Part shown: one piece after another, positions 1-64,000 of the stretch | How positions within the stretch are numbered: the stretch's first letter is position 1 | How the letters are laid out: the number at the start of each line of letters is the position of its first letter | Source of the DNA: a virus | DNA length: 64,000 bases | Virus record (IMG/VR): IMGVR_UViG_3300027920_000641 | Strand: one strand, 5' to 3' | Translations under genes and position numbers: made by a program | The notes under the pieces: model-generated | Databases searched by the model: none | Told to the model about the DNA's origin: nothing | Seen by the model: only the letters and a program-made list of their open reading frames with translations

Positions 1-140
1 ACACTAATATATGTTTCAACAATAAGGTCACCAGTCAAGATTAAGTTGCCTTCTATGACAAGTTCTCCTCTAATATCGCCTTCTTTTTTGTAATCATTCA
101 TATTTACCTTTCCACATAGTTTTTATACATTTTTACTACT

Positions 141-374
141 TCAATACATCGCATCCCTAGCCTCCTCAGCAGACTTAGTAGCAATGAGGTGGAGTTGCTT
201 TGAAAAAAATGGTTCTACTTTTTTATCAATAAAGTCCTTAATAGCCTGACACTCGTCACACATATCGAACTCAATATTATCCATATCATGCCAACCACCA
301 CAATAAGTACCATGATTTGATCTAATTTTTTTTAACATCAACGATGCTTCCTCAATCATTTGCTCTGTTGTCAT
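141..374 (-). CDS. hypothetical small Cys/His-containing protein
   Basis: ORF track 77 aa; CGGWH..CDEC motif; part of head-to-tail minus-strand array. Confidence 0.5.
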   Translation of the reverse strand: MTTEQMIEEASLMLKKIRSNHGTYCGGWHDMDNIEFDMCDECQAIKDFIDKKVEPFFSKQLHLIATKSAEEARDAMY

Positions 375-387
375 TCTGTCCTCCCTG

Positions 388-633
388 CTAACTTTTTACT
401 TTAGCCCCTCGCTCCATTCTTTCAATATACCTGTACTCATGCATCCTCAAAGATATGACTTTCTCATTTTGTTTACAGTCAAGTTCTACTCTCCTTGTAA
501 TGCCCCAATGCATTCCATGATGATAATTATCTGCATCAGACTCGTTTGGGAAAATAGCACGAGGTGTTTTTGAATTACCAGAGTTGTAAACAGCCCACAT
601 TATTACTTTCATAACGTATTTCCTGCTAACCAT
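388..633 (-). CDS. hypothetical protein
   Basis: ORF track 81 aa; overlaps next gene start by 8 nt, as is typical for this array. Confidence 0.45.
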
Positions 634-1150
634 CTACTATTACTCCAAGTGCTTTGAAAAAGTCATCAACTTGGCTTTTGTTAATCCTAGTTGTTCCACC
701 CTTGCCGTAAAACTTTACATGCCAAAAGTCAGCACTTCCCAAGTCAGCACCTCTCAAGTTAGCACCTCCCAAGTAAGCACTTCCCAAGTCAGCACCTCTC
801 AAGTTAGCACCTCCCAAGTCAGCACCTTCCAAGTCAGCACTTCCCAAGTAAGCACTTCCCAAGTAAGCACTTCCCAAGTCAGCACCTCTCAAGTTAGCAC
901 CTCCCAAGTTAGCACCTCTCAAGTTAGCACTTCCCAAGTCAGCACTTACCAAGTCAGCACTTCCCAAGTTAGCACCTTCGCTTACAGCTTCCTCAACAGC
1001 TTCTTTTATAGTTGTTTTCTCACTCTCGTATAAAACTTCTCCAGCAAGTGTCTTAATCTGGATTTTAGTTTTACTGGTATTTTTATCCTTCTCCACTTGT
1101 TCTTTTATCAAGGCGTAAGTTTCGTCGCTTATTGTTATTGTTTTAGACAT
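626..1150 (-). CDS. pentapeptide-repeat protein
   Basis: About 20 tandem A(D/N)LxX pentapeptides ([28 protein letters not shown]...); the opposite-strand ORF 671..1033 is its shadow. Confidence 0.85.
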
Positions 1151-1364
1151 TCTGTCCTCCTTTGCCTACTAACCATCTAAATAATACTGATGCAAATACT
1201 GTATCTTCAATAACTTCTAAATCCTCCCACCACTGATTGTCAAAGAACATACCCCAATGGTCACGTAGAGTTTTGGCGAGTTCTTCCCGTAGTGATTCGG
1301 GGAGTTGGTTGTATTCAGCTTCGGTTTGTTCAATCATAGTTTTTTTAACCTTTGGTTTTATCAA
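1143..1364 (-). CDS. hypothetical protein
   Basis: ORF track 73 aa, overlapping starts/stops with neighbours. Confidence 0.45.
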
Positions 1365-1539
1365 TTATTTCAGAGATACATTTGCCACATATATCAAACG
1401 TTCTATCTATGGTATCTGAGTTTGGAGGGTCATATTTTATAGATATTGTTCCATATTTTCGTAAAATATGGCCCTCTGACATTGGGTATAACCGTTCTGT
1501 TTCTTTACAAAAATCACACTTGAAGATATTTGCAATCAT
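1345..1539 (-). CDS. hypothetical zinc-ribbon protein
   Basis: CDFC...CGKC two CxxC pairs, 64 aa. Confidence 0.45.
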   Translation of the reverse strand: MIANIFKCDFCKETERLYPMSEGHILRKYGTISIKYDPPNSDTIDRTFDICGKCISEIIDKTKG

Positions 1540-1694
1540 AGTTGTGCCCTATCGACATTTAATAAATCTCGCAGCTCTGCTTGAAGTTGTTTGCGGCCAA
1601 TCTTAACTCCATATTCAAAGATTTTTTTCAGTTCCTCTTTGTGTTTTTTTTTGTTTTCTTTTTCTTGTTTAGTTAGTTTCATAAAATCTTTTCG

Positions 1695-1913
1695 TCAACC
1701 AACTCTTACTAAGGAACCATTGAATATTTCGTATTTACCTTCTTTGCTTTCTATTCTTTTCTTTCCGCATTCACATTCGCTGCAGATCGCTGTTCCATCA
1801 ACCAGCTGGTAAGAACCAGAGTAGCTACTGTAACTTTGCGTTTTGATCGGATATTTAAGCTTTTTTACCGCGAAGTGGTGCGTATGAAACAGCTTTTTGA
1901 TAAAATTGTTCAT
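1695..1913 (-). CDS. hypothetical Cys-containing protein
   Basis: ORF track 72 aa; CSECECGKK; GGAGAAACAAA-ATG RBS. Confidence 0.45.
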   Translation of the reverse strand: MNNFIKKLFHTHHFAVKKLKYPIKTQSYSSYSGSYQLVDGTAICSECECGKKRIESKEGKYEIFNGSLVRVG

Positions 1914-2179
1914 TTTGTTTCTCCAGCCAGTTTTTTATTTATCTTTGTTTTATCAATCCAGTTAAGCTTCCTGTACATCTGTTTAAAATTATTGAACAGC
2001 CTACTATCAAAAATACCCTCTTTTTTCTGCTTATTACGATGTTGCTTGATTCTTTTCATTTATTGTCTCTCCTTGAATATTTTTACTACTTTCATCTTCA
2101 TCATATTGTGACTCATACATTCCAGTTAGATAGTCAGTAACTAGTTCGTCAAATATTTTGTCATTAATGTCGTCTAGGT

Positions 2180-2920
2180 TCATGTATCTTTTTTCCCGCA
2201 AACAACGCACTCTTTGTATGTGGATAACTTATTTGATGTTGCTTCGCATTCTAGCCAGTAGGGTCGAGCTACTCTAACCATTTTCCATTGATGCCGATGA
2301 TCAACTCTTGCGTGCATTACTGCGTGTTTGCGATACTTGAAAGCAGTTAGTACGTCCTCTAGTGAAACTGGTTTGAATCTTTGGGGGTCTGCTCCAACAT
2401 CAAAGTGGTTTTCTGTTGTGAGAATACCCCTGTGATCGTTTCCATGAAGATGGCCGTGTATGTTGTACCACCCGACGGGCAGATCAGTAACTGGCTCATG
2501 GGTAAATAAAAGATGGAATCTATACTTAATATCTATACCTTTAGCGAAGTCTATCTCTAGAAGCTTGTAGCAATCTGGAATAACCGTAAATCCGCAGTCA
2601 GCATACCACCCAACCGAGTGTTTGTCATGATTCCCGAGAACCAGATACTTCTTACCCATAAGCTTCCTAGTCCACTTAATTGTTTCCTGTTTATTAACCA
2701 TCGTTAGGTCTCCCAGGTGTAGCACCGTGTCCTGGTCATTAACTACTTTGTTCCACGCTGAAACAATCTCTTCGTTAAATGATTCAGTTCTTTCTCCAAT
2801 TTCAAATAGTTTTGAGTGGCCAAAGTGTGTGTCTGCAGTTAAGTATGTAGAGGTGGTAATTTTCATAAGAATAAAATTAATAGTCCAGTAATCCAGCTTA
2901 TTCCCATACAGACCGCGCAA
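2180..2920 (-). CDS. calcineurin-like metallophosphoesterase
   Basis: Motifs DTHFGH ... LGDL ... GNHD ... HGHLHG in canonical order; alternative start at 2866 (MKITT). Confidence 0.8.
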   Translation of the reverse strand: MRGLYGNKLDYWTINFILMKITTSTYLTADTHFGHSKLFEIGERTESFNEEIVSAWNKVVNDQDTVLHLGDLTMVNKQETIKWTRKLMGKKYLVLGNHDKHSVGWYADCGFTVIPDCYKLLEIDFAKGIDIKYRFHLLFTHEPVTDLPVGWYNIHGHLHGNDHRGILTTENHFDVGADPQRFKPVSLEDVLTAFKYRKHAVMHARVDHRHQWKMVRVARPYWLECEATSNKLSTYKECVVCGKKDT

Positions 2921-2984
2921 AACGCGAAGAAACGGCGTTTTATTGTTTCGATGCTACTTTCCACGTTCTCTCCTAGTCCACTTT

Positions 2985-3302
2985 CTATTTACACTCTACG
3001 TTATACTGACCAGACAACAGCATTGGTTTGTCTGTTTTAGGCATTGTGCTGGATGACGAATATCCACTATGTCCCCCGCTACTCCAGTCATACCAAGGGT
3101 ATCTTGGGTAAGTTGGATAGGTCTTAATTAGCTCAATGACGACTGGTCTATTCCAGTTGTTTATCACGGTGTTTGTCTCAAGCGTAAATTGTTTCCACTC
3201 GTTATTGGGGAATAGTTGCTTGAGAGTTTTGATCAGACTATCTAGTTTAACCGACTCCTCTAACTTGATGGTTTTTTTACTTGTGTCGATTTGTAGTTTC
3301 AT
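2985..3302 (-). CDS. hypothetical protein
   Basis: ORF track 105 aa. Confidence 0.5.
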   Translation of the reverse strand: MKLQIDTSKKTIKLEESVKLDSLIKTLKQLFPNNEWKQFTLETNTVINNWNRPVVIELIKTYPTYPRYPWYDWSSGGHSGYSSSSTMPKTDKPMLLSGQYNVECK

Positions 3303-3335
3303 TTTTCCTTTTGTTAACTTTTTATAAACCTCATG

Positions 3336-3782
3336 CTATTCAACAAAGAGATCAAGACAGGCGTAAGCAGCATTCCTCATTGGTTTAGGCATAGCGTCAT
3401 TTTCATCCATTTCTAGAATATCTGCCGCCATCTGATAAATTGACTCCCTTGTGTTGTTTGACTCTAGGTGTTTTAAAGTACAGTTACAGTATTCTTCCTG
3501 TAATCCGTCGGAGTTGCAGGCCTCAACGAATCCAATTTCAAAATCTTGCCACTGGGAGTTACTGATACCAGTTCTACCTCTTTCTTCGGCATATTCCTGG
3601 ATTTCGGTTAAGCTGTATTTTTTCTCTCCCACATCTGGTTTTACAATCCATGCTATTATGATAAACCCAGCGATCGCCAGTCCTACAAGGACGAGGGCAT
3701 TTTTTGTTTGTTCTTTCATTTTGACCTTTTTAACTAATTTGTACTTGTCACTAAGGGGCTTCGTAAAGCCCCCTAGTCGCAA
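3336..3782 (-). CDS. membrane protein (single TM), possible NfeD-like partner of SPFH protein
   Basis: Hydrophobic segment ALVLVGLAIAGFIIIAWIV; immediately downstream of the SPFH gene. Confidence 0.5.
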   Translation of the reverse strand: MRLGGFTKPLSDKYKLVKKVKMKEQTKNALVLVGLAIAGFIIIAWIVKPDVGEKKYSLTEIQEYAEERGRTGISNSQWQDFEIGFVEACNSDGLQEEYCNCTLKHLESNNTRESIYQMAADILEMDENDAMPKPMRNAAYACLDLFVE

Positions 3783-3783
3783 G

Positions 3784-4614
3784 TCATTGCCCCGTGATGT
3801 TCATTAGGAGCTGGTTGTCTCCACTAATTACATTTGGCAACACTCCATTCCATTTCTCATAGAACTTGTTTTGGAGTACCTGAGAGGAGAGTGATTCTTG
3901 TAGCAATCTCTGCTTTTCAGCTTCAGCCTCGGCCTCGGTGATCGTCTGATCTTTCTTAAACTTGGCTGCTTCTGCCTGATTTTTAGCTGTTTCAATCTTC
4001 ACAGCCTCAATCTGCTTGGCTTCAATGGCGTTGATATAGTCCTCTTTGAACTTGATTTCCCTGATACCAACCGAGTCAAGAATGATTCCATTTTCCTCAA
4101 ATGTGCTTCTGAGTGAATCAGCAATCTTGTTTTGCACTTCTACTACGTTGCCAGTGTAGAGTTGATTAGCTTCAAACTCTCTAGGTATGTTTCTAGCCCA
4201 AATCCTAGACTCAGTTTTGACTATCTTTTCTACCAAGGCATTCTCCCCACCAATGTTTTGAGCCACGTAGGTAGCCATTGTTGGGTCAACTGAGAACCGA
4301 ATGGTGTAATACACATCTACCTGCTGGCCATCGCTGGTATTGGTGTCCACTGGGTAGTCTTTGTAGTCTGCCTCAGAGCCTTTTTGCTTTTCCTCAGGGG
4401 TGGTTTCATACGTTACTTTTTTGGTTGAGTAACTGATTGTTCCCTGAATGAACGGAGTAATAAAGTGTGCTCCAGGCTCAAGCACTCGACCAGTTACTTT
4501 CCCAAACTGGGTTACTACTTTAACCTCTCCAGTGCTGACTGTTTTGAATGAGAGAAAAAAAACAAGTATTGCTATTCCCCCCAGTGTTCCAAGCGCATAG
4601 AGTATCTTCTCCAT
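3784..4614 (-). CDS. SPFH/band-7 (stomatin/prohibitin/HflC-like) membrane protein
   Basis: N-terminal TM then GEVKVVTQFGKVTGRVLEPGAHFITPF SPFH core; Glu/Ala/Lys-rich coiled-coil C-terminus. Confidence 0.8.
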   Translation of the reverse strand: MEKILYALGTLGGIAILVFFLSFKTVSTGEVKVVTQFGKVTGRVLEPGAHFITPFIQGTISYSTKKVTYETTPEEKQKGSEADYKDYPVDTNTSDGQQVDVYYTIRFSVDPTMATYVAQNIGGENALVEKIVKTESRIWARNIPREFEANQLYTGNVVEVQNKIADSLRSTFEENGIILDSVGIREIKFKEDYINAIEAKQIEAVKIETAKNQAEAAKFKKDQTITEAEAEAEKQRLLQESLSSQVLQNKFYEKWNGVLPNVISGDNQLLMNITGQ

Positions 4615-4634
4615 AATTCTCCTTTATTATTTTA

Positions 4635-5048
4635 CTACTTTACTACTTCTCTGAAAATAAAAGTTCCCTTAGTATCCTGTTTTTGTCTGCGCCTAGTCCT
4701 AACGGCCGATGAGGTTGCTTCTAAGTTCGGGAAGATTTCCTGCAATTTGCGCCTAGCCCTAGCTACAGTTTCATAACTTGGCAGATCTCCAGAGATTAGA
4801 TCTTCAAGTAAAATCGCTTCTTTATCTCCGAACCAAACCCTCTCTGTCCAGTTGTGCTCGTTCACAATCTTGCCCATTTGTCTGAAGACTTCAGTGAGCA
4901 ATAGTTTGTCTGAGTTCCTGGTTTCAGGCTTATTGATGAGTATATTCTTGATTAAGTCGTATGTTTTCATTTTGCTCCATAAAAATACATGGTAAAGAGT
5001 ATGTAAATTACTGTTGTAATAATAAAAATAAAGACCAAGTTTATCCAT
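4635..5048 (-). CDS. hypothetical protein
   Basis: ORF track 137 aa. Confidence 0.5.
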   Translation of the reverse strand: MDKLGLYFYYYNSNLHTLYHVFLWSKMKTYDLIKNILINKPETRNSDKLLLTEVFRQMGKIVNEHNWTERVWFGDKEAILLEDLISGDLPSYETVARARRKLQEIFPNLEATSSAVRTRRRQKQDTKGTFIFREVVK

Positions 5049-5058
5049 CGATTAAATG

Positions 5059-5265
5059 TCATGCTGTTTTTTCCTTTCTGTCTTCTCGATATTTATCCCA
5101 TCGTTTTTTTGCACTGATCTTCCCCATATTGGAAAAATACTCTCGACCCTTTTCCTTGTTTTTAGCCCCACCAGCACGTCCTAGGGAAGCCATGTATTCC
5201 GATATGATGGGATTTACTGTTGATTTTGTCATATTACTTTCTAAGACTGATCCCCCAAGGGACAC
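5059..5265 (-). CDS. small KGG-motif stress-protein-like peptide
   Basis: GRAGGAKNKEKGREYFSNMGKISAKKRW resembles the KGG-repeat general stress proteins (YciG-like). Confidence 0.4.
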   Translation of the reverse strand: MSLGGSVLESNMTKSTVNPIISEYMASLGRAGGAKNKEKGREYFSNMGKISAKKRWDKYREDRKEKTA

Positions 5266-5458
5266 TCTTATTTCTTTTTTTAACGGCGCTAGCTAACTTT
5301 AGCGCCTTTAGTACGATCTCAGTTCTTTTCCCATTATTTAAGTAGAGATCTTCTACGAAAGCAATGGTTAGTGCGTGGATTAAATCACTATCTTCCCCAA
5401 TAGTTTTTACCTTGATTGTATTGGTATTTTTCTCAATGGAGAAAACAGTTTTGCTCAT
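5234..5458 (-). CDS. hypothetical protein
   Basis: ORF track 74 aa. Confidence 0.45.
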   Translation of the reverse strand: MSKTVFSIEKNTNTIKVKTIGEDSDLIHALTIAFVEDLYLNNGKRTEIVLKALKLASAVKKRNKSVPWGISLRK

Positions 5459-5580
5459 ATAATTTCCTTAATTACCATTTCTAACATTGAGTAAGTGAAA
5501 AACAATGCAAATGCTATTACTAGAATTGTTGCTGATCCAAAGAACAGGATCAAATAGGTTGCTGGGAATATATTCTTCAT
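5455..5580 (-). CDS. small hydrophobic membrane peptide (41 aa)
   Basis: Self-translated MKNIFPATYLILFFGSATILVIAFALFF...; stop overlaps downstream ATG (ATGA); sigma70-like promoter just upstream; coordinates approximate. Confidence 0.3.
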   Translation of the reverse strand: MKNIFPATYLILFFGSATILVIAFALFFTYSMLEMVIKEII

Positions 5581-5618
5581 ATTTTTCTTTCTAATAGTAT
5601 CATATTATGCCATGTTTG

Positions 5619-5795
5619 TCAATGACTCTTTATACACAGGGGGTTCTCTTTATCTTGGTTTATCAACATAGTTTTCATTTTGCAGACAGCAAGTATATCT
5701 CCAGATGGCTCATAAAGTCTCCCAGACAAAAAGAATAGACTGGACGAAGCTATCATGCATAACAAAATTACAATTTTCAAAGTTGTTTTTTTCAT
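5619..5795 (-). CDS. small secreted peptide (58 aa) with signal-peptide-like N-terminus
   Basis: Self-translated MKKTTLKIVILLCMIASSSLFF...; GAGGGG RBS; coordinates approximate. Confidence 0.3.
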   Translation of the reverse strand: MKKTTLKIVILLCMIASSSLFFLSGRLYEPSGDILAVCKMKTMLINQDKENPLCIKSH

Positions 5796-5870
5796 AAGTT
5801 CCCCTCTAGCTCGGGGGATCTTCTCGCTAGTTTTACAACCACCGAGAGATCTCCCCTTTATTGACTAGCA

Positions 5871-6116
5871 TTATTTGCCAGACTCCAATACTGCTTCTAG
5901 TACCACGGCGTACTTATTGCCGTCTTTGTCGAAGATTGTGTCTACCAAGAATGCTTCCTCTACCTTGCACCCAGTTTCTTCGATATTGACTGCTCGATAA
6001 ATCTTGCAAACCTCTCTGTTTGCCGACTCAACTGCTTCCTCTGGGCTATTCGCCGCGACTGAAACCGAGTCCTCTTCCGCTGTTTCTGTTACATACCTTA
6101 CGTCGTAAAATTGCAT
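5871..6116 (-). CDS. hypothetical protein
   Basis: ORF track 81 aa. Confidence 0.5.
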   Translation of the reverse strand: MQFYDVRYVTETAEEDSVSVAANSPEEAVESANREVCKIYRAVNIEETGCKVEEAFLVDTIFDKDGNKYAVVLEAVLESGK

Positions 6117-6316
6117 ATATTTTCTTTCTATTTTTACTAATTACTACTTGACTTTTTTTCTCTAGTCATATAGAGTTATTTTAATCTTTTTTTACATAGC
6201 TTTGTTCCTTAAAATAAGCGCTTAGTAAGAGGGTTCTGGCTATAAGTTTAAACCTGTTATGACTTAGCTCAGTTTCGGTTACCTGCCAAGGAGTGAGTAA
6301 CTGAGTACCAGACTTT

Positions 6317-6775
6317 TTATCTTTCAAACTCTAAGCCTTCTTTTGCAATCACACTAATCCCTCTAGTTTTTGCCCATTTCAGCGCTCCTTGCCACTCTGT
6401 GTCAGTGAAGTCTCCATCGCTAGACACCCTAATTGATGGTATGAAGTTCCCCAAAACTAAGTACACCTTCATCACATATTCGTCATATGGTTTAAACGCA
6501 GTTTTACAACAAGTAAAGTACTCATTGTCTACCGTAAAATACCAACCGCTGTCTTTTGGGTTTGATGAGTACCAGCAGGTTTCGTGTCCATCTTCTCCCT
6601 TACCATTAAACCTGATTTCCTCTTTTGTTACCAGCGGTTTACTTGGGTCGTTATATTCGAGTTGCAGTATTTCCTTTTCCCAACCCTCCTCAATTACTTC
6701 CTTGAGTATCTCCAGTGCTTTATCTGGAATATCCTCTGGTTTCTTAGTGTTGTATAGATAGTGTGTGTAGCCCAT
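6317..6775 (-). CDS. hypothetical protein
   Basis: ORF track 152 aa. Confidence 0.55.
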   Translation of the reverse strand: MGYTHYLYNTKKPEDIPDKALEILKEVIEEGWEKEILQLEYNDPSKPLVTKEEIRFNGKGEDGHETCWYSSNPKDSGWYFTVDNEYFTCCKTAFKPYDEYVMKVYLVLGNFIPSIRVSSDGDFTDTEWQGALKWAKTRGISVIAKEGLEFER

Positions 6776-6784
6776 ATATTCTCC

Positions 6785-7087
6785 TTATTTAATTATTGTT
6801 TTGATACCGACCTCTGTCCAGTGCATGTCCCGCTCTATTCCTAGCCCAAACCGCCCGCGGTACGATTGCAATTCTTCTAGTGCGAATGATCCCCACTCAT
6901 CGTTATGATCTTTGAAGATAGATACATATCCAAAAAAGATTTGATCTTTTGGGTCATATTCGGTTGCATACCAGTCTCCAGCCCCAGTGGGGTTGAAAAA
7001 GTGAGCCACCACAATGGGGTTCTCTTTTCCTTCTTGATTACCGATCTTAGCAAATCTTTCTTCCAAGCCTTTTGTCATTAGTTTCAT
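6785..7087 (-). CDS. hypothetical protein
   Basis: ORF track 100 aa. Confidence 0.5.
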   Translation of the reverse strand: MKLMTKGLEERFAKIGNQEGKENPIVVAHFFNPTGAGDWYATEYDPKDQIFFGYVSIFKDHNDEWGSFALEELQSYRGRFGLGIERDMHWTEVGIKTIIK

Positions 7088-7380
7088 AAGACTCCTATCT
7101 TTTTTAATAGCCCTTGCTCCACAAAAGCTATGTGCCTACTTGGTACTTCTTTGTCAAATATCCTCTTGAAAGCAGATGTTTTAATCACTGCAATTGACCC
7201 AGTATTTTCTTCGATTAATAACACCCCCTTAGTCAAGTACTGTTCCCTACACTCATCGCGTGGTTCGGGTGTAACGGTGTGCATTTCGAAGGTTGGTTTT
7301 AATCTTCGATCCATGAGTAGCGTGCCAGTATCTTTTCTGCAAATCGGGCAAACCGCTAGTGTTACATAAGATTTCTCCAT
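7084..7380 (-). CDS. hypothetical protein
   Basis: ORF track 98 aa; GGGGGGAAGT-ATG RBS; promoter TTGACA-16-TATAGT upstream. Confidence 0.5.
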   Translation of the reverse strand: MEKSYVTLAVCPICRKDTGTLLMDRRLKPTFEMHTVTPEPRDECREQYLTKGVLLIEENTGSIAVIKTSAFKRIFDKEVPSRHIAFVEQGLLKKIGVL

Positions 7381-7400
7381 ACTTCCCCCCTTATTACTAT

Positions 7401-7428
7401 ACTATACTATATTCTCCACAATTGTCAA
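7401..7428 (-). promoter_or_regulatory. sigma70-type promoter (TTGACA-16-TATAGT)
   Basis: Reverse complement reads TTGACAattgtggagaatatagTATAGT; about 14-nt leader to the ATG at 7380. Confidence 0.5.
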
Positions 7429-7453
7429 TATATCTTTCTATATCAAACTATTC

Positions 7454-7624
7454 CTACAACAAATTGATGATGCTGTATTCCTCATTAATGTATTCGATAT
7501 TTGCAACATCTTCTGGGTGTATCTCTGCAAACTTATTTTTTGCATCTTCCAGATCGATTGCTTCTATGACTGCGAGTTCAAAGTCATGTTTATCGGTTTC
7601 CTTAACTCCAAAATAGTAGTTCAT
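7454..7624 (-). CDS. hypothetical small protein (56 aa)
   Basis: Self-translated MNYYFGVKETDKHDFELAV...; GGGGG RBS 5 nt before ATG; ATGA overlap with upstream gene. Confidence 0.4.
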   Translation of the reverse strand: MNYYFGVKETDKHDFELAVIEAIDLEDAKNKFAEIHPEDVANIEYINEEYSIINLL

Positions 7625-7788
7625 AGAACCCCCTTTGCTTCCTCAATTATTTTCATTACTATTGCCTGAGCAACTCCCTGCAAATCACTGGTGGTGTACT
7701 CATCTCGTTTATAAACTAAGTCGAGTATTTCATCTGTGTACTTCAATTCGATCATTACTTTTTTCAGTGCTTTTTCTTCTATTGTCAT
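7621..7788 (-). CDS. hypothetical small protein (55 aa)
   Basis: Self-translated MTIEEKALKKVMIELKY...; GGGGGGAATT-ATG motif. Confidence 0.4.
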   Translation of the reverse strand: MTIEEKALKKVMIELKYTDEILDLVYKRDEYTTSDLQGVAQAIVMKIIEEAKGVL

Positions 7789-7812
7789 AATTCCCCCCTT
7801 GTACTAACTTCT

Positions 7813-7841
7813 ATTATAGCACACTGAGTGTTATATGTCAA
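7813..7841 (-). promoter_or_regulatory. consensus sigma70 promoter (TTGACA-17-TATAAT)
   Basis: Reverse complement TTGACAtataacactcagtgtgcTATAAT; member of a repeated roughly 30-nt promoter family. Confidence 0.65.
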
Positions 7842-7844
7842 TAG

Positions 7845-8054
7845 TTATTTTCCCCCCATCTCGGTCGCTTCTACCAAATGGTTATAAGTACGCTTTTTTT
7901 CAATAGTAAACTCAAACCCGTTTATCATCTGCATAATTGTTGACACTGGTAGGCGGTACTCGTTGCCCTCATCATCAAAAACCCTCAATTGATTATTTGC
8001 GTACATTGTATTCAGTGTTTCAATAACAACTATTTTCTGACCCGCTATTTTCAT
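7845..8054 (-). CDS. hypothetical protein
   Basis: ORF track 69 aa. Confidence 0.45.
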   Translation of the reverse strand: MKIAGQKIVVIETLNTMYANNQLRVFDDEGNEYRLPVSTIMQMINGFEFTIEKKRTYNHLVEATEMGGK

Positions 8055-8056
8055 AA

Positions 8057-8215
8057 TTACTCCTCTTTATACTCCTCATACTCCTCTACTTCTTTTTTGA
8101 ATAGTTCTGGCTTATATGTGCCATTTGCTATATCAACCAGTGTTTCAATCGCATCAACCTCTGGGCTACTTGTACCCAACCATTTTTCTACCATTTCAAA
8201 AGTAACTTTGGTCAT
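8057..8215 (-). CDS. hypothetical small acidic protein (52 aa)
   Basis: Self-translated MTKVTFEMVEKWLG...; GGGGGAATT-ATG motif. Confidence 0.4.
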   Translation of the reverse strand: MTKVTFEMVEKWLGTSSPEVDAIETLVDIANGTYKPELFKKEVEEYEEYKEE

Positions 8216-8224
8216 AATTCCCCC

Positions 8225-8383
8225 TTATTCACTATCTTTATACGCTTCTGGCGAGGTAACTACTTCATGTTCAGTACTATCAACCTCCCCACTCATAACT
8301 AACTCGATTGCTCCTGCTTCATCTTTGGCTTCTACTCGTTCTGCTCTCATCTGGCAATCATAAACAACTGTAAAAAATGGCAT
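8225..8383 (-). CDS. hypothetical small protein (52 aa)
   Basis: Self-translated MPFFTVVYDCQMRAERVEAKDEAG...; AAAGGAAATT-ATG. Confidence 0.35.
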   Translation of the reverse strand: MPFFTVVYDCQMRAERVEAKDEAGAIELVMSGEVDSTEHEVVTSPEAYKDSE

Positions 8384-8397
8384 AATTTCCTTTCTAA

Positions 8398-8556
8398 TTA
8401 ACTATTGGCATTTAATATGTTCAACTCTTTTCTTATTTTTTCAACTAACTCATCTACCTCGTCTCCGTCTAGTGGTTCATTATCATTAAATGATAAGACT
8501 AATTTGTGTATTTTTTCTGCCGATGTCTTTGCGATCCAACTCTTGATATTCTTCAT
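8398..8556 (-). CDS. hypothetical small protein (52 aa)
   Basis: Self-translated MKNIKSWIAKTSAEK...; GGAGGAGGT-ATG RBS. Confidence 0.4.
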   Translation of the reverse strand: MKNIKSWIAKTSAEKIHKLVLSFNDNEPLDGDEVDELVEKIRKELNILNANS

Positions 8557-8702
8557 ACCTCCTCCGTATCGTATATTTCTACCGCGTACAGTCCGTTCTT
8601 GATTGCGAAGTCAACTCTCTTTAGTGCTTCTGCTTCATTTTCCGCTTCTGGGTGTTCATCAAGCGTGATATCGATAAAGTATCTGATCATTTTTTTCTTC
8701 AT
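8553..8702 (-). CDS. hypothetical small protein (49 aa)
   Basis: Self-translated MKKKMIRYFIDITLDEHPEAE...; G6 RBS; ATGA overlap. Confidence 0.35.
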   Translation of the reverse strand: MKKKMIRYFIDITLDEHPEAENEAEALKRVDFAIKNGLYAVEIYDTEEV

Positions 8703-8728
8703 ATTTTCTGCCCCCCTTTATATCTTCT

Positions 8729-8757
8729 ATTATAACATACTGTCTGTTATATGTCAA
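8729..8757 (-). promoter_or_regulatory. consensus sigma70 promoter (TTGACA-17-TATAAT)
   Basis: Reverse complement TTGACAtataacagacagtatgtTATAAT. Confidence 0.65.
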
Positions 8758-8766
8758 GCATCATTT

Positions 8767-8946
8767 CTAAGTAACTTTTTTTGTTTTTTCCCTATCAATT
8801 AATAATTCCGAGTCAACTAGCTTGTAGACTTGCTCCATAATTCCATCGACTGTTTGATCTGCTAACTCGTGCTGTAAAGTCTTAATAAGTCTTGACCTGA
8901 TCACGATGTTTCTAGACAATAGTTTCTGCATTTCTGGCGTGTTCAT
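8767..8946 (-). CDS. hypothetical small protein (59 aa)
   Basis: Internal start MNTPEM of track ORF 8767..9018; GGGAGATT-ATG; ATGA overlap with upstream gene stop. Confidence 0.4.
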   Translation of the reverse strand: MNTPEMQKLLSRNIVIRSRLIKTLQHELADQTVDGIMEQVYKLVDSELLIDREKTKKVT

Positions 8947-9263
8947 AATCTCCCATCTCCCAAGTCCTCCCAGATCTCCGCTAGTAAATCCATATCTGGG
9001 TACTCGGTACACTTGCAAACTACTTTGCCCGTCTGTTGTCTATATCCCCCGTATGGGTATCTGTTCTCTTGCCAGAATGGTACAATCTCGTGGTATTTCC
9101 CCGTATTTAGTACAATCAACCCTCCCCAATCTCCCGCACTACTCATGGTGTCCATGTACTCGACTCTTACAACCGCTTTATACTTTCCAAATATGTCCTT
9201 AGCATCGTACCAACCAAGCCCTCCCTGTTCCCATTTTCTGTCTAGTAGGTGTTTAATTGTCAT
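8943..9263 (-). CDS. hypothetical protein
   Basis: ORF track 106 aa. Confidence 0.5.
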   Translation of the reverse strand: MTIKHLLDRKWEQGGLGWYDAKDIFGKYKAVVRVEYMDTMSSAGDWGGLIVLNTGKYHEIVPFWQENRYPYGGYRQQTGKVVCKCTEYPDMDLLAEIWEDLGDGRL

Positions 9264-9337
9264 AGTCCTCCCGTGCTACTTGATACTATTCGTTCCAATT
9301 TCCAATAACTTTATTTACAGCTCCCATATATTCCCCC

Positions 9338-9514
9338 TTATGCTACTAAGCTTTTTACAATTTCAATTGCGTCTGCATCTTGTTCTAACCATTGTTGGAG
9401 TAGCAATAGCATTTCAAACTTGGCTAGCTTCTTCACTTGTGCTTGTGCATCGCTCCAGTTCCCGTTGACATAGTTATCTATGATTGCTTGCCATTTTTCA
9501 TATCTTGTTGGCAT
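9338..9514 (-). CDS. hypothetical small protein (58 aa)
   Basis: Internal ATG (MPTRYEKW) of the track ORF, preceded by GGGGGAATT-ATG. Confidence 0.45.
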   Translation of the reverse strand: MPTRYEKWQAIIDNYVNGNWSDAQAQVKKLAKFEMLLLLQQWLEQDADAIEIVKSLVA

Positions 9515-9524
9515 AATTCCCCCT

Positions 9525-9701
9525 TTATATTTCAAAATACGTATATCCTAAAAGACCATTTTCTACTTTTTTAAAGTGTTTTTTTAACTCGACAATATAT
9601 TCTTGACTTAATCCTCCTGTACAGATACTTATATTATTTCCACCCGCTCTTTTAATTGAGTTCTTAACATACCTGACTGTTTTTTTAATTCCTAGCTTCA
9701 T
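9525..9701 (-). CDS. hypothetical small basic protein (58 aa)
   Basis: Self-translated MKLGIKKTVRYVKNSIKRAGG...; G8 run upstream of ATG; coordinates approximate. Confidence 0.3.
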   Translation of the reverse strand: MKLGIKKTVRYVKNSIKRAGGNNISICTGGLSQEYIVELKKHFKKVENGLLGYTYFEI

Positions 9702-9713
9702 GCCCCCCCCTTA

Positions 9714-9926
9714 TTACACAATACAATTGTCTGCTACTTTGGTCTTGTTGATTGCTCCCCCTTTGTTTAACCAACCATCTGAGATTAGAGCCTGAGCAGT
9801 TCTCCCGTAACTACCTTGGAGTTCCCAAGCACGTCCACTTTTTACTAAGAATGAAAAAAGCTTGAGTGTCTGGAGGTCTGATAGTTCCCCCGCTTCATAT
9901 GCTATTATTTGATCTAGTAGTGTCAT
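9714..9926 (-). CDS. hypothetical protein (70 aa)
   Basis: Internal start MTLLDQ of the track ORF, preceded by GGGGGGCAAGTT-ATG; the longer form would overlap the upstream gene. Confidence 0.45.
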   Translation of the reverse strand: MTLLDQIIAYEAGELSDLQTLKLFSFLVKSGRAWELQGSYGRTAQALISDGWLNKGGAINKTKVADNCIV

Positions 9927-9951
9927 AACTTGCCCCCCTTTATTACTTATT

Positions 9952-9980
9952 ATTATAACATACCGTGTGCTATATGTCAA
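9952..9980 (-). promoter_or_regulatory. consensus sigma70 promoter (TTGACA-17-TATAAT)
   Basis: Reverse complement TTGACAtatagcacacggtatgtTATAAT. Confidence 0.65.
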
Positions 9981-9987
9981 GTCCAAT

Positions 9988-10638
9988 TTAGCCCGCAAAC
10001 CTGTATTGGAGTGGTACACCTGATTTGATGTATTTCTTAGCTTGTTCCAGATGCTTTTTGTGTTTCTCCTCGATGTCATAATCGACCACCGACTGTGCTT
10101 CTTTTAGGGTATCGTCATACCCGTAATACCCCCAACACGAGTCGACACTTTTCCCCTCTGGATCATTTACCATGTAACCATATACATCGCCACTGATATA
10201 TTGATCGAACGTCTTGACCTCGTTCTCGGCTATTCTCTTAGCATCTGCAATCAGTTTCTTTGTTACCCTCTTGGTGTTCCAATTCTTGCGTATGTCCTCT
10301 TTGGTAACTACAATCCAACCCACTTGCCCACTATCCCATCGATCCGAAAACGGGTAACATCTCATCGTGATCCCGCTATGTTCATAGACAAAAAGTGGTA
10401 AAATAACTGCAATCTCCCCAACCGTCTCAGTGATCCAACCCACGAATGAGTCGTAATCGTCGACATACATGGTGTCCCCGTGTTTATCGCTGTAATAACT
10501 CTCTGGTATGATCGTATCGCCAAGTGTCCAGTTTCTTGACCTGTAATACATTGTTGCCAAGTTATCCCAGTCTCTCGGCGTCATATCGCTAGTATCTTGT
10601 TTAATCTCTATGGTATAACCTCTGTATTCTTCTTGCAT
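9988..10638 (-). CDS. hypothetical protein
   Basis: ORF track 216 aa; GGGGGGAATT-ATG. Confidence 0.55.
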   Translation of the reverse strand: MQEEYRGYTIEIKQDTSDMTPRDWDNLATMYYRSRNWTLGDTIIPESYYSDKHGDTMYVDDYDSFVGWITETVGEIAVILPLFVYEHSGITMRCYPFSDRWDSGQVGWIVVTKEDIRKNWNTKRVTKKLIADAKRIAENEVKTFDQYISGDVYGYMVNDPEGKSVDSCWGYYGYDDTLKEAQSVVDYDIEEKHKKHLEQAKKYIKSGVPLQYRFAG

Positions 10639-10647
10639 AATTCCCCC

Positions 10648-10998
10648 CTATTTAATTTTTACTTGTGAAGACTCAATATACTCAATTTCTTTGATTGCAT
10701 CTTGTAAAGCGTCCTCTTTGTTTGCCCTAGCTATATTTAGTGTGTTTTGCCACAAAAAACTCCCCTTACTATCCGTGCATCTAACTATTGCTTGATACAC
10801 TGGTTTACCTATTCCAATTGCTCTGGTGTGTGGTGTTAGCATGTCCCCCCCCTGCTTGGTGCAGTACTCTACCGCATCAACTATGTTACTAAAATACTTT
10901 GGTATTACTAAATCCAGCCCGTACACGGCGTAAAACTTTTCTGTTCCCTCTACCCCCATGAACAGCTTATAATCTTTGATGAAGTCAATTAGTATCAT
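10648..10998 (-). CDS. hypothetical protein
   Basis: ORF track 116 aa; preceded by the conserved leader element ggtagcaagtag..agggggacatc-ATG. Confidence 0.5.
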   Translation of the reverse strand: MILIDFIKDYKLFMGVEGTEKFYAVYGLDLVIPKYFSNIVDAVEYCTKQGGDMLTPHTRAIGIGKPVYQAIVRCTDSKGSFLWQNTLNIARANKEDALQDAIKEIEYIESSQVKIK

Positions 10999-11014
10999 GA
11001 TGTCCCCCTCTTTA

Positions 11015-11066
11015 CTACTTGCTACCGTGAGCGGGTCATTACAACCCGCCCCCGCTAGTAACTAGC
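11015..11066 (-). promoter_or_regulatory. conserved double-hairpin leader element, copy 1
   Basis: The palindrome gctagtaactagc plus the hairpin gcgggt-N7-acccgc plus a conserved ctacttgctacc leader; a near-identical copy lies at 12709-12758. Confidence 0.45.
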
Positions 11067-11613
11067 CTATTTGGTAGTGTCTAACCGTGAACGGGTTATA
11101 TCCCTCAACCTTGGTACTATTCAGCTTTTCAACATCTAGATTGACTTGATCGAACGTGTTGACGTCTGGATTTTTGATCCCCGCAACTGCTAGCTTAATT
11201 GTCTCATCAAGTATCGGCAAAACTTCATCTGGTTTCGCCCCGCAATAGGTGCAAATTGCCGTTGCTTCAATTCTCATGAATTGATATAACCTACTGTATA
11301 AATACTTGCGTTGCTCGGTTGTGAATAATTCCCAGTTATCGGATATCCAACTACACAACCCGCCCAAGTCCTCGACCTTGTAAAAACTCCTGACTTTAAA
11401 CTTGCAGAACCCATCGGTTTGATCGAGTAACATAATGTCGTGATATGTTCCCGCGTGTGGTTTATTTAATTTCCCCGTTTTTGGATTGATCGATTGAGTA
11501 ACCCCGCGAAAACCCTTGTTGGCTTTAAACTCGACCCAGAAAAACATACTAGTTCGTAATCGCCCGTATGGGTAGTCAGTTACCTCTACTTTTTTTGTAC
11601 TATGCTGTAGCAT
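11062..11613 (-). CDS. hypothetical protein
   Basis: ORF track 183 aa; GGGGGAAATT-ATG. Confidence 0.55.
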   Translation of the reverse strand: MLQHSTKKVEVTDYPYGRLRTSMFFWVEFKANKGFRGVTQSINPKTGKLNKPHAGTYHDIMLLDQTDGFCKFKVRSFYKVEDLGGLCSWISDNWELFTTEQRKYLYSRLYQFMRIEATAICTYCGAKPDEVLPILDETIKLAVAGIKNPDVNTFDQVNLDVEKLNSTKVEGYNPFTVRHYQIG

Positions 11614-11660
11614 AATTTCCCCCTTGCTATTTTATTACTATTCTTGACTAATTATCTCTA

Positions 11661-11689
11661 ATTCTAGCATACCGAGTGTTATAAGTCAA
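11661..11689 (-). promoter_or_regulatory. sigma70-type promoter (TTGACT-17-TAGAAT)
   Basis: Reverse complement TTGACTtataacactcggtatgcTAGAAT, the same family as 7813/8729/9952. Confidence 0.5.
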
Positions 11690-11708
11690 TAGGTATTTCT
11701 ATATCAAA

Positions 11709-12191
11709 CTATCTCATTTCAAAAATGATTTCTACATCACACAACCCACCGCAACCCAAATTGTCCCGCGTTTTTCTTGACAAATCCGCCACCCTACCAT
11801 GGCGTGCAAATCCGCCTGTATCAGTTACTATCGCCGTCGTGGTTGCCCCCGTTTCCGTGTTTTTGATAGTAACCTGCTTGTTGAGTAGCTTGTACTTGCG
11901 TACCGTCTCGGGTACAAGTGCAATTGTAGCCTTGTTGTCATCTAGTTTTTCCCCGTTCGCCATGATCAACCCATCATTGCAACCCAAACAGCCACCAGTC
12001 CAGTAGTAGGACGCTTGACCCCTGACAGTCAATGGTGCAATGGTAGGCGTCGGCGTAGGTGTAGCCGTTGGCGTTGGCGTAACCTCTACGGTCTCAGCTT
12101 GTGCCACTTGTGCCATTGGTTCGCGTTCCCGTGCAACCTGCAGACCACCAAGGCACAACCCCACCCCAACCAGTACAATTTCTATTTTCAT
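11709..12191 (-). CDS. secreted 3D-domain (MltA/YabE/Rpf-type) protein with TPTP linker
   Basis: Signal peptide MKIEIVLVGVGLCLGGLQVA, (TP)n linker, C-terminal KATIALVPETV...TDTGGFARHGRVADLS matching the 3D-domain pattern. Confidence 0.5.
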   Translation of the reverse strand: MKIEIVLVGVGLCLGGLQVAREREPMAQVAQAETVEVTPTPTATPTPTPTIAPLTVRGQASYYWTGGCLGCNDGLIMANGEKLDDNKATIALVPETVRKYKLLNKQVTIKNTETGATTTAIVTDTGGFARHGRVADLSRKTRDNLGCGGLCDVEIIFEMR

Positions 12192-12265
12192 ACATTCTTT
12201 GCTACTTGCTCGAGTAGTTTTGTGGCTTTTTTAACTTGCATAAGTTCCCCCCTTTATACTTGATA

Positions 12266-12466
12266 CTAGATTGATACATTTAACCCAAACCGCCCCGCCG
12301 TTACTATCTGGACGCCGTCATACCCGTTATCGCTTGCGTACTGTTTCCAGTCTGCTAGCGTCCCGACAGGTGCAAACCCGCCCGCCCCCGCCAATTGATA
12401 CTCTCGATCAACTTCTGGCGTACTATCTTTGCTATAGCTTGCCCGCTTGATGTATAGCGTGGTCAT
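12266..12466 (-). CDS. hypothetical protein (66 aa)
   Basis: Internal start MTTLYIK of the track ORF, preceded by GGGGGAATT-ATG. Confidence 0.4.
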   Translation of the reverse strand: MTTLYIKRASYSKDSTPEVDREYQLAGAGGFAPVGTLADWKQYASDNGYDGVQIVTAGRFGLNVSI

Positions 12467-12498
12467 AATTCCCCCTTGATACTTTATACTATAGGTCG

Positions 12499-12693
12499 TT
12501 ACTTGCCTACTAGATCCCAATTATGAGTTACACCCAGAGATTGCCAATATGCGATACTCTCACACTCGTATATCTGTTTCTTGAGCGTGCATATATCGCG
12601 GTTATTCGCCAACCACGTATTACGTTGATTGATTGGATCAAACCCGCCAAGCTTGCATAGTTCTGCAACCGTTAGCCGTGTATAGTGTCTCAT
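12499..12693 (-). CDS. hypothetical protein
   Basis: ORF track 64 aa; preceded by the conserved leader element copy 2. Confidence 0.45.
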   Translation of the reverse strand: MRHYTRLTVAELCKLGGFDPINQRNTWLANNRDICTLKKQIYECESIAYWQSLGVTHNWDLVGK

Positions 12694-12708
12694 GATGTCC
12701 CCCTTCTG

Positions 12709-12758
12709 CTACTTGCTACCATAAGCGGGTACGGATACCCGCCTAGCTAGTAACTAGC
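12709..12758 (-). promoter_or_regulatory. conserved double-hairpin leader element, copy 2
   Basis: ctacttgctacc + gcgggta-cgga-tacccgc hairpin + gctagtaactagc palindrome. Confidence 0.45.
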
Positions 12759-13119
12759 GTTCTATAAAGTGCATTTTACCGTCTACTTCGAGCGTAATAG
12801 CTTCTTGTCCCCACTCTCGAGCCTTTGCAAGTGTGAAGTTCAATACATTCTCGGCGTGCTTCTCTAGATCCTCGGTGGTCATGTTAACCGTAACTTTGAT
12901 GATGTTTTCAGTTACAATATCCCCCGCGTTACTCTTGTAATATCCCAAGCTTCTCTGGCTTGAGTTCGCCCCGCCTACTAAACCCGTGAAAAATAATGAT
13001 ACCTCGGACGCTCTAGCGTTGTGCTGGTCTCTGGTTATCTTGGTTCGTACCTCTTGTGTGCTAGGCACTTGAAAAGTGATACTGTGATCTAGTGTGAACA
13101 TGTTGTCAAATACTGTCAT
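12754..13119 (-). CDS. hypothetical protein
   Basis: ORF track 121 aa. Confidence 0.5.
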   Translation of the reverse strand: MTVFDNMFTLDHSITFQVPSTQEVRTKITRDQHNARASEVSLFFTGLVGGANSSQRSLGYYKSNAGDIVTENIIKVTVNMTTEDLEKHAENVLNFTLAKAREWGQEAITLEVDGKMHFIER

Positions 13120-13129
13120 ATAGTCCTCT

Positions 13130-13321
13130 CTATTGGTTTATACTTTGATACAGTTCTATATCGATCTTCTCTAGTTCCCCGAGTACCTCTGGAGAAAAAC
13201 TGTCAATCTCTTCTCTGGCTTGATCTGGATCGAAGAAAAACTCGGTTGTCTCCTCGAGTCTCTCGACTTCAGCCCGTAGGTTTTCAGATCTGGTGTGATC
13301 TGGTCGGTTGTGTTCTGTCAT
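13130..13321 (-). CDS. hypothetical acidic protein
   Basis: Track ORF 13130..13369; likely start at the internal MTEHNRP, preceded by GGGGGGACAGC-ATG. Confidence 0.45.
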   Translation of the reverse strand: MTEHNRPDHTRSENLRAEVERLEETTEFFFDPDQAREEIDSFSPEVLGELEKIDIELYQSINQ

Positions 13322-13432
13322 GCTGTCCCCCCTCTTGTAATTATTACGTAAGCCGTTGTAGTGGCTCATTTTAGGCTTTTTACTTGTTTGATATCTTATA
13401 CTGCTAGTTTTAAATTGTAAGCCGTTCTGGTG

Positions 13433-13486
13433 CTATCTAGTAGCTATCTAGTACTTGTCTAGTGTTATCTAGTACTTTGCTAGTGG
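13433..13486. repeat. iteron-like array: 5 direct repeats YTRTCTAGTRS at 10-11-bp phasing
   Basis: ctatctagtag / ctatctagtac / ttgtctagtg / ttatctagtac / tttgctagtgg in tandem; a further ctgctagtt copy at about 13401. Confidence 0.6.
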
Positions 13487-13770
13487 CTTAGATGTACACC
13501 AGTTCCCGCCTATCTGGGTTGTCTGGGTTTTTTTGTGAATGTGCGTGTCTGCTGTCTATTATGGGGATAACAAGCAGATTGTAAACTAGATCTTACTGTA
13601 TCAAACTGTATCATTTGTAGTCAGTTTTCAATTACTTATGCTATTCAGTCGTGCAATTGATAATTATTAAGCCGTTATAGATACGCACTCGAGGTGGATT
13701 GGATCGTATAAGATATATTATGCGACGTAGTGTGCATAGTACTACATACGCGACATGGGTATATATTACT

Positions 13771-13964
13771 TGCGTGCGTGCGTGCATGCCCCTGCTACAG
13801 GGGGGAGGGGGGGTACTACCTCGAGCGTCCAGAGGAAACTATATCTATCTATATCAGAATATATCACCCCCCGCACAGGGGGAAGGGGGTAAAGCCCAAG
13901 CTTATTGTATAAGTCCTGGACGGGATATGTGTCACATCTGGATATGGGGGGGCACCCCCCCATG
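13771..13964. promoter_or_regulatory. GC-rich structured island: (TGCG)3 tract plus three C-run/G-run hairpins with flanking G-runs
   Basis: tgcgtgcgtgcgtgc; CCCCTGctaCAGGGGGgaGGGGGGG; CCCCCCgcacaGGGGGaaGGGGG; GGGGGGGcaCCCCCCC; predicted ORFs in this region are probably spurious. Confidence 0.55.
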
Positions 13965-14014
13965 GTACAAAAAGCCTAAATATTATTGAACTCAAAAAAT
14001 TTTTTGAAAAATTT

Positions 14015-15016
14015 CTACAATTTCAGGTCAGAACCATCATAGGGCCTGTTGCAGTTGCACTCGGCGCAAATGTATCTGAGGTTAGATTGAGCATGTGCTC
14101 CTCCCGCTGCAAGGGGAAGAATATGATCGAGGTGTTTTCCATCTGGGTAATGAGAGTTATCAGCCATTAGTTTTCCACAAACTGGACAGTTAATGGTGTT
14201 TTGTTTTAAATCAATTAACCATTGTGAACTAACTCTCTCTACACCATTCTTTCTCTTTAGAGCTCTTCTCTTACCCTCTTTATTTCTTGAATCAGCACTT
14301 CCCTCTGGGGAGGAATAATAACACTTCTTGCAATATCCATGCCCTTTGTGTGGATATCTTTGGCTGTGACAATTACGACAGTTTTGATAAGACTCACTCC
14401 ACCTTCTAAGCACACATTCATGGGAACAATAGTGAGTTCTTTTTGATGGACATACCAAATAATTTGTTCCGCATGTCCAACAAGTTCTGCTTTCTTTAAT
14501 TGTATTAGCAAGTTTAAATTTTTTAGCGTAAAAAAGACCAACACATCTTCTAGAACAAAACCTACCTTCACCATCGCGAGGATTCTTTTCTTTAAAAAAT
14601 TGTGTTCCGCATACTTCGCAGTGACCTATCTCTCGTTTTTTGTGACACATCTTACACAGACCATTGCCAACATGTTTTCTTTTAGTAGTTCCGCACCTAA
14701 CGCATTGAGGGTATTCCCTAGACCAGGTAAGAAGTTTTTTGTAGGTATAGGGAGAAGATGGACTTTTCCGCAAAGCATGATAGTTTTTCATTTGACAGGA
14801 ACGCGAACAATATTTCCCCGCCCCATTACGTCGCTGAGAAGGACAGTTAACATACGCGATGGGAACATACTCCTTTTTGCAAAACTGGCAGATTCTAGAA
14901 AGAACTGGCTTTATTCTACTTTTACTAGAACAACTGCGAGAACAATAGAGTCCTTTAGATGACCCTTTGGGTAGAAATAGCTCGTGACAGAATAAACACT
15001 CGGCAGGCTGGCGCAC
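14015..15016 (-). CDS. Cys-rich multi-zinc-ribbon HNH endonuclease
   Basis: At least 6 CxxC...(F/Y)CSRxC ribbons followed by the C-terminal HLDHILPLAAGGAHAQSNLRYICAECNCNR HNH motif. Confidence 0.7.
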   Translation of the reverse strand: MRQPAECLFCHELFLPKGSSKGLYCSRSCSSKSRIKPVLSRICQFCKKEYVPIAYVNCPSQRRNGAGKYCSRSCQMKNYHALRKSPSSPYTYKKLLTWSREYPQCVRCGTTKRKHVGNGLCKMCHKKREIGHCEVCGTQFFKEKNPRDGEGRFCSRRCVGLFYAKKFKLANTIKESRTCWTCGTNYLVCPSKRTHYCSHECVLRRWSESYQNCRNCHSQRYPHKGHGYCKKCYYSSPEGSADSRNKEGKRRALKRKNGVERVSSQWLIDLKQNTINCPVCGKLMADNSHYPDGKHLDHILPLAAGGAHAQSNLRYICAECNCNRPYDGSDLKL

Positions 15017-15050
15017 TTGGTCAGTATAACAGAATATTCCATGTCTATCA

Positions 15051-15079
15051 TTGACATTTGCGACATTGTCTGTTATAAT
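15051..15079 (+). promoter_or_regulatory. consensus sigma70 promoter (TTGACA-17-TATAAT)
   Basis: TTGACAtttgcgacattgtctgtTATAAT; the predicted TSS coincides with the ATG at 15087 (leaderless). Confidence 0.6.
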
Positions 15080-15086
15080 TACTGGT

Positions 15087-15524
15087 ATGATTAAAATATT
15101 TCCTCAAGTAGAACAGAAAATAGTAACTCTATATGTTAAAAAGAAGCTTTCTTGTAGAGAAATTAAGGAAGAACTTGGTTTAAACATCTCTGTTCGCCAG
15201 ATACAGAGGCGTTTGGGGAAACTAGGAGTGATTCGCAAGCCTGGAGAGGCATTTGCACTAGCTGTTGCCCAGGGAAAAGTGACTTATTACCGCAAGCCGA
15301 AGTCTTTAAATGCCCCAAAAACGGTTCTTTCTACTCTACAGCGGCACAGAGTACTTAGTAGAGATGAATTCAGGTGTCAAGACTGTGGAAATAAGGTTGA
15401 AGATGGTATTCGACTAGAAGTTGTTTTTAAAAATGGGAATATATTGGATAAGCGAGATGAGAATCTTCATTCTTTGTGTAATTTGTGTAGACTTGGTAGA
15501 CAACGGAGTGAAACTGCCTATTGA
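15087..15524 (+). CDS. HTH-domain protein with degenerate HNH-like zinc finger
   Basis: LSCREIKEELGLNISVRQIQRRL HTH; C-terminal CQDCGN...LHSLCNLCR; track ORF trimmed to the first ATG downstream of the promoter. Confidence 0.45.
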   Translation: MIKIFPQVEQKIVTLYVKKKLSCREIKEELGLNISVRQIQRRLGKLGVIRKPGEAFALAVAQGKVTYYRKPKSLNAPKTVLSTLQRHRVLSRDEFRCQDCGNKVEDGIRLEVVFKNGNILDKRDENLHSLCNLCRLGRQRSETAY

Positions 15525-15662
15525 CTTTTGGCTTTTAGCTAGTTACGCTCTGTACGACGTCGCAACGCGAGTGTTCGCGTCGCTAGTACGAGCGTAAAAG
15601 TTCGAAAAAAAGGGAAAAGCACCATATTTATCTTTAGGATTACTAAGGATTTTAACGAAAGG

Positions 15663-15851
15663 GTGAATATGATTGGGATTTTGATAACTATAGTTATCTT
15701 TTTGGTAATTTTTTATATTGCTAAGTTGATTATTGCCAGTCTCGGCTTGCCTGCGAATATTGTGCAAATTATCTACCTGGTAATGGGCCTACTAGCACTG
15801 CTCTACTTGCTAAGCCTGTTTGGTTTGTTCTCATTTCCTGGAGTAAGGTAG
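15663..15851 (+). CDS. small membrane protein (2 TM)
   Basis: ORF track 62 aa, almost entirely hydrophobic. Confidence 0.45.
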   Translation: MNMIGILITIVIFLVIFYIAKLIIASLGLPANIVQIIYLVMGLLALLYLLSLFGLFSFPGVR

Positions 15852-16231
15852 AGACTGCTGACCTTAAGAATGGTCTTGACAAATCTTCGTTACTTGAGTA
15901 ATATATAGGTGTCTTAGTTCTATTTGGTTTACAAGAAAACACTCAAACTCTGGGTGTTTTTTTGTTACTAAGCGCTTATTCTGAGTATTGACTTCATGTA
16001 GTAAAGATGATATACTGTTGTCATCAAAAGCACAGTTAATAAATTGAGTATTTACTCGTGTTCTTGTCGCAAGCCACCTTGCTAGTGGTCTATGTCAAAA
16101 CAGAGTTGCCTCGAGTGAGAACCAAAGGAGGACAAGAGTGGTGAATAATCTCACGAACTGCAGTTTGCTACCATATAGACTGATCTATCTAGTCATGGTG
16201 GCACGAGTAAGTACTTAATAAGAAAGGGAAT

Positions 16232-16648
16232 ATGAAGCCAGAAGAAGTTACACAATACATGAATGCTCTAAATCAGGGAATTGCTGATCTAGCAACCAAA
16301 CTGCAACAACCAGCAGAAAAAATATTCGAGTTGTTTCTAAGACAAAACTATGTCAAAGGAGTGGTGGGTATTTTCCAAATTATTGCAATTATCATAGGCA
16401 CAGTATTTCTTGTTAAGTTTTTTCAATGGGGAACTAAAAAAGATAAAGACTGTTGTGGTGGCAATAAGTTCTCAGATCCAGATTATTTTCCCCATATAAT
16501 GCTTTGTATAGGAATGGCTATTGTTATTTTGATTTCTTGGATTGCAGTTCTTTTTGGTGGATTTGAAGACGTCATATCTCGATTCATTAATCCAGACTAC
16601 ATGGTTATCAAAGATATTGTCTATTTAATACAACATAATACAAATTAA
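16232..16648 (+). CDS. membrane protein (2 TM)
   Basis: ORF track 138 aa with two long hydrophobic helices; AAGAAAGGGAAT-ATG. Confidence 0.5.
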   Translation: MKPEEVTQYMNALNQGIADLATKLQQPAEKIFELFLRQNYVKGVVGIFQIIAIIIGTVFLVKFFQWGTKKDKDCCGGNKFSDPDYFPHIMLCIGMAIVILISWIAVLFGGFEDVISRFINPDYMVIKDIVYLIQHNTN

Positions 16649-16658
16649 AAAGGAGCTT

Positions 16659-16886
16659 ATGCCAACAGATACATTTCGAAAAGCGTACACGGAGTTAACC
16701 GATTTACAGAAAGAAAACGTGGCTGTTATTAAGGAAGCCGCTGTTATCTTGGAGGAGGAATTCAACCATGCCGTTCCAACTGATGAAAGAAGTGAGCGAA
16801 GCCGCTGCATGGCCATTGCTAGAACTAATTTAGAACAAGCTATTATGTGGGCAATCAAGGGTGTTACTACTCCAAGTGAAAAATAA
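16659..16886 (+). CDS. hypothetical protein
   Basis: ORF track 75 aa; AAAGGAGCTT-ATG. Confidence 0.5.
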   Translation: MPTDTFRKAYTELTDLQKENVAVIKEAAVILEEEFNHAVPTDERSERSRCMAIARTNLEQAIMWAIKGVTTPSEK

Positions 16887-17046
16887 GCTCATTAAACTAC
16901 TAGGTGGGTATACTGAGGAAGAGGTAGAAAAAATGATCTTTTCCGCTCTTTGTAAATACAAGTTAATCAAAATGCTCAAGAAAAACAACGGAACTGATAA
17001 ATTACCAGACTACGATACTTTTACTGATGGAATGAGGGAGAGATGA
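16861..17046 (+). CDS. hypothetical small protein
   Basis: ORF track 61 aa; possible start at the internal Met (16933) after GAGGAAGAGG. Confidence 0.35.
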   Translation: MLLLQVKNKLIKLLGGYTEEEVEKMIFSALCKYKLIKMLKKNNGTDKLPDYDTFTDGMRER

Positions 17047-18260
17047 AAACATTTTGTTTTGGAACACCAGACGAGGGAGCTTTAACCCAAGCACGTAATT
17101 GCGAAGCGGAAGCAGAAAAGATAATTCTAATGGCTGATAACCATAAAGGCTATGGTATGCCAGTTGGAGGCGTGGCTGTCTACAAAAATAAGGTAAGTCC
17201 AGCAGGTGTGGGATTTGATATATCTTGTGGTAATAAAGCGGTCAAGCTCGATATTGATTATGATTCTATTAAAGACAGATTACCAGAATTAGCAGGTCAG
17301 ATATGGGAAAATCTCTCATTTGGCATTGGTAGAAAGAATGAAACCCCAGTATCACACGACTTATTTAACGACCCATCGTGGCAAGAGGTTGACTTTTTGA
17401 GAGAAAGACCTGAGTTAAAATTAAAAGCAGAACAACAGTTAGGTACAATCGGTTCAGGCAATCATTATGTAGATGTGTTTAGGGATGAAAACAATCAAGT
17501 TTGGGTTGGTGTTCATTTTGGTAGTAGGGGATTCGGACACACTATTGCTTCTCATTTTATGCAGTTAGCTGGTGACAATCCAAATATTATGGATGAGACA
17601 CCCCACACACTGTCTCTCGATACAAAAGAGGGGCAAGACTATTTTAGGGCTATGGAGTTAGCAGGTAGATACGCTTATGCTGGGCGTGATTGGGTATGTG
17701 AAACAGTTGCTAATATCTTGGGTGGAAAGATAGTTGATGAGGTTCACAATCATCACAACTACGCTTGGAAAGAAACACATGGTGGAATTGAGTATGTGGT
17801 TGTGAGAAAAGGTGCTACTCCTGCATTTCCTGGTCAAAAGGGATTTGTTGGTTCAACTATGGGTGGTGTTTCAGTAATTATTGAGGGAGTGGATAGTGAG
17901 AGATCAAAAGAAGCATTTTATTCTGCTATGCACGGGGCTGGTAGGGTTATGAGTCGAACTCAGGCTGCTGGCAAGTGGAAAAAATCAGTTGAAACTAGAA
18001 CTAAGCCAGATGGAACTGAATATCAGTTTAAGAAAAGAGTGAGAACTCAAGGGCTGGTCGATTGGGATAAAGTAAAAGCTGAATTGATTGGAAAAGGGAT
18101 TATTCTCAAAGGTGGTGGGGTAGATGAAGCCCCAGAAGCATATAAGAATCTTGAGGAAGTCTTAGAGTTACATAAAGGAACTATCAACATTTTACACAGA
18201 TTAACACCACTAATTGTGTGTATGGCTGGTAGTGACGAGTTTGACCCGTACCAAGACTAG
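17043..18260 (+). CDS. rtcB: RtcB RNA 3'-phosphate/2',3'-cyclic-phosphate ligase
   Basis: GTIGSGNHYVDVFRDENNQVWVGVHFGSRGFG and SAMHGAGRVMSRT are near-identical to E. coli RtcB motifs (GTLGTGNHFIEI...HSGSRGIG; HGAGRVMSRT); 405 aa versus 408 aa. Confidence 0.9.
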   Translation: MKTFCFGTPDEGALTQARNCEAEAEKIILMADNHKGYGMPVGGVAVYKNKVSPAGVGFDISCGNKAVKLDIDYDSIKDRLPELAGQIWENLSFGIGRKNETPVSHDLFNDPSWQEVDFLRERPELKLKAEQQLGTIGSGNHYVDVFRDENNQVWVGVHFGSRGFGHTIASHFMQLAGDNPNIMDETPHTLSLDTKEGQDYFRAMELAGRYAYAGRDWVCETVANILGGKIVDEVHNHHNYAWKETHGGIEYVVVRKGATPAFPGQKGFVGSTMGGVSVIIEGVDSERSKEAFYSAMHGAGRVMSRTQAAGKWKKSVETRTKPDGTEYQFKKRVRTQGLVDWDKVKAELIGKGIILKGGGVDEAPEAYKNLEEVLELHKGTINILHRLTPLIVCMAGSDEFDPYQD

Positions 18261-18292
18261 TCTTTATATAGTAATTGTGATACCATACATAC

Positions 18293-18766
18293 ATGGTTAA
18301 AGGATTCAAACATAGTGAGGAAACAAAACAGTTAATTTCAAAAGCTGCAAAAGGAAAAGGGAAGGGCGGCTTTAATGTTAAAATTAATTGTCCTAGTTGC
18401 CAATTAATAATGTCCCCCGCCAATTTAGCAAAACATCTTGGTAGGTGCGAGAAGACAAGGGGGCTCTTTCTTATGGGTAAAGAATTAAGTGTCAAAGAAC
18501 AAAAAATACTCAGAATGATTTTGAAGCCAACAGGATGGACTTTAGAAAATTATATATATCAACATAACAAACAAAATGATAGGTGTTATATTTGTGGAGA
18601 ATTGACCAAGAAAAGACTCTATGCAGACCATTGCCACAAAGAAAACAAACCTAGAAAACTACTTTGCGTCTTGTGCAATACAGGACTTGGGGCTTTTAGA
18701 GATGACAAACAAATACTATTAAAGGCTGTATCATATTTAACGGAGTTTGACCCGTATAAAGATTAA
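18293..18766 (+). CDS. Endonuclease VII-like (T4 gp49 family) HNH nuclease
   Basis: N-terminal CPSC..C zinc ribbon; DHCHKENKPRKLLCVLCNTGLG matches the DHxH..RGLLC..CN..G Endo VII signature. Confidence 0.7.
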   Translation: MVKGFKHSEETKQLISKAAKGKGKGGFNVKINCPSCQLIMSPANLAKHLGRCEKTRGLFLMGKELSVKEQKILRMILKPTGWTLENYIYQHNKQNDRCYICGELTKKRLYADHCHKENKPRKLLCVLCNTGLGAFRDDKQILLKAVSYLTEFDPYKD

Positions 18767-18779
18767 ATAGGAGGAAGAA

Positions 18780-18875
18780 ATGTCAGAAATCGAAATACTA
18801 AGGGGAAAAACACTTACTGAAATAACTGGTAAAGCTGGTGACGATGAACTTTTAGGAGTGGGGGACAAGGAATGA
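18780..18875 (+). CDS. hypothetical small protein (about 31 aa)
   Basis: AGGAGGAAGAA-ATG RBS; self-translated MSEIEILRGKTLTEITGKAGDDELLGVGDKE; coordinates approximate. Confidence 0.3.
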   Translation: MSEIEILRGKTLTEITGKAGDDELLGVGDKE

Positions 18876-18950
18876 CCCCTCTCACTCCGATTTCGAAAGA
18901 AATTCCCCTACTGCCAGGTGTTTATAAAGTAGTAATTATTAGGAGAAAAT

Positions 18951-19343
18951 ATGTTCAACTTCAACCAACCCCAGCCAGTTACTAAGGAAAGCAAGAGTAC
19001 TCTCGAATTGATCAAGCGCAGGCATGACATGGAGAGAGAGGAAGATAGGCGCAGACATGAAATGGAAATCAGGGAGATCGCGGCTAGGCATGCAATTGAG
19101 CTAGAAAAAAAAGACTTCGAGATCAAACATTTTAAAGATGAAGAAATTAAAAAGTTAGAAGGCAAGCTTCAAGAAGCGTCAATAACTATTGCTGTTTTGC
19201 AAAAAGAAAATAAGATGCTAGATAAAATTGTTGATCTAAATGGAGATATTGTCGATGTTAAAAACCTAGTAACGAAGTTGATTGATAAACTCCCTCAAAT
19301 AGATTTAAAAAGTCTGACGGTAAACAACAATGGCAACAGTTAA
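18951..19343 (+). CDS. coiled-coil protein
   Basis: ORF track 130 aa; Glu/Lys/Arg-rich heptads; AGGAGAAAAT-ATG. Confidence 0.5.
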   Translation: MFNFNQPQPVTKESKSTLELIKRRHDMEREEDRRRHEMEIREIAARHAIELEKKDFEIKHFKDEEIKKLEGKLQEASITIAVLQKENKMLDKIVDLNGDIVDVKNLVTKLIDKLPQIDLKSLTVNNNGNS

Positions 19344-19665
19344 TAACCCATGGGGATTGTTTCCCAGGGGGGGTGTTCCATACGGAAATGCTTGGCTTGA
19401 ATATCAAGCTGGGTTAATTGCAGCGGACTTCGGCAGGGAGTACCTAATGGAGTACGGTATTTCCCCAACAGTTGTGGCCAATCAGAATCTGCAGCCAATC
19501 TCTCTTGCCAGCATGGAGCGGGCAGTCCGTGAATTACCGAGGTGGGTGGAGGAACCGCCTGGTCAAGTGTGTCGGGAATTCCAACATCCCGATGAATGTG
19601 AGGAGCTCACTATAAAGAAAAACAAGACTTTGCACAAGCTGTATTTCGAAAGGTTTAGAAAGTAG
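19330..19665 (+). CDS. hypothetical protein
   Basis: ORF track 111 aa. Confidence 0.5.
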   Translation: MATVNNPWGLFPRGGVPYGNAWLEYQAGLIAADFGREYLMEYGISPTVVANQNLQPISLASMERAVRELPRWVEEPPGQVCREFQHPDECEELTIKKNKTLHKLYFERFRK

Positions 19666-19667
19666 CG

Positions 19668-19895
19668 ATGAACAAAAAATCGTCACCAGACCATCCAGAG
19701 GGATATATATTCTTCCATAATAGAAAGGGAATTAGGGTATTTGAATCCGAATTCGCAATGGGCAGCACTGTCCCTGTTTCTCACAAGATGACTTTCCTAG
19801 AGAGGTTTATTGAAGAACTTAAACAGCGCTGGCTGTGGTTTAAACTCAACCGTCGGCTTCGCAAGGCATGGAAAGCTAGTTCCTCAAAAAAATGA
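19668..19895 (+). CDS. hypothetical protein
   Basis: ORF track 75 aa. Confidence 0.45.
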   Translation: MNKKSSPDHPEGYIFFHNRKGIRVFESEFAMGSTVPVSHKMTFLERFIEELKQRWLWFKLNRRLRKAWKASSSKK

Positions 19896-19929
19896 GGTAT
19901 GATAGAATGCTATTTTTGTAAGAACAATC

Positions 19930-20304
19930 ATGAGAAAAGCAGAGTTCAAAGACTATATTTTCACCGCACAAATACTGATTACCTTTGGGAGCATGAAGGA
20001 AATTAGTGAGTATATTGAAAAAAAATATAAAGTTAAATTTGACTTACATCCACAATGGGGTGCATTTTCTGGAGAACTAGATGGCAAGTATCACATGCAT
20101 TTTGAAGAATACGGGTTTAAGCCAATAGTACACGAGACTAATCATGCTGCTTTTGACATACTCAATGACAGGGGAATCAGGCTAACTCCTCACACTAAAG
20201 AGGTGTTCGCATATTATCAATCATGGCTGGCTAGTAAGTGTCGAGATTATTTGGAACAGTGGACTCAGTCCAAAGTAGATAGATATAGAAAGGGGAAATC
20301 ATGA
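19930..20304 (+). CDS. hypothetical protein
   Basis: ORF track 124 aa. Confidence 0.5.
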   Translation: MRKAEFKDYIFTAQILITFGSMKEISEYIEKKYKVKFDLHPQWGAFSGELDGKYHMHFEEYGFKPIVHETNHAAFDILNDRGIRLTPHTKEVFAYYQSWLASKCRDYLEQWTQSKVDRYRKGKS

Positions 20305-20513
20305 GTGGAGGATTTTGCGATGTTTGTGGAAAGCCTACTCAGGCAGTACCGAGTAACCCGAACCGTTTTCGAAGAACTTGTTCTGAGGAGTGTTTGGGAA
20401 AACTAAGAACCATGAATGCCAGGAAGAGTCCGTTGAGGCTCATGACATATAGCAAGAAATACAAACTACCATCTGATATGGGCAACTCAAGAAAAGAGAT
20501 ATTATATGAATGA
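20301..20513 (+). CDS. zinc-ribbon protein
   Basis: CDVCGK...CSEEC. Confidence 0.45.
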   Translation: MSGGFCDVCGKPTQAVPSNPNRFRRTCSEECLGKLRTMNARKSPLRLMTYSKKYKLPSDMGNSRKEILYE

Positions 20514-20694
20514 TGATTTAGACGACTTATCGCCGACAGATAGTGAGGAATTGGACAGACTACTTAGCCCAGATGTCTTCTTCTGCAGATTTTGTGGAGA
20601 AGAGCTAGTTGGAGAAATGGTGCTTTTTAATCATGAGAAATGGTGCGGTAAGCCAGATGAGCTACCGAAAAAGACACTTGACAAAGATGTATAA
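20506..20694 (+). CDS. small zinc-finger protein
   Basis: CRFCGE...HEKWC C2HC pattern. Confidence 0.45.
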   Translation: MNDDLDDLSPTDSEELDRLLSPDVFFCRFCGEELVGEMVLFNHEKWCGKPDELPKKTLDKDV

Positions 20695-20714
20695 TATGGT
20701 ATAGTATAGAGAAT

Positions 20715-20915
20715 ATGGGAGTTCACAAAAGCGACTCATTTCCTTCATATAACATGTCTCCAACATCGGAGATAACAGAAATAATTTTGTTTGTTACGAT
20801 TTACGCAGGAGTTACGATTTGGTCTTTACTATCGGGGTATTTTATGCTTTTTTTCTGGATGCTAATTCCTCCAATTCTTTTCTTCTCCTGGTTATATAAA
20901 ATCCGCCATCCGTAG
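20715..20915 (+). CDS. small membrane protein
   Basis: ORF track 66 aa, 2 hydrophobic helices. Confidence 0.4.
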   Translation: MGVHKSDSFPSYNMSPTSEITEIILFVTIYAGVTIWSLLSGYFMLFFWMLIPPILFFSWLYKIRHP

Positions 20916-20961
20916 CGATGGTATTGACAGTCATCATTTAGTCATATAGTGTATAACTATA

Positions 20962-21180
20962 ATGGCGAGAATTATCATTTCCCTTACGGACGAACTTTTA
21001 GAAGAGCTTAACGAGTATACTCAGCGTAGATCTTATAATCGTTCAGAGTGTATTCGTCATGCTATTAGGAATCTTATTCAGGAAGGAGTAATGTATGCAG
21101 TTCCTCAAAAAAATATTTCAGAAAAAGCTAACAATGTCAGATCTTTCAATTCAGAGGGATTGGGAGTTAGTAACTCGTAG
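20962..21180 (+). CDS. ribbon-helix-helix (CopG/Arc-like) DNA-binding protein
   Basis: MARIIISLTDELLEELNEYTQRRSYNRSECIRHAIRNLIQEG is a typical RHH fold signature. Confidence 0.6.
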   Translation: MARIIISLTDELLEELNEYTQRRSYNRSECIRHAIRNLIQEGVMYAVPQKNISEKANNVRSFNSEGLGVSNS

Positions 21181-21451
21181 CTACGCACCGCCTCGCAAAG
21201 ACCTAGCTGGTCTTAACTTGTCTGAGGAGTTAGCTCAAAAGGCTATTTGTGGAGTAACTACCTACCTATGGCAAGACAGAAACTCAGGCGATTTACGCAA
21301 GGAAGAAATGCTCGGGAATGATTCAGACGAACTTGCTGAACTTGTAGAGAAGGTTGAGAGATCTGGAATGCAGTATATCAAACTCAATGGCAATGTATAT
21401 GCTATTGCTAAATGGGTGCCGTCTAACGATCAGACAGTTCCTTTGAAATAA
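21134..21451 (+). CDS. hypothetical protein
   Basis: Track ORF 21095..21451; start moved to the internal Met to limit overlap with the RHH gene. Confidence 0.4.
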   Translation: MSDLSIQRDWELVTRSYAPPRKDLAGLNLSEELAQKAICGVTTYLWQDRNSGDLRKEEMLGNDSDELAELVEKVERSGMQYIKLNGNVYAIAKWVPSNDQTVPLK

Positions 21452-21455
21452 CATT

Positions 21456-22004
21456 ATGGGAGAACCAGTTGTACTAGATGTAACTGATAGTCATAAGCTT
21501 GTTAAAACTGACGTGCCTACGCGCAAGGGTGGTAAGAAGCCGAAGACGATGACCATGACCTCAAAAGATGGCAAGATTATCGAGGTTGAAGTAACCGAGT
21601 TATTCATGCGCGAATATCTTAAAAATGGTGGAAACGCTACCGCCGCCATAAGGAAAATCTTGCCAGAAACTCAGGCCGCTACCGCTGCCCAGCTGGGTTC
21701 GCATTATCTTGGCCAGGCTAAAAAAAGAGGTCTTTTTAGGGTTATTATCGAAAAGAAGGGCTATCATCTTGGGAAGCTAATGGATGTGGCGCTTGAGAAA
21801 ATGGATGAGTCTAAAAGACCAGACTGGTGGGACCGCATTATGAAGCTAGGCGGATATGAGGACTTCACTCCAGCTGGGGGGAATCAGACGGCCGTTACAG
21901 TGACCGCTAATATCTTTGAGGCCCACAGAAAAATCAAATCAGACTATGTTGATGGAGAAGTAGAAGATATTGAAAATCCTGCCGATAATGAAGATAAATT
22001 ATAA
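21456..22004 (+). CDS. terS: terminase small subunit
   Basis: FMREYLKNGGNATAAIRK matches the TerS (Terminase_2) helix-turn-helix signature; immediately upstream of TerL. Confidence 0.65.
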   Translation: MGEPVVLDVTDSHKLVKTDVPTRKGGKKPKTMTMTSKDGKIIEVEVTELFMREYLKNGGNATAAIRKILPETQAATAAQLGSHYLGQAKKRGLFRVIIEKKGYHLGKLMDVALEKMDESKRPDWWDRIMKLGGYEDFTPAGGNQTAVTVTANIFEAHRKIKSDYVDGEVEDIENPADNEDKL

Positions 22005-23577
22005 GAAATTTATTTTAGAGAATTTCAAGGTTTTAGACAAAGAGACGCAGATACCAGTTCCTTTTGAGCTTAATGTTGTCCAGGAAAAGTATTATGATAT
22101 TTTGCAGGAACAGTATGGCGCAGAGATGGAGGGAGTACGAGAAATTGTGCTTAAGGCTCGTCAGGAGGGTATGTCTAGTTTTATCCTTGCCCTTTTTACT
22201 GTCGATTTTTTGCTTCGTCCATATTCAGTTTCCATCTGTATTTCTCACAGAAAAGATGCTACTGATATTCTATTCAAGAAAGTTAAATTCTACATTCATT
22301 GCTATCTAGAGAATCTTGCCAAGAAGCTTGACGTTCCAGTTGAGAAGATTGAGAAGGAGTGGTTGTTATCAGATAACAAGTCTTTAATTGAAAACGCTGA
22401 GAATCATGCTACTTTCTACATTGGTACTGCTGGAGCCAAGGTTGGTGGTCGAGGTGGATCTGCTCGGAACATACTTTTCTCAGAAACTGCTTTCTATCAG
22501 GATACAGAACTGGTGACTGCACAAGAAATCGTGGTAGGTACAGCGCAGCAGGTTCCTCAGGGCAGAGGTATGATTTTCCTAGAATCAACGGCTAATGGTG
22601 AGGGTAATTATTACCAGGCAGAGTGGGAGCGTTCTAATTTGCCAGCTAGACCAGACGGTACTAAGCATAGTATCTACTACCCAAGGTTTTTTGGCTGGGA
22701 GGATTTCTATACTGAGGAATGGGTTAACCAGAAACGAGGAGAATTTCCTACCGAAAAGCTATGGAAGCAGGAATATCCGCGTACAAGTGAGGAGGCGTTT
22801 ATTACCTCTGGTACCCCATATTTCAATAATGAAATTCTTGACGCTATGATGAAGGCTGCGCCAGATCCCGTCCTACAAGGCAAGTTTTCTCCAGATGGAT
22901 CATTAGACCTTTTGACTGATGATGAAAACCCACTGGTTCGTATTTATAGACAACCAAAGTATGGAGAGCAATTCGTCATCTTTGCCGATCCAGCTGATTC
23001 CCAGGACTTTTGTGCCGCGGTAGCTTGTTCGAAGAAGGAGTATGATTTTCCCATTGTCTTTAACGCAGTACTGGCTTCATCTCAGTTTGGTTATGAATTA
23101 TACGCAATGGCAAAATATGTGTTCAATCTTACGGGATTATGGCCAAAGCTAGCTGTCGAGAGAAACACTGGTCAGGCTACTATCTATGTTCTCAAGACGC
23201 TGAACTATCCAGATCTTTTTAGAATGGTTGACTTTGCTTCTACCGCAGGTACGTATGAAAAAGGAGAAATCGGTTGGGTTACTACTGGGCAACTGTCTGG
23301 TGGAGAACTACAGGGAACAAGAAGAAAAATGCTAGATGACTTTGCTCTGGCAATTGGCCAGAAGATGCCTCGAATTTATGATAAACAGCAAATTAAGCAA
23401 ATGAAGGGGTTCCAGATTTATAAGGGTAGAGCTCGAGCAAAGTCAAATATGAAAGATGACCTTGTTATGGCTAGTTGTGGAGCATGGCAGGTACAAATTT
23501 TAACTCCCTCTCTTGATTGGGGAGATTATGACGCGGAGGCAATGAAACAAAATCGCGAGAAATGGAGATTTAAGTAA
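21970..23577 (+). CDS. terL: terminase large subunit
   Basis: Deviant Walker A LKARQEGMSSF, acidic nuclease-domain residues (FADPADSQDF), 535 aa, between TerS and portal; alternative start 21988. Confidence 0.8.
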   Translation: MKILPIMKINYKKFILENFKVLDKETQIPVPFELNVVQEKYYDILQEQYGAEMEGVREIVLKARQEGMSSFILALFTVDFLLRPYSVSICISHRKDATDILFKKVKFYIHCYLENLAKKLDVPVEKIEKEWLLSDNKSLIENAENHATFYIGTAGAKVGGRGGSARNILFSETAFYQDTELVTAQEIVVGTAQQVPQGRGMIFLESTANGEGNYYQAEWERSNLPARPDGTKHSIYYPRFFGWEDFYTEEWVNQKRGEFPTEKLWKQEYPRTSEEAFITSGTPYFNNEILDAMMKAAPDPVLQGKFSPDGSLDLLTDDENPLVRIYRQPKYGEQFVIFADPADSQDFCAAVACSKKEYDFPIVFNAVLASSQFGYELYAMAKYVFNLTGLWPKLAVERNTGQATIYVLKTLNYPDLFRMVDFASTAGTYEKGEIGWVTTGQLSGGELQGTRRKMLDDFALAIGQKMPRIYDKQQIKQMKGFQIYKGRARAKSNMKDDLVMASCGAWQVQILTPSLDWGDYDAEAMKQNREKWRFK

Positions 23578-23578
23578 T

Positions 23579-23911
23579 ATGCAAAATATACCAAACACAG
23601 ACTATTACGAGTCAAGAAAATACAATAACCAGAAATTTATGGAACTAATAAAGGTCAATATGCCAGAGTTCTATATTCTGGCAGATATGGTAACAAAGTG
23701 TCAGGCAAATCCTTCCATACTTTTCCATGTTATTAAGCATATGGGCGAAATTGCTAACGGCACTGGTTTTGGTCAGGTGCACATTGTTATTGAAGAAGGG
23801 GTAGCGAGATTTGTTCGCGGAGAACACTCTACCAGGCTAAATGAACCAGTTATTTTTAATTTAGGTGAGTCTTCAACCGATGAAATAGGGCCGTCGGAGA
23901 AGATGGGATAA
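23579..23911 (+). CDS. hypothetical protein
   Basis: ORF track 110 aa. Confidence 0.5.
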   Translation: MQNIPNTDYYESRKYNNQKFMELIKVNMPEFYILADMVTKCQANPSILFHVIKHMGEIANGTGFGQVHIVIEEGVARFVRGEHSTRLNEPVIFNLGESSTDEIGPSEKMG

Positions 23912-23993
23912 AATAATTTAGGTTGTTGACATGTTGAATTGTAGTATGATAGTGTCCTTTGACATAGGTTGATCAGAGAAACAATCTCGGTTT

Positions 23994-24047
23994 ACCGACC
24001 AATACAACTCTCAAGAATAGTAGGGTTTTCCGTGGTCGGTTTTTTTG
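23994..24047 (+). terminator. putative intrinsic terminator (8-bp stem, long loop, T7 tract)
   Basis: accgacca ... tggtcggttttttt upstream of the portal gene; coordinates approximate. Confidence 0.35.
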
Positions 24048-24063
24048 TACCTATAGGTTTTTT

Positions 24064-26217
24064 ATGGCTGTAGCTGACAAAAGTAAATCAAAAAACAAAG
24101 AAGGTCAAATATTCACTGACGTTAAACGTCATATGGAACTTGGCTTTCAGGAGACTGATAGGCGAACCACGGGTAAGAACCGTATCGGAGCTATTTCATT
24201 TAACGAAGCAGATGAGCTTTTCCGCTCATGGTTAGATGAGGCCTCCTGGCCATACGACGCCCTGTTATTTGATCCTCGCATTTTTACTTTCATTTTCGAA
24301 AAGACTTCAAGATTAATTTCTAATAAACCAAAGGGCAAGCTGACTCCTAGAGAGGGCTCAGATATGCTTTCTGCCAAAATTAATAATTCTCTTCTGGATT
24401 TCCAATGGGATAATTCTAATATTGGTGGCACCATGCTTTCAAAATGGTCATTAATGGATATTAATGCCCGCAAGTATGGTTCATCTTTCGCGCTTGTTCC
24501 ATGGAGATATGAGACGGATGATAGAGACCGCACTGTTTTCGATGGTCCAGACATGAAGGTTCTGAACAACAGAGATATAGCTCATGACCTTTCTGCCACC
24601 GCTATCGAGAACTGTAACTGGTTCCAGGTTCGCCAATATGTAACGTTCCAAGACTTGCAAAATGTTAACGATGCTGCCCGCACTGGTCCAGTGTACAAGA
24701 ATCTAGATGTCCTTAAGGAGAAGGTTTCTACCGCAGAAGTCCATGGTGGAGAGAATGGTGGAGATACTAGATCAGTCAACTGGTTATCAAGGAATCGATC
24801 CATCTCTGGTTTGGAATTAGATCCAGTCGGCAAAGATCCTGTTTTCAGGACAATTGAAATAGTAACCGAGTATCGTAGAAATCGCTGGATAACTATTGCT
24901 CCAAAACACGGAGTGGTTATTAGAGATATCGAGAACCCATACCAGAATAATGAAATCCCTATTGTCATGTTGCGTTACTATCAAATAGATGATGACCTTT
25001 ATGGTCTAAGTGAGATAGAGCCAATTAAGGGGTTACAGAAAGCTATTAACGCTCTTCTATGCCAGTATGTTGATGAGATCAATCAGAAACTCTATTCCCC
25101 TATTGCCATTGGGCCAGGAGTTCGACAACACACTCTGGAGTGGGGAAAAGGCGCTCGTTGGATAATGAACAACCCAATGCAGGATTTCAGAATTGTTGAG
25201 TCTAGATCAGATGCTGCTCAGTACTTCAACAATACCTATGGAGTTTTAGTTAATGCCATGATGACTGCCCTTGGGGAATCATCACTTGGAGTTTCTAACA
25301 CACAACCATACCAGACAGATAAGACTGCTACCGAGGTTAAGGCTCTTCAACTTCAGCGTAACGCCAGAGACAATTATAACCAGATTTTCTTGGGTGAGGC
25401 AATCAAACGCCAATATATGCTATGGCATTCAATGAACCAAGCTCTTTTATTCTCTGATCCAAAAACTGCTCACTATATTATCAGAATTAGTGGAAGTGAC
25501 GCACTTAGATATTTCCAAGAACGTGGTTTAGATAAGATGTCTTTCGATGCAGACATTGCTGGAACTCAATTCGAGACAGAGAACATCCTCGGTATTAGAA
25601 AAGACCCAGAGAAGGTGCTGTCAAACAGTATGCTTCCAGTCTATCCTATTGCCATTGAGGAAGAAGGAACAACCCGCTTTGAGCCAAAGTTGAAGCTAGA
25701 GCAGGGAACCAGCAGAAGCGGACAATTATATGTTACGCCAGATGATCTGAAGGGTGTTTTTGACTTTTCGATTGACGTTCAATCTATGCAGGTTTCTGCT
25801 GATGAAGAGCAAAAGCAGGGAAGACAGCAGGCTATCCAAATGATCAGCACTAATCCAAATGTAATTCAAATGCTTCAATCAGAAGGTGTCAAGCCGAAGT
25901 TCAAAGACTTATTTGTCCAATGGTTAGAAGACCTGGGATTCCCAGATGCCGATAGGTTTTTTGAGAGTGCTGGTCAAGGCGCTGCTGAGGGCGGTGACCC
26001 AATGGCTGCTATCAAAGAAGCAATGGCTAAGGCGGGTGGCGGCGCAGAGGAAGCTGGGGCACCACCAACAGATACTGTCCCCTCTGGTATACCAGGAGGA
26101 ACTAATCCTAACGCAGGTGGGGAAGCTCCACAAGCAACTCCATTTGCAGTAAATAGGGATTCTGGGCAAGGGCTAGGTCCGATAAGTCCAAAGTCATTAG
26201 GAGAAATGGGAGCATAA
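24064..26217 (+). CDS. putative portal protein
   Basis: 717 aa, position directly after the terminase genes, Gly/Ala/Pro-rich acidic C-terminal tail; no motif verification possible. Confidence 0.55.
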   Translation: MAVADKSKSKNKEGQIFTDVKRHMELGFQETDRRTTGKNRIGAISFNEADELFRSWLDEASWPYDALLFDPRIFTFIFEKTSRLISNKPKGKLTPREGSDMLSAKINNSLLDFQWDNSNIGGTMLSKWSLMDINARKYGSSFALVPWRYETDDRDRTVFDGPDMKVLNNRDIAHDLSATAIENCNWFQVRQYVTFQDLQNVNDAARTGPVYKNLDVLKEKVSTAEVHGGENGGDTRSVNWLSRNRSISGLELDPVGKDPVFRTIEIVTEYRRNRWITIAPKHGVVIRDIENPYQNNEIPIVMLRYYQIDDDLYGLSEIEPIKGLQKAINALLCQYVDEINQKLYSPIAIGPGVRQHTLEWGKGARWIMNNPMQDFRIVESRSDAAQYFNNTYGVLVNAMMTALGESSLGVSNTQPYQTDKTATEVKALQLQRNARDNYNQIFLGEAIKRQYMLWHSMNQALLFSDPKTAHYIIRISGSDALRYFQERGLDKMSFDADIAGTQFETENILGIRKDPEKVLSNSMLPVYPIAIEEEGTTRFEPKLKLEQGTSRSGQLYVTPDDLKGVFDFSIDVQSMQVSADEEQKQGRQQAIQMISTNPNVIQMLQSEGVKPKFKDLFVQWLEDLGFPDADRFFESAGQGAAEGGDPMAAIKEAMAKAGGGAEEAGAPPTDTVPSGIPGGTNPNAGGEAPQATPFAVNRDSGQGLGPISPKSLGEMGA

Positions 26218-26218
26218 T

Positions 26219-26557
26219 ATGGCAGAAACTAATCAAGTCAAAACCAACCTTACTGAGGAAGAAGAGAGAGAGTTACGCCAAGGGCAAGATCTCTACGCTA
26301 TGACTAAATCAGCTGGCTGGGCAACTATAGAGGCATGGTTAAGGGACCTTTCTTTTCACTCTTGGGTTGATCCAAGAGATATCGAAAACAGCCCTAACTC
26401 TGAGAAGGAGTATCTGTGGAGAGAGTTAAACGCATTTTATGCCGCTAACAACGCTAGGGAGTTAATGGAGAGAGTACAAAAAGCCATTAACCAAAGTGAG
26501 TATCTCAGCAAGGTAAAGACTGGAGATATAAAGCGCGGTGTAGGAATGAAAATATAA
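26219..26557 (+). CDS. hypothetical head-morphogenesis protein
   Basis: ORF track 112 aa, between portal and scaffold. Confidence 0.45.
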   Translation: MAETNQVKTNLTEEEERELRQGQDLYAMTKSAGWATIEAWLRDLSFHSWVDPRDIENSPNSEKEYLWRELNAFYAANNARELMERVQKAINQSEYLSKVKTGDIKRGVGMKI

Positions 26558-26559
26558 TT

Positions 26560-26841
26560 ATGACAAATATAGGGTTACTGCCACCTTTACCACCAAGTGA
26601 CAGAGACTCTCTTGATCAGAACAGATATGACGGATTCTATAAAGTTAAGGCAAGAGATTTTTGGGGAGAGAATGAGATCCACCACCTGGATGGCTCCCCA
26701 ACAAAGAGCTGTAAGCACGAGTTTACATCTCAGAAAGGAGGAGTCAGGTGCACTAAGTGCAACTTTGGGCTTCTTGGAGTAGGGCTTTCCGCTAAAGACG
26801 GAGTGGCCTTAGTCCAAGGAGAGCCAATCAGCTTTCCTTAA
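26560..26841 (+). CDS. hypothetical protein
   Basis: ORF track 93 aa. Confidence 0.45.
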   Translation: MTNIGLLPPLPPSDRDSLDQNRYDGFYKVKARDFWGENEIHHLDGSPTKSCKHEFTSQKGGVRCTKCNFGLLGVGLSAKDGVALVQGEPISFP

Positions 26842-26928
26842 GAATGTTGGCAATTCCAGCCACACACACTCAGACGCGGATGCACGCGCGTCATATCATT
26901 AACTAGTGCATGAAAGGAGGTGAGTGAT

Positions 26929-27786
26929 ATGGAACCAAACACATCTAGTGCCCAAGCAGCACAGCCTAACACTCAGGTGGCAGAACCAGTAACAGCGCCA
27001 GTACAACCTGTACAAATACAGGCGCCGATTACGGAACCATCGCAGGATGCAGTAGCTGGTCGAACGAGAGAGCAGTTTGACAAACTACTAGAGAGCAACA
27101 GTCGTCTCTATGAGCAGAACGAACTGATGCGAAAGGAAATGCAGGACAGACTCGGTGGTTTACCACAGAGTGCTCCAGCAGCTCCGCAACCTGATCGGTC
27201 AAAGGCTCCAGCGGCTAATACTGATTACGACTTCTATGAAGTTGATCCGACCTCGGGAGAGACATTTATCAACCGAGAAAAGCTCAACAAATATATGAAG
27301 GACATTCAGGAAAAAGCTAACAGAGCCGAAGTAACAGTGCAAAACATTGTTAAGACGACCGAAGAGAGAGAAATTGAGCGACAAAATACCGAAGCATACG
27401 CTGTCTACCCAGAGCTCAAACTGGGAGCAGAAAAGTTCGATGCAAGCTTCTACCGTCAGGTAAGAGGCACGCTGACAGACTCAATGCTAAACGCAGGTGA
27501 ATACGGTGGTCGCCCATTAACCTTTAAAGAGGCTGCTGATTTTGTGAGGGGCATAGCTCCTGGTGCAACTCCAGTAGCAGATCAAGGAACTTCTTCAGCG
27601 AATGAAGGAGCGGCTTTGAAAGAGGCGGGGTCAGCCCAAGTGTCGTCCCAGCATCAACAGCAGATACCACTGCAAGATGCTGATGAGCTCAGAGCTCTAC
27701 AGGTAGCGACGCGATATGGAAGCACTGAAGCCCTAGCTGAACGCATTAAGCACTCTCCGCATATTAAGGCTGGAGAGCAAGCCTAG
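26929..27786 (+). CDS. putative scaffolding protein
   Basis: AAAGGAGG RBS 7 nt before the ATG at 26929; acidic, Ala/Gln/Pro-rich, coiled-coil (REQFDKLLESNSRLYEQNELMRKEMQDRL); position between portal and capsid. Confidence 0.5.
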   Translation: MEPNTSSAQAAQPNTQVAEPVTAPVQPVQIQAPITEPSQDAVAGRTREQFDKLLESNSRLYEQNELMRKEMQDRLGGLPQSAPAAPQPDRSKAPAANTDYDFYEVDPTSGETFINREKLNKYMKDIQEKANRAEVTVQNIVKTTEEREIERQNTEAYAVYPELKLGAEKFDASFYRQVRGTLTDSMLNAGEYGGRPLTFKEAADFVRGIAPGATPVADQGTSSANEGAALKEAGSAQVSSQHQQQIPLQDADELRALQVATRYGSTEALAERIKHSPHIKAGEQA

Positions 27787-27910
27787 TAATGGTTGATACC
27801 ACTTCTACCATTACTGGAAATTAGCAGTGGTAGAAAGGACAAAAAAATATGGCCTGGGGTTGATTAAACGGCCCCATATAATGAAGCCAAATGCTGGAAC
27901 ACCCTAAAGC

Positions 27911-27938
27911 TTGACTTACTTAAATTATGGCGTATAAT
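27911..27938 (+). promoter_or_regulatory. sigma70-type promoter (TTGACT-16-TATAAT) for the LAGLIDADG gene
   Basis: TTGACTtacttaaattatggcgTATAAT; the ATG at 27949 sits at the predicted TSS. Confidence 0.55.
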
Positions 27939-27948
27939 AGTAGCCATA

Positions 27949-28464
27949 ATGAGTGACAATAGTCAAGATATTACAATGGGCAATCAGCAGGAAAGACTGC
28001 TCTTTAAGATTGGATACCTCATAGGTATCATCGATGGAGAAGGATCTTGCCAGTTTGGATATAAATATCTTTATAAAGGATGTAAGGTTTTTACTCCTAA
28101 AATAACTATTTATAATACCAACCCAGCAATCATTCTTCAAACGAAAACATTCTTGGACGAATTGGGTTTTTCTTATTACTGTTACGCCACAAAAATGCAT
28201 GGGAAAGAACAGTGGCTAGGATGGAGAGTAGAATTAATAGGTTTGAAAAGAATCAAAGAATTGACAGATCTATTGCTACCATATCCAAGCGGTAAAAAAG
28301 AAAGATTGCAGGTGCTGAATGATTTTTGCACCTACAGATTGTCTAAGAATAAAGAAAAATATGCAGAAGAGGACCAAAAATATTTTATAAAGTTGCGCGA
28401 TTTGAATCGACTTTATAGGGGAAAAAGAGCAGAATCCTCAGAGACTACACGCTTCACGGTTTAG
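27949..28464 (+). CDS. LAGLIDADG homing endonuclease (single-motif)
   Basis: KIGYLIGIIDGEGSC is a LAGLIDADG motif; 171 aa; alternative start 27976. Confidence 0.75.
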   Translation: MSDNSQDITMGNQQERLLFKIGYLIGIIDGEGSCQFGYKYLYKGCKVFTPKITIYNTNPAIILQTKTFLDELGFSYYCYATKMHGKEQWLGWRVELIGLKRIKELTDLLLPYPSGKKERLQVLNDFCTYRLSKNKEKYAEEDQKYFIKLRDLNRLYRGKRAESSETTRFTV

Positions 28465-28659
28465 CGCCGATGATATAGTCCGAACTCCATCGAAATATGG
28501 AGACTGAACAAGAAATTAGTTCAGAGTATCAAATAACATTGATATATCAACAATTTTGCTTATCACTTATCAGGACGCTGCAAGACGCGAGGATTTACTT
28601 GACGTTATTGGAGATGTTTCACCAGATAAAGTTTAGTCTGGCACTAGGTTTAATTATGA

Positions 28660-28688
28660 TTGACAAGTTAATAGGGCAGTGATACACT
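28660..28688 (+). promoter_or_regulatory. sigma70-type promoter (TTGACA-17-TACACT) for the HNH gene
   Basis: TTGACAagttaatagggcagtgaTACACT; ATG 28695 at the predicted TSS. Confidence 0.5.
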
Positions 28689-28694
28689 ACACAA

Positions 28695-29201
28695 ATGACT
28701 ACTGTCTCAGGTGTATGTGCACAATGCGGAGTTTTTTTTACGGCTTTTAATCGTAAGGAATCTAAGAATTCTTTTTGTAATCAAAAATGTTATTTTGCAT
28801 TCAAAAGATTACACAGACCAGAAGCAAACTGTATTTGTGAATGGTGTCAAGAAAAATTCTATAGAAAACAATCCGCTATCAAGAATGGAGAAGGAAAATT
28901 CTGTTCAAGAAAATGCAAACATACAGCACAAAGAGAAGGTATAATTATTAGGGGAGAGTCATACAACGATAGACACTTGATTAGGCAATCATCAGCTTAT
29001 AAGAGCTGGAGAGCAGCAGCTAAGAAACTTAAAGGTAATCGTTGTGAAAAGTGCGGTGCAGAGGAAGGTAAAAAGTGTGATTGTTGCGGATATATAATTT
29101 ATCTGCATGTTCATCACATTAAACCATTCTCAACATACCCAGAACTTAGATTCGATCCATCTAATGCTTCTGTATTGTGTCCTAAATGTCATCATAATTG
29201 A
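28695..29201 (+). CDS. HNH homing endonuclease
   Basis: Zinc ribbons (FCNQKC, GKFCSRKC) followed by the HVHHIKPFSTYPELRFDPSNASVLCPKCHH HNH motif. Confidence 0.8.
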   Translation: MTTVSGVCAQCGVFFTAFNRKESKNSFCNQKCYFAFKRLHRPEANCICEWCQEKFYRKQSAIKNGEGKFCSRKCKHTAQREGIIIRGESYNDRHLIRQSSAYKSWRAAAKKLKGNRCEKCGAEEGKKCDCCGYIIYLHVHHIKPFSTYPELRFDPSNASVLCPKCHHN

Positions 29202-29416
29202 GCGGGTGAAAAATAATTAGAGGTGAATTGCTGGAAAGTCCAGAAAGGATAATCAGCAGCCAAGCCAAGGAATTGCGAAAGGTTCTTGGAAGGTTCGACG
29301 GTCAGGACTGAGGAAACAATAATGTCCACAAGTGCCTCTCCCGAAAGGGAAGATATGACCTGAACTATACGGTTGAACGCATAGAAGCAAGAAATAGAAA
29401 ACTTGCGATAACACAA

Positions 29417-30247
29417 TTGGAAACACCTTTGATGACTCTCTTTGGTACATCAACAGTAGCAAACACTCTACACGAGTGGTTGAAACTAAACGTTAGTCGC
29501 CCAGTATCTGTTACGGCAGATATTGAAGGAGCTGACACTACTTTTGGTGACTTGACACAACCTTCAAGAGAAAGTAACGTAACTCACATCATCAAGCAAG
29601 CAGTTCAAGTTTCACGCACAGAACGACGTGTTAATGTCGCAGCTATGGGTGATCCTTATGCTTTCCAAAAAGCAGAGGCTCTTCGAGAGCTTAAAATGAA
29701 GATGGAATATGCCCTTCTTAACTCTACTAAAGCATCTGGTTCATCTGGTGTTGCTCGTTACATGACGGGTATTGATGCCTTCATCACTTCTATCGTAACA
29801 GCTCGTAACTCTGGTACTTCGTACTCAGAAACCGAACTTAACGATATGTCTGCTGATGGGTATCTCGCTGTGAGATCTGACAAAGTGTTCGACATGTTGC
29901 TATGTACTGTCAAAATCAAGCAAGCAATTGCTGGTTTCGGTGGTAACTCAACACGTTACATCGACGCATCTGAACGACGTTTAACCAAGGATATCTTGGT
30001 TTACGATTCAGCCGTTGGTTCACACAAAATCATGCATCACAGAGATGTTAGAAACACTGCTGGGTCTGTAACCGTTTATGGTCTTCGCGAGGAGATGCAT
30101 AAAGTTGCTTATCTCGACAAACCTATGTTTGAAGAGTTAGCAAAAGTTGGAGACGCAGATCGTGGACATTGGGTAACTGAGTTCACGGCAGAAGTGCTTG
30201 AGGAAAAAGCTGACATGAAGCGTACTGGTTATAATCAAAACGGATAA
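29417..30247 (+). CDS. putative major capsid protein
   Basis: First large ORF after scaffold; 276 aa; positional inference only, no motif confirmation. Confidence 0.45.
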   Translation: METPLMTLFGTSTVANTLHEWLKLNVSRPVSVTADIEGADTTFGDLTQPSRESNVTHIIKQAVQVSRTERRVNVAAMGDPYAFQKAEALRELKMKMEYALLNSTKASGSSGVARYMTGIDAFITSIVTARNSGTSYSETELNDMSADGYLAVRSDKVFDMLLCTVKIKQAIAGFGGNSTRYIDASERRLTKDILVYDSAVGSHKIMHHRDVRNTAGSVTVYGLREEMHKVAYLDKPMFEELAKVGDADRGHWVTEFTAEVLEEKADMKRTGYNQNG

Positions 30248-30425
30248 GTTTTTTGATTAGTAACTATAGTCCAACGACAGATTAAAACGGAGGGTATCTA
30301 TCACGCTCCTAGTCGTTGAAAAGATAGACATTAAGTATTTCTCCTGACAAGGTTTGAATACTTAAATCAATATAAACTGGGGCCTCTGTGTTTTGCAAAC
30401 CTCACGGGGGCTCCAGTAGATACAT

Positions 30426-30812
30426 ATGCAACCAATTGTTATTAACGAAAACGGTAAAATAAGAGAAGTCGAGAAAGTAGAACTCGCTGAAAAGATTGTG
30501 GAGATGCGCGGCAAGAAAGACCCGTGGGAAGTTATAGATAAACTTTTGGGGGTCTGGGCCACAACTACTCCAGATGAAGTCGAGGCAGTTCTGATCAATG
30601 TGGACCAGTACAGAGAGTCACAGCATGATCAAGAATTTGGCCAGACGGATAATGGGAAAGATTTTGAAAGAAGATTCAAACTGGCTTTTCCTAGAAATTT
30701 AATGTTAATGATTCGTACTCAGTATAAGGCAGATGAGCTGCCAATGGACCAGAAGTTTTTTGAAGAATTTGGGAAGAGGTACCCGATATTCAAAGTTAGC
30801 CAGAAAGATTAA
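30426..30812 (+). CDS. hypothetical protein
   Basis: ORF track 128 aa. Confidence 0.5.
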   Translation: MQPIVINENGKIREVEKVELAEKIVEMRGKKDPWEVIDKLLGVWATTTPDEVEAVLINVDQYRESQHDQEFGQTDNGKDFERRFKLAFPRNLMLMIRTQYKADELPMDQKFFEEFGKRYPIFKVSQKD

Positions 30813-30814
30813 TT

Positions 30815-31126
30815 ATGCCAGCAACAAGAATCAACGAGATCGAGCGAGCCTACTTCATTCGAAAGCTTGGTGGGACTAATCTTCCCAGCAAACCATTTAA
30901 CCAGATAAAAAGAGAATATATAGCTGCTTTTGTAGGTGGAGCCAGTGGGAAAATTAGTATGAGTGAGCTTGAGACCCTCTGGCTAAGAAAGATTGCTGCA
31001 GACTTTGGTTATACTCCAGAAGAAAGCACTCCTGGTTTATGGAAGCAGGCAGTTATGAGCATAGCTCAAGTTCCATCTAGGTTTGTCGAAGAGAACAGAA
31101 TGATATTTTTTATTAACGCTAGTTGA
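30815..31126 (+). CDS. hypothetical protein
   Basis: ORF track 103 aa. Confidence 0.5.
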   Translation: MPATRINEIERAYFIRKLGGTNLPSKPFNQIKREYIAAFVGGASGKISMSELETLWLRKIAADFGYTPEESTPGLWKQAVMSIAQVPSRFVEENRMIFFINAS

Positions 31127-31173
31127 CAAAACAATGGTTAGTGACATAGCGTATGCATTAACAAGGAGTTTAT

Positions 31174-31350
31174 ATGAGAACATCTGCACCGAAATCAACA
31201 ACATCTGGAAGCAAGTCGGCTGCCCCTTTTGGCAAAGACGCAATGCCTACTAATGCTGCCAAACTAGGTACATTAGGTACTATGTTAAAGGCCATTAGAC
31301 ACATTGGGCGTCCAGAAAAAAGTGCGACGAAACCACCGTTCGCAAAGTAA
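31174..31350 (+). CDS. small basic Lys/Ala-rich protein (58 aa)
   Basis: AAGGAG RBS 5 nt before the ATG; self-translated MRTSAPKSTTSGSKSAAPFGKDAMPTNAAKLGTLGTMLKAIRHIGRPEKSATKPPFAK; the minus-strand ORFs overlapping it are probably shadows. Confidence 0.4.
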   Translation: MRTSAPKSTTSGSKSAAPFGKDAMPTNAAKLGTLGTMLKAIRHIGRPEKSATKPPFAK

Positions 31351-31415
31351 AAATAAGCGCTTATTACTATAGAGTGGAGTGTTATGAAGCAGCTTTTGCG
31401 CACTAACACCGACTT

Positions 31416-33890
31416 ATGAAAGATAGCTTGTCGAAAATACACCTCAACATGATCGTCGGTGACTTCGAGTCACCAGAAACTCTTGATAGATCCATAAACT
31501 CAGTGAAAAAGTACGTAGACGATATCTACGTTACTGTCACTTACTCAGACAAAATCCCTACTAAAAAGTCCAAATTAATTATTCTGCTCAAGAAGCATAA
31601 GGCTCATATATCATATTTCAAATGGGTATACGATTTTTCTGCTGCTCGGCAGTTTGCTCTAGATCAAGTTCCTGTTGCTCCAGACAGCTTAGTTTACTGG
31701 CAAGACACAGATGACGTCCTAGCCAATGGTGAGTCTTTAAGAAGCATTGCCGATGAAATGGTTGAGCGCCAAGTTTCTGCCACATACTTTGACTACTGGT
31801 ACCAGGTTGAGCTCGATGAAAAAGGAGAAGTTGCTGAGATTTTAGTTAAGCATAGAAGAGAGCGCATTATTCGTCACGATAATACTTGGAAATGGGTGGG
31901 CGCTCTTCACGAGACCCTAATAGAGCAGAAGCAAGAGAATCTTATCAGGGAATTCAGGCCAGAGTGTTATGTGGTTCATCTACCAGCAAATACTCATGCC
32001 GATGTTAATATTGAGAGAAACATTGAAATATTAGAAGAGACCGCGAAAAAACAAGAGGGCAAGGATCCAAGAACTCTTATTTATCTGGCTAAGGCATACT
32101 TTGACAAAGCCAAGATGTCTGTAGGCGATGATAGGAAGATCTATTCGAATCTAGCCCTAACACTTTTCCATGACTATTTAGAGGGAAGCGGTAAGCCTGG
32201 AACAGAAGATTATCGACCTGCCTCTGGTTGGAAAGAGGAGCGATCTAGTGCCTATTCCTATGTTGCGGAAATAGCGCTGTTGTCTCAGTCTCCAGAGATT
32301 GCTATTCAGGCGTATCTTTCTGCTATCACGGAAGCTCCAGAGTTTCCAAACTACTATGTTGATCTAGCAATGGCTTACCTAGCTACTAATGACTATAAGA
32401 AAGCAAAACACTGGCTTAGGGTTTCAACCGCTGTTCCTCAGCCATCGACAACTATGATCACATTCCCAAGAGAGTTGAAGACTAGGGCTCTCGAGGTTTC
32501 TTTCCAGATTAACCTACATGAAGGAAAATTTGATGAAGCGGTACAAGACTGCGAAATGCTTGCTAAGATACTTCCTAAAGATGAGGTTATAAAAGATAGG
32601 CTCAAGACAGTGATTGCCCTTGGAAACCTAAACAAGGCTTGCCAGTCTGCTGTCTTTCTTGGAAAATATCTAGAGTCAGTCGGAGAACCAGAGAAAGTTC
32701 CTCATCTGATCAAGTCGTTCTCTAAAGATATGGAAAAAGAGAAGTTTGCCTCAGAGATGAGACATCGCTTCAATCCAGTTAGAAGATGGGAAGAAGATGA
32801 ACTAGCTATTCTTTGTGGCCCTGGCTATGAGGAGTGGACTCCAGATTCAATAAAAACTGGTCTTGGTGGTAGCGAGGAGGCAGTTGTTTATCTCTCCAAT
32901 GAGTTGAAGAAGCTCGGTTGGAAAGTGACTGTCTATGCTAACCCAGGTGGTAAGGCTGGAGATTTCGATGGCGTCAAATATGAACCATGGTATAACCTTA
33001 ATCCTCTGGATTCCTTCAATGCATTAGTCTTGTGGAGAGCTATTGGGTTTGTAGACGTTAACCCAAGAGCAAAGTTCACTATGCTATGGCTCCACGATGT
33101 TCCAAACAATCCAGATTTTACTCAAGAAAGAGTCGACAAGGTTGACAAAATAGCTGTATTATCAGAGTACCACCGATCGCTACTTCGCGTGTATAAGGAT
33201 GGAGAGTATATCCCTATGCCTGATGATAAAGTTTTCTTGACAGGTAATGGAATTCCCGAACTTGGACTAGAAACCTGGCATGGCAACCCTAAGAAAATTA
33301 TCTATGCCTCATCTATTGACAGGGGCCTAGTTTATTTGCTGAACAATTGGAAGAGGGTCATTGCAGAAGTTCCAGAGGCAGAGTTACATGTCTACTATGG
33401 TTTCGAGATTTTTGATATTATGCACCGAGACAACCCAGAGAGAATGAGGTGGAAAGAGCAAGTTCTTGGGCTAATGAACCAGCCTGGTATTATCTACCAC
33501 GGTAGAGTTGGACACGAGGAGCTGAATAAGGCATATAATAGTAGCGGTGTATGGGCGTACTCTACCGACTTTACGGAGATCAGCTGTATTTCCGCGATGA
33601 AAGCTCAGGCGCTGGGTGCTATCCCAGTAACAATGACTTTGGCTGCTCTCGATGAGACAGTTAAGAATGGTGTCAAAATTGATGCAGATATCACTTTGCC
33701 AGAGGTACAGGCGGAATATGCTGATGCTCTGATCAAGGTTTTGAAAGATGAAAAATATCAAGAAAGAATTAGAAAAAACATGATGGTCTGGGCTCGCAAA
33801 CAGTTTGCTTGGAGTAATGTTGCTGCAATTTGGGATGAGACTATGCGCGTCTGGGTTCAGAATCCAAATAAACATTGGGAGTTTAAGTAA
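31416..33890 (+). CDS. multidomain glycosyltransferase: N-terminal GT-A (GT2-like, DxD) + central TPR repeats + C-terminal GT-B (GT4-like)
   Basis: N-terminus YVTVTYSDK...WQDTDD; TPR-like LIYLAKAYFDKAKM / YVDLAMAYLATNDYKKAKHWL; C-terminus GHEELNKAYNSSGVWAYSTDFTEISCISAMKAQALGAIPV, a GT-B EX7E-type motif. Confidence 0.65.
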   Translation: MKDSLSKIHLNMIVGDFESPETLDRSINSVKKYVDDIYVTVTYSDKIPTKKSKLIILLKKHKAHISYFKWVYDFSAARQFALDQVPVAPDSLVYWQDTDDVLANGESLRSIADEMVERQVSATYFDYWYQVELDEKGEVAEILVKHRRERIIRHDNTWKWVGALHETLIEQKQENLIREFRPECYVVHLPANTHADVNIERNIEILEETAKKQEGKDPRTLIYLAKAYFDKAKMSVGDDRKIYSNLALTLFHDYLEGSGKPGTEDYRPASGWKEERSSAYSYVAEIALLSQSPEIAIQAYLSAITEAPEFPNYYVDLAMAYLATNDYKKAKHWLRVSTAVPQPSTTMITFPRELKTRALEVSFQINLHEGKFDEAVQDCEMLAKILPKDEVIKDRLKTVIALGNLNKACQSAVFLGKYLESVGEPEKVPHLIKSFSKDMEKEKFASEMRHRFNPVRRWEEDELAILCGPGYEEWTPDSIKTGLGGSEEAVVYLSNELKKLGWKVTVYANPGGKAGDFDGVKYEPWYNLNPLDSFNALVLWRAIGFVDVNPRAKFTMLWLHDVPNNPDFTQERVDKVDKIAVLSEYHRSLLRVYKDGEYIPMPDDKVFLTGNGIPELGLETWHGNPKKIIYASSIDRGLVYLLNNWKRVIAEVPEAELHVYYGFEIFDIMHRDNPERMRWKEQVLGLMNQPGIIYHGRVGHEELNKAYNSSGVWAYSTDFTEISCISAMKAQALGAIPVTMTLAALDETVKNGVKIDADITLPEVQAEYADALIKVLKDEKYQERIRKNMMVWARKQFAWSNVAAIWDETMRVWVQNPNKHWEFK

Positions 33891-33901
33891 AAGGAGGTTA
33901 T

Positions 33902-34102
33902 ATGCAATTTAATGAACCAAAATCTACAACGGGGGAATGTCCTGTTTGTCATAAGCCAGTGATTAGAAGAACAACTAGGGGTGGAGTAAACTTCTGCTCT
34001 AGGGTGTGTGCTAGTGCCCCAAAGTATGCACAGCGCTACCGCGGAAGCTCGTCTGGTCCACTGGATAGACCAACAATGGTATCAAAAACTAAATTAGTAT
34101 AA
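33902..34102 (+). CDS. zinc-ribbon protein
   Basis: CPVCHK...FCSRVC; AAGGAGG RBS. Confidence 0.5.
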   Translation: MQFNEPKSTTGECPVCHKPVIRRTTRGGVNFCSRVCASAPKYAQRYRGSSSGPLDRPTMVSKTKLV

Positions 34103-34114
34103 AGAAAGGACTGT

Positions 34115-34333
34115 ATGCCCGATAATAACCCAGTAACAGTAAGCGAGGAGATTGCAGACTTATTAAATCTATCTCTAGCTCTAGCTAACGCCGTAGAGTA
34201 TCGCTTCATGGCTCCAGATCATGGGGCGATCATATGGAAGAAGTTTTTACGCTCTTCCTCTATTGACGTACAAAAAGTAGAAGTCGTAAAAGAAGATAAG
34301 AAAGCCTTGAAAGGAGGAGTCTATGTTAGTTAA
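34115..34333 (+). CDS. hypothetical protein
   Basis: ORF track 72 aa. Confidence 0.45.
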   Translation: MPDNNPVTVSEEIADLLNLSLALANAVEYRFMAPDHGAIIWKKFLRSSSIDVQKVEVVKEDKKALKGGVYVS

Positions 34334-34817
34334 AAAAGTTAACCCAGATTGGATGCCGTCTGAGAATCCAGGTATCAAAGTTGGAGAGACCATTGAAATT
34401 ACCAATCCGAGACAACTTGTACTAGATGGTACTGTAGTTGCCGTTGGTGAACATGGTGAGGAGCAAAGTCCATATGAGTTGTATGGTGTGTTAGTAGATG
34501 CCGAACTTGAAGAGTTTAAAGAATTCGCTAAGATGAAGCAAGCAAACGCTTTAAAGAAGAGGTTGGAATCAGAACAAGAGGATTTGCAAAAACTCTCCGC
34601 TGAGTTAGATAAAAAAGAAGCTATGGTTACTCCAGCTGCGCCTGCCCCTGCGCCAGTAGCTGCCCCAGCTACGGTAGAACCAGTCGCTCCAGCTACTAGT
34701 GAGCCAGTTAGATATACCGATGCTACAGCATGGTCAGAGCTTGTAAAAGCTGGTAATGCCCGTGGTATATATAAAGTCGGTATGAACAAAAAAGAGCTTG
34801 TTGCTGCTCTAAACTAG
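34323..34817 (+). CDS. hypothetical protein with Ala/Pro linker
   Basis: ORF track 164 aa; AAGGAGGAGTCT-ATG; the opposite-strand 180-aa ORF is a low-complexity shadow. Confidence 0.5.
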   Translation: MLVKKVNPDWMPSENPGIKVGETIEITNPRQLVLDGTVVAVGEHGEEQSPYELYGVLVDAELEEFKEFAKMKQANALKKRLESEQEDLQKLSAELDKKEAMVTPAAPAPAPVAAPATVEPVAPATSEPVRYTDATAWSELVKAGNARGIYKVGMNKKELVAALN

Positions 34818-34830
34818 AAAGGAGGGGACT

Positions 34831-35712
34831 ATGGCGATAAAGAATCGTCAAACGATCCTTTTTATCTATGACATGGAACCAGAAATGGTTCCGCTATGGA
34901 AAGACGGCTTGTGGGCCGCTCTTCAGATTCTCAGGAAAGATTTCAGCGTAGTAATGGTGAATCTGCAAGAAAAACCTGGTTTTGATTCCCTGGCCACCAC
35001 AAATGGTTCGAAGATATTTGCGCTTGCCTGGGGGGCATTTGGTAGTAGACCAGAACAGTTCTTGTTTGGTCGCCCGAATCAGTTCTATGCAGCTCGCGGT
35101 TTGTGTCTAGCTGGTTATTCTCTTCCATCGCTTGGGTTAACTAATAACTACGATGTCGTATTCTACGAAAACAACTGGGCGCTGGAGTGGTTGAAATCTC
35201 CCCAAGTAAGTCGGGTGTTTAAAAACGAGCCAGCCTTGGTTCATGCCTTTGGAGTTAATACCAATATTTTTAAACCAGACGATGCTTTAAAATACGGAGC
35301 TAATGCACCAGTTTTAGATTATCTCTCAGTTGGTAGCTTTTCATACTGGAAACGTCATCAGAACTTAATTCAGAAAAAAGGAGTTAGACTGGCTGTTGGA
35401 CAAGTTCAGAAAAACAACCTTGTTGAATCGGTAGATATAATGGGTCAGCTTATGTTGAACGGTGTGGGTGTGATGGATTCCATTGAACCGTGCAAGCTGC
35501 AAGCACTTTACAATTTGGCTAACGTTGTTTATATTGGTGCTGAACTAATGGGCGGTGGTGAGAGAGCAGTTTTAGAAGCTAGGGCTTGTGGCAGAAACGT
35601 AGAGATAGAAAAAGACAACCTAAAATTAGCAGAATTGCTTCATTCTCCCATTTGGGATGAGGAATATTATGCGTATAGTCTTCGAGAGGCTATAACAAGT
35701 GCCATTTTGTAA
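34831..35712 (+). CDS. glycosyltransferase-like protein (GT-B C-terminal-like)
   Basis: AAAGGAGGGGACT-ATG; NLANVVYIGAELMGGGERAVLEARACGRNVEI resembles the GT-B donor-binding motif. Confidence 0.4.
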   Translation: MAIKNRQTILFIYDMEPEMVPLWKDGLWAALQILRKDFSVVMVNLQEKPGFDSLATTNGSKIFALAWGAFGSRPEQFLFGRPNQFYAARGLCLAGYSLPSLGLTNNYDVVFYENNWALEWLKSPQVSRVFKNEPALVHAFGVNTNIFKPDDALKYGANAPVLDYLSVGSFSYWKRHQNLIQKKGVRLAVGQVQKNNLVESVDIMGQLMLNGVGVMDSIEPCKLQALYNLANVVYIGAELMGGGERAVLEARACGRNVEIEKDNLKLAELLHSPIWDEEYYAYSLREAITSAIL

Positions 35713-35769
35713 TAAAAAGCCGTTTTTGAGCCTTACACGGGCTCGTCTCGAGTAAAAAAGTATGAAAAT

Positions 35770-36363
35770 ATGTTATCTATAGTCATTCCGACCTATACAT
35801 TGAATAAAGAGCTAGAGGAACTAGCAATAAGATGCCTTCTCAGTTACAAAGACTATGCCGACGAAGTGATTGTAACGGAAGATGGCGGAATGTTTTCTCC
35901 AATGTTAATGGAAATGTCCGATCATTATATTTATAACAAAAAGAATGTCGGGTTTACACGAAACGTGAACACTGGTTGGAGATTTTCTAGTGGCGACTAT
36001 ACTGCCATCATTAACTCCGACACAGAGTTAACTAGTGGCAATTTGGCTGATTTGTGTATTCCTGGAAAAGTAACGAGCCCACATATTTCTAACCAATATA
36101 TTGATAGACTAGCTGGACCGTTTTTTGTAGTTCCTGAAACGGTGAAAGAAGAGCGTGGTCTTTTGATCGAAGATATGAAAACCTATTCATCAGATTCTGA
36201 GTTTGACGCGAGGGTAGCTGACATCTTTATGAAGGTTCCTTCTGTAGTTATTTACCACGAGCAGGCACAAACAGTAAAAGCGGCTGGGGTTGAGGGTGGT
36301 GCAGAACAAGCTAGGGATAGGGAAATTTATGCTCAGCTCATAAGGGACGGAAAGGCAAAATGA
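35770..36363 (+). CDS. family-2 glycosyltransferase
   Basis: MLSIVIPTYT N-terminus, VTEDGG, NVGFTRNVNTGW, as in the GT-A fold. Confidence 0.65.
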   Translation: MLSIVIPTYTLNKELEELAIRCLLSYKDYADEVIVTEDGGMFSPMLMEMSDHYIYNKKNVGFTRNVNTGWRFSSGDYTAIINSDTELTSGNLADLCIPGKVTSPHISNQYIDRLAGPFFVVPETVKEERGLLIEDMKTYSSDSEFDARVADIFMKVPSVVIYHEQAQTVKAAGVEGGAEQARDREIYAQLIRDGKAK

Positions 36364-37025
36364 GAAAGCCCACTGCTCATTGCATTGATTGCGATAAGCT
36401 AATCTGGACATCACACAACCAGCTTCGTTGCAAATCTTGCTCTTTGAAAGGATCATTAAACCCTAATTGGAATCCACATCGAATTAGAACTTGCAAACTA
36501 TGTGGGTCTAAGGTCAGTAAAAATAGTAGCGGTTTATGTCAGCCTTGTTATAGGAGAAATATCCCAACTAAATTAGAAAATCCGTTGTCAAAGGGGAGAT
36601 ATCAGCCCTGTTTAGTCTGTGATCAACCAGTCTGGGTTCCTCCTTGTTATTTTGGGATTAAAAAGTTATGTAGCTCGAAATGTAAAAGCATATACTGGTC
36701 ACAAAAAACAGGTGATAAGAATTTTAACTGGAGGGGCGGTTCCTCCTTTGGCAATTACCCATCTGGATTTAATCGAATCTTAAAAGAAATTATCAGGAAA
36801 AGGTGCGGCAGAGTATGTTTGGGGTGTGGGAAAATGGAAGAGGATGAGTTAAGATCATTAAATAAGAAATTATCAGTTCATCACGTTGATTATAATAAAG
36901 ATAATTTAAATTTAAACAACTTAATATTGTTGTGCTCTTCTTGTAACAGTAAGGCCAATGCTAACAGACCGAGTTGGACATATTATTATCAAGTAAGATA
37001 TGGATTATTACAATATGAAAATTAA
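36360..37025 (+). CDS. HNH endonuclease with multiple zinc ribbons
   Basis: CIDC..CKSC, CKLCG..CQPCY, then LSVHHVDYNKDNLNLNNLILLCSSCNSKAN as the HNH motif. Confidence 0.75.
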   Translation: MRKPTAHCIDCDKLIWTSHNQLRCKSCSLKGSLNPNWNPHRIRTCKLCGSKVSKNSSGLCQPCYRRNIPTKLENPLSKGRYQPCLVCDQPVWVPPCYFGIKKLCSSKCKSIYWSQKTGDKNFNWRGGSSFGNYPSGFNRILKEIIRKRCGRVCLGCGKMEEDELRSLNKKLSVHHVDYNKDNLNLNNLILLCSSCNSKANANRPSWTYYYQVRYGLLQYEN

Positions 37026-37449
37026 TTTAGGAAGTGGAACAGATTACAGAAAGGGATGGATTAATATTGAGGTGTCTAAAGATGTAAAGGCAGATTATTA
37101 TCTTGACGTTGCGAAAGAAGTGTTGCCGTTTGCCGATGGTTCTATCGATCATATAGAAGCTATAGACTTGTTTGAACATATTTTATATCCTATTTTCACA
37201 TTCAATGAATGTTGGAGAGTTTTAAGAAAGAATGGGACAATGTATATTGAAGTACCCTATGGAGGTACAGAGGATTACTATAAAGATCCAACTCACGTGA
37301 GACCTTTTATCCCAAAAACATTCAAATATTTTGCGGAGTGGAATACCTCTCCAGCTTATGGAATCAAAACATGGGAAATTATTAGAATCCACTCAACATT
37401 GGGCGGAGAAAATCAAAATAGAATTTATGTCACCATGAGAAAACCATGA
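37000..37449 (+). CDS. class I SAM-dependent methyltransferase (Methyltransf_11-like)
   Basis: INLGSG (motif I), LPFADGSIDHIEAIDLFEHI, VLRKNGTMYIEVP (post-II/III). Confidence 0.65.
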   Translation: MDYYNMKINLGSGTDYRKGWINIEVSKDVKADYYLDVAKEVLPFADGSIDHIEAIDLFEHILYPIFTFNECWRVLRKNGTMYIEVPYGGTEDYYKDPTHVRPFIPKTFKYFAEWNTSPAYGIKTWEIIRIHSTLGGENQNRIYVTMRKP

Positions 37450-38270
37450 CAATCTATCTTAATTGTGAAGATAACAAGATCACGCTAAATAAGAAAAACT
37501 ACCTGATGAGGGCAGCTGAGCAGATGGGTATTAACGTTTTTTTCCAGTGGACTCCTCCCTGTGAAGCTGAATTTGTTCTTAATATTGAGCCATACTCCAC
37601 TCTAAGAACTGGAACCAAATGGACTGGGGCATGGTGGATAGACACGCTCTTAGACAATGTTAGATTCAATACTGAGTTTTCTTATATAGATACAATCTTT
37701 CTCGCAGGCAATTCCCATAGGATAGAGCCCAGAGATAATCATCGGCTGCTTTTCCAAGCTGCGGATTCTGAGATTCATAGACCAGTGGCAGTAGAAAAAG
37801 ACTGTGACTTCATTTTAGCTGGGTCTATGGGTCTAGACATTTATAGGGAAAGAGAGGCCGCAATCAAAGCACTTAGAAGTGAGGGTTTTGTTTTTGTAGG
37901 AGCGGGGAAAGACTTTGCTCCCAATGAATATGTTAAACAATTGAATAGGGCAAAAGTCCAGTTTATTCGTTCAATGGATGTTGATGGCCATGGTGAAGTT
38001 GCTCAAAGATTTTTTGAATGCCTAGCTATTGGCCCAGTGCTTACTAATTGGACGGATGACTTAGTCCACACTGGCCTAGTTGAGGGAGTTGATTACTTAG
38101 CATATCGTACTATTGATGAGCTTGTGCAAAAAATGCACATGTTGGTAGATGATCATAGTTATGCTCAGAAAATTGCAGAAAATGGTAGATACAAGTCGAG
38201 GCTATATCATACATACCAACATAGGGTTCTAACCATTATGGAAGTAATAAGGGAATATTCTTTGCCATGA
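37446..38270 (+). CDS. glycosyltransferase, GT-B fold (Glycos_transf_1-like C-terminal domain)
   Basis: RFFECLAIGPVLTNWTDDLVHTGLVEGVDYLAYRTIDELVQKMHMLVDD matches the E..A.G.PV...DG GT1/GT4 signature. Confidence 0.5.
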   Translation: MTIYLNCEDNKITLNKKNYLMRAAEQMGINVFFQWTPPCEAEFVLNIEPYSTLRTGTKWTGAWWIDTLLDNVRFNTEFSYIDTIFLAGNSHRIEPRDNHRLLFQAADSEIHRPVAVEKDCDFILAGSMGLDIYREREAAIKALRSEGFVFVGAGKDFAPNEYVKQLNRAKVQFIRSMDVDGHGEVAQRFFECLAIGPVLTNWTDDLVHTGLVEGVDYLAYRTIDELVQKMHMLVDDHSYAQKIAENGRYKSRLYHTYQHRVLTIMEVIREYSLP

Positions 38271-38815
38271 TAGATAGTGACCACTCTAAAAAACAAGATC
38301 TTTTCTGGGAGCATTGGGTTGGCCCAATGAACCATTCGGTTAGAAACAAGCGTTTCTTCTGGTGTCTTGAGAAAATGAAGGAGCAAAAGATTAAAACAGT
38401 GATGGATGTTGGGTGTGGTCCAGGATGGCACACAAAGATACTTTTTGATTCTGGCTATGATGTAACTGGCAGCGATATAAGTATCGAGGCAATAAAAATA
38501 GCTAGAGAGAATTTTCCAGATTTGAAATTTCTAGAAATATCTGCTGAGGCCATCGATGGAAGATTCGATGCCATTATTTGTTTGGCAGTACTTAGCATGG
38601 TTGAAGATGACGACAGGGCTGTTCGCCAGCTGGCAAGACATGCACAACTAGGCTACTTTTCTTTACCTACCTACGCAGACCACGAGTTGCACTTGAGGAA
38701 ATATGATCTAGAAAGTGCTAAGAGGCTAATGGAGAAGTATGGAGAAATTATCAATATCGAGATTATGGGTGACCAAGTAATGGTAGAGATAAGATTCTAT
38801 GATAAAACTATTTGA
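38267..38815 (+). CDS. class I SAM-dependent methyltransferase
   Basis: VMDVGCGPGWHTKILFDSGYDVTGSDIS (motif I plus acidic loop), FDAIICLAVL. Confidence 0.8.
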   Translation: MIDSDHSKKQDLFWEHWVGPMNHSVRNKRFFWCLEKMKEQKIKTVMDVGCGPGWHTKILFDSGYDVTGSDISIEAIKIARENFPDLKFLEISAEAIDGRFDAIICLAVLSMVEDDDRAVRQLARHAQLGYFSLPTYADHELHLRKYDLESAKRLMEKYGEIINIEIMGDQVMVEIRFYDKTI

Positions 38816-39647
38816 ACTATACCAGCCACCAGAAGTAGAGATTGCGATCTCGCAAGTTTTAAAGAGTGGCAGATATGTGAAGGGTCCACTTGCTATAGAG
38901 TTCGCTCGGGTTTGGGCAGCTCGGTGTGGAATGAAATACGGAGTATCTGTTGGAAGTGGCGCCCAGGCGCTAGAACTGGCTATACGGGCAGTTTTTGGAG
39001 ATGGGAGATCAACTATTACCTATACTCCCCATACCTTTAAGGCAGTTCCTAACGCAATCAGATTAATGGGTCACATCGCTATCGGACAGCTTTATGAACC
39101 GATGTTATATGCACACCATATCCATGATCACAAACTGGACTATGTTCCATTTCTTGAGGATTGCTCTCATTGTCATGGAGTTGAGCCAGTTGCTGAGACG
39201 GCTATTTTTTCCTTATTTCCAGCAAAAATACTGGGAGCCGTTGGAGAAGCTGGGGTGATTGTAACTAACAACATAAATGTTTTCAAGTTTTGTTCCCAAC
39301 TGGCAGATCATGCTGAACCAGATGGTACAAATGCCAGAATGGATGAAATTCAGGCGGCAGCCCTACTGGCTAAGTTACCGTATTTAGATAGATGGACACA
39401 AAGAAGAAAAGAAATAGTCAAAATGTATGATGCTGGACTTGGGATGCATACCCCTGGGGAGTATCACTACATGTACTGTATCGATGGAAACCAGGGTATG
39501 GTTGATAAGTTATTGTCATTTGAAATTGAATCCAAACTAGTCTATAATGAACCATACGTAGCCCTGCCATTCTACCCAGAATTGACTAATGAACAGGTGC
39601 GAGAAATCATAAGATGCGTCACTCAATTATCGGAAACGGCTTTATAG
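38799..39647 (+). CDS. DegT/DnrJ/EryC1/ArnB-family sugar aminotransferase (short form)
   Basis: VLKSGRYVKGPLAIEFARVWAARCGMKYGVSVGSGAQALELAIRA is the DegT N-terminal signature; FSLFPAKILGAVGEAGVIVTNN is the PLP-Lys region; 282 aa versus about 370 typical. Confidence 0.6.
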   Translation: MIKLFELYQPPEVEIAISQVLKSGRYVKGPLAIEFARVWAARCGMKYGVSVGSGAQALELAIRAVFGDGRSTITYTPHTFKAVPNAIRLMGHIAIGQLYEPMLYAHHIHDHKLDYVPFLEDCSHCHGVEPVAETAIFSLFPAKILGAVGEAGVIVTNNINVFKFCSQLADHAEPDGTNARMDEIQAAALLAKLPYLDRWTQRRKEIVKMYDAGLGMHTPGEYHYMYCIDGNQGMVDKLLSFEIESKLVYNEPYVALPFYPELTNEQVREIIRCVTQLSETAL

Positions 39648-40423
39648 CCGAGAAACACGCTGAAGCGATTAAGCAGTATGGTGGAGAGCTCTACGGTAGT
39701 TATGATACTATTCCCTCCAGAGCAAAATACGGAATTCCTTTTTCTAACCCAGAAGAGCTAATTGAGAAAAGTGACGTTATTCATATTTGTGCCCCAAATG
39801 TTTTTCATATTCCCTATCTCAATATGTGTAAGGGTAAAAAGGTGATTGTTGAGAAACCTATCGGGATTAGTGTTGAGCAGACTAAGTTGATTACCAATAA
39901 TAATGCGGCCGTGTGCTACCAGAGGAGATTCAATAAACAGTGTCAAGAAATAAAAATGATGTGTGGCATAGAGAAGCCTACCCATATTTTTGCTAACATT
40001 TTCGTACAAAGAGATCCTCAATACTGGGAGTGTTGGAGGGGGGACAAAGATTATTCTGGTGGTGGAGCATTCATGAATATTGGTATTCACTATCTTGATT
40101 TAATGCAGTGGTGGACTGGAGAAGCTGGTAGGGTAGAAAAAGCCGAAATAGGGGTGTTTGACAGGGCTGTAGATGAGGGTGGTTCTGCTGAGCTGGTTTT
40201 TGGAGAGACTAAGGCAAGAATGCTCTTATCGTCACGATTCCATAAGAGGGAAATAGAGGTAATGGTAGTTTGGAAAAATAGGACTTTTATATACGATGTT
40301 GATGATGCCACTCATCTAGATGTTATGCGGGATTATCTGGGAAATGGAATTTCTTTTGTTACTCCAAGAGAAGCAATCCCCAGTCTCAAATTAGCAGAAG
40401 AGATATATAAAATAAGCGCTTAG
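39614..40423 (+). CDS. Gfo/Idh/MocA-family NAD-dependent sugar oxidoreductase (WbpB-like)
   Basis: IIGNGFIAEKHAEAI Rossmann motif, VIHICAPNVFH, EKPIGISVEQ, the classic family motifs. Confidence 0.75.
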   Translation: MRHSIIGNGFIAEKHAEAIKQYGGELYGSYDTIPSRAKYGIPFSNPEELIEKSDVIHICAPNVFHIPYLNMCKGKKVIVEKPIGISVEQTKLITNNNAAVCYQRRFNKQCQEIKMMCGIEKPTHIFANIFVQRDPQYWECWRGDKDYSGGGAFMNIGIHYLDLMQWWTGEAGRVEKAEIGVFDRAVDEGGSAELVFGETKARMLLSSRFHKREIEVMVVWKNRTFIYDVDDATHLDVMRDYLGNGISFVTPREAIPSLKLAEEIYKISA

Positions 40424-40425
40424 TA

Positions 40426-41169
40426 ATGAAAATAAGTGTAGTAACACCAAGTATAAGAAAGGAAGGACTTTATGTCGTCAAAGAAGCTCTCAAAAGGCAA
40501 ACAAACCAGGACTTCGAATGGCTCATTGGGAGCTCGTTCGATCCAAAAATACCAGATGGGATCTGGGTTAGAGACGATTTTCTGGGTGGGTATTGGTCTC
40601 TTAACCGTATTTACAATCGGCTTTTTAGCAGGGTATCAGGTGAAATTGTGGTTTCCTGGCAAGATTGGATATACGCCGATAGAGAAGCCCTTGATAAATT
40701 CTTGTTCAATGTCTCCAGAGTATCAGCAGTGGTATCAGGAGTCGGTGATCAATATGAAAGAGTCGGACAGTTCGGCAAACCTGAAATAAAAATATGGTCT
40801 GATCCAAGAAAGACCGACAAATATGGCAGTTTCTATGAATGCAATCCGAGTGATGCCGAGTGGAATTTCTGTGCTTTCCCCACTTCATTTATCTATGATG
40901 TGGGGGGTTTTTGTGAAAAGTTAGATTGGACTGGGTTTGGAATGGATGGATATCAGGTTAATGAGAGATGGGATCTTTTGGGTTATAAATTTTATCTTGA
41001 CCAAGCTAATGAGTCTTATACTATTAGGCATGATAGAAGTGCCCATGGAGGAAAGGAAAACTGGAATCAAAATAATAATCTTTCAAATGGTCAATATGAA
41101 AAGGTTCGTCAGGAGTTTATTAATAAGGGAGAATGGCCAAGAATGAAATATTTAGGCATTAATAAATAG
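40426..41169 (+). CDS. family-2-like glycosyltransferase
   Basis: MKISVVTPSIRKEG N-terminus of GT-A type; 247 aa. Confidence 0.5.
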   Translation: MKISVVTPSIRKEGLYVVKEALKRQTNQDFEWLIGSSFDPKIPDGIWVRDDFLGGYWSLNRIYNRLFSRVSGEIVVSWQDWIYADREALDKFLFNVSRVSAVVSGVGDQYERVGQFGKPEIKIWSDPRKTDKYGSFYECNPSDAEWNFCAFPTSFIYDVGGFCEKLDWTGFGMDGYQVNERWDLLGYKFYLDQANESYTIRHDRSAHGGKENWNQNNNLSNGQYEKVRQEFINKGEWPRMKYLGINK

Positions 41170-41174
41170 TTGCT

Positions 41175-41909
41175 ATGTCATACAAAAATAAAGCAGATGC
41201 CTTGTTATATTATAAAAAATGGTATCAAAAAGTAAAACATCGTTATTCCAAGTTGTGTATTCATTGTCAAAATAGTTTTCAAACAAGATATAAACAACAA
41301 TCATGCTGTTCACTGGCCTGTGCTGGAGCACATAGAAAAAATACAGTTATTTGTTTACAATGTGGTAGAGCTTTTTATGCACCTCCTTCAAAGAAAAGAA
41401 GATTCTGTTCACAAAAGTGTTTTATGTCGTCTCCAGCTCAAAAAGAGGTAATGAGAATACGCATGCAACAGCGATGGGCAGATGGGGAATTTAAAGATTT
41501 TAAGTGGCCTGGACCCTCCGCCGAATACAGAGAGTGTTGTAGAGCGAGATTCAGAAAACTAACGGGAAATAGAAATCATATGTGGAAGGGCGGTATCTCA
41601 AAGGTAAAAAATCAAGTCAGAAAAATGCCAGAATATAAAAAGTGGAGAAATAGTATTTTTGAACGTGACAACTACACATGTTTACTATGTGGTGGGAGAA
41701 GCAAAAAGGGTTGTCATCAGGATATAAATGCAGATCATCACCCAATTGCTTTTGCTAAAATTATTGCAGAAAACAATATCGAGAATATACGGAATGCTTC
41801 TGTTTGTACGTTATTATGGGATATTAACAATGGGAGAACTCTTTGTCTCAATTGTCATAAAGATGTGACTTTTAAAAACCTGGCCAGTCTTGGACTTTCT
41901 AAAACGTAG
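41175..41909 (+). CDS. HNH endonuclease with multiple zinc ribbons
   Basis: CIHC..CCSLAC, CLQCG..FCSQKC, CLLCGG...HHPIAFAKII...LCLNCHKD. Confidence 0.75.
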   Translation: MSYKNKADALLYYKKWYQKVKHRYSKLCIHCQNSFQTRYKQQSCCSLACAGAHRKNTVICLQCGRAFYAPPSKKRRFCSQKCFMSSPAQKEVMRIRMQQRWADGEFKDFKWPGPSAEYRECCRARFRKLTGNRNHMWKGGISKVKNQVRKMPEYKKWRNSIFERDNYTCLLCGGRSKKGCHQDINADHHPIAFAKIIAENNIENIRNASVCTLLWDINNGRTLCLNCHKDVTFKNLASLGLSKT

Positions 41910-41924
41910 TTAGTGTGATATGAC

Positions 41925-42404
41925 ATGTGTATGACAGAAAAAGTGGTAGCGCCAGTCTCTGCACCAGTAGTTGCACCAGTTGCTGCACAATCTCCCACTG
42001 TTCAAATTACTGTTCAGAATCCAACCCAGACAGCTCCAGTAGAAACTCCTAAAGAAGTTCCACCGTTATCTGGACCAGATACGGATACTATTATTCCTAA
42101 AGAACCATACTACATGGACCCTATGTTTTATGAGGTGGCTAATTACTTTGGAATTAAGCAAGAAGAATATTCTGCCGCGAAACTTAAATTGTCAGATATA
42201 GTTGACTACATTATCCAGGAAAAGAAATCTAATAAAACTGAAGACATTATCATTGGCCTTAGAGAGCTAGAAGACTCAGTGCAACCCCCAGCTTGGGGAG
42301 AACGCAGGTATACCAACGTACATCGCTATGTTCGTTTAGCGAGTAAAAAGAATGCTATTGAGCAGGCTATGGGCGCGTTTAAAAAAGGAGGTTTCAGTGG
42401 GTAA
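41925..42404 (+). CDS. hypothetical protein with Pro/Val/Ala-rich N-terminus
   Basis: ORF track 159 aa. Confidence 0.5.
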   Translation: MCMTEKVVAPVSAPVVAPVAAQSPTVQITVQNPTQTAPVETPKEVPPLSGPDTDTIIPKEPYYMDPMFYEVANYFGIKQEEYSAAKLKLSDIVDYIIQEKKSNKTEDIIIGLRELEDSVQPPAWGERRYTNVHRYVRLASKKNAIEQAMGAFKKGGFSG

Positions 42405-42768
42405 TCTATCTGGCAGAATGCCAACCCAAGCATTGGACAAGGAACAATCGGACAGGGTAGAACGCCGAAGAAGAGTGGCCACATACGTTGACGGGAATGT
42501 AATTGCGTATGAGTCTGTGAATTTCACTGTCTCAGAAGACCAGTCTGTTTTGAATGTTATTACGGACTTGGGGCGTAAATGCCACACTGGTTATTTCATC
42601 AATGATGGACCAGGAGATATCAAGGTTGAGTTCAGCATCGATGGGACAAACTATGGTGGTCTTCACGTATTGCGTGGCGGAGATGCCATTTCCTTAGATG
42701 ATCTGAATATTAGTAAAATACGGCTAACTTACGTAGATGACTGTGAGTTTCGCTGTCTAGTGGGGTAA
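42397..42768 (+). CDS. hypothetical protein
   Basis: GTG start 5 nt after AAGGAGG; track ORF 42352..42768 trimmed. Confidence 0.45.
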   Translation: MGNLSGRMPTQALDKEQSDRVERRRRVATYVDGNVIAYESVNFTVSEDQSVLNVITDLGRKCHTGYFINDGPGDIKVEFSIDGTNYGGLHVLRGGDAISLDDLNISKIRLTYVDDCEFRCLVG

Positions 42769-42769
42769 T

Positions 42770-43006
42770 ATGAGCACAATTATACCGAGAAGAAGTTCTG
42801 GGGAAGTAACTACTTTAATTGATGACGCGGGCGGTGACACGACCTATTTTGGGCGAGCTAAACTCGGGACTGCCACCAATGTCTCAAAATGGCAAATACT
42901 GCGCATATCAGTGGACGGAACAGTAGTTATGTTCCAGTACGCAAATGGTAGTCGAAGATACAACCAAAAGTGGGATGATAGGGCAGATTTAACATATTCT
43001 AATTAG
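42770..43006 (+). CDS. hypothetical protein
   Basis: ORF track 78 aa. Confidence 0.45.
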   Translation: MSTIIPRRSSGEVTTLIDDAGGDTTYFGRAKLGTATNVSKWQILRISVDGTVVMFQYANGSRRYNQKWDDRADLTYSN

Positions 43007-43027
43007 TAATTTTTCGGAATAACCAGA

Positions 43028-43885
43028 GTGGCATTGTTAACAATCATAATTCCATCGAAAACTGAGCGTTTTTTAGAAAAGACGATTCGTGATGTTCTGC
43101 TCAACGCAACTGGTGATATTGAGATTTTACCTATTCTAGATGGTTACAGTGTCCCAAAAGAGGAGTTTGTTGATGACGCTCGAGTCAGGTATCTTTCGAT
43201 GCCTCCATCAAAACATACTCAAAAACGACAGGGTATTAATCTTGGAGTTGCAGAGGCAACTGGTGAGTATGTGATGTCTCTTGATGCGCACTGTTTGGTG
43301 GCCAGAGGTTTTGATGAACAATTAATTAAGGACCACCAACCAAACTGGGTGCAAATCCCTCGTAGACACAGGCTTGACGCAGAAAAATGGGACTTACAAC
43401 CACAGGGGGATAAAAGACCGCCTATTGATTATGAATATATTATGTTTCGTCCACTAATTTCAAAAGATCAAATGGGTTTGCACGGTTTCAAGTGGGAATC
43501 AAAGACCATTGAAAAAATGGATATACCCATCGATGACACAATCACTTTCCAGGGTTCCTGCTGGTTCATGACTAAAGACTGGTTTAATAAAATGGGTTTC
43601 ATGGATCTTGCCTACACGGGTTGGGGTCAAGAGGCAGAGGAAATCAGTTTTACTACCTGGAAGAATGGCGGTAGAGTAGTGACTAACAAGAATACTTACT
43701 ACGCTCACCTTCACAAGGGGGCTAAGTATGGGCGCATGTACTGGATGAGTCGAGATGAAAATCGTAAGAGCTATGCATATTCTTCCGATTTCTGGTTGAA
43801 TAAAAACAGGGACTTTTTTATTAGTTTAGTAGAAAAATTTATGCCCATGCCAGGGTGGCCAAAGGATTGGAGAAAGTTATTATGA
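43028..43885 (+). CDS. family-2 glycosyltransferase (DAH-motif type)
   Basis: LLTIIIPSKTERFL, ILPILDG, MSLDAHC, QGSCWFMTKDWF; paralogous to the N-terminal domain of 45930..47534. Confidence 0.65.
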   Translation: MALLTIIIPSKTERFLEKTIRDVLLNATGDIEILPILDGYSVPKEEFVDDARVRYLSMPPSKHTQKRQGINLGVAEATGEYVMSLDAHCLVARGFDEQLIKDHQPNWVQIPRRHRLDAEKWDLQPQGDKRPPIDYEYIMFRPLISKDQMGLHGFKWESKTIEKMDIPIDDTITFQGSCWFMTKDWFNKMGFMDLAYTGWGQEAEEISFTTWKNGGRVVTNKNTYYAHLHKGAKYGRMYWMSRDENRKSYAYSSDFWLNKNRDFFISLVEKFMPMPGWPKDWRKLL

Positions 43886-44490
43886 ATGCACTAGATTATT
43901 TTGTTGACAAATATAAAATAGATTTGAGTCAGCCTTCTCCTATTTTTGTTCCAATCGGTAGGTTCAAGGATATCCCAAAACTTTTTGCAGAGCTTGGATA
44001 TACTGAAGGCGCCGAGATTGGGGTATATCGAGGTAGTTATAGTGAAACTCTACTTAAAAGAATCCCTAATTTGCACCTTATTGGAGTCGATTTGTGGGAG
44101 ACTTATCGGGGTTATAAAGATTTCTCTTCAACAGATATAGTTGATGCCGAATCAGAAGCCAGAGAACGTACCAAAAAATACAATTGTCAGATGGTTAAGG
44201 GGTGGAGTGACGAAGTTGCAAAAACAATTCCCGACGAAAGTTTGGACTTTGTTTTTATTGATGGCAATCATAACTACGAATGGTGTGTATGGGATCTTGC
44301 TAACTGGTCGAGAAAAGTTAAAAAAGGCGGTATTATTTATGGGCATGATTACGATGACTATTCTAGGTCGAAACGGTGGGCAGAGATGCAAGTTATTCCA
44401 GCGGTAAACGGATGGATGGAGGCGAAAAAAATTAGTCCCTGGTTTGTAATTACAAACAATAAGAATCGTTGCTGGATGTATGTTAAATAG
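43855..44490 (+). CDS. class I SAM-dependent O-methyltransferase (Methyltransf_24/TylF-like)
   Basis: GAEIGVYRGSYS, LIGVDLWE, DFVFIDGNHNYEWCVWDL, GGIIYGHDY. Confidence 0.65.
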   Translation: MAKGLEKVIMNALDYFVDKYKIDLSQPSPIFVPIGRFKDIPKLFAELGYTEGAEIGVYRGSYSETLLKRIPNLHLIGVDLWETYRGYKDFSSTDIVDAESEARERTKKYNCQMVKGWSDEVAKTIPDESLDFVFIDGNHNYEWCVWDLANWSRKVKKGGIIYGHDYDDYSRSKRWAEMQVIPAVNGWMEAKKISPWFVITNNKNRCWMYVK

Positions 44491-45166
44491 GGTTTCAATC
44501 ATTATCCCAGTTTATCAAAGTCACGAAATCGTAAGAAGGCAGTTGCTTTATTTGGATCGACTAAGTCTTCCGATCGAAGTAATTATAGTTGATGACAATT
44601 CAACTCCGCCTATTGACGGGGCAACATTACGGATGAACAACGATTTAGCATGGACACAGGGACTTGCCCGTAATGCTGGAGCAGAGTATGCATCTGGGAA
44701 TTATTTGTTTATGACAGATATAGACCATATTCTTTCGAAAGAAGCCATTGAGGATGCCCTAGTTTTCACGGGAAATAAAATGATATTTAGAAGACAAATA
44801 GCCATACTCGATGAAAACGGAGAAATTAGACAAGACAGTACCACCCTGGAGGATTGGGGTTACGAGAATAAAAACCTAGGCGCCTCTGTTCATGGAAATA
44901 CGTTTGTAATTAAGAAGACGGTTTTTGATGAACTTGGTGGCTATGACGAGCATGCTTGTACTAGAGGGTATCACCCTGTTTCTAGGAGTGGCGATGATTG
45001 TTTTTTTAACTCTAAATGGAATAAGAAATATAGGGGGGAAGCTCCAGCCGTTGGAAGAGATATTTATATGTTTCCCATCGGTCGATTTCATAAAAATGGC
45101 GATCTAAATCCGAAGGGCCTATTCCATAATTTAAGTCAAAGCAAGCAAGAAAGGATGTACAAATGA
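44480..45166 (+). CDS. family-2 glycosyltransferase
   Basis: VSIIIPVYQS, EVIIVDDNS, GLARNAGAEYASGNYLFMTDIDHIL (DxD). Confidence 0.8.
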   Translation: MLNRVSIIIPVYQSHEIVRRQLLYLDRLSLPIEVIIVDDNSTPPIDGATLRMNNDLAWTQGLARNAGAEYASGNYLFMTDIDHILSKEAIEDALVFTGNKMIFRRQIAILDENGEIRQDSTTLEDWGYENKNLGASVHGNTFVIKKTVFDELGGYDEHACTRGYHPVSRSGDDCFFNSKWNKKYRGEAPAVGRDIYMFPIGRFHKNGDLNPKGLFHNLSQSKQERMYK

Positions 45167-45948
45167 ACAAAGCGATAATTGGCTATGGCTGGGTTGGAAA
45201 GGCGATGAGCGTCCTTTTCCCAGATGCTTTTATTTATGACCCATATTATTTTGACGATTCTGGTTCTGTTTTTTTGAGTGATCAAAATGTCGTTAATGAA
45301 TGTGATGTTGCTTTTATATGTGTTCCGACTCCAAGTATTGACGGAGGGAAACTGGATGTCTCTATTGTGGAAGAAATTGTTGGCTGGTGCAAATGCCCAC
45401 TGATTGTTATCCGCTCTACTGTCAACCCAGGAACCTGTGATTATCTTGCAAAAAAGTATAATAAGCGCTTAGTGATGCAACCAGAGTATTTAGGAGAAAC
45501 CATTAACCACCCGATGACCGACCAAAAAACTCGTCCATTTCTAATCATCGGTGGTGAACCCGATGACCGAAGAATGCTGATTGATCTTTACACATCAGCT
45601 TATAACGCTAACATCAACATCCGACAAGTAACTGCTTATGAAGCAGAAGTTATCAAACTCTCTGAGAACAGAGCTATAGCCTTCAAAATTGCTGAGTGTC
45701 AGGAGTTATATGATGTCTGTATGGCCTCAGGCGTTGATTACTATGTTATAAGAGAGGCGGTTTATTCTGACGACCCGCGCTTTAACCTATGGTGGACATT
45801 CATTTATCCAGAAAGAAGGGGGTTCAATTCCAAGTGTTTGCCAAAGGATGTATACGCTTGGGCAGCTTGGGCAGAATCAGTCGGTTATAAACCAGCGGTA
45901 ACAAGAGCATTGCTTGAAAGGAACAAACAATGGACCTCTCAATTTTAA
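45163..45948 (+). CDS. UDP-glucose/GDP-mannose dehydrogenase-family protein (short, WbpA-like)
   Basis: IIGYGWVGKA NAD motif, CDVAFICVPTPS, catalytic-Cys motif FNSKCLPKDV; 261 aa, so the C-terminal UDP-binding domain is absent. Confidence 0.6.
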   Translation: MNKAIIGYGWVGKAMSVLFPDAFIYDPYYFDDSGSVFLSDQNVVNECDVAFICVPTPSIDGGKLDVSIVEEIVGWCKCPLIVIRSTVNPGTCDYLAKKYNKRLVMQPEYLGETINHPMTDQKTRPFLIIGGEPDDRRMLIDLYTSAYNANINIRQVTAYEAEVIKLSENRAIAFKIAECQELYDVCMASGVDYYVIREAVYSDDPRFNLWWTFIYPERRGFNSKCLPKDVYAWAAWAESVGYKPAVTRALLERNKQWTSQF

Positions 45949-47534
45949 TTCCAGCAAGATCAGAAATGTTCTTAGCAAGAACAATACAGGATTTATTAGA
46001 ACACATCGAGGGTAATACCGAGATACTGGTCGGCCTCGATGGAGCTTGGGCTGACCCTCCTATTACCGACAACCCGAAAGTTACTATAGTCCATGTCTCA
46101 GAGGCTATTGGTCAAAGAGCCATGACTAATCAGTTGTGTCGCCTTTCTAAGGCAAAGTATGTGATGAAGGTAGATGCTCATTGTGCGTTTGATCAGGGGT
46201 TCGATGTCAAGATGATAGCGGATATGCAAGATAACTGGACAATGGTTCCAATTATGCGCAATCTTCACGCGTTTAACTGGGTTTGTTCTGAAGGGCACAC
46301 TCGTTACCAGGGACCCTCTGGTGCCTGTGAAAAATGTGGAAAAGAAACAACTAGAGATATAGTATGGATTCCTAAAACCAATCCTAGTAGTACCTCATAT
46401 TGTTTTGATCCAGAGCCGCATTTTCAATATTTCGGTGAATTCAAAAATAGACCAGAGGGAAAAGGGGATTTAACTGAAACAATGAGCCTCCAGGGTTCAT
46501 GTTTTATGATGACTAGAGATAAGTATTGGGAGTTGAATATCAGCGACGAGGAGTTTGGTTCATGGGGCAGTCAAGGAATAGAAGTAGCCTGTAAAACATG
46601 GCTGTCTGGCGGTCGCGTCGTAGTTAATCATAAAACATGGTACGCTCACCTGTTCAGAACACAAGGTGGTGATTTTTCGTTTCCTTATCCCCAGTCTGGG
46701 AAAGCTGTCAGTAATGCCAAGAAGAAAGCAAAAGATCTCTTTTTTAATAATAAATGGGATAAACAGATTCATCCCCTATCATGGTTAGTAGAAAAATTCT
46801 GGCCAGTACCAGGTTGGACTGAAAATGATCTCAAATCTCTTAAGAAAGAGCCAACCAAAGGGGTTCTTTATTACTCAGACAACGCCCTCAATATGCGCTT
46901 AGCCAGTAGAGTACGTCAACAAATTCAGAAATCAGGACTACCAGTCACCTCGGTCACTCTCAAACCGACTCCTTTTGGTAAGAATATAGTTATTAAAGAA
47001 CCAAGGGGTTACTTGACTATGTTTAAGCAAATTCTTGCTGGTCTTGAAGCAATGACTGAAAACATTGTCTATTTCTGCGAACATGATGTCCTATACCATC
47101 CAGATCATTTTAAGTTTACACCAGAAGATCAGTATAAGTTTTATTACAATGGCAACTACTGGTTTGTCAGATTGAAGGATGGCTTTGCTATTCACTATGA
47201 TGTCAGTCCTCTTTCTGGCCTTGTTGGTTATCGAGAGCAACTTATTGTCCATTTCAAAGAACGCGTTAGTATGATAGAAAAATTAGGAGACGAGTATAAA
47301 CCGCTTCATATGGGTTTTGAACCAATGACCCATAAGCGAATCAAGTGGAATAACTGGTTTGAGTATGAGATATTTATGCCAGAGAATCCGAATATAGACT
47401 TGGCGCACGAAGGCAATTCTACTTGGAAGCGGTGGAAACAAAAAGACTTTATTAAAAAACCAGCATTTTGGGAAGAAGGCACAATAGATACTATCCCAGG
47501 ATGGGAAAGCATAAAAGAAATTTTGAAACAATAA
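45930..47534 (+). CDS. family-2 glycosyltransferase (DAH-motif type) with large C-terminal extension
   Basis: LSILIPARSEMFL, ILVGLDG, MKVDAHCAF, QGSCFMMTRDKYW; 534 aa. Confidence 0.6.
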   Translation: MDLSILIPARSEMFLARTIQDLLEHIEGNTEILVGLDGAWADPPITDNPKVTIVHVSEAIGQRAMTNQLCRLSKAKYVMKVDAHCAFDQGFDVKMIADMQDNWTMVPIMRNLHAFNWVCSEGHTRYQGPSGACEKCGKETTRDIVWIPKTNPSSTSYCFDPEPHFQYFGEFKNRPEGKGDLTETMSLQGSCFMMTRDKYWELNISDEEFGSWGSQGIEVACKTWLSGGRVVVNHKTWYAHLFRTQGGDFSFPYPQSGKAVSNAKKKAKDLFFNNKWDKQIHPLSWLVEKFWPVPGWTENDLKSLKKEPTKGVLYYSDNALNMRLASRVRQQIQKSGLPVTSVTLKPTPFGKNIVIKEPRGYLTMFKQILAGLEAMTENIVYFCEHDVLYHPDHFKFTPEDQYKFYYNGNYWFVRLKDGFAIHYDVSPLSGLVGYREQLIVHFKERVSMIEKLGDEYKPLHMGFEPMTHKRIKWNNWFEYEIFMPENPNIDLAHEGNSTWKRWKQKDFIKKPAFWEEGTIDTIPGWESIKEILKQ

Positions 47535-47535
47535 C

Positions 47536-47922
47536 ATGTATAATGCAGAAATAAAAGCATCAATTTTAAGTTTTTGTATACTCTTAATTATAAGTCCATT
47601 AGCAGTACATAATCAAGTGAATGATTATCGTATAGAAAATAAGTTACAACCGTTAGTATTTAATAAGAGTTTGTGTAAAGTAGCAGAAGTACGAGCGAAT
47701 CAGATACAAACAGATTGGTCACACAAAAGTTTTTTTAAAGAAGTAAAAAAAATTAAATATGCACAAGCTGGTGAAAATTTAGCAAAAGATTTTAATAATG
47801 AAGAAGATTTAGTAAATGCATGGATAAACTCAAAAGCGCATAGACAAAATTTATTAAGACCATATACACGGCATTGTATAGCTTGTGTTAATAATCATTG
47901 TGTACAAATACTTATAAGGTAG
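47536..47922 (+). CDS. secreted CAP/SCP/PR-1-like (YkwD-type) protein
   Basis: Signal peptide, then GENLAKDFNNEEDLVNAWINSKAHRQNLLRPYTRHC matching the SCP-like GEN...W..S.gHr.N.L pattern; strongly AT-rich codon usage. Confidence 0.55.
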   Translation: MYNAEIKASILSFCILLIISPLAVHNQVNDYRIENKLQPLVFNKSLCKVAEVRANQIQTDWSHKSFFKEVKKIKYAQAGENLAKDFNNEEDLVNAWINSKAHRQNLLRPYTRHCIACVNNHCVQILIR

Positions 47923-47942
47923 CAAATTAATAAAATTATTTT

Positions 47943-48617
47943 ATGAAAAAAACAATTTTCACTTTAAATGTTAATAGTTACTCACCAGAAATAACAACAC
48001 TTACATATCCTCTTATTCATAAGTATGCTGAAAAAATAGGTGCTGATTTTTATGTTATTTCAAAACGTAAATATCCAGATATGCCTGTAACATATGAAAA
48101 ATTGCAAATTTATGATTTAGCAAGAGAAATGGGCAATGATTGGAATATTTATCTTGATTCAGATACATTAGTACATCCAGATACAGTTGATTTTACATCT
48201 TTAATTTCTAAAGATACAGTTATGCACAATGGTGCAGACATGGCAAGCATTCGCTGGAGATATGATAATGTATTTTTGCGAGATGGTAGAGATATTGGAT
48301 CATGTAACTGGATGGCAATTGCTTCTGATTGGTGTTTAGATCTTTGGAGTCCACTTGATATTCCGCTTCAAGAAGCGTTAAATAATATTTTTCCTACAGC
48401 AAATGAATTGCAAACAAATATTACTAAAGAACATTTAATCGATGACTATACTTTGTCAAGAAATATCGCGCGATATGGATTAAAATTTATTACAGCAAAG
48501 GATGTAATGAAACAAAAGGGTATTGAGGCTGCTAATTTTTTCTGGCATCAATACACATTACCAACAGATGAAAAGGTGGTGGAAATTAGAAAAATAATTA
48601 AAGCGTGGGGGATATAA
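47943..48617 (+). CDS. putative GT-A-fold glycosyltransferase-like protein
   Basis: YLDSDTLV DxD-like motif; AT-rich like the preceding gene. Confidence 0.35.
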   Translation: MKKTIFTLNVNSYSPEITTLTYPLIHKYAEKIGADFYVISKRKYPDMPVTYEKLQIYDLAREMGNDWNIYLDSDTLVHPDTVDFTSLISKDTVMHNGADMASIRWRYDNVFLRDGRDIGSCNWMAIASDWCLDLWSPLDIPLQEALNNIFPTANELQTNITKEHLIDDYTLSRNIARYGLKFITAKDVMKQKGIEAANFFWHQYTLPTDEKVVEIRKIIKAWGI

Positions 48618-48618
48618 A

Positions 48619-49533
48619 ATGGCCGCAAATTCAATCTCATTTAATAATAATAATACTTGGACAGCACCTAATAATGATATTGTAATGGTTGAGTGTTGGG
48701 GCGCAGGCGGTGGTGGAGGTTCAACAACATCTGCATCTATAGCTTCTGGTGGTGGAGGTGGTGGAGCGTATGCTAGAGCCAATGTGCAAGTGGTAGCAGG
48801 TAGAACATACAGTATACAAGCTCCTCCTGGTGGTGCTAATGGTGCTGCCAATGCCAACGGTGTAAGTGGTGTATATTCACAATTTGCATGGAATAACACA
48901 AATAACTGGACAACTTATGTCAGAGCAGCTGGTGGATTATTTGGTAGAGCTACTACTACTAGAGGTGCTGGTGGAACAGTCGCTAATAGTTTTGGTGATA
49001 TTGCTTTTGCTGGAGGAGTCGGAGCTAATGGTGTAAATGCTACAGGTATAGGAGGCGGTGGTGGTGCAGCAGCAGGAAATGCAAATGCTGGTGCGGCTGC
49101 TTCAGGTGCAACTGGTGGTACTGGTGCGAATGGTGGAGGAAATGGAGCGACTGGTGGAGCAAGTGGAGCTAATGCTACGGACAACGCTGAAGCACCAGGT
49201 GGAGGTGGAGCTGGAGCTGGAAATAATACTGGAACTGGTAGATGGGGTAGTCCTGGCAAAAATGGCACTGTAAAAATCACATTTAATGACAACGCTACAA
49301 TAAGTGGAAAAGTTACAACGGTCGGAGCAAACCAAGCTGATGCAAGAGTAATGGTTATAGCATCAACTGATAATAATGCAGCAAATAGTTTTCTAGTAGG
49401 AGTAGCCACAGCAAATGCCGAAGGAAACTGGACTATGACAGTACCATCGGCAAAAGTAATATCAGCCGTAGCCCAACACAACAATGCCACAGCACAATAT
49501 ACAAGCAAGGCTGCCCCGTTTGTAGCAAGTTAA
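48619..49533 (+). CDS. glycine-rich domain protein (minor-tail/fibre-like)
   Basis: WTAPNNDIVMVECWGAGGGGGS...GGGGGGAYARANV resembles the conserved Gly-rich domain of phage minor tail proteins; the 197-aa minus-strand ORF opposite is a shadow. Confidence 0.5.
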   Translation: MAANSISFNNNNTWTAPNNDIVMVECWGAGGGGGSTTSASIASGGGGGGAYARANVQVVAGRTYSIQAPPGGANGAANANGVSGVYSQFAWNNTNNWTTYVRAAGGLFGRATTTRGAGGTVANSFGDIAFAGGVGANGVNATGIGGGGGAAAGNANAGAAASGATGGTGANGGGNGATGGASGANATDNAEAPGGGGAGAGNNTGTGRWGSPGKNGTVKITFNDNATISGKVTTVGANQADARVMVIASTDNNAANSFLVGVATANAEGNWTMTVPSAKVISAVAQHNNATAQYTSKAAPFVAS

Positions 49534-49534
49534 T

Positions 49535-52500
49535 ATGGCATATACCGTACCAGCTACTAATGCAATGAATTTTGCGTTAGAGGTACATACTCCACCAGCT
49601 ACCAATGCAATGAATTTTGAGATTGCCGATGGGACAGCTCCAACGGTTGCTTTGAACACACCAGCGGATAGCTCAGGCATAAATGATACAACTCCAACAT
49701 TAAATTTTACTGGAACAGATGAAGAAGAAGATGATGTTGAATATCAAGTACAAATATCGCCAGCAAAAACAACGCTTGCATTAGAACTCAGAGAAAACTC
49801 AAACGATTTTCATAATAACTTTGACGGAACTGATACAAATATTTCCTATGGAATGACTACCACAAAATTATCAGCAATATTTAATGGAACATCGTCAAAA
49901 ATACTAATTACCAATACAATAGCAAGTCTGAGCGTTTTTTCTATTGGTTTGTATGTTTACACAACGGACAATGTGTCTGAGAGAAAGTATTTTGTTAGAG
50001 ATGCGACTAGTGGTACAGATTGGGCATTTTATGTGGGGCAGTATGACGGAAAATATTATTGGGGTATGCAAACAGATACTTGGCATACATACTATACATT
50101 AACTACTGTAGGACTAAATGAGTGGAAGTCAATCATATTCACTTATGATGGTACAACTGCAAAACTTTATGTAAATACAAGTTTGATTGATACACAAACG
50201 CCTGGCAGTATTGTCAGCCAAACTAGCAAACCATTCAAGCTAGGCTATTTAGATACGCAACAATTTCATTCTGGTTCTTTATTTAATTTTTTTGTATTTG
50301 ATTATGTTATATCAGAGGATGAAAGAAATGCTCTGTTTGCTTGTGGTGGGGTTGGATTAAATTATCCCTTTTTTGTTGAACCACCTGGGGCAGAAACATA
50401 TAGTTTCCCCTATGCTCTCAGTTATCAATCAACATTAGATAGTGGTTTTACATCTGGACATCCATTCGGCTCTGGTGATGCGATAGATTTTACTATACCG
50501 ATTACCGATGAGCTTGATGTTGGCACTGAGTATTTCTGGCAAGTAAGAGCTAAAGATCCGCTTGGGAGCACTATATATGGAGATTGGAGTGCAATGAGGT
50601 CATTTGAGGTATTATCTTCATCTAGTCAAAGTCCAAGTCAAAGTCCAAGCCTTAGTCCATCAAGTTCTGTTTCACCAAGTGAAGCGTCAACATGGTACAA
50701 CGCAAGCTGGTTATATAGAGTAAAAGTTACTGTTTTGGCCACAGAAGTTGATGTAGATTGCACAAATTTTCCAGTTTATTGTGACTTATCTGATTTACCT
50801 GCTGATTTTCATACTAATGTAAAAGCAAATGGCGCAGATATTAGAATAACAAAAGCAGATGGCACAACAGAAATTCCAAGAGAAGTAGTTTTCTATGATC
50901 AGGCTACTGATACTGGAGAACTTCATTTTAAAGGTGATATAGATTCTGATACAGATACTGATTTTTATGTTTATTATGGAAATTCTGGTGCCACTGAGCC
51001 AGCCATAGATTCTACTTATGGTGCAGAAAATGTCTGGTCATCAGATTATGAGGTTGTTGCGCATATGCAGCAAGATCCTAGTGGAGGTGCACCTCAGATA
51101 TTAGATAGTACTACTAATGATGTAGATGGCACAACAAATGGTTCGATGGCATCAGGTGATTTAGTTGCTGGGCAGTTGGCAGGTAATGCTTTAGATTTAG
51201 ATAGTGATGATTGGATAAATTTTGGTGATAATGGTGATTATAGAACTTATGATAAAACAGTGTCGATATGGGTAAGTACGAGTGATACAGATGCTTATAT
51301 AGTGGCAAAATCAAAGTATGGTGCAGAATCAGGTAGATGGGCAATAGGTACTCCAACAACTCCAACATCTTTTGTTAATGTAGGTGGCACAGATTCTGTG
51401 ATGTCATCAGCTTCGGCAATAAATAGCAGTTGGCACTTATTGACAATGGTTGTTGATAGAAACAGTTATCACAAAATGTATGTTGATGGTCAACAAGTTG
51501 CATCAAATACAGGAACAAATATTACTAATTATTCTGCTTCAGATTTGAATACAGCAAATATACTTCTTGTAGGTGGTTATAATGATGCCGCAGGAACAAG
51601 TATACACGCTTCTGCTTTTAAATATGTTGGAAAAGTAGATGAACTAAGAGTAAAGAAAGCAGCAGATTCAGCAGAATGGATCTCGACTGAATATAACAAT
51701 CAATCAAGCCCAAGTACTTTTTATGATGTAGGAATACAAGAAGAAAATACAGCTGCTTCTTCATCAGTATCTCCTAGTCAAAGTCCAAGCTTAAGTCCTA
51801 GTTCAAGTATAAGTCCTTCGCAAAGTCCTAGCCAAAGTCCAAGTCTTAGTCCTAGTTCAAGTGTTTCTCCATCATTTCCTCCAGATGTAAATACGTATTA
51901 TTTTGATGAAAGTGATGAAGGAGTAACAGATCCAAATAATGTTTGGACGAATGATGCAAATGCTTTTGACAGTGATGCGACTCCTTCAACGTATGCTAGT
52001 ACATCAACAGTTGGTTCTGTCTCTAGTAATTATCTAAAGGCTGAAGGAACTTCTGCTCCAAGTTCAGCTACAACAACTATTACTCAGGTTAGAGCTAGAA
52101 TGTATGGCAGGAGTGGTTGGGGTAGTTATCTTACTCTTACCGCACCGACAGGAGGATGGGATTGGGGACATGTCGCTGCATTAGAAATTAAATGTTATTC
52201 TACAAGTTCAGAAACTGGCAATGTTAGTGCTACTGTTTATACTGATGGTTTAGGAGAATCACTTGGAGAAATTTCGAGCAATAGTGCTTTGCCTGGATCT
52301 AGAGTTTATAAAATTGAAATCGAAGTTACTTCTGATCCTGTTGATGAATCGTCATCTATTAGTCCAAGTGTAAGTCCAAGTTTAAGTCCTAGCCAAAGTC
52401 CTTCACTTAGTCCATCATCTAGTGTAAGTCCTAGCCAAAGTCCTTCACTTAGTCCATCATCTAGTGTAAGTCCAAGTCAAAGTCCTAGTCAAAGTCCAAG

Positions 52501-54157
52501 CTTAAGTCCTAGCTCAAGTGTAAGCCCTAGTCAGAGTCCTAGTCAAAGTCCTAGTCTTAGTCCATCATCTAGTGTAAGTCCTAGTCAAAGTCCTAGCCAA
52601 AGTCCTAGTCTTAGTCCTAGCTCAAGTGTAAGTCCTAGTCAAAGTCCTAGTCAAAGCCCTAGTCTTAGTCCATCATCTAGTGTAAGTCCTAGTCAAAGTC
52701 CTAGTCAAAGTCCTTCACTTAGTCCTAGCTCAAGCATAAGTCCTAGTCAAAGTCCTAGTCAAAGCCCTAGCCTTAGTCCATCATCTAGTGCAAGCCCTAG
52801 TCAAAGCCCTAGTCAAAGTCCAAGCCTTAGTCCTAGCTCAAGCGTAAGTCCTAGCCAAAGTCCTAGTCAAAGCCCAAGTCTTAGTCCTAGTTCAAGTGTA
52901 AGTCCTTCACAAAGTCCTAGTCAAAGTCCAAGTCTTAGTCCTAGTTCAAGCGCAAGTCCTTCACAAAGCCCTAGTCAAAGTCCAAGTTTAAGTCCTAGTT
53001 CAAGTGTAAGTCCTTCACAAAGTCCTAGTCAAAGTCCTTCACTTAGTCCATCATCTAGTGTAAGTCCTAGTCAAAGTCCTAGTCAAAGCCCTAGTCTTAG
53101 TCCATCATCTAGTGTAAGTCCTAGTCAAAGTCCTAGCCAAAGCCCTAGCCGCAGTCCTAGTAGCTCTGTCAGTCCATCCGAAATATCGTCTGAGTCTTCA
53201 TCGATATCACCATCTAGTTCACTTTCTCCAAGTGTTTCTCCATCACTTAGTGCCAGTCAAAGTCCTTCACTTAGTCCAAGCAGTTCAGTTAGTTCATCTC
53301 TCAGTCCTAGTTCCAGCAAATCACCTAGTGAAAGTCTTTCCCTCAGTCCTTCAGCAAGTCAGAGCCCAAGTAAATCTCCAAGTCAATCCCCCTCCCTTAG
53401 TCCAAGTAGTTCTGCTAGTCCCAGTCAATCTCCGAGTGCAAGTCCTTCTATTTCTCCAAGTTCAAGTAAGTCACCTAGCCAGTCACCTTCGGTTAGTCCA
53501 AGTCTTTCTCCCTCTAGTTCAAAAAGTCCAAGTCAAAGCCCTTCAGAGTCTCCTAGTTTAAGTCCCTCAAGTAGTGAAAGCCCTTCTCAATCTCCATCAG
53601 GGTCACCATCTTTTTCACCAAGTGCCTCGATCAGTCCATCAGTCTCTCCTTCCCAATCTCCTAGTTTAAGTCCATCTACTTCTCAGTCACCAAGTCAATC
53701 ACCCTCCATCTCTCCTAGCCTATCACCAAGCAGTTCAAAAAGTCCAAGTCAAAGCCCCAGTCAAAGTCCCTCACTTAGTCCTTCCTCAAGTGCAAGTCCT
53801 AGTCAAAGTCCTTCCTCAAGTCAATCTCCAAGCATAAGCCCATCTGTATCCCCAAGTAGCAGTGTTTCTCCATCCACAAGTCCAAGTTCGTCTCAATCAC
53901 CCAGTCAGTCTCCATCTGTTTCAGAAAGTGAATCTCCATCTATCTCGCCATCTCCTAGCCTTAGTCCTAGCTCTAGTGTAAGTCCAAGTCAGAGCCCTAG
54001 TTTGTCTCCATCAAGTAGTGAATCTGCATCTGTATCTCCTTCGCCATCCCCACCTTTTTCTTCTGGCTATTCAAAACTGGCATATTTTGATAATGAAGTT
54101 GGTTATTATATTCGTATGATTGGTCATATCCCTTACTACAAAAAAGTTATTGAATAA
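49535..54157 (+). CDS. giant fibre/adhesin-like protein: LamG/ConA-like domains + DUF2341-like domain + about 15 tandem 18-aa Ser-Pro repeats
   Basis: WHLLTMVVDRNSYHKMYVDGQQVA and NEWKSIIFTYDGTTAKLYVN match the LamG pattern; WYNASWLYRVKVTV..NFPVY...DIRIT..DGTTEIP...FYVYYGN matches the DUF2341 pattern; (SPSQSPSQSPSLSPSSSV)n. Confidence 0.75.
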   Translation: MAYTVPATNAMNFALEVHTPPATNAMNFEIADGTAPTVALNTPADSSGINDTTPTLNFTGTDEEEDDVEYQVQISPAKTTLALELRENSNDFHNNFDGTDTNISYGMTTTKLSAIFNGTSSKILITNTIASLSVFSIGLYVYTTDNVSERKYFVRDATSGTDWAFYVGQYDGKYYWGMQTDTWHTYYTLTTVGLNEWKSIIFTYDGTTAKLYVNTSLIDTQTPGSIVSQTSKPFKLGYLDTQQFHSGSLFNFFVFDYVISEDERNALFACGGVGLNYPFFVEPPGAETYSFPYALSYQSTLDSGFTSGHPFGSGDAIDFTIPITDELDVGTEYFWQVRAKDPLGSTIYGDWSAMRSFEVLSSSSQSPSQSPSLSPSSSVSPSEASTWYNASWLYRVKVTVLATEVDVDCTNFPVYCDLSDLPADFHTNVKANGADIRITKADGTTEIPREVVFYDQATDTGELHFKGDIDSDTDTDFYVYYGNSGATEPAIDSTYGAENVWSSDYEVVAHMQQDPSGGAPQILDSTTNDVDGTTNGSMASGDLVAGQLAGNALDLDSDDWINFGDNGDYRTYDKTVSIWVSTSDTDAYIVAKSKYGAESGRWAIGTPTTPTSFVNVGGTDSVMSSASAINSSWHLLTMVVDRNSYHKMYVDGQQVASNTGTNITNYSASDLNTANILLVGGYNDAAGTSIHASAFKYVGKVDELRVKKAADSAEWISTEYNNQSSPSTFYDVGIQEENTAASSSVSPSQSPSLSPSSSISPSQSPSQSPSLSPSSSVSPSFPPDVNTYYFDESDEGVTDPNNVWTNDANAFDSDATPSTYASTSTVGSVSSNYLKAEGTSAPSSATTTITQVRARMYGRSGWGSYLTLTAPTGGWDWGHVAALEIKCYSTSSETGNVSATVYTDGLGESLGEISSNSALPGSRVYKIEIEVTSDPVDESSSISPSVSPSLSPSQSPSLSPSSSVSPSQSPSLSPSSSVSPSQSPSQSPSLSPSSSVSPSQSPSQSPSLSPSSSVSPSQSPSQSPSLSPSSSVSPSQSPSQSPSLSPSSSVSPSQSPSQSPSLSPSSSISPSQSPSQSPSLSPSSSASPSQSPSQSPSLSPSSSVSPSQSPSQSPSLSPSSSVSPSQSPSQSPSLSPSSSASPSQSPSQSPSLSPSSSVSPSQSPSQSPSLSPSSSVSPSQSPSQSPSLSPSSSVSPSQSPSQSPSRSPSSSVSPSEISSESSSISPSSSLSPSVSPSLSASQSPSLSPSSSVSSSLSPSSSKSPSESLSLSPSASQSPSKSPSQSPSLSPSSSASPSQSPSASPSISPSSSKSPSQSPSVSPSLSPSSSKSPSQSPSESPSLSPSSSESPSQSPSGSPSFSPSASISPSVSPSQSPSLSPSTSQSPSQSPSISPSLSPSSSKSPSQSPSQSPSLSPSSSASPSQSPSSSQSPSISPSVSPSSSVSPSTSPSSSQSPSQSPSVSESESPSISPSPSLSPSSSVSPSQSPSLSPSSSESASVSPSPSPPFSSGYSKLAYFDNEVGYYIRMIGHIPYYKKVIE
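52351..53170 (+). repeat. tandem 54-nt coding repeat (about 15 copies) encoding SPSQSPSQSPSLSPSSSV
   Basis: Near-identical units with synonymous variation; continues as degenerate Ser-Pro repeats to about 54060. Confidence 0.85.
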
Positions 54158-54240
54158 TGACTGATTATCTAGTTGACTAAATTATTTTAGTTAGATATAG
54201 TGACAAGAAAATAGTTAGATAGCAAAGCAATTGCGTTTAA

Positions 54241-54268
54241 CCACCTAATAAAAGAGGTGGTTTTTTTT
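54241..54268 (+). terminator. rho-independent terminator
   Basis: ccacct-aataaaag-aggtgg followed by T8. Confidence 0.75.
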
Positions 54269-54298
54269 ATTACTAAGCGCTTATTACAAGGAAATTCT

Positions 54299-54982
54299 AT
54301 GTCAAGACTAACAGTTGAATCCATCATGCAAGCTATTGCCGCTACTGTTAATCAGGAGTCTGCGGCTCCTAGTTCTGGATCTAGTGAGTGGAGTTTGTGG
54401 CTTCAATATATTAATCGATCTTATAGCGAGTGGGTTCAAGCAAACGACTGGGAATCGTTAAGAAAAACTTATTTTCCTAGCATTACAGGGTCGTCAATGG
54501 CTTCGGTCCCGCTTCCTCTTGATTTCAGGAAACTAGCTGCTAGTCCGATTTTGTATGGAGGTACCACTAGTGGAGAAGAAGTCCCAGAGGTTCTGCTAGA
54601 ACAAAGACGACAGTTTAATGAGACAGACAAGTTTTTTTCTACTATTGGAAATCACTCAGACGGCTTTACTCTTTTATTCCATCCAGCCACTCTTGCTTCT
54701 GGAGCCTCATTGGAAGTGCAGTACTACTCAACTCCTACGTCGCTTGCCTCTCCATTGGAAGTACCGATTACTAGTGATCCTCAGTACCTGATTGATAGGT
54801 CAATAGCATATATTCTGGAAGCTCGCTCAGATCCTAGATTTCAACTAGAGGAGAATAAGGCAAGAGATAGGCTGATGGCTATGATAGAAAATGTGAATGC
54901 GGCTAAATATAATTCTTATGCTGGAAGCGCACCTGTTTTGACTACTTTAAGAAAATCTGGTTTCCGTTTAGGAAGAAACTAG
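54299..54982 (+). CDS. hypothetical structural protein
   Basis: Track ORF 54257..54982 trimmed to the first ATG after the terminator and palindrome. Confidence 0.5.
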   Translation: MSRLTVESIMQAIAATVNQESAAPSSGSSEWSLWLQYINRSYSEWVQANDWESLRKTYFPSITGSSMASVPLPLDFRKLAASPILYGGTTSGEEVPEVLLEQRRQFNETDKFFSTIGNHSDGFTLLFHPATLASGASLEVQYYSTPTSLASPLEVPITSDPQYLIDRSIAYILEARSDPRFQLEENKARDRLMAMIENVNAAKYNSYAGSAPVLTTLRKSGFRLGRN

Positions 54983-55135
54983 GAAAGGATTACTACGCCA
55001 ATAGTTCGGTTAAAACCACCAGTCTTCAATCCACCAAAGGAGAGTATTGTCACATATGATACTTGGAGAAAAGGCTTAAATCTTCTACTCAGAGAGAATG
55101 AGATAGAAAAGTCAGAGGCAGTAAATCTTACTAAT

Positions 55136-56947
55136 TTGTTGTTAATTGGATCTGGGGTTCCAACAAAAAGATGGGGTTCCCATGATCATTTTGTTGGTTC
55201 TCCAACCCTTAGTTTGTCAACTCGATTTATTTTGCCAGTTAAGGATGTTGATGAATCTAGGCAGGTTTTATCATTTACAGACTGGGGGAACCTGGTCAAA
55301 AAATCTGGTGCCTCATACACAAAATTGACTGGAGCTTCTTGGGCGTCTGGGTCTCAGTTAGAGGGAACCCAGCTTGGTGGAAATGTTTATTTAGTTAGTC
55401 CTGGAAGAGAAATGGTTAGATATGATTTCGAAAACCTAATATCTTTTCCAACTCTTTCCACTCCAGAGACCCCACTGGCCAGTAACGTTTCTGGAGCAAC
55501 TGGGGCATATACTTGGTCTTGGAGAGTCACTGCAGTATCAAAATCTGGTGGAGAAACAATAGGATCAACTCCTATTTCTTTGGCCTCTATGCCACAAAAT
55601 CTGGCTGATACTCTTATCAGAGTTGCTTGGACAGCAGTTTCCGCAGCTTCTGGAGATCTGACTGGATACAATATTTATCGAGGAGACCCAGGAGACGAGA
55701 AGTGGATTGGAGGAGTGGGTCCAGCAATTACTGCTTTCTTTGATAGTGGGGCGGCGGCCAATGATCCTTTCAGAACAGTCCCAGTTACAAACTCCACTGG
55801 TGGTCCAAAGGCAAAATATATTATTCGCTTCCAAGATAGGCTAATTATCGCAGGGATCCCTGGAGAGCCAACTAAGATTCTTATTTCTGGTCGTTATCCA
55901 GACCAAGAACGTTTCGACTGGTATGCTGGTGGTGGATATGTCCTGATAGAACCAGATTCTGGTGAGCACATTACTGGGCTGGGTATTCACCAAGAGAAAC
56001 TAGTTGTTTTCAAAGAGAACTCCGTGTGGCAACTCAGCTTGAACCAGATCCAGTTTGGTCAATACTTGATTCTAGATCCACAATATAAGTTGTTGACCGC
56101 CTCTCAAGGCTGTTCTTCTCACAGGTCAATTGTTGCCGTAGAGAATGATTTGATGTTTTCTAACCGCAAGGGTATCTATATTTTACGATATGAGCCTCAA
56201 TTATTGACTGTTTTGAATGCTAATGAAATTTCTGCAAAAATCAAACCATTTTTTGAGGGTTTATCAGACGCAGACCTAGTTTCTTCAGCAGGTGGCTATA
56301 TAGATAAAAAATACGTTCTTTCATTTCCAAATAGCAAAAAAACAATTGTGTTCGATAGAGAAAGACTTTCTTTTACTGGACCATGGACTACTCCATTTGG
56401 TATTAGCCAGTGGGCTAAGTATGTTGATGTAGCTGGGGAAGAAAAATGGATAGCGGCAGATTCAACAGATGCTTACGTTACTGAGTTTTCGAAAATATAT
56501 CCAGATGATAAAAATACTGCCATTCGCACTATTTTCAAGTCTAAAAAAGAGGACTTCGGAGATTGGACAATTTTTAAAACCATTAATGAAGTGTTTATGA
56601 ACTTCCGTTCGCTCAGGGGATCTGTCGATATAAACATTTATCTCGAGGAGAGAAGTGGAAATACGGTAGCCGCCAAATCGTTTACGCTCACATCCGCTGG
56701 TTCCTCTGGTACCTCTGGTTTCGGAACAGATATGTTTGGTTCTACTCCCTTTGGGCTTACAGAAAATGACCCAGAGTTTAGCGATGATGAGTTTCCTCGC
56801 AAAGCTTTTATTTATAAGTCTTCTCGTATTTTCCAGATTGAAGTTCGTACTATTGGAAAAACGGATATTTACGAATTACTGGGAATAAAAGTAGTTGCTA
56901 TTCCCCAATCTAGAGGAAATTCGCCCAGTGCATGGAACGTATCTTAG
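55136..56947 (+). CDS. hypothetical tail/structural protein (603 aa)
   Basis: Long ORF in the tail module; the 5' end is uncertain (TTG at 55136, the first in-frame ATG is much later). Confidence 0.5.
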   Translation: MLLIGSGVPTKRWGSHDHFVGSPTLSLSTRFILPVKDVDESRQVLSFTDWGNLVKKSGASYTKLTGASWASGSQLEGTQLGGNVYLVSPGREMVRYDFENLISFPTLSTPETPLASNVSGATGAYTWSWRVTAVSKSGGETIGSTPISLASMPQNLADTLIRVAWTAVSAASGDLTGYNIYRGDPGDEKWIGGVGPAITAFFDSGAAANDPFRTVPVTNSTGGPKAKYIIRFQDRLIIAGIPGEPTKILISGRYPDQERFDWYAGGGYVLIEPDSGEHITGLGIHQEKLVVFKENSVWQLSLNQIQFGQYLILDPQYKLLTASQGCSSHRSIVAVENDLMFSNRKGIYILRYEPQLLTVLNANEISAKIKPFFEGLSDADLVSSAGGYIDKKYVLSFPNSKKTIVFDRERLSFTGPWTTPFGISQWAKYVDVAGEEKWIAADSTDAYVTEFSKIYPDDKNTAIRTIFKSKKEDFGDWTIFKTINEVFMNFRSLRGSVDINIYLEERSGNTVAAKSFTLTSAGSSGTSGFGTDMFGSTPFGLTENDPEFSDDEFPRKAFIYKSSRIFQIEVRTIGKTDIYELLGIKVVAIPQSRGNSPSAWNVS

Positions 56948-56964
56948 TTTAAAAGGATAAAAAT

Positions 56965-57642
56965 ATGACAGAAAAACTTTGGAAAGCAGCAACAACAAAT
57001 GCTTTCTCAACAACTCTTGATGGAAGTATCACGCTCTCTGACCAAACCATAACTCTTACGTCGGTGGTTGGGCTAGAGGCTCCAGGGATTCTAGTTATCG
57101 ATAGACAAGACGGCAACGAACTTAACACCCCTGGTTTACGCGAGTACATTTCTTTTGAGGGTATCTCTGGAAATGATCTTACAGATGTTACTAGAGGAGT
57201 AGGCAACTCAACTGCCCAATCTCACTCTTCTGGAGCCTTGGTAGAAGAAGCTTTATCAGTGACCCATTGGAACGACGCAGTAACTTACAATACGGCTTCT
57301 CGTACAAGAATAGCTCAACTAGAGGCTGACAAACTTTTATTTTCTGAAACAGATGGGGCAACTGTAACTTTTGATTTAGACGAATCTAAGATTCAGACGG
57401 TTGTACTAGGTGGGAATAGAACCTTAGTCGTAAGCAATGCAGCGATTGGAGAAGTTTTTGTCATTCGTTTAAAGCAGGGAGCTGGCGGAAGTAAGGCGGT
57501 AACTTGGTGGGACACTATCGCATGGCCAGGAGGTTCTGCCCCATCTCTTTCTACAGCTGAGGATGCAGTAGATACTTTCGGGTTTATTTGCACAGCAGAA
57601 AATATGTATGACGGTTATTTTATAGGATTTGCGTTAGCATAA
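56965..57642 (+). CDS. tail fibre-like protein, paralogue A (shared N-terminal anchor domain)
   Basis: About 105 N-terminal aa roughly 75% identical to 59095..59874 (KLWKAATTNAFSTTLDGSIT...STAQSHSSGALVEEALSVTHWND); AAAAGGATAAAAAT-ATG. Confidence 0.55.
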   Translation: MTEKLWKAATTNAFSTTLDGSITLSDQTITLTSVVGLEAPGILVIDRQDGNELNTPGLREYISFEGISGNDLTDVTRGVGNSTAQSHSSGALVEEALSVTHWNDAVTYNTASRTRIAQLEADKLLFSETDGATVTFDLDESKIQTVVLGGNRTLVVSNAAIGEVFVIRLKQGAGGSKAVTWWDTIAWPGGSAPSLSTAEDAVDTFGFICTAENMYDGYFIGFALA

Positions 57643-57653
57643 AAGGAGTCTTT

Positions 57654-57842
57654 ATGACAGAAACAGTTTTTAGAATCGTTGGATTTGAGATCAAAACTCC
57701 AGAGGGAAACTTCATGGAGAGTTGCACCTTTTGGATATATGCCAAGAAGGAAGATGAAGCTATGAAAATAGCCAAGTCTAAAGGAATCAAGAAAAAATAC
57801 TGGCAGACAATAGAAGTAATAGAGAAAAAAGAAAATGCTTAG
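57654..57842 (+). CDS. hypothetical small protein
   Basis: ORF track 62 aa; AAAGGAGTCTTT-ATG. Confidence 0.45.
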   Translation: MTETVFRIVGFEIKTPEGNFMESCTFWIYAKKEDEAMKIAKSKGIKKKYWQTIEVIEKKENA

Positions 57843-59076
57843 TCCTAACGTTATTATTCCGTTTTCTGGAAATCACGCTGATGTTCCCTCTGGTTTTGCT
57901 AGAGTTACCGATCTAGACGGCAAGTACCCAAAAGGGTATGGTGCGGAAGTAATTAATACTTCTGGTGGAGCTGCAACACATACTCATACTAGTCCTGGTC
58001 ACACTCACTCACTTGCCCCCCATACTCATACTGCTACCTTACCATCTCCTGGGACAAGTGGCGGTACTAGATCTTCTGGGGGAGATTTGCCTGTTTTGAA
58101 TCATACGCACTCGGTTACTACTGATAACCCGAGCTCAACAACATCTTCTTCGACAGCAGTAACCTATGGTTCTTGCTCGAATGATCCTCCATACTACACT
58201 GTTATTTTTATCAAATCTAATGGCTATAGTTTTATTCCTCCGAATGGCATGGTTATAAGAGAGTCTACTACTAGACCTGGGATGACATTCCACTCTGCTT
58301 CTGCTGGAAAATATCTCAAGGGAGCTGGGACTGGGGCCAATGCTGGTGGGACTGGTGGCTCTGTTACCAATGTTCACAATATTACGCATGGTCATACGAT
58401 TGGCGCCCATACACATACTTTTACCTCATCAACTTTATCTCCAACAATAACTTCTCCAGATACGTGGGAGATGGTGAGGGGTGCTCATAATCACTCTGGG
58501 ACTACTGGAAATAGCTCGTCTGATACGGTAAATAATAATACTGATGACTTAACGACTACGGAAACTGTTGAACCATCTCACAGAAAACTTAATCCATTTA
58601 TAAACGATGGAGCCAGTGGTGTTCAGGCTGATGTTGGAGACATAGCTCTCTGGCTAGATTCAGTTAGCACCATCCCCCCCAACTGGTTAATTTGCGATGG
58701 AACTAATGATACTCCTAACATGACCGATGTTTTCTTAAAAAATAACACCACTGCTACGAGTACATCTACTGGTGGTAGTAACACTCATACTCATGCTGCG
58801 CAGGGTCATACTCACACTGGAGCATCTCATACGCACTCTGTTCCATCAGTATCACATACGGCTGGCAATGGTAATTCTCCTGGAGGATCAGTCGGAGATG
58901 GTATGCTTGCTCCTTCCCCACACGCTTCGACCACAACAAGTTCTACGGCATTATCTCTGTCTTCAGCCAATACAACGGCCGATAGTTCTGGTAATCAACC
59001 AGCTTATTTAACAGTTGCGTATATTCAGATGAAATTTTCTATTATAGGAGGTGGATTTTTATTCAATCTACTTTAA
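57835..59076 (+). CDS. tail-collar-domain fibre protein (three tandem collar-like modules)
   Basis: Three occurrences of the (F/Y)LKG..GG...H.H..GHTH..HTH motif, with PNWLICDGT and PPNGMVI starts, matching the phage tail-collar pattern. Confidence 0.6.
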   Translation: MLSPNVIIPFSGNHADVPSGFARVTDLDGKYPKGYGAEVINTSGGAATHTHTSPGHTHSLAPHTHTATLPSPGTSGGTRSSGGDLPVLNHTHSVTTDNPSSTTSSSTAVTYGSCSNDPPYYTVIFIKSNGYSFIPPNGMVIRESTTRPGMTFHSASAGKYLKGAGTGANAGGTGGSVTNVHNITHGHTIGAHTHTFTSSTLSPTITSPDTWEMVRGAHNHSGTTGNSSSDTVNNNTDDLTTTETVEPSHRKLNPFINDGASGVQADVGDIALWLDSVSTIPPNWLICDGTNDTPNMTDVFLKNNTTATSTSTGGSNTHTHAAQGHTHTGASHTHSVPSVSHTAGNGNSPGGSVGDGMLAPSPHASTTTSSTALSLSSANTTADSSGNQPAYLTVAYIQMKFSIIGGGFLFNLL

Positions 59077-59094
59077 TATTTAACAAGGAGCAAT

Positions 59095-59874
59095 ATGGCA
59101 AATAAACTTTGGAAAGCAGCAACAACAAATGCTTTCTCAACAACTCTTGATGGAAGTATCACTGACTCAAGTAGTAGTATTGTTTTAACTTCTACGACTG
59201 GGCTTCAGGCCCCTGGTGTCTTGGTTATAGATAGGCAGGATGGGAATGGAGAGAATACTACTGCTATTCGAGAGTACGTTACATTTACGAGCATTAGCGA
59301 TAAGACCCTAAACTTGGTAGGAAGGGGAGCAGCTGGGTCAACTGCCCAATCTCACTCTTCTGGCGCCCTAGTTGAGGAAGCTCTATCAGTTACTCACTGG
59401 AATGACTTATTATCTTTTTTAGAAATTTCTCATAATTCGCTAGGTGGGATTGCTAGTACTTCTCTAGCTAGTCTTTCCGCACTTAGGGTACACAACCACC
59501 TAGACGCGTCAGGAGCCTCCATTTCGGGCATATTCCCGATCCACCCAGGCTGGCTAGTGGGCAGGGGTGTTTCTTTACCAACTACAACTGTTGGCAAGCC
59601 ACTGCCAGTGCCACAATCTGGAACAATCAGGTTCTTCAGCGCAGTTCTTCGTTCTCCTGCCTCTGGATCAGACTTGATTATTGATATCAACAAAAACTTT
59701 TCGACTATTTTCACAGATCAGGGAACTCGTTTAACTATTCCTGGAGGAGGAACATACGCATCTACCGCATCTATCGCAGTTACCAGTATCGTTTCTGGAG
59801 ATATTTTATCTATGGATATTGACCAAGGGGGTGGATCAGCACAAGACTTAACAGTTCTAGGGAGAATAGAGTAA
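59095..59874 (+). CDS. tail fibre-like protein, paralogue B
   Basis: N-terminal domain homologous to 56965..57642; divergent C-terminus; AAGGAGCAAT-ATG. Confidence 0.55.
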   Translation: MANKLWKAATTNAFSTTLDGSITDSSSSIVLTSTTGLQAPGVLVIDRQDGNGENTTAIREYVTFTSISDKTLNLVGRGAAGSTAQSHSSGALVEEALSVTHWNDLLSFLEISHNSLGGIASTSLASLSALRVHNHLDASGASISGIFPIHPGWLVGRGVSLPTTTVGKPLPVPQSGTIRFFSAVLRSPASGSDLIIDINKNFSTIFTDQGTRLTIPGGGTYASTASIAVTSIVSGDILSMDIDQGGGSAQDLTVLGRIE

Positions 59875-60401
59875 TGGCGAAAATCACGTTTTGTACCAGT
59901 GGGAAAAATTGTGCTGAAAAACTCCAAAAAACATACATCAAAAATTTGTTAACAGGAAAAGACTTTGGATGCGACTTCGTTCTAGTTGATCAAAGCGCAG
60001 ACGGCAATATATCCGAGTGGATTAAGGATAATTTATCTGGACACATAGATTCTGGCCTCTTATTTTACGATAGGGTTTCTATGGAATATAGCTATGGGGG
60101 TATCATGAACTTCGCTCATCGTTTGGGCAAGCAAGAACTACTTTGCAACTTACCTCCCGAAGCTGAGTTAAATAGTGATTTTATTGACTGGGTTATGACT
60201 CAATATTCCGTCAATGATAATGTTATTATAAAAAATATAGCTAACTCAAAGATGGTCCTGGTTAAAAGAAGTGACTTCACTGCGGTTAATGGTTACAACA
60301 CTGGCTTAACAAATCCAAAAGAAAGCCGCGATGATTTTATAAACAGAATTTTATCACTTGGAAGGAAAGTTTTAGAATATAAACTAATCATCAATACATA
60401 A
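59874..60401 (+). CDS. putative GT-A-like glycosyltransferase fragment
   Basis: MVLVKRSDFTAVNGYNTGL resembles the galactosyltransferase C-terminal (..vNGf.N.f.GWG) region; weak. Confidence 0.3.
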   Translation: MAKITFCTSGKNCAEKLQKTYIKNLLTGKDFGCDFVLVDQSADGNISEWIKDNLSGHIDSGLLFYDRVSMEYSYGGIMNFAHRLGKQELLCNLPPEAELNSDFIDWVMTQYSVNDNVIIKNIANSKMVLVKRSDFTAVNGYNTGLTNPKESRDDFINRILSLGRKVLEYKLIINT

Positions 60402-60403
60402 AT

Positions 60404-62002
60404 ATGTCCTACGCATATAAAGCCACAATAACAATTGACCACACAAAAGTCTCTGGTTCTGGTGATTTGACTGATTTTCCAGTCTTGATTTCTGGTACAT
60501 ATGATGGAACTGGCAGCGAGCCAGATTTAAGGGTGGGAACTAGCGGTGGCAATGTAACTTCTACGAGTGGGTACGATATTATTTTTACCTCTGACTCTGA
60601 TGGAAATACTCAACTTGACCACGAAATTGAAACCTATGTTTCAACTACTGGTGCGGTTTGTTTTTGGGTTAGATTACCGACACTTGACGGTGATGCAAGC
60701 ACAACTATCTATATGTGGTATGGCGATTCTGGTGTTACAACTTCTCAAGAAGATGTCGCTGGTGTATGGGATGCTGACTACGTTGGTGTATATCACTTAA
60801 AAGAAACCCCAGACCATACAGCGGATGAAGTAAAAGACTCTAGTGGTAATAATCATGGTACTGGAGCGGGAACCCTAACTTCAGTTACTGGCGCATTTGG
60901 TGGTAAAGCCATCAACTTTGGAGGAGCTGGTTATGTAGACTTAGGTGCTAGATCAGACCATAATTTTAGTGGCAACTTTACTGTATCGGCATGGGCATAT
61001 AACGCCAGCGGGGGAATAAGTAACTGTAACGTAGTTGCTCATGATCAAAGTACGGGCAGGCAGTGGGATATACATGTATCAGGGGATACAACTTTTTGGG
61101 CTGATGTTGCTAAGTCTGGCAGTTATAAAGTGGCAGAGGTTTCAAGTGGTTTTGCGAATGGGGCTTGGAAACATCTGGTGGGTAGATATAACGGCAGTAA
61201 TATTGAGGCATTTACTAATGGTTCAAAAACTACTGGAGAAGCCGTAACAGGCGCACCAGATAGTCACCCGACAACTCACTCATCAATCGGAACTTATTAC
61301 ACTTTTGGCTCTTATGTTTTTCCTGGATATATTGATGAAGTTAGGTTATCGAAGATTGCTCGGAGTGATGACTATCTGATTACTGAATACAATAATGGTA
61401 GCTCACCATCTACATTCTACACAATGGGAGATGAGACAGAGGCTGGCGGTCCATCATCTAGTCAAAGTCCAAGTGTAAGCCCCAGTCAGAGCCCCAGTCA
61501 AAGCCCCTCACTTAGTCCTAGCTCAAGCCAGAGTCCCAGTCAAAGCCCTTCACAGAGTCCAAGTCTTAGTCCTTCCTCAAGCATAAGTCCTAGCCAAAGT
61601 CCTAGTCAAAGCCCTAGCCGCAGTCCTAGTAGCTCTGTCAGTCCATCCGAAATATCGTCTGAGTCTTCATCGATATCACCATCTAGTTCACTTTCTCCAA
61701 GTGTTTCTCCATCACTTAGTGCCAGTCAAAGTCCTTCGCTTAGTCCAAGCTCAAGCCAGAGTCCCAGTCAGAGCCCTAGTCAATCCCCTTCACTTAGTCC
61801 TTCATCAAGTGTAAGCCCTAGCCAGAGCCCCAGTCAAAGTCCCTCACTTAGTCCTAGCCCAAGTCAAAGTCCTAGCCTTAGTCCTTCATCAAGTGTAAGC
61901 CCTAGCCAAAGCCCTAGCCAAAGCCCTAGTAGCTCAATTAGTCCGAGCGTTAGTCCATCACCATCTCCAGAAGATGATGAAAGTTACTGCTTTCTACTTT
62001 GA
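60404..62002 (+). CDS. DUF2341/LamG-domain protein with C-terminal Ser-Pro repeats
   Basis: N-terminus YKATITIDHTKVSG..DLTDFPVLIS...DIIFTSDSDGNTQLDHEIETYV...IYMWYGD matches DUF2341; NCNVVAHD...WKHLVGRYNGSNIEAFTNG matches LamG; C-terminal (SPSQSPSLSPSSS)n. Confidence 0.7.
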   Translation: MSYAYKATITIDHTKVSGSGDLTDFPVLISGTYDGTGSEPDLRVGTSGGNVTSTSGYDIIFTSDSDGNTQLDHEIETYVSTTGAVCFWVRLPTLDGDASTTIYMWYGDSGVTTSQEDVAGVWDADYVGVYHLKETPDHTADEVKDSSGNNHGTGAGTLTSVTGAFGGKAINFGGAGYVDLGARSDHNFSGNFTVSAWAYNASGGISNCNVVAHDQSTGRQWDIHVSGDTTFWADVAKSGSYKVAEVSSGFANGAWKHLVGRYNGSNIEAFTNGSKTTGEAVTGAPDSHPTTHSSIGTYYTFGSYVFPGYIDEVRLSKIARSDDYLITEYNNGSSPSTFYTMGDETEAGGPSSSQSPSVSPSQSPSQSPSLSPSSSQSPSQSPSQSPSLSPSSSISPSQSPSQSPSRSPSSSVSPSEISSESSSISPSSSLSPSVSPSLSASQSPSLSPSSSQSPSQSPSQSPSLSPSSSVSPSQSPSQSPSLSPSPSQSPSLSPSSSVSPSQSPSQSPSSSISPSVSPSPSPEDDESYCFLL

Positions 62003-62073
62003 TGCTTGACAACAGTGTCGTTAGCGTGATTGTATACACACACATAGTTATTCAGCCGAGAAACGGCGCTTAA

Positions 62074-62101
62074 CCACCCAGATAAAAAGGGTGGTTTTTT
62101 A
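62074..62101 (+). terminator. rho-independent terminator
   Basis: accaccc-agataaaaa-gggtggt followed by T6. Confidence 0.75.
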
Positions 62102-62118
62102 TTATAAAAGGAGAACAT

Positions 62119-63246
62119 ATGGCAGAATTTAATCTTAATAACTTAAGCCAAGCTGCTAGAGACGCAATGTTTAATCAGCTCAATAGTATCGCCAACGGGG
62201 GAGAGGTAATCGCAACGGCGGAAATCGAAGATGGTGCAGTTACTGAGGATAAAATAGCGACGGGGGCAGTAAGTGCTGGAAAATTAGCTAGCACTATTGA
62301 TCTGGCGTCAGTTGCTCTCACAAGTTTGAGAATTGAGTCTGGAACTCCAGTTAATGCTGTTGCGGCAACACAAACTCTAACTCTTACTGGAGTAATTGTC
62401 CCTGGATCTCATGCTGAAAGTGTTTTGACTAGTAATGGTACAAATGTTTCTGACACTAATACGGTAACAATTGGAACCACGGTTTATCGATTTAAAGACA
62501 CAATGGCTGCTGCCTATGATGTTAAGATTGGTGCAAGCGCAGCTATTTCTTTAGATAATTTGAAGGCCGCGATCAATGGGACTGGGACTGCTGGGGTAGA
62601 ATGGTTTGCTGGTACAGTTGCTCACCCAACAGTGGTAGCGACTGATAATGCCGATACAACTCAAAAGATTATTGCTCGAGTTCCTGGCACCGCTGCTAAT
62701 ACTGCGCCTACAACTATATCGGCCGCTACTCTCTCATGGCCAGATACTACACTGGGAGGAGGAACTGGAGATAGTAATCCAGGGGTGGCCACAGAAACAG
62801 TTACTATTGACACAGTAACTTACAGTTTCGTAAATGTCTTATCAGAGACCAATGGGGCAGCAGCAATAGCCAATCAGGTCCTGTTTGGCAATGACTCGGC
62901 AGCAGCTCTTGACAATCTTAAACTAGCCATTGATGCTGGCGCAACTATCGGTACTAATTATAGTACTGGAACTGTCGTGCACCCTACAGTTACAGCAACT
63001 ACAAACGCAAATGATTCTCAGATAGTAGCAGCGAGAACAAAGGGAGTTGCTGGCAATTCTATTGCTACCACAGCCACACTCGCTAATGGAGCCTGGGGAG
63101 ACACAACATTAGAAGGCGGTATCAACGGCACCGTTGGTCTTGCCAAAGAGATCCTTCTTGATGCCAGTTTTCTTTATGTCGCAATTGCGGCTAACACTAT
63201 TGCTGACGCCAACTGGAGAAGATTTACTGTAGGAAATGTTTATTAA
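62119..63246 (+). CDS. hypothetical structural protein with internal roughly 110-aa duplication
   Basis: AAAGGAGAACAT-ATG; the repeats NLKAAINGTGTAGVEWFAGTVAHPTVVATDNADTTQKIIARVPGTAANT and NLKLAIDAGATIGTNYSTGTVVHPTVTATTNANDSQIVAARTKGVAGNS. Confidence 0.55.
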   Translation: MAEFNLNNLSQAARDAMFNQLNSIANGGEVIATAEIEDGAVTEDKIATGAVSAGKLASTIDLASVALTSLRIESGTPVNAVAATQTLTLTGVIVPGSHAESVLTSNGTNVSDTNTVTIGTTVYRFKDTMAAAYDVKIGASAAISLDNLKAAINGTGTAGVEWFAGTVAHPTVVATDNADTTQKIIARVPGTAANTAPTTISAATLSWPDTTLGGGTGDSNPGVATETVTIDTVTYSFVNVLSETNGAAAIANQVLFGNDSAAALDNLKLAIDAGATIGTNYSTGTVVHPTVTATTNANDSQIVAARTKGVAGNSIATTATLANGAWGDTTLEGGINGTVGLAKEILLDASFLYVAIAANTIADANWRRFTVGNVY

Positions 63247-63256
63247 GGAGTAATTT

Positions 63257-63634
63257 ATGCCAGACCAACCTAATCTAGATAGTCTAAACTTCGACAAGAA
63301 TCCATTTATGGAAATGCTTGGCGGAGGGCTACAAGCTGCTCAACAAATGCCTCAAGAAGGTGGAGATGAGCAAGCAATGACAATGACTCAGCAGGGTGGC
63401 GGTGGTCAAGGCGCTCCACAAGTGGGGGCGGTTGGCGGGGCTGGTAAACCAAATCAGCTAGAGTATGGTCAAAATCCAGATAGAACAGGATTCCTTGTCT
63501 CTGCTATTCAACAACTAGAAAATTATATTAAGAATTCTACTCAGAAAGATGAGATTTCAACAGTCCGCGGACTGATTTCACTACTTTCTCAATTAGTAAA
63601 TAAAGACCAGCAGTCAATGGCTGCCGAGCTATAA
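63257..63634 (+). CDS. hypothetical protein (Gly/Gln-rich centre)
   Basis: ORF track 125 aa; AAGGAGTAATTT-ATG. Confidence 0.5.
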   Translation: MPDQPNLDSLNFDKNPFMEMLGGGLQAAQQMPQEGGDEQAMTMTQQGGGGQGAPQVGAVGGAGKPNQLEYGQNPDRTGFLVSAIQQLENYIKNSTQKDEISTVRGLISLLSQLVNKDQQSMAAEL

Positions 63635-63643
63635 AGGAGATAT

Positions 63644-63853
63644 ATGCCAATTGGAGTAAAAGGATTAGGATGGGATGTAGAAAAAAGTAGTTCTAAAAGG
63701 GGCCGCGATATTAAGAGTATGAAAAATACTAAAGTGGTTAGGCCATCTGCCACCCCAACCTCAAGACCTACCCTTACCCCACAGCAGATAAGATCAATCA
63801 AGCAATCGCCAAAGGGGAAGTTACCAAGTTTTTTAAATAAGTATTTAGCTTAA
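63644..63853 (+). CDS. hypothetical small basic protein
   Basis: ORF track 69 aa; TAAAGGAGATATAT-ATG. Confidence 0.45.
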   Translation: MPIGVKGLGWDVEKSSSKRGRDIKSMKNTKVVRPSATPTSRPTLTPQQIRSIKQSPKGKLPSFLNKYLA

Positions 63854-63864
63854 AGGAGATATAT

Positions 63865-64000
63865 ATGCCATCTTATGCAATGTCTAGTTCAACCAACCCG
63901 TGGGCTTTAAATTATAACCCATCCATGTCTGGTTTTAATAAGCTTCCGATGTCCAGTGAATCTAATCCAGCAGCTGCTGTTTATAGACCACGCACTGGAG
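63865..64000 (+). CDS. hypothetical protein (5' partial, runs off window)
   Basis: Same TAAAGGAGATATAT-ATG initiation context as the preceding gene; MPSYAMSSSTNPWALNYNPS... Confidence 0.4.
   Translation, partial: MPSYAMSSSTNPWALNYNPSMSGFNKLPMSSESNPAAAVYRPRTG

Follow-up and report, generated by a model that had tools for sequence, protein, structure and literature searches.

What purpose is served by a gene-free stretch of ~690 bp, carrying phased direct repeats, an alternating purine-pyrimidine tract and three hairpins built from C- and G-runs, in the genome of an uncultured podovirus? A preliminary description of the 64,000 nucleotides of DNA analysed here (IMG/VR record IMGVR_UViG_3300027920_000641; hereafter the window) had read this combination as typical of a replication origin or partition site, or of a master switch between the early and late modules. 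The source phage has a genome of ~100 kb and a capsid and adaptor of the SU10 type, the closest cultured capsids being ~30% identical. Almost nothing is known of how uncultured phages control their early genes, and the region offers a layout concrete enough to test: promoters of a host-type family that have an upstream element of their own, a fast-changing repeat leader and an HNH-linked C/G-run hairpin module.

Position and content of the gene-free stretch

We confirmed that the stretch is free of genes, and its extent is 13322-14014. The left edge falls at 13322, not at 13370 as first described, because the gene on that side starts at the ATG at 13321 rather than at 13369; the 63-aa product of this start is called both in L081, an assembly of the same phage, and in L084, a near-identical relative in which position 13369 begins ATA, so that the upstream ATG is absent. 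On the right the stretch is bounded by a minus-strand gene for a zinc-ribbon HNH endonuclease, the first gene of the leftward arm (Pfam scores of 29.7 bits for PF14279, cut-off 27.5, and 28.9 bits for PF01844, cut-off 21.4). Small leftward genes occupy 1-13321, and rightward genes run from 15087, the first of them at 15087-15524. Because the HNH gene separates the stretch from the rightward arm, the stretch lies inside the leftward arm and not at a strand switch. The role of switch between the gene arms is held instead by a back-to-back promoter pair at 15023-15079, where the arms diverge; the rightward member is a perfect 12/12 sigma70 promoter (TTGACA-17-TATAAT with an extended TG), and the weaker leftward member drives into the HNH gene.

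Two further points of the preliminary description need adjustment. The region is not the only long one of its kind in the window, since a sparsely coding stretch also exists at 15525-16231, and the genome, called AT-rich, is so only to a moderate degree (G+C of 40.8%). The small ORFs predicted inside the region had been dismissed as artefacts, and we concur: they have no protein family match, are uncalled in three assemblies and are not kept as ORFs in L095, a contig of a second phage introduced below. No tRNAs were found. The metagenome gene callers missed the HNH ORF and took a spurious 105-aa ORF instead.

The region can be divided into two modules, A (13687-14014) and B (13322-13680). Their features and those of the flanks, from right to left, are as follows.

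14015-15016, minus strand: HNH endonuclease of 333 aa with about six CxxC...C zinc-ribbon modules (Pfam HNH/HNH_5, PHROG HNH families, translation)
13944-13963: H3, hairpin G7-CA-C7, -16.7 kcal/mol, 54 nt past the HNH stop codon, no U-tract
13867-13889: H2, hairpin C6-GCACA-G5 (13867-13882) followed by AAG5 (from sequence and composite motif)
13789-13813: H1, hairpin CCCCTG-CTA-CAGGGG (13789-13803) followed by G6AG7 (from sequence and fold)
13771-13789: alternating purine-pyrimidine tract, (TGCG)n then ATGC (TRF period 4, 4.8 copies)
13722-13756: imperfect hairpin GCGACGTAGT...ACTACATACGCGAC (from fold)
13687-13696: ACTCGAGGTG box, left limit of the module shared with L095 (exact identity)
13595-13613, minus strand: putative promoter upstream element, TGATACAGTTTGATACAGT, equal to ACTGTATCA twice on the other strand; common to three leftward promoters
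13585->13558, minus strand: predicted sigma70 promoter TTTACA-16-CATAAT, 10/12 match, predicted start ~13551
13533-13562, plus strand: weaker promoter-like site (9/12), overlapping the -10 of the leftward promoter
13486-13534, plus strand: predicted intrinsic terminator, 15-pair stem followed by T7 (13528-13534), -13.6 kcal/mol
13427-13502: CTAGT array, 21 nt x 2.3 or 11 nt x 5, and long imperfect hairpin closed by CTGGTG/CACCAG
13349-13676, plus strand: TAAGCCGTT three times in the same orientation, starting at 13349, 13418 and 13668
13319-13334, minus strand: Shine-Dalgarno site GAGGGGGG and ATG of the first early gene (from sequence and gene calls)
13130-13321, minus strand: first early gene, 63 aa, ATG at 13321

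The three copies of TAAGCCGTT are the only ones in the 64 kb on either strand.

A hairpin module linked to the HNH gene

The three C-run/G-run hairpins and their neighbouring G-runs are present as described, and the window holds no other such cluster. Their energies range from about -12 to -17 kcal/mol, H3 being the strongest local hairpin of the region, and the composite motif of H1 and H2, CCCCYGC(N)ACAGGGGGNAGGGGG, occurs twice against zero occurrences expected. Read on the HNH-sense strand, H1 is C7TC6 followed by TGTAGCAGGGG, and H2 is a C5-TT-C5 doublet, a loop, G6 and TGATA. None of the three is followed by a T-run on either strand, and they are therefore not canonical intrinsic terminators. 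The reported alternating tract was also found (TGCGTGCGTGCGTGC at 13771-13785); in L084 its alternation is retained through three transitions, and a C>T change in H1 of the same relative yields G.U on the plus strand and C.A on the minus strand.

In 5.8 billion proteins searched, the HNH protein has a sole homologue, P0002, which is 54% identical, and an HNH profile search together with back-translated scans returned P0002 only. It is located on contigs L095 and L096 of the second phage, whose layout is that of the window: a divergent junction, the HNH gene, a gap (511 bp as called, effectively ~600 bp) and then small genes in the same direction. No flanking gene of the window has a homologue in L095, what the two have in common being limited to the HNH gene and ~330 nt downstream of it. 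Within these ~330 nt the elements of module A recur in the same order and at near-equal distances from the end of the HNH core, the runs lying at +54/+63, +126/+133/+143 and +202/+210/+223 in the window and at +62/+71, +142/+150/+160 and +220/+227/+243 in L095. The counterpart of H3 is a G5-UGUA-C4 hairpin at +62, and that of H2 is GCCCCTAATCCCCACGCGAGGGGTGATA, in which the C-run doublet, the loop and the G-run followed by TGATA are kept. From H1, TACCCCCC(C)TCCCC and GTAGCAGG are kept together with an alternating CG/CA tract, GCGCACGCGCGC. The hairpin at 13722-13756 is matched by a 14-bp TATGTCGCACAATA/TATTATGCGACATA, in both phages on ATGTCGC, and the ACTCGAGGTG box is identical, reading CACCTCGAGT on the HNH-sense strand. 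That strand has more C than G across ~250 nt in both phages, yet has more G than C in the HNH coding sequence. Were pairing all that mattered, flips of some stem pairs would be expected between the two phages; none is seen, and the homopolymer runs themselves are retained, a hint at a more specific role than that of a generic hairpin barrier. A single global RNA fold for module A was ruled out, as the long-range helices differ between the two phages.

Since the order and distances of the elements agree between the window and L095, module A (13687-14014), as judged from sequence, is a unit inherited together with the HNH gene. It is kept between two phages otherwise without common genes, and no described RNA or DNA element matches it. 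Rfam 15 covariance models gave zero matches in 13322-14014 even at E<=10. Searches for further carriers returned little. GenBank phages had no match to the region (megablast) or to the portal (tblastn). The IMG/VR loci found through the portal have only the 21-26 kb packaging module in common with the window, their analogous regions being without DNA similarity, and an IMG/VR search with the neighbouring small genes as anchors gave nothing. In IMG/VR motif scans the array, the H1/H2 composite and a two-block module A pattern were each absent, and a metagenome scan for H1/H2 and a genome scan for module A produced chance matches only, in high-GC bacterial DNA. RtcB loci, considered as possible relatives, belong to unrelated phages.

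Could module A simply be part of a mobile HNH cassette, as a co-converted flank or the recognition region of the nuclease, and have no regulatory role? Free-standing HNH homing endonuclease cassettes occur in T4-like and other phages, and the locus resembles them in that an HNH protein with DNA-binding modules lies between transcription units and is common to phages with different flanks. The sharing of nothing but the HNH gene and ~330 nt amid non-homologous genes is what such a cassette would leave, and the zinc-ribbon modules could read repeated DNA motifs. However, the cassettes do not share the conserved slot at the head of the early arm, nor the conserved structured non-coding DNA alongside. 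In both phages the HNH gene is the first gene after the divergent promoters, a pattern suggestive of vertical descent combined with rapid replacement of early genes, and an HNH-less allele is absent among the compared sequences (L084 ends before the HNH gene). Moreover, with the proteins only 54% identical, module A has still kept short exact blocks, a point in favour of selection on the non-coding DNA as such. We consider a cassette of this kind rather unlikely.

The promoter half and its repeat leader

Module B is lineage-specific. Four perfect 12/12 sigma70 promoters in the phage share TTGACATATAACAnnCnGTATGyTATAATA, from which we infer that the phage relies on the host RNA polymerase. The best promoter site of the region, at 13585->13558, faces the early genes and is 100% conserved in L084. 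Upstream of it lies the tandem ACTGTATCA noted in the preliminary description; it is indeed present, with copies at 13595 and 13605 that are the only plus-strand copies in the 64 kb (one reverse-strand copy lies elsewhere), and its actual role appears to be that of an upstream element of the promoter, seen from the opposite strand. Three leftward promoters carry AGTTTGATAYAG 9-10 nt upstream of the -35 (at 7449, 11710 and 13607), and the CAGTTTGATACAGTAAG in front of the promoter of the region has its equivalent, TAGTTTGATATAGAAA, at an equal distance from the leftward promoters at 7428 and 11689. The counts of promoter-like and terminator-like sites are not above those of shuffled sequence. 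The leader predicted from ~13551 is 229 nt long and includes the CTAGT array. L095 has an analogous promoter-like site (TTGCAA-16-TATAGT) and a leader of ~150 nt with phased repeats of its own (AAACGGGA, spacings of 21 and 33 nt). The motif TAGCAAGTA was set aside as a region-specific feature, being only modestly enriched and general to early-gene leaders.

The repeats that had been called iterons are non-random: CTAGT occurs six times in 90 nt, compared with at most four times in 200 Markov simulations. The copies start at 13404, 13437, 13448, 13459, 13469 and 13480, and the spacing of 11, 11, 10 and 11 nt within the main array, 33 nt from the first copy, bears out the helical phasing that was claimed. 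TRF reports a period of 11 with four copies; a 21-nt unit repeated 2.3 times is the better description. The palindromic CTAG core makes the direct repeats self-complementary as well, and the ~76 nt of 13427-13502 fold with a z-score of about -3.1 in the window and in L084 alike, with differing repeat numbers. The 3' arm of this hairpin overlaps the 5' arm of the predicted plus-strand terminator (13486-13534), which is strand-specific because five of its 15 stem pairs are G.U, resembles the inter-gene terminators at 15956 and 24039, and is identical in L084. A promoter-like site at 13388-13416 on the plus strand could start an antisense transcript of ~110 nt ending at this terminator. The inverted pair of CTAGT (CTAGTAACTAG) occurs exactly twice elsewhere, both times within an intergenic cassette of 75 nt that is repeated in the early arm; we suggest from this distribution that CTAGT is a recurring recognition half-site.

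Across the early arm L084 is 98-99% identical to the window, and between 13480 and 13888 it differs by nine transitions over 409 nt, in line with the background rate. In 13398-13479 there are 25 differences, including the loss of one 21-nt unit and a gain of 11 nt. The 'iterons' are thus the fastest-changing DNA of the region and not the most conserved, and the array is absent from L095.

The reading of the region as a genuine non-coding control region is supported by these observations. We hypothesize, with about even confidence, that the stretch is a transcription-control spacer in the leftward (early) arm, composed of two modules of different ancestry; the activities in this scheme are all deduced from the motifs, their statistics, the conservation pattern and the promoter family relationship, which are observed. 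Module A would form a structured 3' tail to the HNH transcription unit, its three GC hairpins accompanied by C-run doublets that make the HNH-sense RNA C-rich and G-poor over ~250 nt. It may stop or stabilise the HNH transcript, through hairpin barriers and/or Rho-type termination on the C-rich RNA (Rho dependence is a guess), and a stop here would insulate the downstream promoter. The host sigma70 promoter at 13585->13558, with its phage-specific upstream element, would then drive the small early genes through the 229-nt leader. RNA of the array would fold on either strand into the ~76-nt hairpin, which on the plus strand would rival the intrinsic terminator. We picture the array as a regulatory target, that is, an operator, an RNA-binding site or an RNase III-type processing hairpin, with which the short antisense transcript possibly acts. 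The layout of L095, also a promoter with a long repeat-bearing leader, is a point in favour of a transcription-control spacer; points against it are the 10/12 match of the candidate promoter, where the best promoters of the phage are perfect, the site counts no higher than in shuffled sequence, the missing U-tracts of H1-H3 and the retention of the runs beyond mere pairing. If module A proves to be a terminator/insulator, it would be a modest addition to what is known of phage gene regulation.

Two known arrangements resemble parts of this scheme. In the T7 early control region, downstream of the host-polymerase promoters A1-A3, the gene 0.3 leader contains the R0.3 RNase III hairpin. Here too a predicted host sigma70 promoter in a gene-free stretch heads an operon of small early genes, with a long imperfect hairpin in the leader before the first gene and short phased repeats nearby; unlike in T7, the region has one moderate promoter, the perfect promoters of the phage lie elsewhere, and there is no sequence similarity. 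TRAP and HutP act on protein-controlled terminator/antiterminator leaders with UAG/GAG repeats, and in the window, likewise, repeated UAG-containing motifs form a structure overlapping a terminator stem. However, the repeats recur every 10-11 nt rather than every 5-6 nt, the terminator is antisense to the early genes, and a candidate RNA-binding protein was not identified.

Origin, RNA and terminus as alternatives

On one alternative reading the array would be the iterons of an origin, where a phage initiator would bind the phased CTAGT repeats and melt the AT-rich 13370-13425. In iteron origins such as lambda ori and those of plasmid Rep/iteron systems, as in R1 parC, short direct repeats lie beside AT-rich DNA. 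In favour of this reading, the repeats (11 nt x 5 or 21 nt x 2.3) are spaced at about one or two helical turns, the adjoining 13370-13425 is ~75% A+T, and a cumulative GC-skew minimum lies nearby. That AT-rich segment also holds promoter-like sites and is part of the leader, however, and the array itself lies within the predicted mRNA leader. The skew check suggested in the preliminary description gives no independent evidence of an origin, because the minimum sits at the change of gene orientation and the skew, which tracks gene orientation, is negative again over the minus-strand HNH gene. The suggested search among the encoded proteins of the window and its 10-kb flanks, covering all but ~26 kb of the genome, recognised neither an iteron-binding initiator nor a helicase loader nor any further replication gene, and no ParA/ParB or ParM/ParR families were found there either. 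Unlike the repeats of iteron origins and parC, those of the window have a palindromic core, so that the array is also a hairpin, and they are unstable among near-identical relatives. The origin and partition readings are thus left without their characteristic protein partners in the sequence searched, and we regard an iteron-type origin as improbable. One CopG-type RHH protein (20962-21180) is encoded 7 kb away, beside the packaging genes.

An origin of another kind would be primed by transcription, in the manner of mitochondrial CSBII or of ColE1: a G-rich plus-strand RNA over module A would prime synthesis after G6AG7 and G5AAG5 had formed an R-loop or hybrid G-quadruplex with the non-template strand, and the CTAGT hairpin and terminator would gate read-through. 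These GnAGn doublets have what we take to be the form of the mitochondrial CSBII element. Same-strand G-run doublets occur in both phages (G4AG6, G5CG5 and G4ATTAG4 in L095), and the runs are conserved beyond what pairing needs. In both phages the ACTCGAGGTG box is followed by weak promoter-like sites that point the right way. The candidates for a promoter of the G-rich transcript are all weak: 13533-13562 (9/12), GTGGAT-16-TATTAT (found by eye) and, in L095, GTGATA-18-CATAAT. Such a mechanism has been documented in mitochondria, where a hybrid quadruplex of G-rich RNA with the non-template DNA gives rise to the primer for replication (PMC6317783). The LSP-CSBII arrangement likewise places such a doublet on one strand downstream of a promoter. 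Against this, the plus-strand promoters are weak predictions (9/12 or worse), and the fixed distance from the HNH stop codon suits a 3' UTR role equally. Unlike in LSP-CSBII, a complementary C-run flanks each G-run of the window, so that hairpins would compete with the quadruplex, and the polymerase would be bacterial and not T7-like. We view a transcription-primed origin with considerable doubt, and a fuller version, in which module A is an LSP-CSBII-like, CTAGT-gated origin and the co-inherited zinc-ribbon HNH protein processes or nicks the R-loop structure, with rather more. If module A proved to be an R-loop/G-quadruplex origin, or the working site of the HNH protein, a signal of a new kind would be added to those of phage replication or DNA processing.

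The region could also encode one or more stable non-coding RNAs, either the ~110 nt of the plus strand at 13423-13534 or a G-rich RNA of ~240 nt over H1-H3. The plus-strand terminator, the promoter-like site upstream of it, fold z-scores of -2.1 to -3.6 and the U-tailed hairpins found in the same orientation in the L095 leader fit such an RNA. However, Rfam has no match, palindromic DNA yields good z-scores on both strands, and the single informative substitutions point to opposite strands; the comparison set, three sequences only (the window, L084 and L095, one of them truncated) and in places two, is too small for covariation statistics. We find this quite unlikely. Hairpin promoters of the N4-like or crAss-like type, used by a virion RNA polymerase, were rejected: the matches of the large virion proteins (1540 and 2110 aa) are confined to lectin-like or internal-virion-protein families, those of the 2110-aa protein to an internal virion protein, with no PDB hit, and the loops of H1-H3 are 3, 5 and 2-4 nt, compared with the 3-nt loops on uniform 5-7 bp stems of the N4 type. 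We also rejected an invertible segment between 12-nt inverted repeats, as there is no recombinase and the repeats do not coincide with the contig breaks, and stop-codon recoding for the in-frame TAGs past the HNH gene, as long ORFs are intact under the standard code.

The least probable of the readings we weighed, and in our view very unlikely indeed, is that the hairpins and repeats mark a genome terminus or packaging site, as terminal-repeat boundaries or a terminase site, perhaps with an HNH-assisted cut. In some cos phages HNH nucleases assist terminases, which counts in its favour, as do the three short contigs that end within the region (at 13747, 13774 and 13888) and the contigs of relatives that end close to the analogous strand-switch region. 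The terminase genes, however, lie 7 kb off in the other arm. G/C homopolymers and hairpins are a common source of coverage loss and contig breaks, and since five assemblies read through the region (the window, L080 and L081 for this phage, L095 and L096 for the second), the simplest explanation for the three contig ends is lost coverage at the G/C runs. Other recurrent contig breaks match repeats near 61.6-61.9 kb.

Inverted repeat enclosing the gene-free region

Nearly the entire non-coding region downstream of the HNH endonuclease gene is enclosed by a perfect 12-nt inverted repeat, for which the chance expectation is about 0.02-0.05 such pairs per 800 nt.

Arms of the inverted repeat
13370-13381, TTTAGGCTTTTT
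13969-13980, AAAAAGCCTAAA

In locus L009, an IMG/VR relative with a portal identity of 65%, we observed an analogous stretch of ~0.8-1 kb without genes at the strand switch (1019-1850), which contains its own 29-nt direct repeat (two copies), a 10-bp hairpin, an alternating TGTGTGCGCGTG tract and C/G-run segments. We found no sequence similarity between this stretch and the window.

Promoters and early-arm cassettes

Four promoters match the sigma70 consensus at 12 of 12 positions and carry the extended TG; the three that face leftward have ~30 nt of near-identical sequence in common.

Perfect sigma70 promoters and intergenic cassettes
7813-7841, - strand, perfect promoter
8729-8757, - strand, perfect promoter
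9952-9980, - strand, perfect promoter
15051-15079, + strand, perfect promoter
10990-11080, - strand, early-arm intergenic cassette (~75 nt)
12685-12775, - strand, early-arm intergenic cassette, other copy

Both of the predicted promoters that lie back to back within 15016-15090 appear to give rise to leaderless or near-leaderless mRNAs, the distance from the -10 element to the start codon being 7 nt for the rightward promoter (ATG at 15087) and ~9 nt for the leftward one (HNH GTG at 15016).

Each cassette copy carries the palindrome GCTAGTTACTAGC, inside which lies the TAG stop of the upstream gene, together with a GC hairpin (~-15 kcal/mol), GGTAGCAAGTAGYA, and finally a ribosome-binding site and ATG. 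One copy gives a weak match to the Rfam 'ssNA-helicase' family at 12707-12742, with 20 bits where the family's gathering score is 41.5.

Breaks at 61.6-61.9 kb are seen in several assemblies. Long coding tandem repeats of AGTCCT/AAGTCC-type units (6-108 nt) occupy 51772-53161 and 61460-61929, within genes for lectin-domain proteins of 1540 aa and 532 aa. Promoter repeats of the kind described here may also interrupt assemblies.

HNH C-terminus and rightward gene content

Beyond the TAG stop of the HNH gene, the frame (13949-14017, - strand) still resembles the 32-aa C-terminal tail of the HNH protein of L095, another phage contig, with matching segments KKFFEF/KKFIDF and FCTMGGCP/FSTRGGVP (window/L095). 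This stretch contains two in-frame TAG codons, the first of which stands opposite a Gln codon (CAA) in L095. The HNH protein of the window may be a truncated form; recoding of the TAG codons is disfavoured by long ORFs elsewhere.

Among the first rightward genes is an Acb2/Tad1-type anti-defence sponge gene (16659-16886 region; 6234-6461 in L080, another assembly of this phage), which adjoins RtcB and an endonuclease VII gene. The large terminase gene (21970-23577) is uninterrupted in the window; several relatives (L002-L005, L007) have inserts of ~0.1-1 kb that divide this gene, pointing to inteins or introns. Within the structural arm, genes for glycosyltransferases and for sugar-nucleotide modification form a large block (34831-47534), which suggests modification of virion or host-surface glycans.

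Follow-up and report, generated by a model that had tools for sequence, protein, structure and literature searches.

An apparently intact phage RtcB RNA ligase gene with a homing endonuclease in its 3' end and a plausible role in counter-defence RNA repair

According to our analysis, an uncultured tailed phage, most of whose genome is covered by the 64-kb stretch of DNA analysed here (the window), carries an rtcB gene which appears to be full-length and intact, with every catalytic residue present in its predicted product. Judging from the sequence, repair of RNA in counter-defence would be the most plausible role of this gene; the endonuclease gene behind it has the looks of a selfish homing element inserted just upstream of the last seven rtcB codons, and a calcineurin-type phosphoesterase gene found elsewhere in the window is an accessory gene unrelated to rtcB. 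Taken together as one explanation, these three statements are, in our estimate, reasonably probable. Phage-encoded RtcB is a gene class that is already known and for which a counter-defence role has already been proposed, and the sole fresh detail of the locus is the lineage of tail-replacing endonucleases.

Results

The phage and the rtcB gene

Downstream of rtcB lie the genes for the large terminase, the portal and the major head protein, and the large terminase shows at most 25% identity to its matches, the best of which is the large terminase of roseophage CRP-7. A blastn comparison of positions 16000-19500 with 50,697 phage records gave a single match (232 nt, 7% of the query, 68% identity), which comes from a Tunturiibacter jumbo phage and sits there within a gene annotated as 'tRNA splicing ligase', and no close relative of the rtcB region was found among these deposited genomes. 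The features on which our argument is built are collected in Table 1.

Table 1. Features of the rtcB locus and of the phosphoesterase gene, in positions of the window
Feature	Position	Strand	Description and basis
Sigma-70-like site	15051-15079		12/12; consensus scan
Second sigma-70-like site	15876-15904		10/12; consensus scan
Sigma-70-like promoter	15988..16016	+	TTGACT-17-TATACT with TG extension, 10/12; consensus scan
Predicted membrane protein, first operon gene	16232..16648	+	138 aa; PHROG 1486 'membrane protein', E 3.7e-13
Acb2/Tad1-hairpin-domain protein	16659..16886	+	75 aa; Pfam PF24729, E 3.4e-13, 50 bits, cut-off 27
61-aa ORF	16861..17046	+	stop overlaps the rtcB start in ATGA
rtcB	17043..18260	+	405-aa 3'-phosphate/5'-hydroxyl RNA ligase, ATG start; Pfam, PHROG, PDB, fold
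Mobile cassette, 506 bp	18237..18742	+	repeat spacing of 506 and allele comparison; boundaries inferred
Left direct repeat, 23 nt	18237..18259	+	GAG TTT GAC CCG TAC CAA GAC TA, EFDPYQD-stop; replacement rtcB tail
Free-standing homing endonuclease gene	18293..18766	+	157 aa; Pfam, PHROG, PDB match, insertion anatomy
Right direct repeat	18743..18765	+	GAG TTT GAC CCG TAT AAA GAT TA, EFDPYKD-stop; ancestral rtcB tail
Calcineurin-type metallophosphoesterase	2180..2920	-	PHROG 547, E 5e-38; PDB 1xm7, E 1.8e-10

The first-pass annotation of this DNA had read the gene as an RtcB RNA ligase, and this identification is borne out by the Pfam RtcB family (PF01139, E 1.1e-70, 239.5 bits, cut-off 27), by PHROG 1075 'tRNA splicing ligase' (E 8e-75) and by the solved RtcBs of Pyrococcus horikoshii, Thermus thermophilus and human, to which the sequence matches with E 3e-32 to 2e-24. 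A ribosome-binding site, GAGGGAGAG, precedes the ATG. An AlphaFold2 model of the product (pLDDT 86.9, pTM 0.86), when searched with Foldseek against the PDB, returned sixteen top matches that are all RtcB (E 1e-28 to 3e-21, TM 0.72-0.76), and the match following them drops to E 6.5e-4 and TM 0.23. Narrower NCBIfam models are missed by the protein (PRK09588, 112 against 407 bits; TIGR03073, 86 against 272), so it should be regarded as a member of PF01139 that stands outside those named NCBIfam types.

In the P. horikoshii enzyme (PhoRtcB) Cys98 bridges the metals M1 and M2, an Asp and three His complete the binuclear site, His404 is the guanylylated nucleophile, and guanine is read by Glu206 at N1/N2 and by Lys480 at O6 (PMC9745838). 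The metal ligands and the catalytic His, whose state the annotation had proposed to check by alignment, are all intact in the window RtcB: Asp59, Cys62, His141, His158 and His235 align to PhoRtcB Asp95, Cys98, His203, His234 and His329, and His297, the first residue of an unmutated HGAGR motif (residues 297-301), aligns with His404 (SAMHGAGRVMSR against STCHGAGRVLSR in PhoRtcB). Asn140 and Asn236, which align with PhoRtcB Asn202 and Asn330, are, like His297 and the five metal ligands, invariant in 40 members of the subfamily. Neither guanine contact is kept, Asp144 standing in the place of Glu206 and Met394 in that of Lys480, which leaves the cofactor specificity of the window RtcB uncertain; the two replacements are themselves invariant in the subfamily, and they are a subfamily trait and no defect peculiar to this copy.

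The C-terminal tail

The subfamily is common to phages and bacteria, a single search of viral and metagenomic proteins returning more than 8,000 relatives at E <= 1e-10, and its hallmark is a tail of the form ...MAG-xx-(E/x)(F/Y)DP(Y/F/W)KD. Among alleles free of the endonuclease 228 of 234 end in ...DP[YFW]K[D/E]. The tail of the window RtcB, EFDPYQD (residues 399-405), has Gln for the penultimate Lys (K404Q), a substitution met in this allele only among those examined, while its closest relative (L070, L071; 90% identical and without endonuclease) ends in EFDPYKD.

This substitution brings up the possibility that the window copy has been impaired by the insertion of the endonuclease and is perhaps decaying, a reading that we consider quite improbable. 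It draws on the distribution of the penultimate Lys, which is kept in 228 of 234 alleles free of the endonuclease but in only 5 of 10 alleles linked to it (Fisher p = 1.5e-5), and on the Met found at the position of Lys480 throughout the subfamily, from which it may be suggested that the tail Lys is a substitute for this reader of guanine O6; if so, the window copy could be weakened. The ORF is, however, otherwise intact and 90% identical to the endonuclease-free allele. In one sub-clade of close homologues the tail is missing altogether, the proteins ending in ...CMAE or ...CMAD, and Arg or Ala takes the place of the penultimate Lys in several alleles near which no endonuclease was detected, so this Lys is not universally required. 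In the AlphaFold2 model the tail (residues 396-405) is of low confidence (pLDDT 50-73), and its presence in the active site would be hypothetical.

The endonuclease and its cassette

The annotation had also pointed to an Endo VII-like nuclease beside rtcB. The Endonuclease_7 domain is real (62 bits, cut-off 23.6, E 4e-17), but the gene is, by its domains and its insertion anatomy, a homing endonuclease in the rtcB 3' end and not a functional partner of the ligase. Its product consists of an N-terminal NUMOD3 (27.6 bits, cut-off 20.4), a CxxC...HxxxC zinc finger and a nuclease of the Endo VII/Hpy99I beta-beta-alpha-metal type with a DHCH...CN motif, which is kept in its relatives; the best solved match is the nuclease domain of Hpy99I (E 1.2e-5). 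A Holliday-junction resolvase of the T4 endonuclease VII type was considered and rejected, since NUMOD3 and the zinc finger precede the nuclease, T4 Endo VII itself is matched at E 0.24 only, and the anatomy is that of an inserted mobile element.

The ends of the two ORFs carry a direct repeat (20 of 23 nt), and the last seven codons and the stop of the endonuclease are the displaced native rtcB tail. Between the repeats the cassette is arranged as a replacement tail with its stop, a 32-nt spacer and endonuclease codons 1-150. Presence of the element is polymorphic, as it is missing from the 90%-identical allele of L070 and L071, whose DNA downstream of rtcB is unrelated to that of the window, which restricts the comparison to the left flank and the tail. 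The best reconstruction of an empty site is offered by L025, which together with L042 shares the cassette architecture of the window, and by L019, its closest endonuclease-free relative: the end of the L025 endonuclease ORF, GAGTTCGATCCGTTCAAAGATTGA, is identical at 23 of 24 positions to the end of L019 rtcB, and the rtcB of L025 itself has a recoded tail.

Relatives of the endonuclease came from a larger protein search, to which IMG/VR scans with the single protein and with a three-sequence profile added little. In all nine contexts examined (the window, L025, L042, P0123, P0124, P0126, P0127, P0128 and P0134) the endonuclease lies directly 3' of rtcB, 14-50 nt past its stop, and the RtcBs linked to it reach down to 45-50% identity with that of the window. 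It would be logical to suggest, and we think it fairly probable, that a dedicated NUMOD3/Endo VII-type lineage has settled on the last codons of rtcB by a 'tail swap', which needs neither intron nor intein and supplies a recoded C-terminus and stop. The literature searched, which comprised sources other than subscription journals, held no description of homing endonucleases specific to rtcB or of such a tail arrangement.

The phosphoesterase

The calcineurin-like phosphoesterase that had been noticed in a minus-strand block, a putative early module, is genuine, as seen from its PHROG match, from its match to an Aquifex metallophosphoesterase (PDB 1xm7) and from five motifs of the calcineurin type read by eye (DTHFGH, GDLT, GNHD, THE, GHLHG); no Pfam model was matched at E 0.01, translation probably begins at the ATG at 2866, and homologues occur in 937 phage records. 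A part in the healing of RNA ends, as a 2',3'-cyclic phosphodiesterase, had been proposed for it, which would join it, RtcB and the Endo VII-like nuclease in one RNA-repair module, and this proposal fared badly. Phosphoesterases of this type can heal RNA ends, as does Clostridium thermocellum Pnkp, and in roseophage DSS3_VP1 a homologue of the window gene is found directly 5' of an RNA ligase gene. That ligase, however, is an ATP-dependent Rnl2 and needs 3'-OH ends, whereas RtcB needs a 3'-phosphate, a substrate that a 3'-phosphatase would destroy. In the window the phosphoesterase and rtcB lie 14 kb apart and on opposite strands, no homologue of the former came up at distances of up to about 6 kb from rtcB in the 69-75 related loci inspected, and the nuclease belongs to a mobile element that some alleles carry and others lack. 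RtcB itself takes both 2',3'-cyclic phosphate and 3'-phosphate ends (PMC7824862, PMC9745838), which makes an end-healing partner biochemically unnecessary. The single module is thus already largely refuted by gene anatomy, and we see it as very improbable.

The operon and the neighbourhoods of rtcB

The plus-strand operon of the window is tightly packed; it starts with the membrane protein gene, continues with the Acb2/Tad1-like gene, two ORFs upstream of rtcB, and with the 61-aa ORF, and closes, as far as genes of cellular type go, with rtcB. The membrane protein, for which no Pfam match was found, falls into a PHROG of the category moron / host takeover, and the 61-aa ORF matched no family in Pfam or PHROG. 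The Acb2/Tad1-like protein, an assignment that depends on one Pfam domain match (the PDB match is a weak one, to T4 Vs.4, 7uq2, E 0.17), may be viewed as a candidate cyclic-nucleotide sponge of the anti-CBASS or anti-Thoeris type. Of the sigma-70-like sites in Table 1, all candidate promoters, the one with the TG extension lies closest to the operon (16232-18766); the consensus scan gave 15 sites against 12.0 +/- 3.5 in shuffled sequence, and with a count no higher than in shuffles the promoter calls are suggestive only.

Related loci were used for a search of partners, in which ORFs within 3.5 kb of rtcB were clustered all against all in 69 viral loci. No family of neighbours occurred in more than 4 of the 69, so that no conserved partner of phage rtcB emerged, and the neighbours that rtcB has in the window had no homologues near rtcB in 75 other loci. 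In 22 of the 69 related viral loci tRNA genes stand no more than about 6 kb away from rtcB, several related rtcB genes being embedded in tRNA arrays, and in at least seven loci tRNA-Pro(UGG) begins 1-75 nt past the rtcB stop. Genes for NamPT and PRPP synthetase adjoin rtcB in L049, L051 and L066, a PRPP synthetase gene adjoins it in L084 and L170, and in L085, a related phage, a release-factor-like gene lies 2.2 kb away from rtcB. Bacterial members of the subfamily (about 50% identity) adjoin genes for RlaP (PF10127, E 2e-95) and TROVE/Ro60-vWA. From the RlaP/TROVE and tRNA neighbours the subfamily would appear to be a family of RNA repair, and the context of rtcB, with its Acb2/Tad1-like neighbour, its unconserved surroundings and the NAD+ salvage genes of its relatives, seems to fit an accessory, anti-defence gene.

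Scans of the whole 64-kb window gave no tRNA gene (ARAGORN) and no structured RNA matching Rfam at gathering thresholds. Among its 67 further ORFs, as far as the matches listed go (the best 25 of 28 Pfam families and the best 25 of 32 PHROG families), there was no archease, RtcA, Pnkp, Rnl, TROVE or RlaP and no recognised replication gene. According to the same databases, the rtcB region contains many genes for DNA endonucleases.

Discussion

Repair of host-cut RNA by phage RtcB is a published hypothesis, put forward in 2011 and 2021 (PMC3203893, PMC7824862), and in the searched literature, again that outside subscription journals, counteraction of a defence by a phage RtcB was met as speculation only, with no experiment. 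For the phage described here we may suggest the following course of events. Host RNA polymerase would transcribe the operon from the sigma-70-like promoters near 15.9-16.0 kb. RtcB would use GTP and Mn2+ to become guanylylated at His297 and would hand the GMP over to an RNA 3'-phosphate, having first opened the end where it is cyclic, after which the attack of the 5'-OH would reseal the strand. Host tRNAs would be the most likely substrates, possibly along with rRNA or mRNA, and the nicks would come from metal-independent RNases that serve as effectors in the defence or toxin systems of the host, so that RtcB would serve as a one-enzyme counter-defence beside a signal-sponge gene. The endonuclease, for its part, would home on the highly conserved tail region of rtcB and may incidentally help the gene to spread between co-infecting phages.

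It speaks against this course of events that the window has no tRNA gene, no Rfam match and no other recognisable RNA-repair gene.

The enzyme may also be a general one that serves RNA maintenance or host takeover and is not tied to defence in particular. It might mend the collateral damage that phage or host RNases do in the course of infection, take part in the processing or circularisation of phage transcripts, or be no more than a neutral passenger which came from a host and is circulated by the endonuclease. The wide occurrence of the subfamily in bacteria, within Ro/RlaP stress-repair operons, is in line with this, as are the lack of tRNA genes or an identifiable target in the window, the patchy distribution of rtcB among unconserved neighbours, and a possible spread of rtcB by the endonuclease whatever its benefit. 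On the other hand, the strong conservation over thousands of viral and metagenomic copies, with invariant catalytic residues, argues for selection on RtcB, and neighbours of a counter-defence type (tRNA arrays, NAD+ salvage genes, the Acb2-like gene) recur. We hold a purely general role to be unlikely.

Still another reading is that the ligase seals or caps 3'-phosphate/5'-OH breaks made by host nucleases in DNA rather than in RNA. Activity of E. coli RtcB on the 3'-phosphate ends of DNA in vitro has reportedly been shown by the Shuman laboratory, and the abundance of DNA endonuclease genes in the region may be taken in the same sense. The context, however, is one of RNA throughout (tRNA arrays, Ro/TROVE, RlaP, the release-factor-like gene of L085), no DNA-repair partner is present nearby, and a role on DNA is to our mind extremely improbable.

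Current views are not overturned by this locus. An rtcB that is by its sequence catalytically intact and stands beside an Acb2/Tad1-like gene strengthens the case for RtcB as part of the anti-defence toolkit, and the locus offers a concrete construct for testing. RtcB genes abound in phages (over 8,000 relatives at E <= 1e-10 in one search). Two tempting but wrong links, that of rtcB with the nuclease and that of rtcB with the phosphoesterase, have been corrected.

Comparison with known systems

Cellular RtcBs, such as those of the E. coli rtcBA operon and of P. horikoshii, share with the window RtcB the fold, the two-metal site and the His-GMP nucleophile, and in size it is close to the short bacterial form. 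Its identity to the solved enzymes (archaeal, Thermus, human) amounts to just 24-27%, and it is further set apart from cellular RtcBs by the beta-hairpin that is inserted at residues 312-334 and by the conserved 9-residue C-terminal tail; both of its guanine-specific contacts differ from those of PhoRtcB, and no gene for RtcA, RtcR or archease lies nearby. The phage RtcBs described earlier, from mycobacteriophages of subcluster K1 (e.g. Anaya gp88) and from jumbo phages, belong to the same PHROG 1075 family and have been proposed to counter the cleavage of tRNA by the host (PMC3203893, PMC7824862). For subcluster K1 the argument was built on co-occurrence with tRNAs, whereas ARAGORN found no tRNA gene in the window.

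Repair of tRNA by T4 Pnkp and Rnl1 against the anticodon nuclease PrrC would be the same in logic: 2',3'-cyclic phosphate/5'-OH breaks, left in tRNA by an RNase of abortive infection, are resealed, and the chemistry of RtcB is compatible with such ends. In contrast to this pair, RtcB is one enzyme, depends on GTP and keeps the phosphate of the break, and it is unrelated to Pnkp and Rnl1 in sequence and fold; the T4 repair against PrrC is genetically proven, whereas the role of the window RtcB is a proposed one. Operons of Ro (TROVE), RlaP and RtcB involve bacterial members of the same tail-bearing subfamily, and these partners are missing from the window. To RtcB2-PrfH the likeness consists in the release-factor-like gene of L085, and no such partner is present in the window.

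As to the endonuclease, the Seg and Mob endonucleases of T4 (e.g. SegB in the tRNA region) are likewise nucleases set beside a conserved gene, and, as is the case for free-standing homing endonucleases of phages, the NUMOD3/beta-beta-alpha-metal element of the window varies between close alleles and has its target altered in the carrier. That rtcB is a target of mobile elements, namely inteins, is already known from the NCBIfam models of intein-containing RtcB (see also PMC4760082). What distinguishes the element described here from Seg/Mob and from inteins is that it sits inside a coding sequence with neither intron nor intein, the duplicate recoded tail preserving RtcB, and that its own ORF borrows the displaced native tail and stop. 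It represents a natural example of a homing endonuclease placed within a protein-coding gene without destroying it and, if the tail-swap reading is true, of a selfish element which, as its carrier alleles often lose the tail Lys, may both spread and subtly modify a phage counter-defence enzyme.

RtcB ligase and its active site

The rtcB open reading frame called in the first-pass annotation is exact; a GAGGGAGAG ribosome-binding site serves it, and its first codon shares bases with the stop of the ORF before it. It is practically certain that the product is an RtcB ligase, since it matches Pfam RtcB with 239.5 bits (threshold 27), PHROG 1075 'tRNA splicing ligase' at E 8e-75 and solved RtcB chains at E 3e-32 to 2e-24. 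An AlphaFold2 model built from 40 homologues (pLDDT 86.9, pTM 0.86) found confident structural matches among RtcB only (E 1e-28 to 3e-21, TM 0.65-0.76); a beta-hairpin insertion at residues 312-334 was modelled with fair confidence.

Residue equivalences were taken from a HMMER alignment with Pyrococcus horikoshii RtcB (PhoRtcB), in which the metal ligands, phosphate contacts and nucleophile are assigned (PMC9745838). The M1 ligands His234, His329 and Cys98 correspond to His158, His235 and Cys62 of the window protein, the M2 ligands Asp95, Cys98 and His203 to Asp59, Cys62 and His141, the phosphate contacts Asn202 and Asn330 to Asn140 and Asn236, and the guanylylated His404 to His297 in SAMHGAGR. 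All these positions are invariant across 40 subfamily members. A mutated catalytic histidine or metal ligand had been named beforehand as what would speak against the ligase; since all catalytic residues are kept in the alignment, this objection therefore falls, and the protein is, as judged from its sequence, complete with an intact active site. Unlike PhoRtcB, the whole subfamily has replaced guanine-reading residues (Glu206 by an invariant Asp144, Lys480 by an invariant Met394), and its members run on past the canonical C-terminus into a conserved tail that closes with K-D (window residues 396-405).

Features of the window
Feature	Position	Strand	Remark
Minus-strand gene block	141-15016	-	
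Pentapeptide-repeat protein	626-1150	-	174 aa; Pfam Pentapeptide, E 2.6e-24
Spurious 'SQVST' ORF	671-1033		120 aa; from repetitive antisense strand of pentapeptide-repeat gene
Metallophosphoesterase	2180-2920	-	five motifs; PHROG 547 and 1xm7 matches
HNH/Endo VII-type endonuclease	14015-15016	-	
Plus-strand gene block	15051 onward	+	
Perfect extended sigma-70 promoter	15051-15079	+	TTGACA-17 nt-TG-n-TATAAT; 12/12
HNH/Endo VII-type endonuclease	15051-15524	+	
Sigma-70-like promoters	15876 and 15988	+	10/12 each
Membrane protein	16232-16648	+	PHROG 1486
Acb2/Tad1 hairpin-domain protein	16659-16886	+	75 aa; 50 bits (threshold 27)
ORF directly upstream of rtcB	16861-17046	+	
rtcB	17043-18260	+	405 aa; start ATG
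Repeat, rtcB copy	18237-18259		last 23 nt of rtcB; tail EFDPYQD-stop
Endonuclease	18293-18766	+	157 aa
Repeat, endonuclease copy	18743-18765		end of endonuclease ORF; tail EFDPYKD-stop
Large terminase, distant	21970-23577	+	25% identity to roseophage CRP-7 TerL
Portal	24064-26217	+	
Major head protein	29417-30247	+	PHROG 1328, E 8.5e-49
Sugar-modification cluster	31416-47534	+	~16 kb, within virion module

A homing endonuclease in rtcB

The gene following rtcB had been described as an Endo VII-like nuclease, and an Endonuclease_7-type domain with DHCH...CN is indeed present, together with a NUMOD3 motif and a C2HC zinc finger; among solved structures it comes closest to the Hpy99I nuclease domain and not to T4 Endo VII. 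Its nature has to be revised: a direct repeat and a displaced tail mark it as a homing endonuclease that has invaded rtcB. The two repeat copies, 506 nt apart, agree at 20 of 23 positions. The endonuclease copy encodes exactly the subfamily consensus tail. Hence it is the native tail that closes the endonuclease ORF, while rtcB ends in a recoded version brought in by the insert; two loci with a 90%-identical rtcB allele (L070, L071) are free of the endonuclease and end with EFDPYKD-stop. We consider it very probable that the nuclease is a homing endonuclease targeting rtcB. The simplest reading of the sequences is that the homing site would span the junction of the ...MAG codons and the tail, that insertion would split the site, and that the recoded tail in the cassette would keep RtcB whole; cleavage by the endonuclease would be expected.

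The same anatomy recurs independently outside the window. At the related locus L025, rtcB ends with REEDPWKD-stop (GAA GAA GAC CCT TGG AAA GAC TAA) and the endonuclease ORF with GAG TTC GAT CCG TTC AAA GAT TGA, which shares 23 of 24 nucleotides, stop codon included, with the rtcB end of the nearest endonuclease-free relative, L019. Shorter tail remnants occur in L042 (DPWKD in both genes), L084 (YKD) and L172 (HKD). The endonuclease lies 14-50 nt past the rtcB stop in 9/9 contexts examined (the window, L025, L042 and the protein-search homologues P0123, P0124, P0126, P0127, P0128 and P0134). The linked RtcBs are 386-478 aa long and share only ~45-50% identity with that of the window. The more divergent Endo VII homologues at L077, L078 and L081 are not beside rtcB.

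K404Q in the replacement tail is the main caveat for the window copy of RtcB. The penultimate lysine is absent in five of ten endonuclease-linked alleles (Gln, Arg three times, Ala), against 6 of 234 in which no endonuclease was seen (Fisher p = 1.5e-5), a comparison that includes database proteins taken without their genomic context.

Near-perfect hairpins lie in the rtcB-endonuclease spacers of L084 (340-384), L085 (2455-2500) and L087 (2452-2500), where they cover the endonuclease start region and resemble the translational control of T4 homing endonucleases; the 32-nt spacer of the window showed no obvious counterpart.

The RtcB subfamily and its neighbourhoods

At least 8,000 relatives of the window RtcB were retrieved at E <= 1e-10 in one search. 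The nearest (90% identity) comes from short metagenome contigs, viral or metagenomic sequences make up most of a second tier (60-72%), and bacterial members (~50-64%) belong to Paracoccus, Paenibacillus, Acidobacteriota, Chloroflexota, Omnitrophota and others. The ending ...MAG-xx-(E/x)(F/Y)DP(Y/F/W)KD is found at 64/69 viral and 76/80 bacterial loci. In Paenibacillus and relatives, RlaP (PF10127, E 2e-95) and TROVE/Ro60-vWA genes stand upstream of rtcB, settings known as bacterial RNA-repair neighbourhoods (PMC12776372); the window RtcB belongs to this RNA-repair subfamily.

Genes for tRNA occur within ~6 kb of rtcB at 22 of the 69 related viral loci, and rtcB lies within tRNA arrays in several loci (L011, L041, L043, L048, L054, L106, L138). 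A tRNA-Pro(UGG) starts 1-8 nt past the rtcB stop in L021, L022, L027, L028 and L030, overlaps it in L039 and begins 75 nt past it in L001 and L002. This arrangement is seen in two or more RtcB lineages, and the tRNA might serve as a nuclease target or an attachment site, or might form a co-transcribed unit. Genes for NamPT and PRPP synthetase, which belong to NAD+ salvage, a known counter-defence pathway of phages, adjoin rtcB on its 3' side in L049, L051 and L066, PRPP synthetase genes lie near it in L084 (1502-2473) and L170 (3436-4404), and an HD-domain hydrolase gene is another recurrent neighbour. L084 also holds an ATP-dependent RNA ligase (PF09414) gene nearby. A phage-like contig (L085 1018-5468; L086) carries a 478-aa RtcB and the homing endonuclease; 2.2 kb further on comes a release-factor-like gene whose product has PCRF and RF-1 domains, a combination that recalls the bacterial RtcB2-PrfH ribosome-repair pair.

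No single conserved protein partner of rtcB emerged among the 69 viral loci, and the window's own rtcB neighbours did not recur among 75 other loci; rtcB accordingly acts like a mobile accessory gene that settles among RNA-related and counter-defence genes.

Phosphoesterase and local operon

The metallophosphoesterase is genuine and of calcineurin type, as first proposed, in a family present in 937 deposited phage records. Its suggested role as an end-healer for RtcB is not borne out: the gene lies 14 kb from rtcB on the opposite strand, and no homologue was found within ~6 kb of rtcB at 75 loci. The ends that RtcB requires carry a 3'-phosphate or a cyclic phosphate, and the latter is opened by RtcB itself (PMC7824862, PMC9745838, PMC12776372); it therefore has no need of a phosphoesterase to heal ends, and a phosphatase would work against it. 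In roseophage DSS3_VP1 (NC_055826.1, 3013-4558) the gene just before an annotated RNA ligase 2 (Rnl2) is a homologue, and it is conceivable that the PHROG 547 family sometimes heals RNA ends for ATP-dependent ligases; no such ligase was found in the window. Archease, RtcA, Pnkp and Rnl were likewise absent from the listed Pfam/PHROG matches of 67 further window ORFs, and the window holds no tRNA genes or Rfam families.

The rtcB gene shares an operon with the Acb2/Tad1-like gene, its four genes from the membrane protein onward being separated by a 10-nt gap or overlapping; the only PDB match of the Acb2/Tad1-like product, a weak one, is T4 Vs.4. The 12/12 promoter sits exactly where the gene blocks diverge, and the 'ORF' assigned to TTG 15051 probably has its true start downstream of that codon. 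Promoter calls are consensus matches only, their total not above shuffled expectation.

The phage genome

The window has 40.8% G+C and, with terminase, portal and major head protein in its plus-strand block, therefore represents a tailed phage; no close relative was found among deposited phage genomes (50,697 records; blastn with 16000-19500). The sugar cluster encodes an 824-aa double glycosyltransferase, four Glycos_transf_2 proteins, a DegT/DnrJ aminotransferase, UDP-glucose dehydrogenase, a GFO/IDH/MocA oxidoreductase and several SAM methyltransferases; it may glycosylate the virion, the DNA or the host surface. HNH/Endo VII-type endonuclease genes are unusually numerous: three or more other ORFs match HNH PHROGs. 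The listed Pfam/PHROG matches of the 67 remaining ORFs scanned include no family of DNA polymerases, helicases or primases; the phage may rely on its host, or its replication genes may have diverged beyond recognition. The source contig (P0121) is only ~65 kb.

Discussion

We propose that host polymerase would express rtcB early, and that its product may reseal, with GTP and Mn2+, host RNAs (tRNA, or else rRNA or mRNA) in which metal-independent RNases from defence or toxin systems have made nicks, while the endonuclease would be a selfish passenger, perhaps also spreading rtcB. We lean slightly towards a counter-defence service of the ligase; the composite picture, of an intact ligase in counter-defence RNA repair together with homing endonuclease invasion, seems to us rather probable.

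Publication of phage RtcBs and of the tRNA-repair hypothesis dates from 2011 (PMC3203893), and a review of both followed in 2021 (PMC7824862). Neighbourhoods of rtcB, tRNA arrays and HNH endonucleases are described in cyanobacteria, and similar endonuclease-tRNA arrangements have been noted in phages (PMC8421152); rtcB is also a known intein host (NCBIfam intein-containing RtcB models). The literature searched gave us no earlier account of a lineage of tail-swapping endonucleases specific to rtcB, nor of the DPYKD tail and its conservation, and we see both as modest refinements of these known systems and not as a new category.

Follow-up and report, generated by a model that had tools for sequence, protein, structure and literature searches.

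The gene for the SU10-type major capsid protein (MCP; SU10_MCP/DUF5309 family) of this virus is very probably split by two mobile group I introns that carry homing endonuclease genes. In the window, i.e. the complete 64,000-nt stretch of DNA analysed here (all features described below are on the plus strand), the disrupted gene starts at 27849 and consists of three exons: exon 1 (27849..27860; 12 nt, ATGGCCTGGGGT) encodes MAWG, the first residues of uninterrupted homologues that start MAWGLITYQ..., exon 2 (28559..28627) comprises 69 nt (LITYQDAARREDLLDVIGDVSPD), and exon 3 (29420..30247; 828 nt including the stop codon) begins with ETPLMTLFGTS... Joined together, the exons make up 909 nt encoding 302 aa; 277 of the 302 residues of the spliced product are identical to those of protein P0001, including all of residues 1-40, which span both junctions. 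Uninterrupted close homologues that are 77-92% identical, have a length of exactly 302 aa and start with MAWGLITYQDAARREDLLDVIGDVSPDETPLMTLFGTS number in the hundreds, and in an intron-less relative (L010), the same capsid DNA is contiguous. Excision of the introns restores the reading frame and makes the gene colinear with its intron-less homologues, as is characteristic of group I introns. The public automatic gene calls give a capsid ORF of 271 aa (P0002 and P0118) with the ATG at 29432; P0002 is found on 6 contigs, and the same layout has been assembled independently from several samples. A megablast search with the region 26900-30300 yielded no match among GenBank phages.

The original prediction placed the endonucleases between the scaffold and capsid genes and envisaged one or two mobile group I introns splitting the capsid-assembly gene or genes. 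We identified two introns, both in the MCP gene, the removal of which yields the 302-aa product; both endonuclease ORFs lie downstream of the capsid gene start, and the scaffold gene has no part in the arrangement. The three non-coding segments of about 200 bp that had been noticed around these ORFs are indeed present (27787-27948, 162 nt; 28465-28694, 230 nt; and 29202-29416, 215 nt), and the assignment of the two ORFs to the LAGLIDADG and HNH families is borne out by an I-CreI-like fold and by an above-cutoff Pfam match (PF01844), respectively. A mini-ORF (MVDTTSTITGN, 27790-27825) together with the nearby AGTGGTAG was considered as a candidate for the first exon and for the guide sequence of intron 1 and was rejected: none of the possible junctions kept the frame while also providing a U-G pair and a terminal G, and the homologues put the start at 27849. 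The mini-ORF stretch is intergenic.

Intron 1 (27861..28558; 698 nt, 35.5% GC) ends in G28558 and contains the I-CreI-like LAGLIDADG ORF. In its P1 (27855-60/27871-76; UGGGGU/GCCCCA), U27860 is paired with G27871, and the rest of the ribozyme consists of P3 (27882-87/28451-56), P4 (27892-97/27984-89), P5 (27902-04/27978-80), P5a (27910-16/27961-67), P5b (27925-31/27943-49), P6 (27990-92/28435-37), P6a (27997-28002/28427-32), P7 (28443-47/28476-80), P8 (28457-60/28466-69), P9 (28485-90/28497-502), P9.1 (28504-09/28519-24) and P9.2 (28527-32/28539-44); there is no P2, and P10 is weak. In the family alignment (A3, 10 sequences), 96.6% of the cells are paired compared to 30-44% in slid controls, an advantage that is inflated to some degree by the structure having been drawn by hand from the same sequences; 20 of the 38 pairs show compensatory changes, and the observed value was reached by none of 500 shuffles. 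The AGCA at 28429-32 was initially a candidate for the 3' strand of P4 and was rejected given that the family comparison puts it in P6a; the true 3' strand, UCAGCA (27984-89), lies within the first codons of the LAGLIDADG ORF. In the Michel and Westhof definition, subgroup IA is defined by the P7.1/P7.2 pairings between P7 and P3'; because only 3 nt separate P7 and P3' in intron 1, it is not of this type. Homologues of intron 1 occupy another capsid position in L099 and, elsewhere, tRNA genes. A blastn search with the intron 1 core retrieved nothing at E <= 1e-3 and, at E <= 10, only generic core blocks of 34-50 nt.

The ORF within intron 1 (27949..28464; 171 aa) encodes a single-motif LAGLIDADG homing endonuclease and is threaded through the ribozyme: it starts in the P5 extension, crosses P4' and P6, has most of its length in the P6a loop, goes on across P6', P7 and P3', and ends with a stop codon in the P8 loop, so that the conserved termini of the protein are encoded by ribozyme core strands. 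The score of the Pfam family LAGLIDADG_3 (PF14528) for this protein, 22.2 bits, falls 0.3 short of the 22.5-bit cutoff. The motif is present as LIGIIDGEGS, with D29, G30, E31 and G32 invariant in 10 homologues, and the AlphaFold (AF2) model (pLDDT 80.8, pTM 0.75) shows the alpha-beta-beta-alpha-beta-beta-alpha fold. A Foldseek comparison of this model with the PDB retrieved I-CreI, I-CvuI, I-MsoI and I-Vdi141I (probability 1.00, E ~1e-6, TM 0.6-0.67). Sequence searches of the PDB with both endonucleases yielded nothing significant and no sequence-level match to a solved or characterised enzyme.

Intron 2 (28628..29419; 792 nt, 37.4% GC) ends in G29419 and contains the HNH ORF. U28627 is paired with G28636 in its P1 (28622-27/28636-41; CCAGAU/GUCUGG); P10 (28631-34/29421-24) and P2 (28642-60/29191-29208), which closes the ORF-bearing loop, are followed by P3 (29219-24/29334-39), P4 (29229-34/29253-58; UUGCUG/CAGCAG), P5 (29239-41/29247-49), P6 (29259-61/29292-94), P6a (29265-71/29283-89), P7 (29300-04/29356-60), P7.1 (29305-08/29324-27), P8 (29340-42/29347-49), P9 (29365-71/29378-84) and P9.1 (29387-90/29403-06). 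In the intron 2 family (18 sequences), RNAalifold recovers P4-P9.1 unaided; compensatory changes are found in 27 of the 42 pairs, 93.4% of the cells are paired vs 35-41% when slid, double-change cells number 183 vs 21-37, and none of 500 shuffles reached the observed value. P1 covaries with a synonymous change in the exon (CCAGAU/GUCUGG in the window vs CCUGAU/GUUAGG in L023), and an ORF-less homologue of 266 nt is present at the same insertion site in L005. An extra P7.1 hairpin is typical of subgroup IA, to which the introns of phage T4 belong; three of the four pairs of the P7.1 hairpin between P7 and P3' covary in intron 2, and no P7.2 was identified. At the DNA level, the intron 2 core matched Flavobacterium, crAss-like and Xanthomonas phages only over a block of about 43 nt in P4-P5.

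The HNH homing endonuclease ORF (28695..29201; 168 aa) is located in the P2 loop, and the 3' strand of P2 is made up of the final codons of this ORF. The protein passes the Pfam HNH family PF01844 (26.6 bits vs a cutoff of 21.4; residues 117-167), matches phrog_1271 with E = 1.9e-20, and shows readable HNH motif residues (CEKCG...HVHHIKPF...CPKCHH).

Most of the ribozyme elements proposed in the original prediction correspond to genuine helices: the GACTA/TAGTC pairing (28443-47/28476-80) is P7 and the CTCCAT/ATGGAG hairpin is P9 of intron 1, and GGTCA/TGACC (29300-04/29356-60), the CCC-GAAA-GGG hairpin and the GCAAG/CTTGC hairpin are P7, P8 and P9.1 of intron 2. The exception is GGAATTGCGAAAGG (29269-82), which had been taken for the Q element and turned out to be the P6a loop region; the real P4 is located further upstream. 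The 5' halves of the ribozymes had been overlooked. In intron 1, these comprise P1 and P3-P6, which precede the LAGLIDADG ORF and extend into its first part; in intron 2, they comprise P1-P2, located before the HNH ORF.

Both introns comply with the group I 5' splice-site rule, in that each is preceded by a U that pairs with a G in a P1 of 6 bp, and the last nucleotide of each is a G (omega-G), as it is in the introns of L005, L009, L021-L023, L028 and L070. Covariation is seen in P3, P5, P6a, P8 and P9, and is uninformative for P4, P6 and P7, which are invariant within each family. The proposed helices also appear in minimum free energy folds of the window sequence; none of the core helices is disrupted in the window, which fits the consensus at the positions that are invariant in the families. 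The proposed comparison with the Rfam group I intron model RF00028 produced matches at both loci in a local scan, with 27.6 bits for the 3' half of intron 1 (E = 1.6e-4) and 23.7 bits for intron 2 (E = 2.3e-3), neither of which reaches the gathering threshold of 50 bits. When the whole window was compared to 4227 Rfam families, the top two matches were both to RF00028, at the two intron loci, and this was the only repeated family; at the gathering threshold, Rfam returned nothing in the window, L005, L009 or L010. The related capsid introns score 24-26 bits, and a relative with a contiguous core at site d scores 44.8 bits (E = 5.5e-10). The RF00028 model fits these subtypes poorly, given that the cores are split by the ORFs and that the score reaches only 24.1 bits even in the homologue without an ORF. 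No further introns were detected in the window with signature motifs (up to 3 mismatches) or in the permissive whole-window Rfam scan.

The distribution of the introns among the relatives of the virus is patchy. The capsid gene is uninterrupted in 13 of the 18 relatives from IMG/VR, and across the relatives, introns occupy at least five positions, after nt 12, 13, 22, 45 and 81 of the capsid gene. The ORF of the intron at the site of intron 2 (site c) is intact in the window, L022 and L023, broken in L070 and absent in L005, and remnants of the LAGLIDADG gene are detectable in L026 and L099. The multiple positions, along with the intact, decayed and absent ORFs, make up the pattern expected of mobile introns. 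If the endonucleases are active, they would cut capsid alleles devoid of the intron in co-infecting relatives, and the intron would be copied into these alleles during repair on the intron-bearing template.

We infer that transcription of the scaffold and capsid genes would yield a precursor RNA in which each intron adopts a group I ribozyme fold and excises itself by two-step, guanosine-initiated transesterification, with cleavage after U27860 and U28627 and exon ligation after G28558 and G29419. The exons of 12, 69 and 828 nt would thus be joined into the mRNA for the 302-aa capsid protein, with the predicted junctions GGT|CTT and GAT|GAA and the predicted N-terminus (M)AWGLITYQDAARREDLLDVIGDVSPDETPLM. 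The capsid-frame stop codons just past the 5' splice sites, a TGA directly after exon 1 and a TAG as the third codon after exon 2, would keep ribosomes off the ribozymes. The known mechanism of group I introns is left unchanged by these results.

The endonuclease genes may be transcribed from sigma-70-like promoters of their own that are set in ribozyme helices. The two best promoter matches in the region 26800-30500 are TTGACT-16-TATAAT (27911..27938; 11 of 12 positions), which is located in P5a/P5b and ends 10 nt before the LAGLIDADG ATG, and TTGACA-17-TACACT (28660..28688; 10 of 12 positions), which has an extended -10 TG and ends 6 nt before the HNH ATG. Both sites had been pointed out previously, with each ATG assigned to the predicted transcript start; this placement holds for the HNH gene, and the LAGLIDADG gene is predicted to have a leader of 3-5 nt instead. 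A promoter-like site is found 6-11 nt before the ATG in all 8 intron endonuclease ORFs examined, and because the number of promoter-like matches in the window (14) equals the chance expectation (14.1 per strand), the argument for promoters comes entirely from this conserved position. Neither endonuclease ATG is preceded by a Shine-Dalgarno sequence, which, together with the spacing of the putative promoters, suggests near-leaderless expression. With leaderless or nearly leaderless mRNAs devoid of a Shine-Dalgarno sequence, the endonucleases would be translated from promoter-initiated transcripts only, and the capsid precursor RNA would not yield them. Phage T4 provides a precedent for promoters inside introns combined with translational gating (PMC2988022), and the expression logic would be the same as that of T4 I-TevI. 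A limited literature search on leaderless intron endonucleases found nothing relevant.

One alternative is that the endonucleases are free-standing genes located after the scaffold gene and before a shortened capsid gene (starting at TTG 29417 or ATG 29432), with flanks that would be no more than UTRs and with MAWG and LITYQ...SPD as dead vestiges. The 271-aa capsid ORF in the public gene calls (P0002, P0118) and the sub-threshold RF00028 scores speak for this scenario, which is nonetheless highly improbable. The 27 N-terminal residues that are conserved in all uninterrupted homologues are perfectly preserved here in two in-frame pieces, whereas dead remnants should decay, and both pieces are flanked by a P1 with a U-G pair and by a terminal G. 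Free-standing endonucleases with long 5' UTRs, which the original prediction had named as the outcome that would refute it, are further contradicted by the RF00028 matches, the strong covariation in both ribozyme cores and the restored 302-aa frame. Furthermore, because L005 contains an ORF-less intron at the same site, the insertion is not simply an endonuclease gene. Given the capsid-frame stops at or within 3 codons of the 5' junctions, the inserts could not be translated as part of the host protein, which is incompatible with inteins, even though these also bear LAGLIDADG or HNH domains and also reside in conserved phage genes; the endonuclease ORFs, moreover, have their own start codons. 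The other conceivable intervening elements fare no better: no group II family is found at E <= 1 in the whole window and there is no reverse transcriptase ORF, and insertions of 698 and 792 nt are far longer than any known translational bypass, so that an intein, a group II intron or a bypass element can be considered extremely improbable.

A somewhat less remote, albeit still improbable, scenario accepts the two group I introns but holds that one or both no longer splice alone, being either defective copies or dependent on a protein cofactor, such as the LAGLIDADG protein acting as a maturase or a host factor. The LAGLIDADG ORF overlaps much of the intron 1 core, an arrangement in which maturase activity evolved in organellar introns, and intron 1 lacks P2 and has a weak P10. 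Against this, the core helices are all intact and the family consensus fits at the invariant positions, the arrangement was assembled independently in several samples (the 6 contigs with P0002), and L070 retains the same layout; the capsid gene being essential, a copy that fails to splice should not persist.

A close parallel is with the introns of phage T4, self-splicing group I introns that likewise reside in phage protein genes and loop out the ORF of a homing endonuclease; in addition, intron 2 has the extra P7.1 hairpin between P7 and P3', a feature typical of subgroup IA. In T4, an intron promoter directly upstream of the ORF is combined with a block to translation of the read-through precursor (PMC2988022), an arrangement that may apply here as well. 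The host genes differ, however, being involved in nucleotide metabolism in T4 and encoding the capsid protein here; the enzymes belong to the LAGLIDADG and HNH families, compared to GIY-YIG for two of the three in T4; the putative promoters match the host sigma-70 consensus rather than T4 middle or late promoters; and with no Shine-Dalgarno sequence and the ATG 6-10 nt past the -10 element, gating would be achieved through leaderless mRNA rather than through a hairpin that sequesters the Shine-Dalgarno sequence. There is no detectable DNA similarity between the two systems. Introns in the major capsid genes of tailed phages are represented by mycobacteriophage LittleE and lactococcal phage Tuc2009. 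The 819-bp insertion in LittleE contains an HNH ORF, exon 1 ends in U and the intron ends in G, relatives without the intron exist, and splicing was demonstrated by RT-PCR and N-terminal sequencing (PMC3706429). Each of these phages has one intron, compared to two here, 69 nt apart and with a first exon of 12 nt; the HNH gene of LittleE is on the opposite strand, and the capsid family and intron sequences of both phages are unrelated to those described here. Several group I introns are also packed in one phage gene in Staphylococcus phage Twort, where orf142 is described as containing three (reference cited in PMC6669764); the gene and the host differ from those described here. The LAGLIDADG protein resembles I-CreI, I-CvuI and I-MsoI in its single-motif fold, its size (about 150-170 aa) and its location within a group I intron. 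In contrast, these enzymes share only 14-20% identity with it and are encoded in introns of algal chloroplast rRNA genes, and here the ORF overlaps P4-P8 of the ribozyme, which implies that the first ~17 and the last ~10 residues of the protein are dictated by the RNA structure.

For annotation, the consequence is that gene callers report a truncated capsid protein of 271 aa and two separate endonuclease genes, where the spliced product has 302 aa and three exons. Each of the two introns belongs to a widespread family of phage introns. Searching contigs of viral metagenomes with one 15-base motif from each retrieved at least 16 and at least 39 relatives, of which some reside in phage tRNA genes. 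Because the two ribozymes score below the Rfam threshold and yet their relatives can be retrieved in this manner, a considerable number of group I introns in phages probably remain unannotated, and subtype-specific covariance models would catch those that are missed. The leaderless expression of intron endonucleases is a testable idea raised by this locus. More tentatively, and with the odds rather against it, the first 81 nt of the capsid gene could be a landing zone that was invaded independently by several unrelated intron-endonuclease pairs sharing one leaderless expression design, possibly as weapons of competition. This reading counts five splice positions and three endonuclease types, and the design in question combines a host-type promoter with a start lacking a Shine-Dalgarno sequence in ribozyme helices (P5a/P5b in intron 1; beside P2 in intron 2). 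An intron endonuclease of phage PhiPA3 reportedly acts as a weapon in phage-phage competition. If the enzymes described here cut the capsid gene of intron-less relatives, these introns would likewise be weapons in the competition between phages rather than passive parasites. With intron-less genes, five insertion positions within 81 nt, and ORFs that are intact, broken or absent, the locus represents a compact natural series for the study of intron homing.

The capsid ORF as it appears annotated (29417-30247) opens with TTG and lacks an N-terminus; distant annotated relatives, namely, Pseudomonas phage TL gp60, pelagiphage HTVC106P and the Manatee Spring podoviruses, begin 26-30 codons farther upstream and share the signature ...REDLxDVIYNISPTETPF...HEW. 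A search of a large protein collection retrieved hundreds of close homologs (77-92% identical; PF17236, SU10_MCP), nearly all of which are exactly 302 aa long and carry MAWGLITYQDAARREDLLDVIGDVSPDETPLMTLFGTS at the start. In the window, this sequence is distributed over three pieces, 27849-27860 (MAWG, with TGA directly after), 28559-28627 (LITYQ...DVSPD) and from 29420 on (ETPLMTLFGTS...). When joined, these yield 909 nt encoding 302 aa, with 277 of the 302 residues identical to those of P0001, an uninterrupted homolog, including all of residues 1-40, across both junctions. The joined pieces make up the full-length capsid protein, and this places both endonuclease ORFs within the capsid gene, which is very likely interrupted by two group I introns of 698 nt (intron 1, 27861-28558) and 792 nt (intron 2, 28628-29419). 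Thus, the original prediction, which placed the endonucleases between the scaffold and capsid genes, holds with respect to introns splitting the latter but not with respect to the scaffold gene (26920-27786), which has no part in the split. The non-coding stretches described as bracketing the two ORFs (27787-27948, 28465-28694 and 29202-29416, around 27949-28464 and 28695-29201) are present. The 62-nt spacer between the scaffold and capsid genes (27787-27848) includes a mini-ORF (MVDTTSTITGN, 27790-27825), along with a weak, sub-threshold match to the Rfam cow-rumen-3 family (17.1 bits, E = 0.62); neither is likely to be meaningful. The capsid ATG of relatives is preceded by a GGAGGTGA-like box at an unusually large distance (17-25 nt).

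The group I assignment that had been proposed for these elements is borne out by the splice sites, the matches to the Rfam group I intron model (RF00028) and covariation. At both 5' junctions, the preceding U engages in the U-G wobble of a 6-bp P1 helix with a guide sequence downstream, and G is the last nucleotide of both insertions. RF00028 does not match either insertion at the gathering score; below it, each intron locus yields one match (27.6 and 23.7 bits), and the two rank first and second when the entire 64-kb window is scanned permissively with all Rfam families. The low scores are attributable to the ORFs that split the cores and to a poor fit of the model to these subtypes, given that an ORF-less, 266-nt intron 2 homolog at the same capsid site in the related contig L005 still scores only 24.1 bits. 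Another capsid intron, from the relatives L021 and L028, which has a contiguous core, reaches 44.8 bits (E = 5.5e-10).

The intron 2 ORF (28695-29201) encodes the predicted HNH endonuclease (PF01844, 26.6 bits against a Pfam cutoff of 21.4). Scanning IMG/VR with the invariant J6/7-P7 motif identified 16 true relatives of this intron, in various host genes of phages with very different GC content. Unguided RNAalifold analysis of an 18-sequence alignment recovered P4, P5, P6, P6a, P7, P7.1, P8, P9 and P9.1, with compensatory changes in 27 of 42 pairs. With P3 included as a pseudoknot, 93.4% of the cells are paired compared to 35-41% with shifted partners, and double changes occur in 183 cells compared to 21-37; values this high are not attained in any of 500 shuffles. 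A synonymous exon difference between the window and contig L023 is matched by covariation in P1 (CCAGAU/GUCUGG and CCUGAU/GUUAGG, respectively). The HNH ORF resides within the loop of a long P2, and its last codons form the P2 3' strand. Among the motifs originally noticed, GGTCA/TGACC corresponds to P7, CCC-GAAA-GGG to P8 and the GCAAG/CTTGC hairpin to P9.1; the purported Q element (29269-82) is the P6a loop region, the true P4 being 29229-34/29253-58. Over 43 nt, the P4-P5 block (29229-29271) shares about 91% identity with unannotated regions of GenBank phages, namely, Flavobacterium psychrophilum phages (FpV/FPSV group) and Xanthomonas phage DES1, and also matches crAss-like phage cr50_1, where the annotation of the overlapping ORF reads 'putative intron-encoded HNH endonuclease'; all these phages probably carry unannotated introns of the intron 2 family.

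The intron 1 ORF (27949-28464) falls 0.3 bits short of the Pfam LAGLIDADG_3 cutoff, though its AlphaFold model, built with ten homologs and of good confidence (pLDDT 80.8, pTM 0.75), has an alpha-beta-beta-alpha-beta-beta-alpha topology and matches best, among solved structures, I-CreI, I-CvuI, I-MsoI and I-Vdi141I (probability 1.00, TM about 0.6-0.67), in agreement with the predicted LAGLIDADG identity. All four belong to the single-motif LAGLIDADG class and come from group I introns. A partial relative of this ORF led to contig L099, in which a distant SU10-type capsid gene contains an intron 1 homolog at another position, with a decayed ORF; P3 covaries between the two (CUUGGC/GCCAAG in L099, UGAAGC/GCUUCA in the window). 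The L099 capsid gene (regions 1179-1628 and 2400-2780) apparently harbors two introns, one near the 5' end, preceded by an intact LAGLIDADG ORF, and the intron 1 homolog near the 3' end, with the 5' splice site after ...GGAATGCAT. The 15-mer GAATCCTCAGAGACT, common to the window and L099, recovers more than 120 viral contigs, with at least 39 distinct introns that have the expected core downstream. Members of this family also occur in the anticodon loop of phage tRNA genes (L152, about 300-560, minus strand; L178; L193), with the 5' exon ...GTAGCTCAGCTGGTAGAGCAACAGACTTTGAA| and the 3' exon ...GGTAAGTTAATCTGTGGGTCGTGGGTTCGAGCCCCACC.

Compact, ORF-less family members allowed placement of the P4 3' strand and the P6 5' strand (CAAUCAGCAGGAAAG) within the first codons of the LAGLIDADG ORF, and of P6a (CUGCUC/GAGCAG) around the ORF body; the stop codon is located in the P8 loop. 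Because the core strands overlap the ORF, the conserved N-terminus (QDxTIGNQQERL) and C-terminus (ESSETIR) of the protein are encoded by ribozyme strands. The intron 1 model (P3, P4, P5, P6, P6a, P7, P8 and P9; 10-sequence alignment), drawn from the same sequences on which it was tested and in which P4, P6 and P7 never vary, gives 96.6% pairing compared to 30-44% with shifted partners, and compensatory changes in 20 of 38 pairs, with none of 500 shuffles reaching the observed values. Folded without constraint, the P4-P5 segment of the window reproduces P4, P5, P5a and P5b.

The capsid gene is uninterrupted in 13 of 18 IMG/VR relatives. In the remainder and in contigs found via truncated protein calls, introns are inserted after coding-sequence nt 12 (window), 13 (L070), 22 (L005, L009, L026), 45 (L021, L028) and 81 (window, L005, L022, L023, L070, L097). 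The HNH ORF of the site-81 variants is intact, prematurely stopped (L070, minus strand) or absent (L005), and only remnants of LAGLIDADG ORFs are found in L026 and L099. The L026 intron (3080-3520) retains N- and C-terminal remnants only and is otherwise intact. Such patchy distribution, along with the stages of endonuclease decay, appears to be the pattern expected of homing introns.

The two promoter-like sites named originally are the best two matches of the region. Across the window, matches to TTGACA-N16-18-TATAAT at 10 or more of 12 positions number 14 compared to 14.1 expected by chance, per strand, so that a match alone means little. The position is conserved: in all eight intron endonuclease ORFs examined (three endonuclease types, four sites), the match ends 6-11 nt before an ATG that lacks a Shine-Dalgarno sequence. 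P5a of intron 1 has the -35 box as one of its strands, with the ATG immediately next to the P5b stem, and the -35 box of intron 2 comes after the P2 5' strand. The intron endonucleases of T4 also have promoters immediately before the ORF, and their translation from read-through RNA is prevented by a hairpin that masks the ribosome-binding site (PMC2988022). We hypothesize that, in the window, the endonucleases are made from leaderless or near-leaderless mRNAs rather than from read-through RNA, with what would be the same outcome as in T4. The window encompasses further endonuclease-like genes, at least one with this near-leaderless layout: on the plus strand at 15051-15524, ATG 15087 opens an HNH-like ORF (..CQDCGN..LHSLCNLC) and is preceded, at a distance of 7 nt, by a TTGACA-17-TATAAT without mismatches (15051-15079), and the opposite strand (14015-15016, minus) encodes a 333-aa ORF with many CxxC motifs and a C-terminal HNH motif. 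Another strong promoter-like match, TTGACA-16-TATAGT (11/12; 20678-20705), 9 nt before ATG 20715, precedes only a short ORF (<70 aa).

Phages are a classic setting for group I introns that carry homing endonucleases. Capsid gene introns are known from Tuc2009 and from mycobacteriophage LittleE, where the insertion includes an HNH ORF and splicing was confirmed by experiment (PMC3706429), and phage Twort is cited as having three introns within one gene (in PMC6669764). Against this background, the points of interest are a first exon of 12 nt and a micro-exon of 69 nt, the five insertion sites that relatives have clustered within 81 nt, an endonuclease ORF that runs through the catalytic core, a near-leaderless promoter arrangement that is conserved, and two intron families that, although widespread, escape detection at the curated threshold of Rfam.
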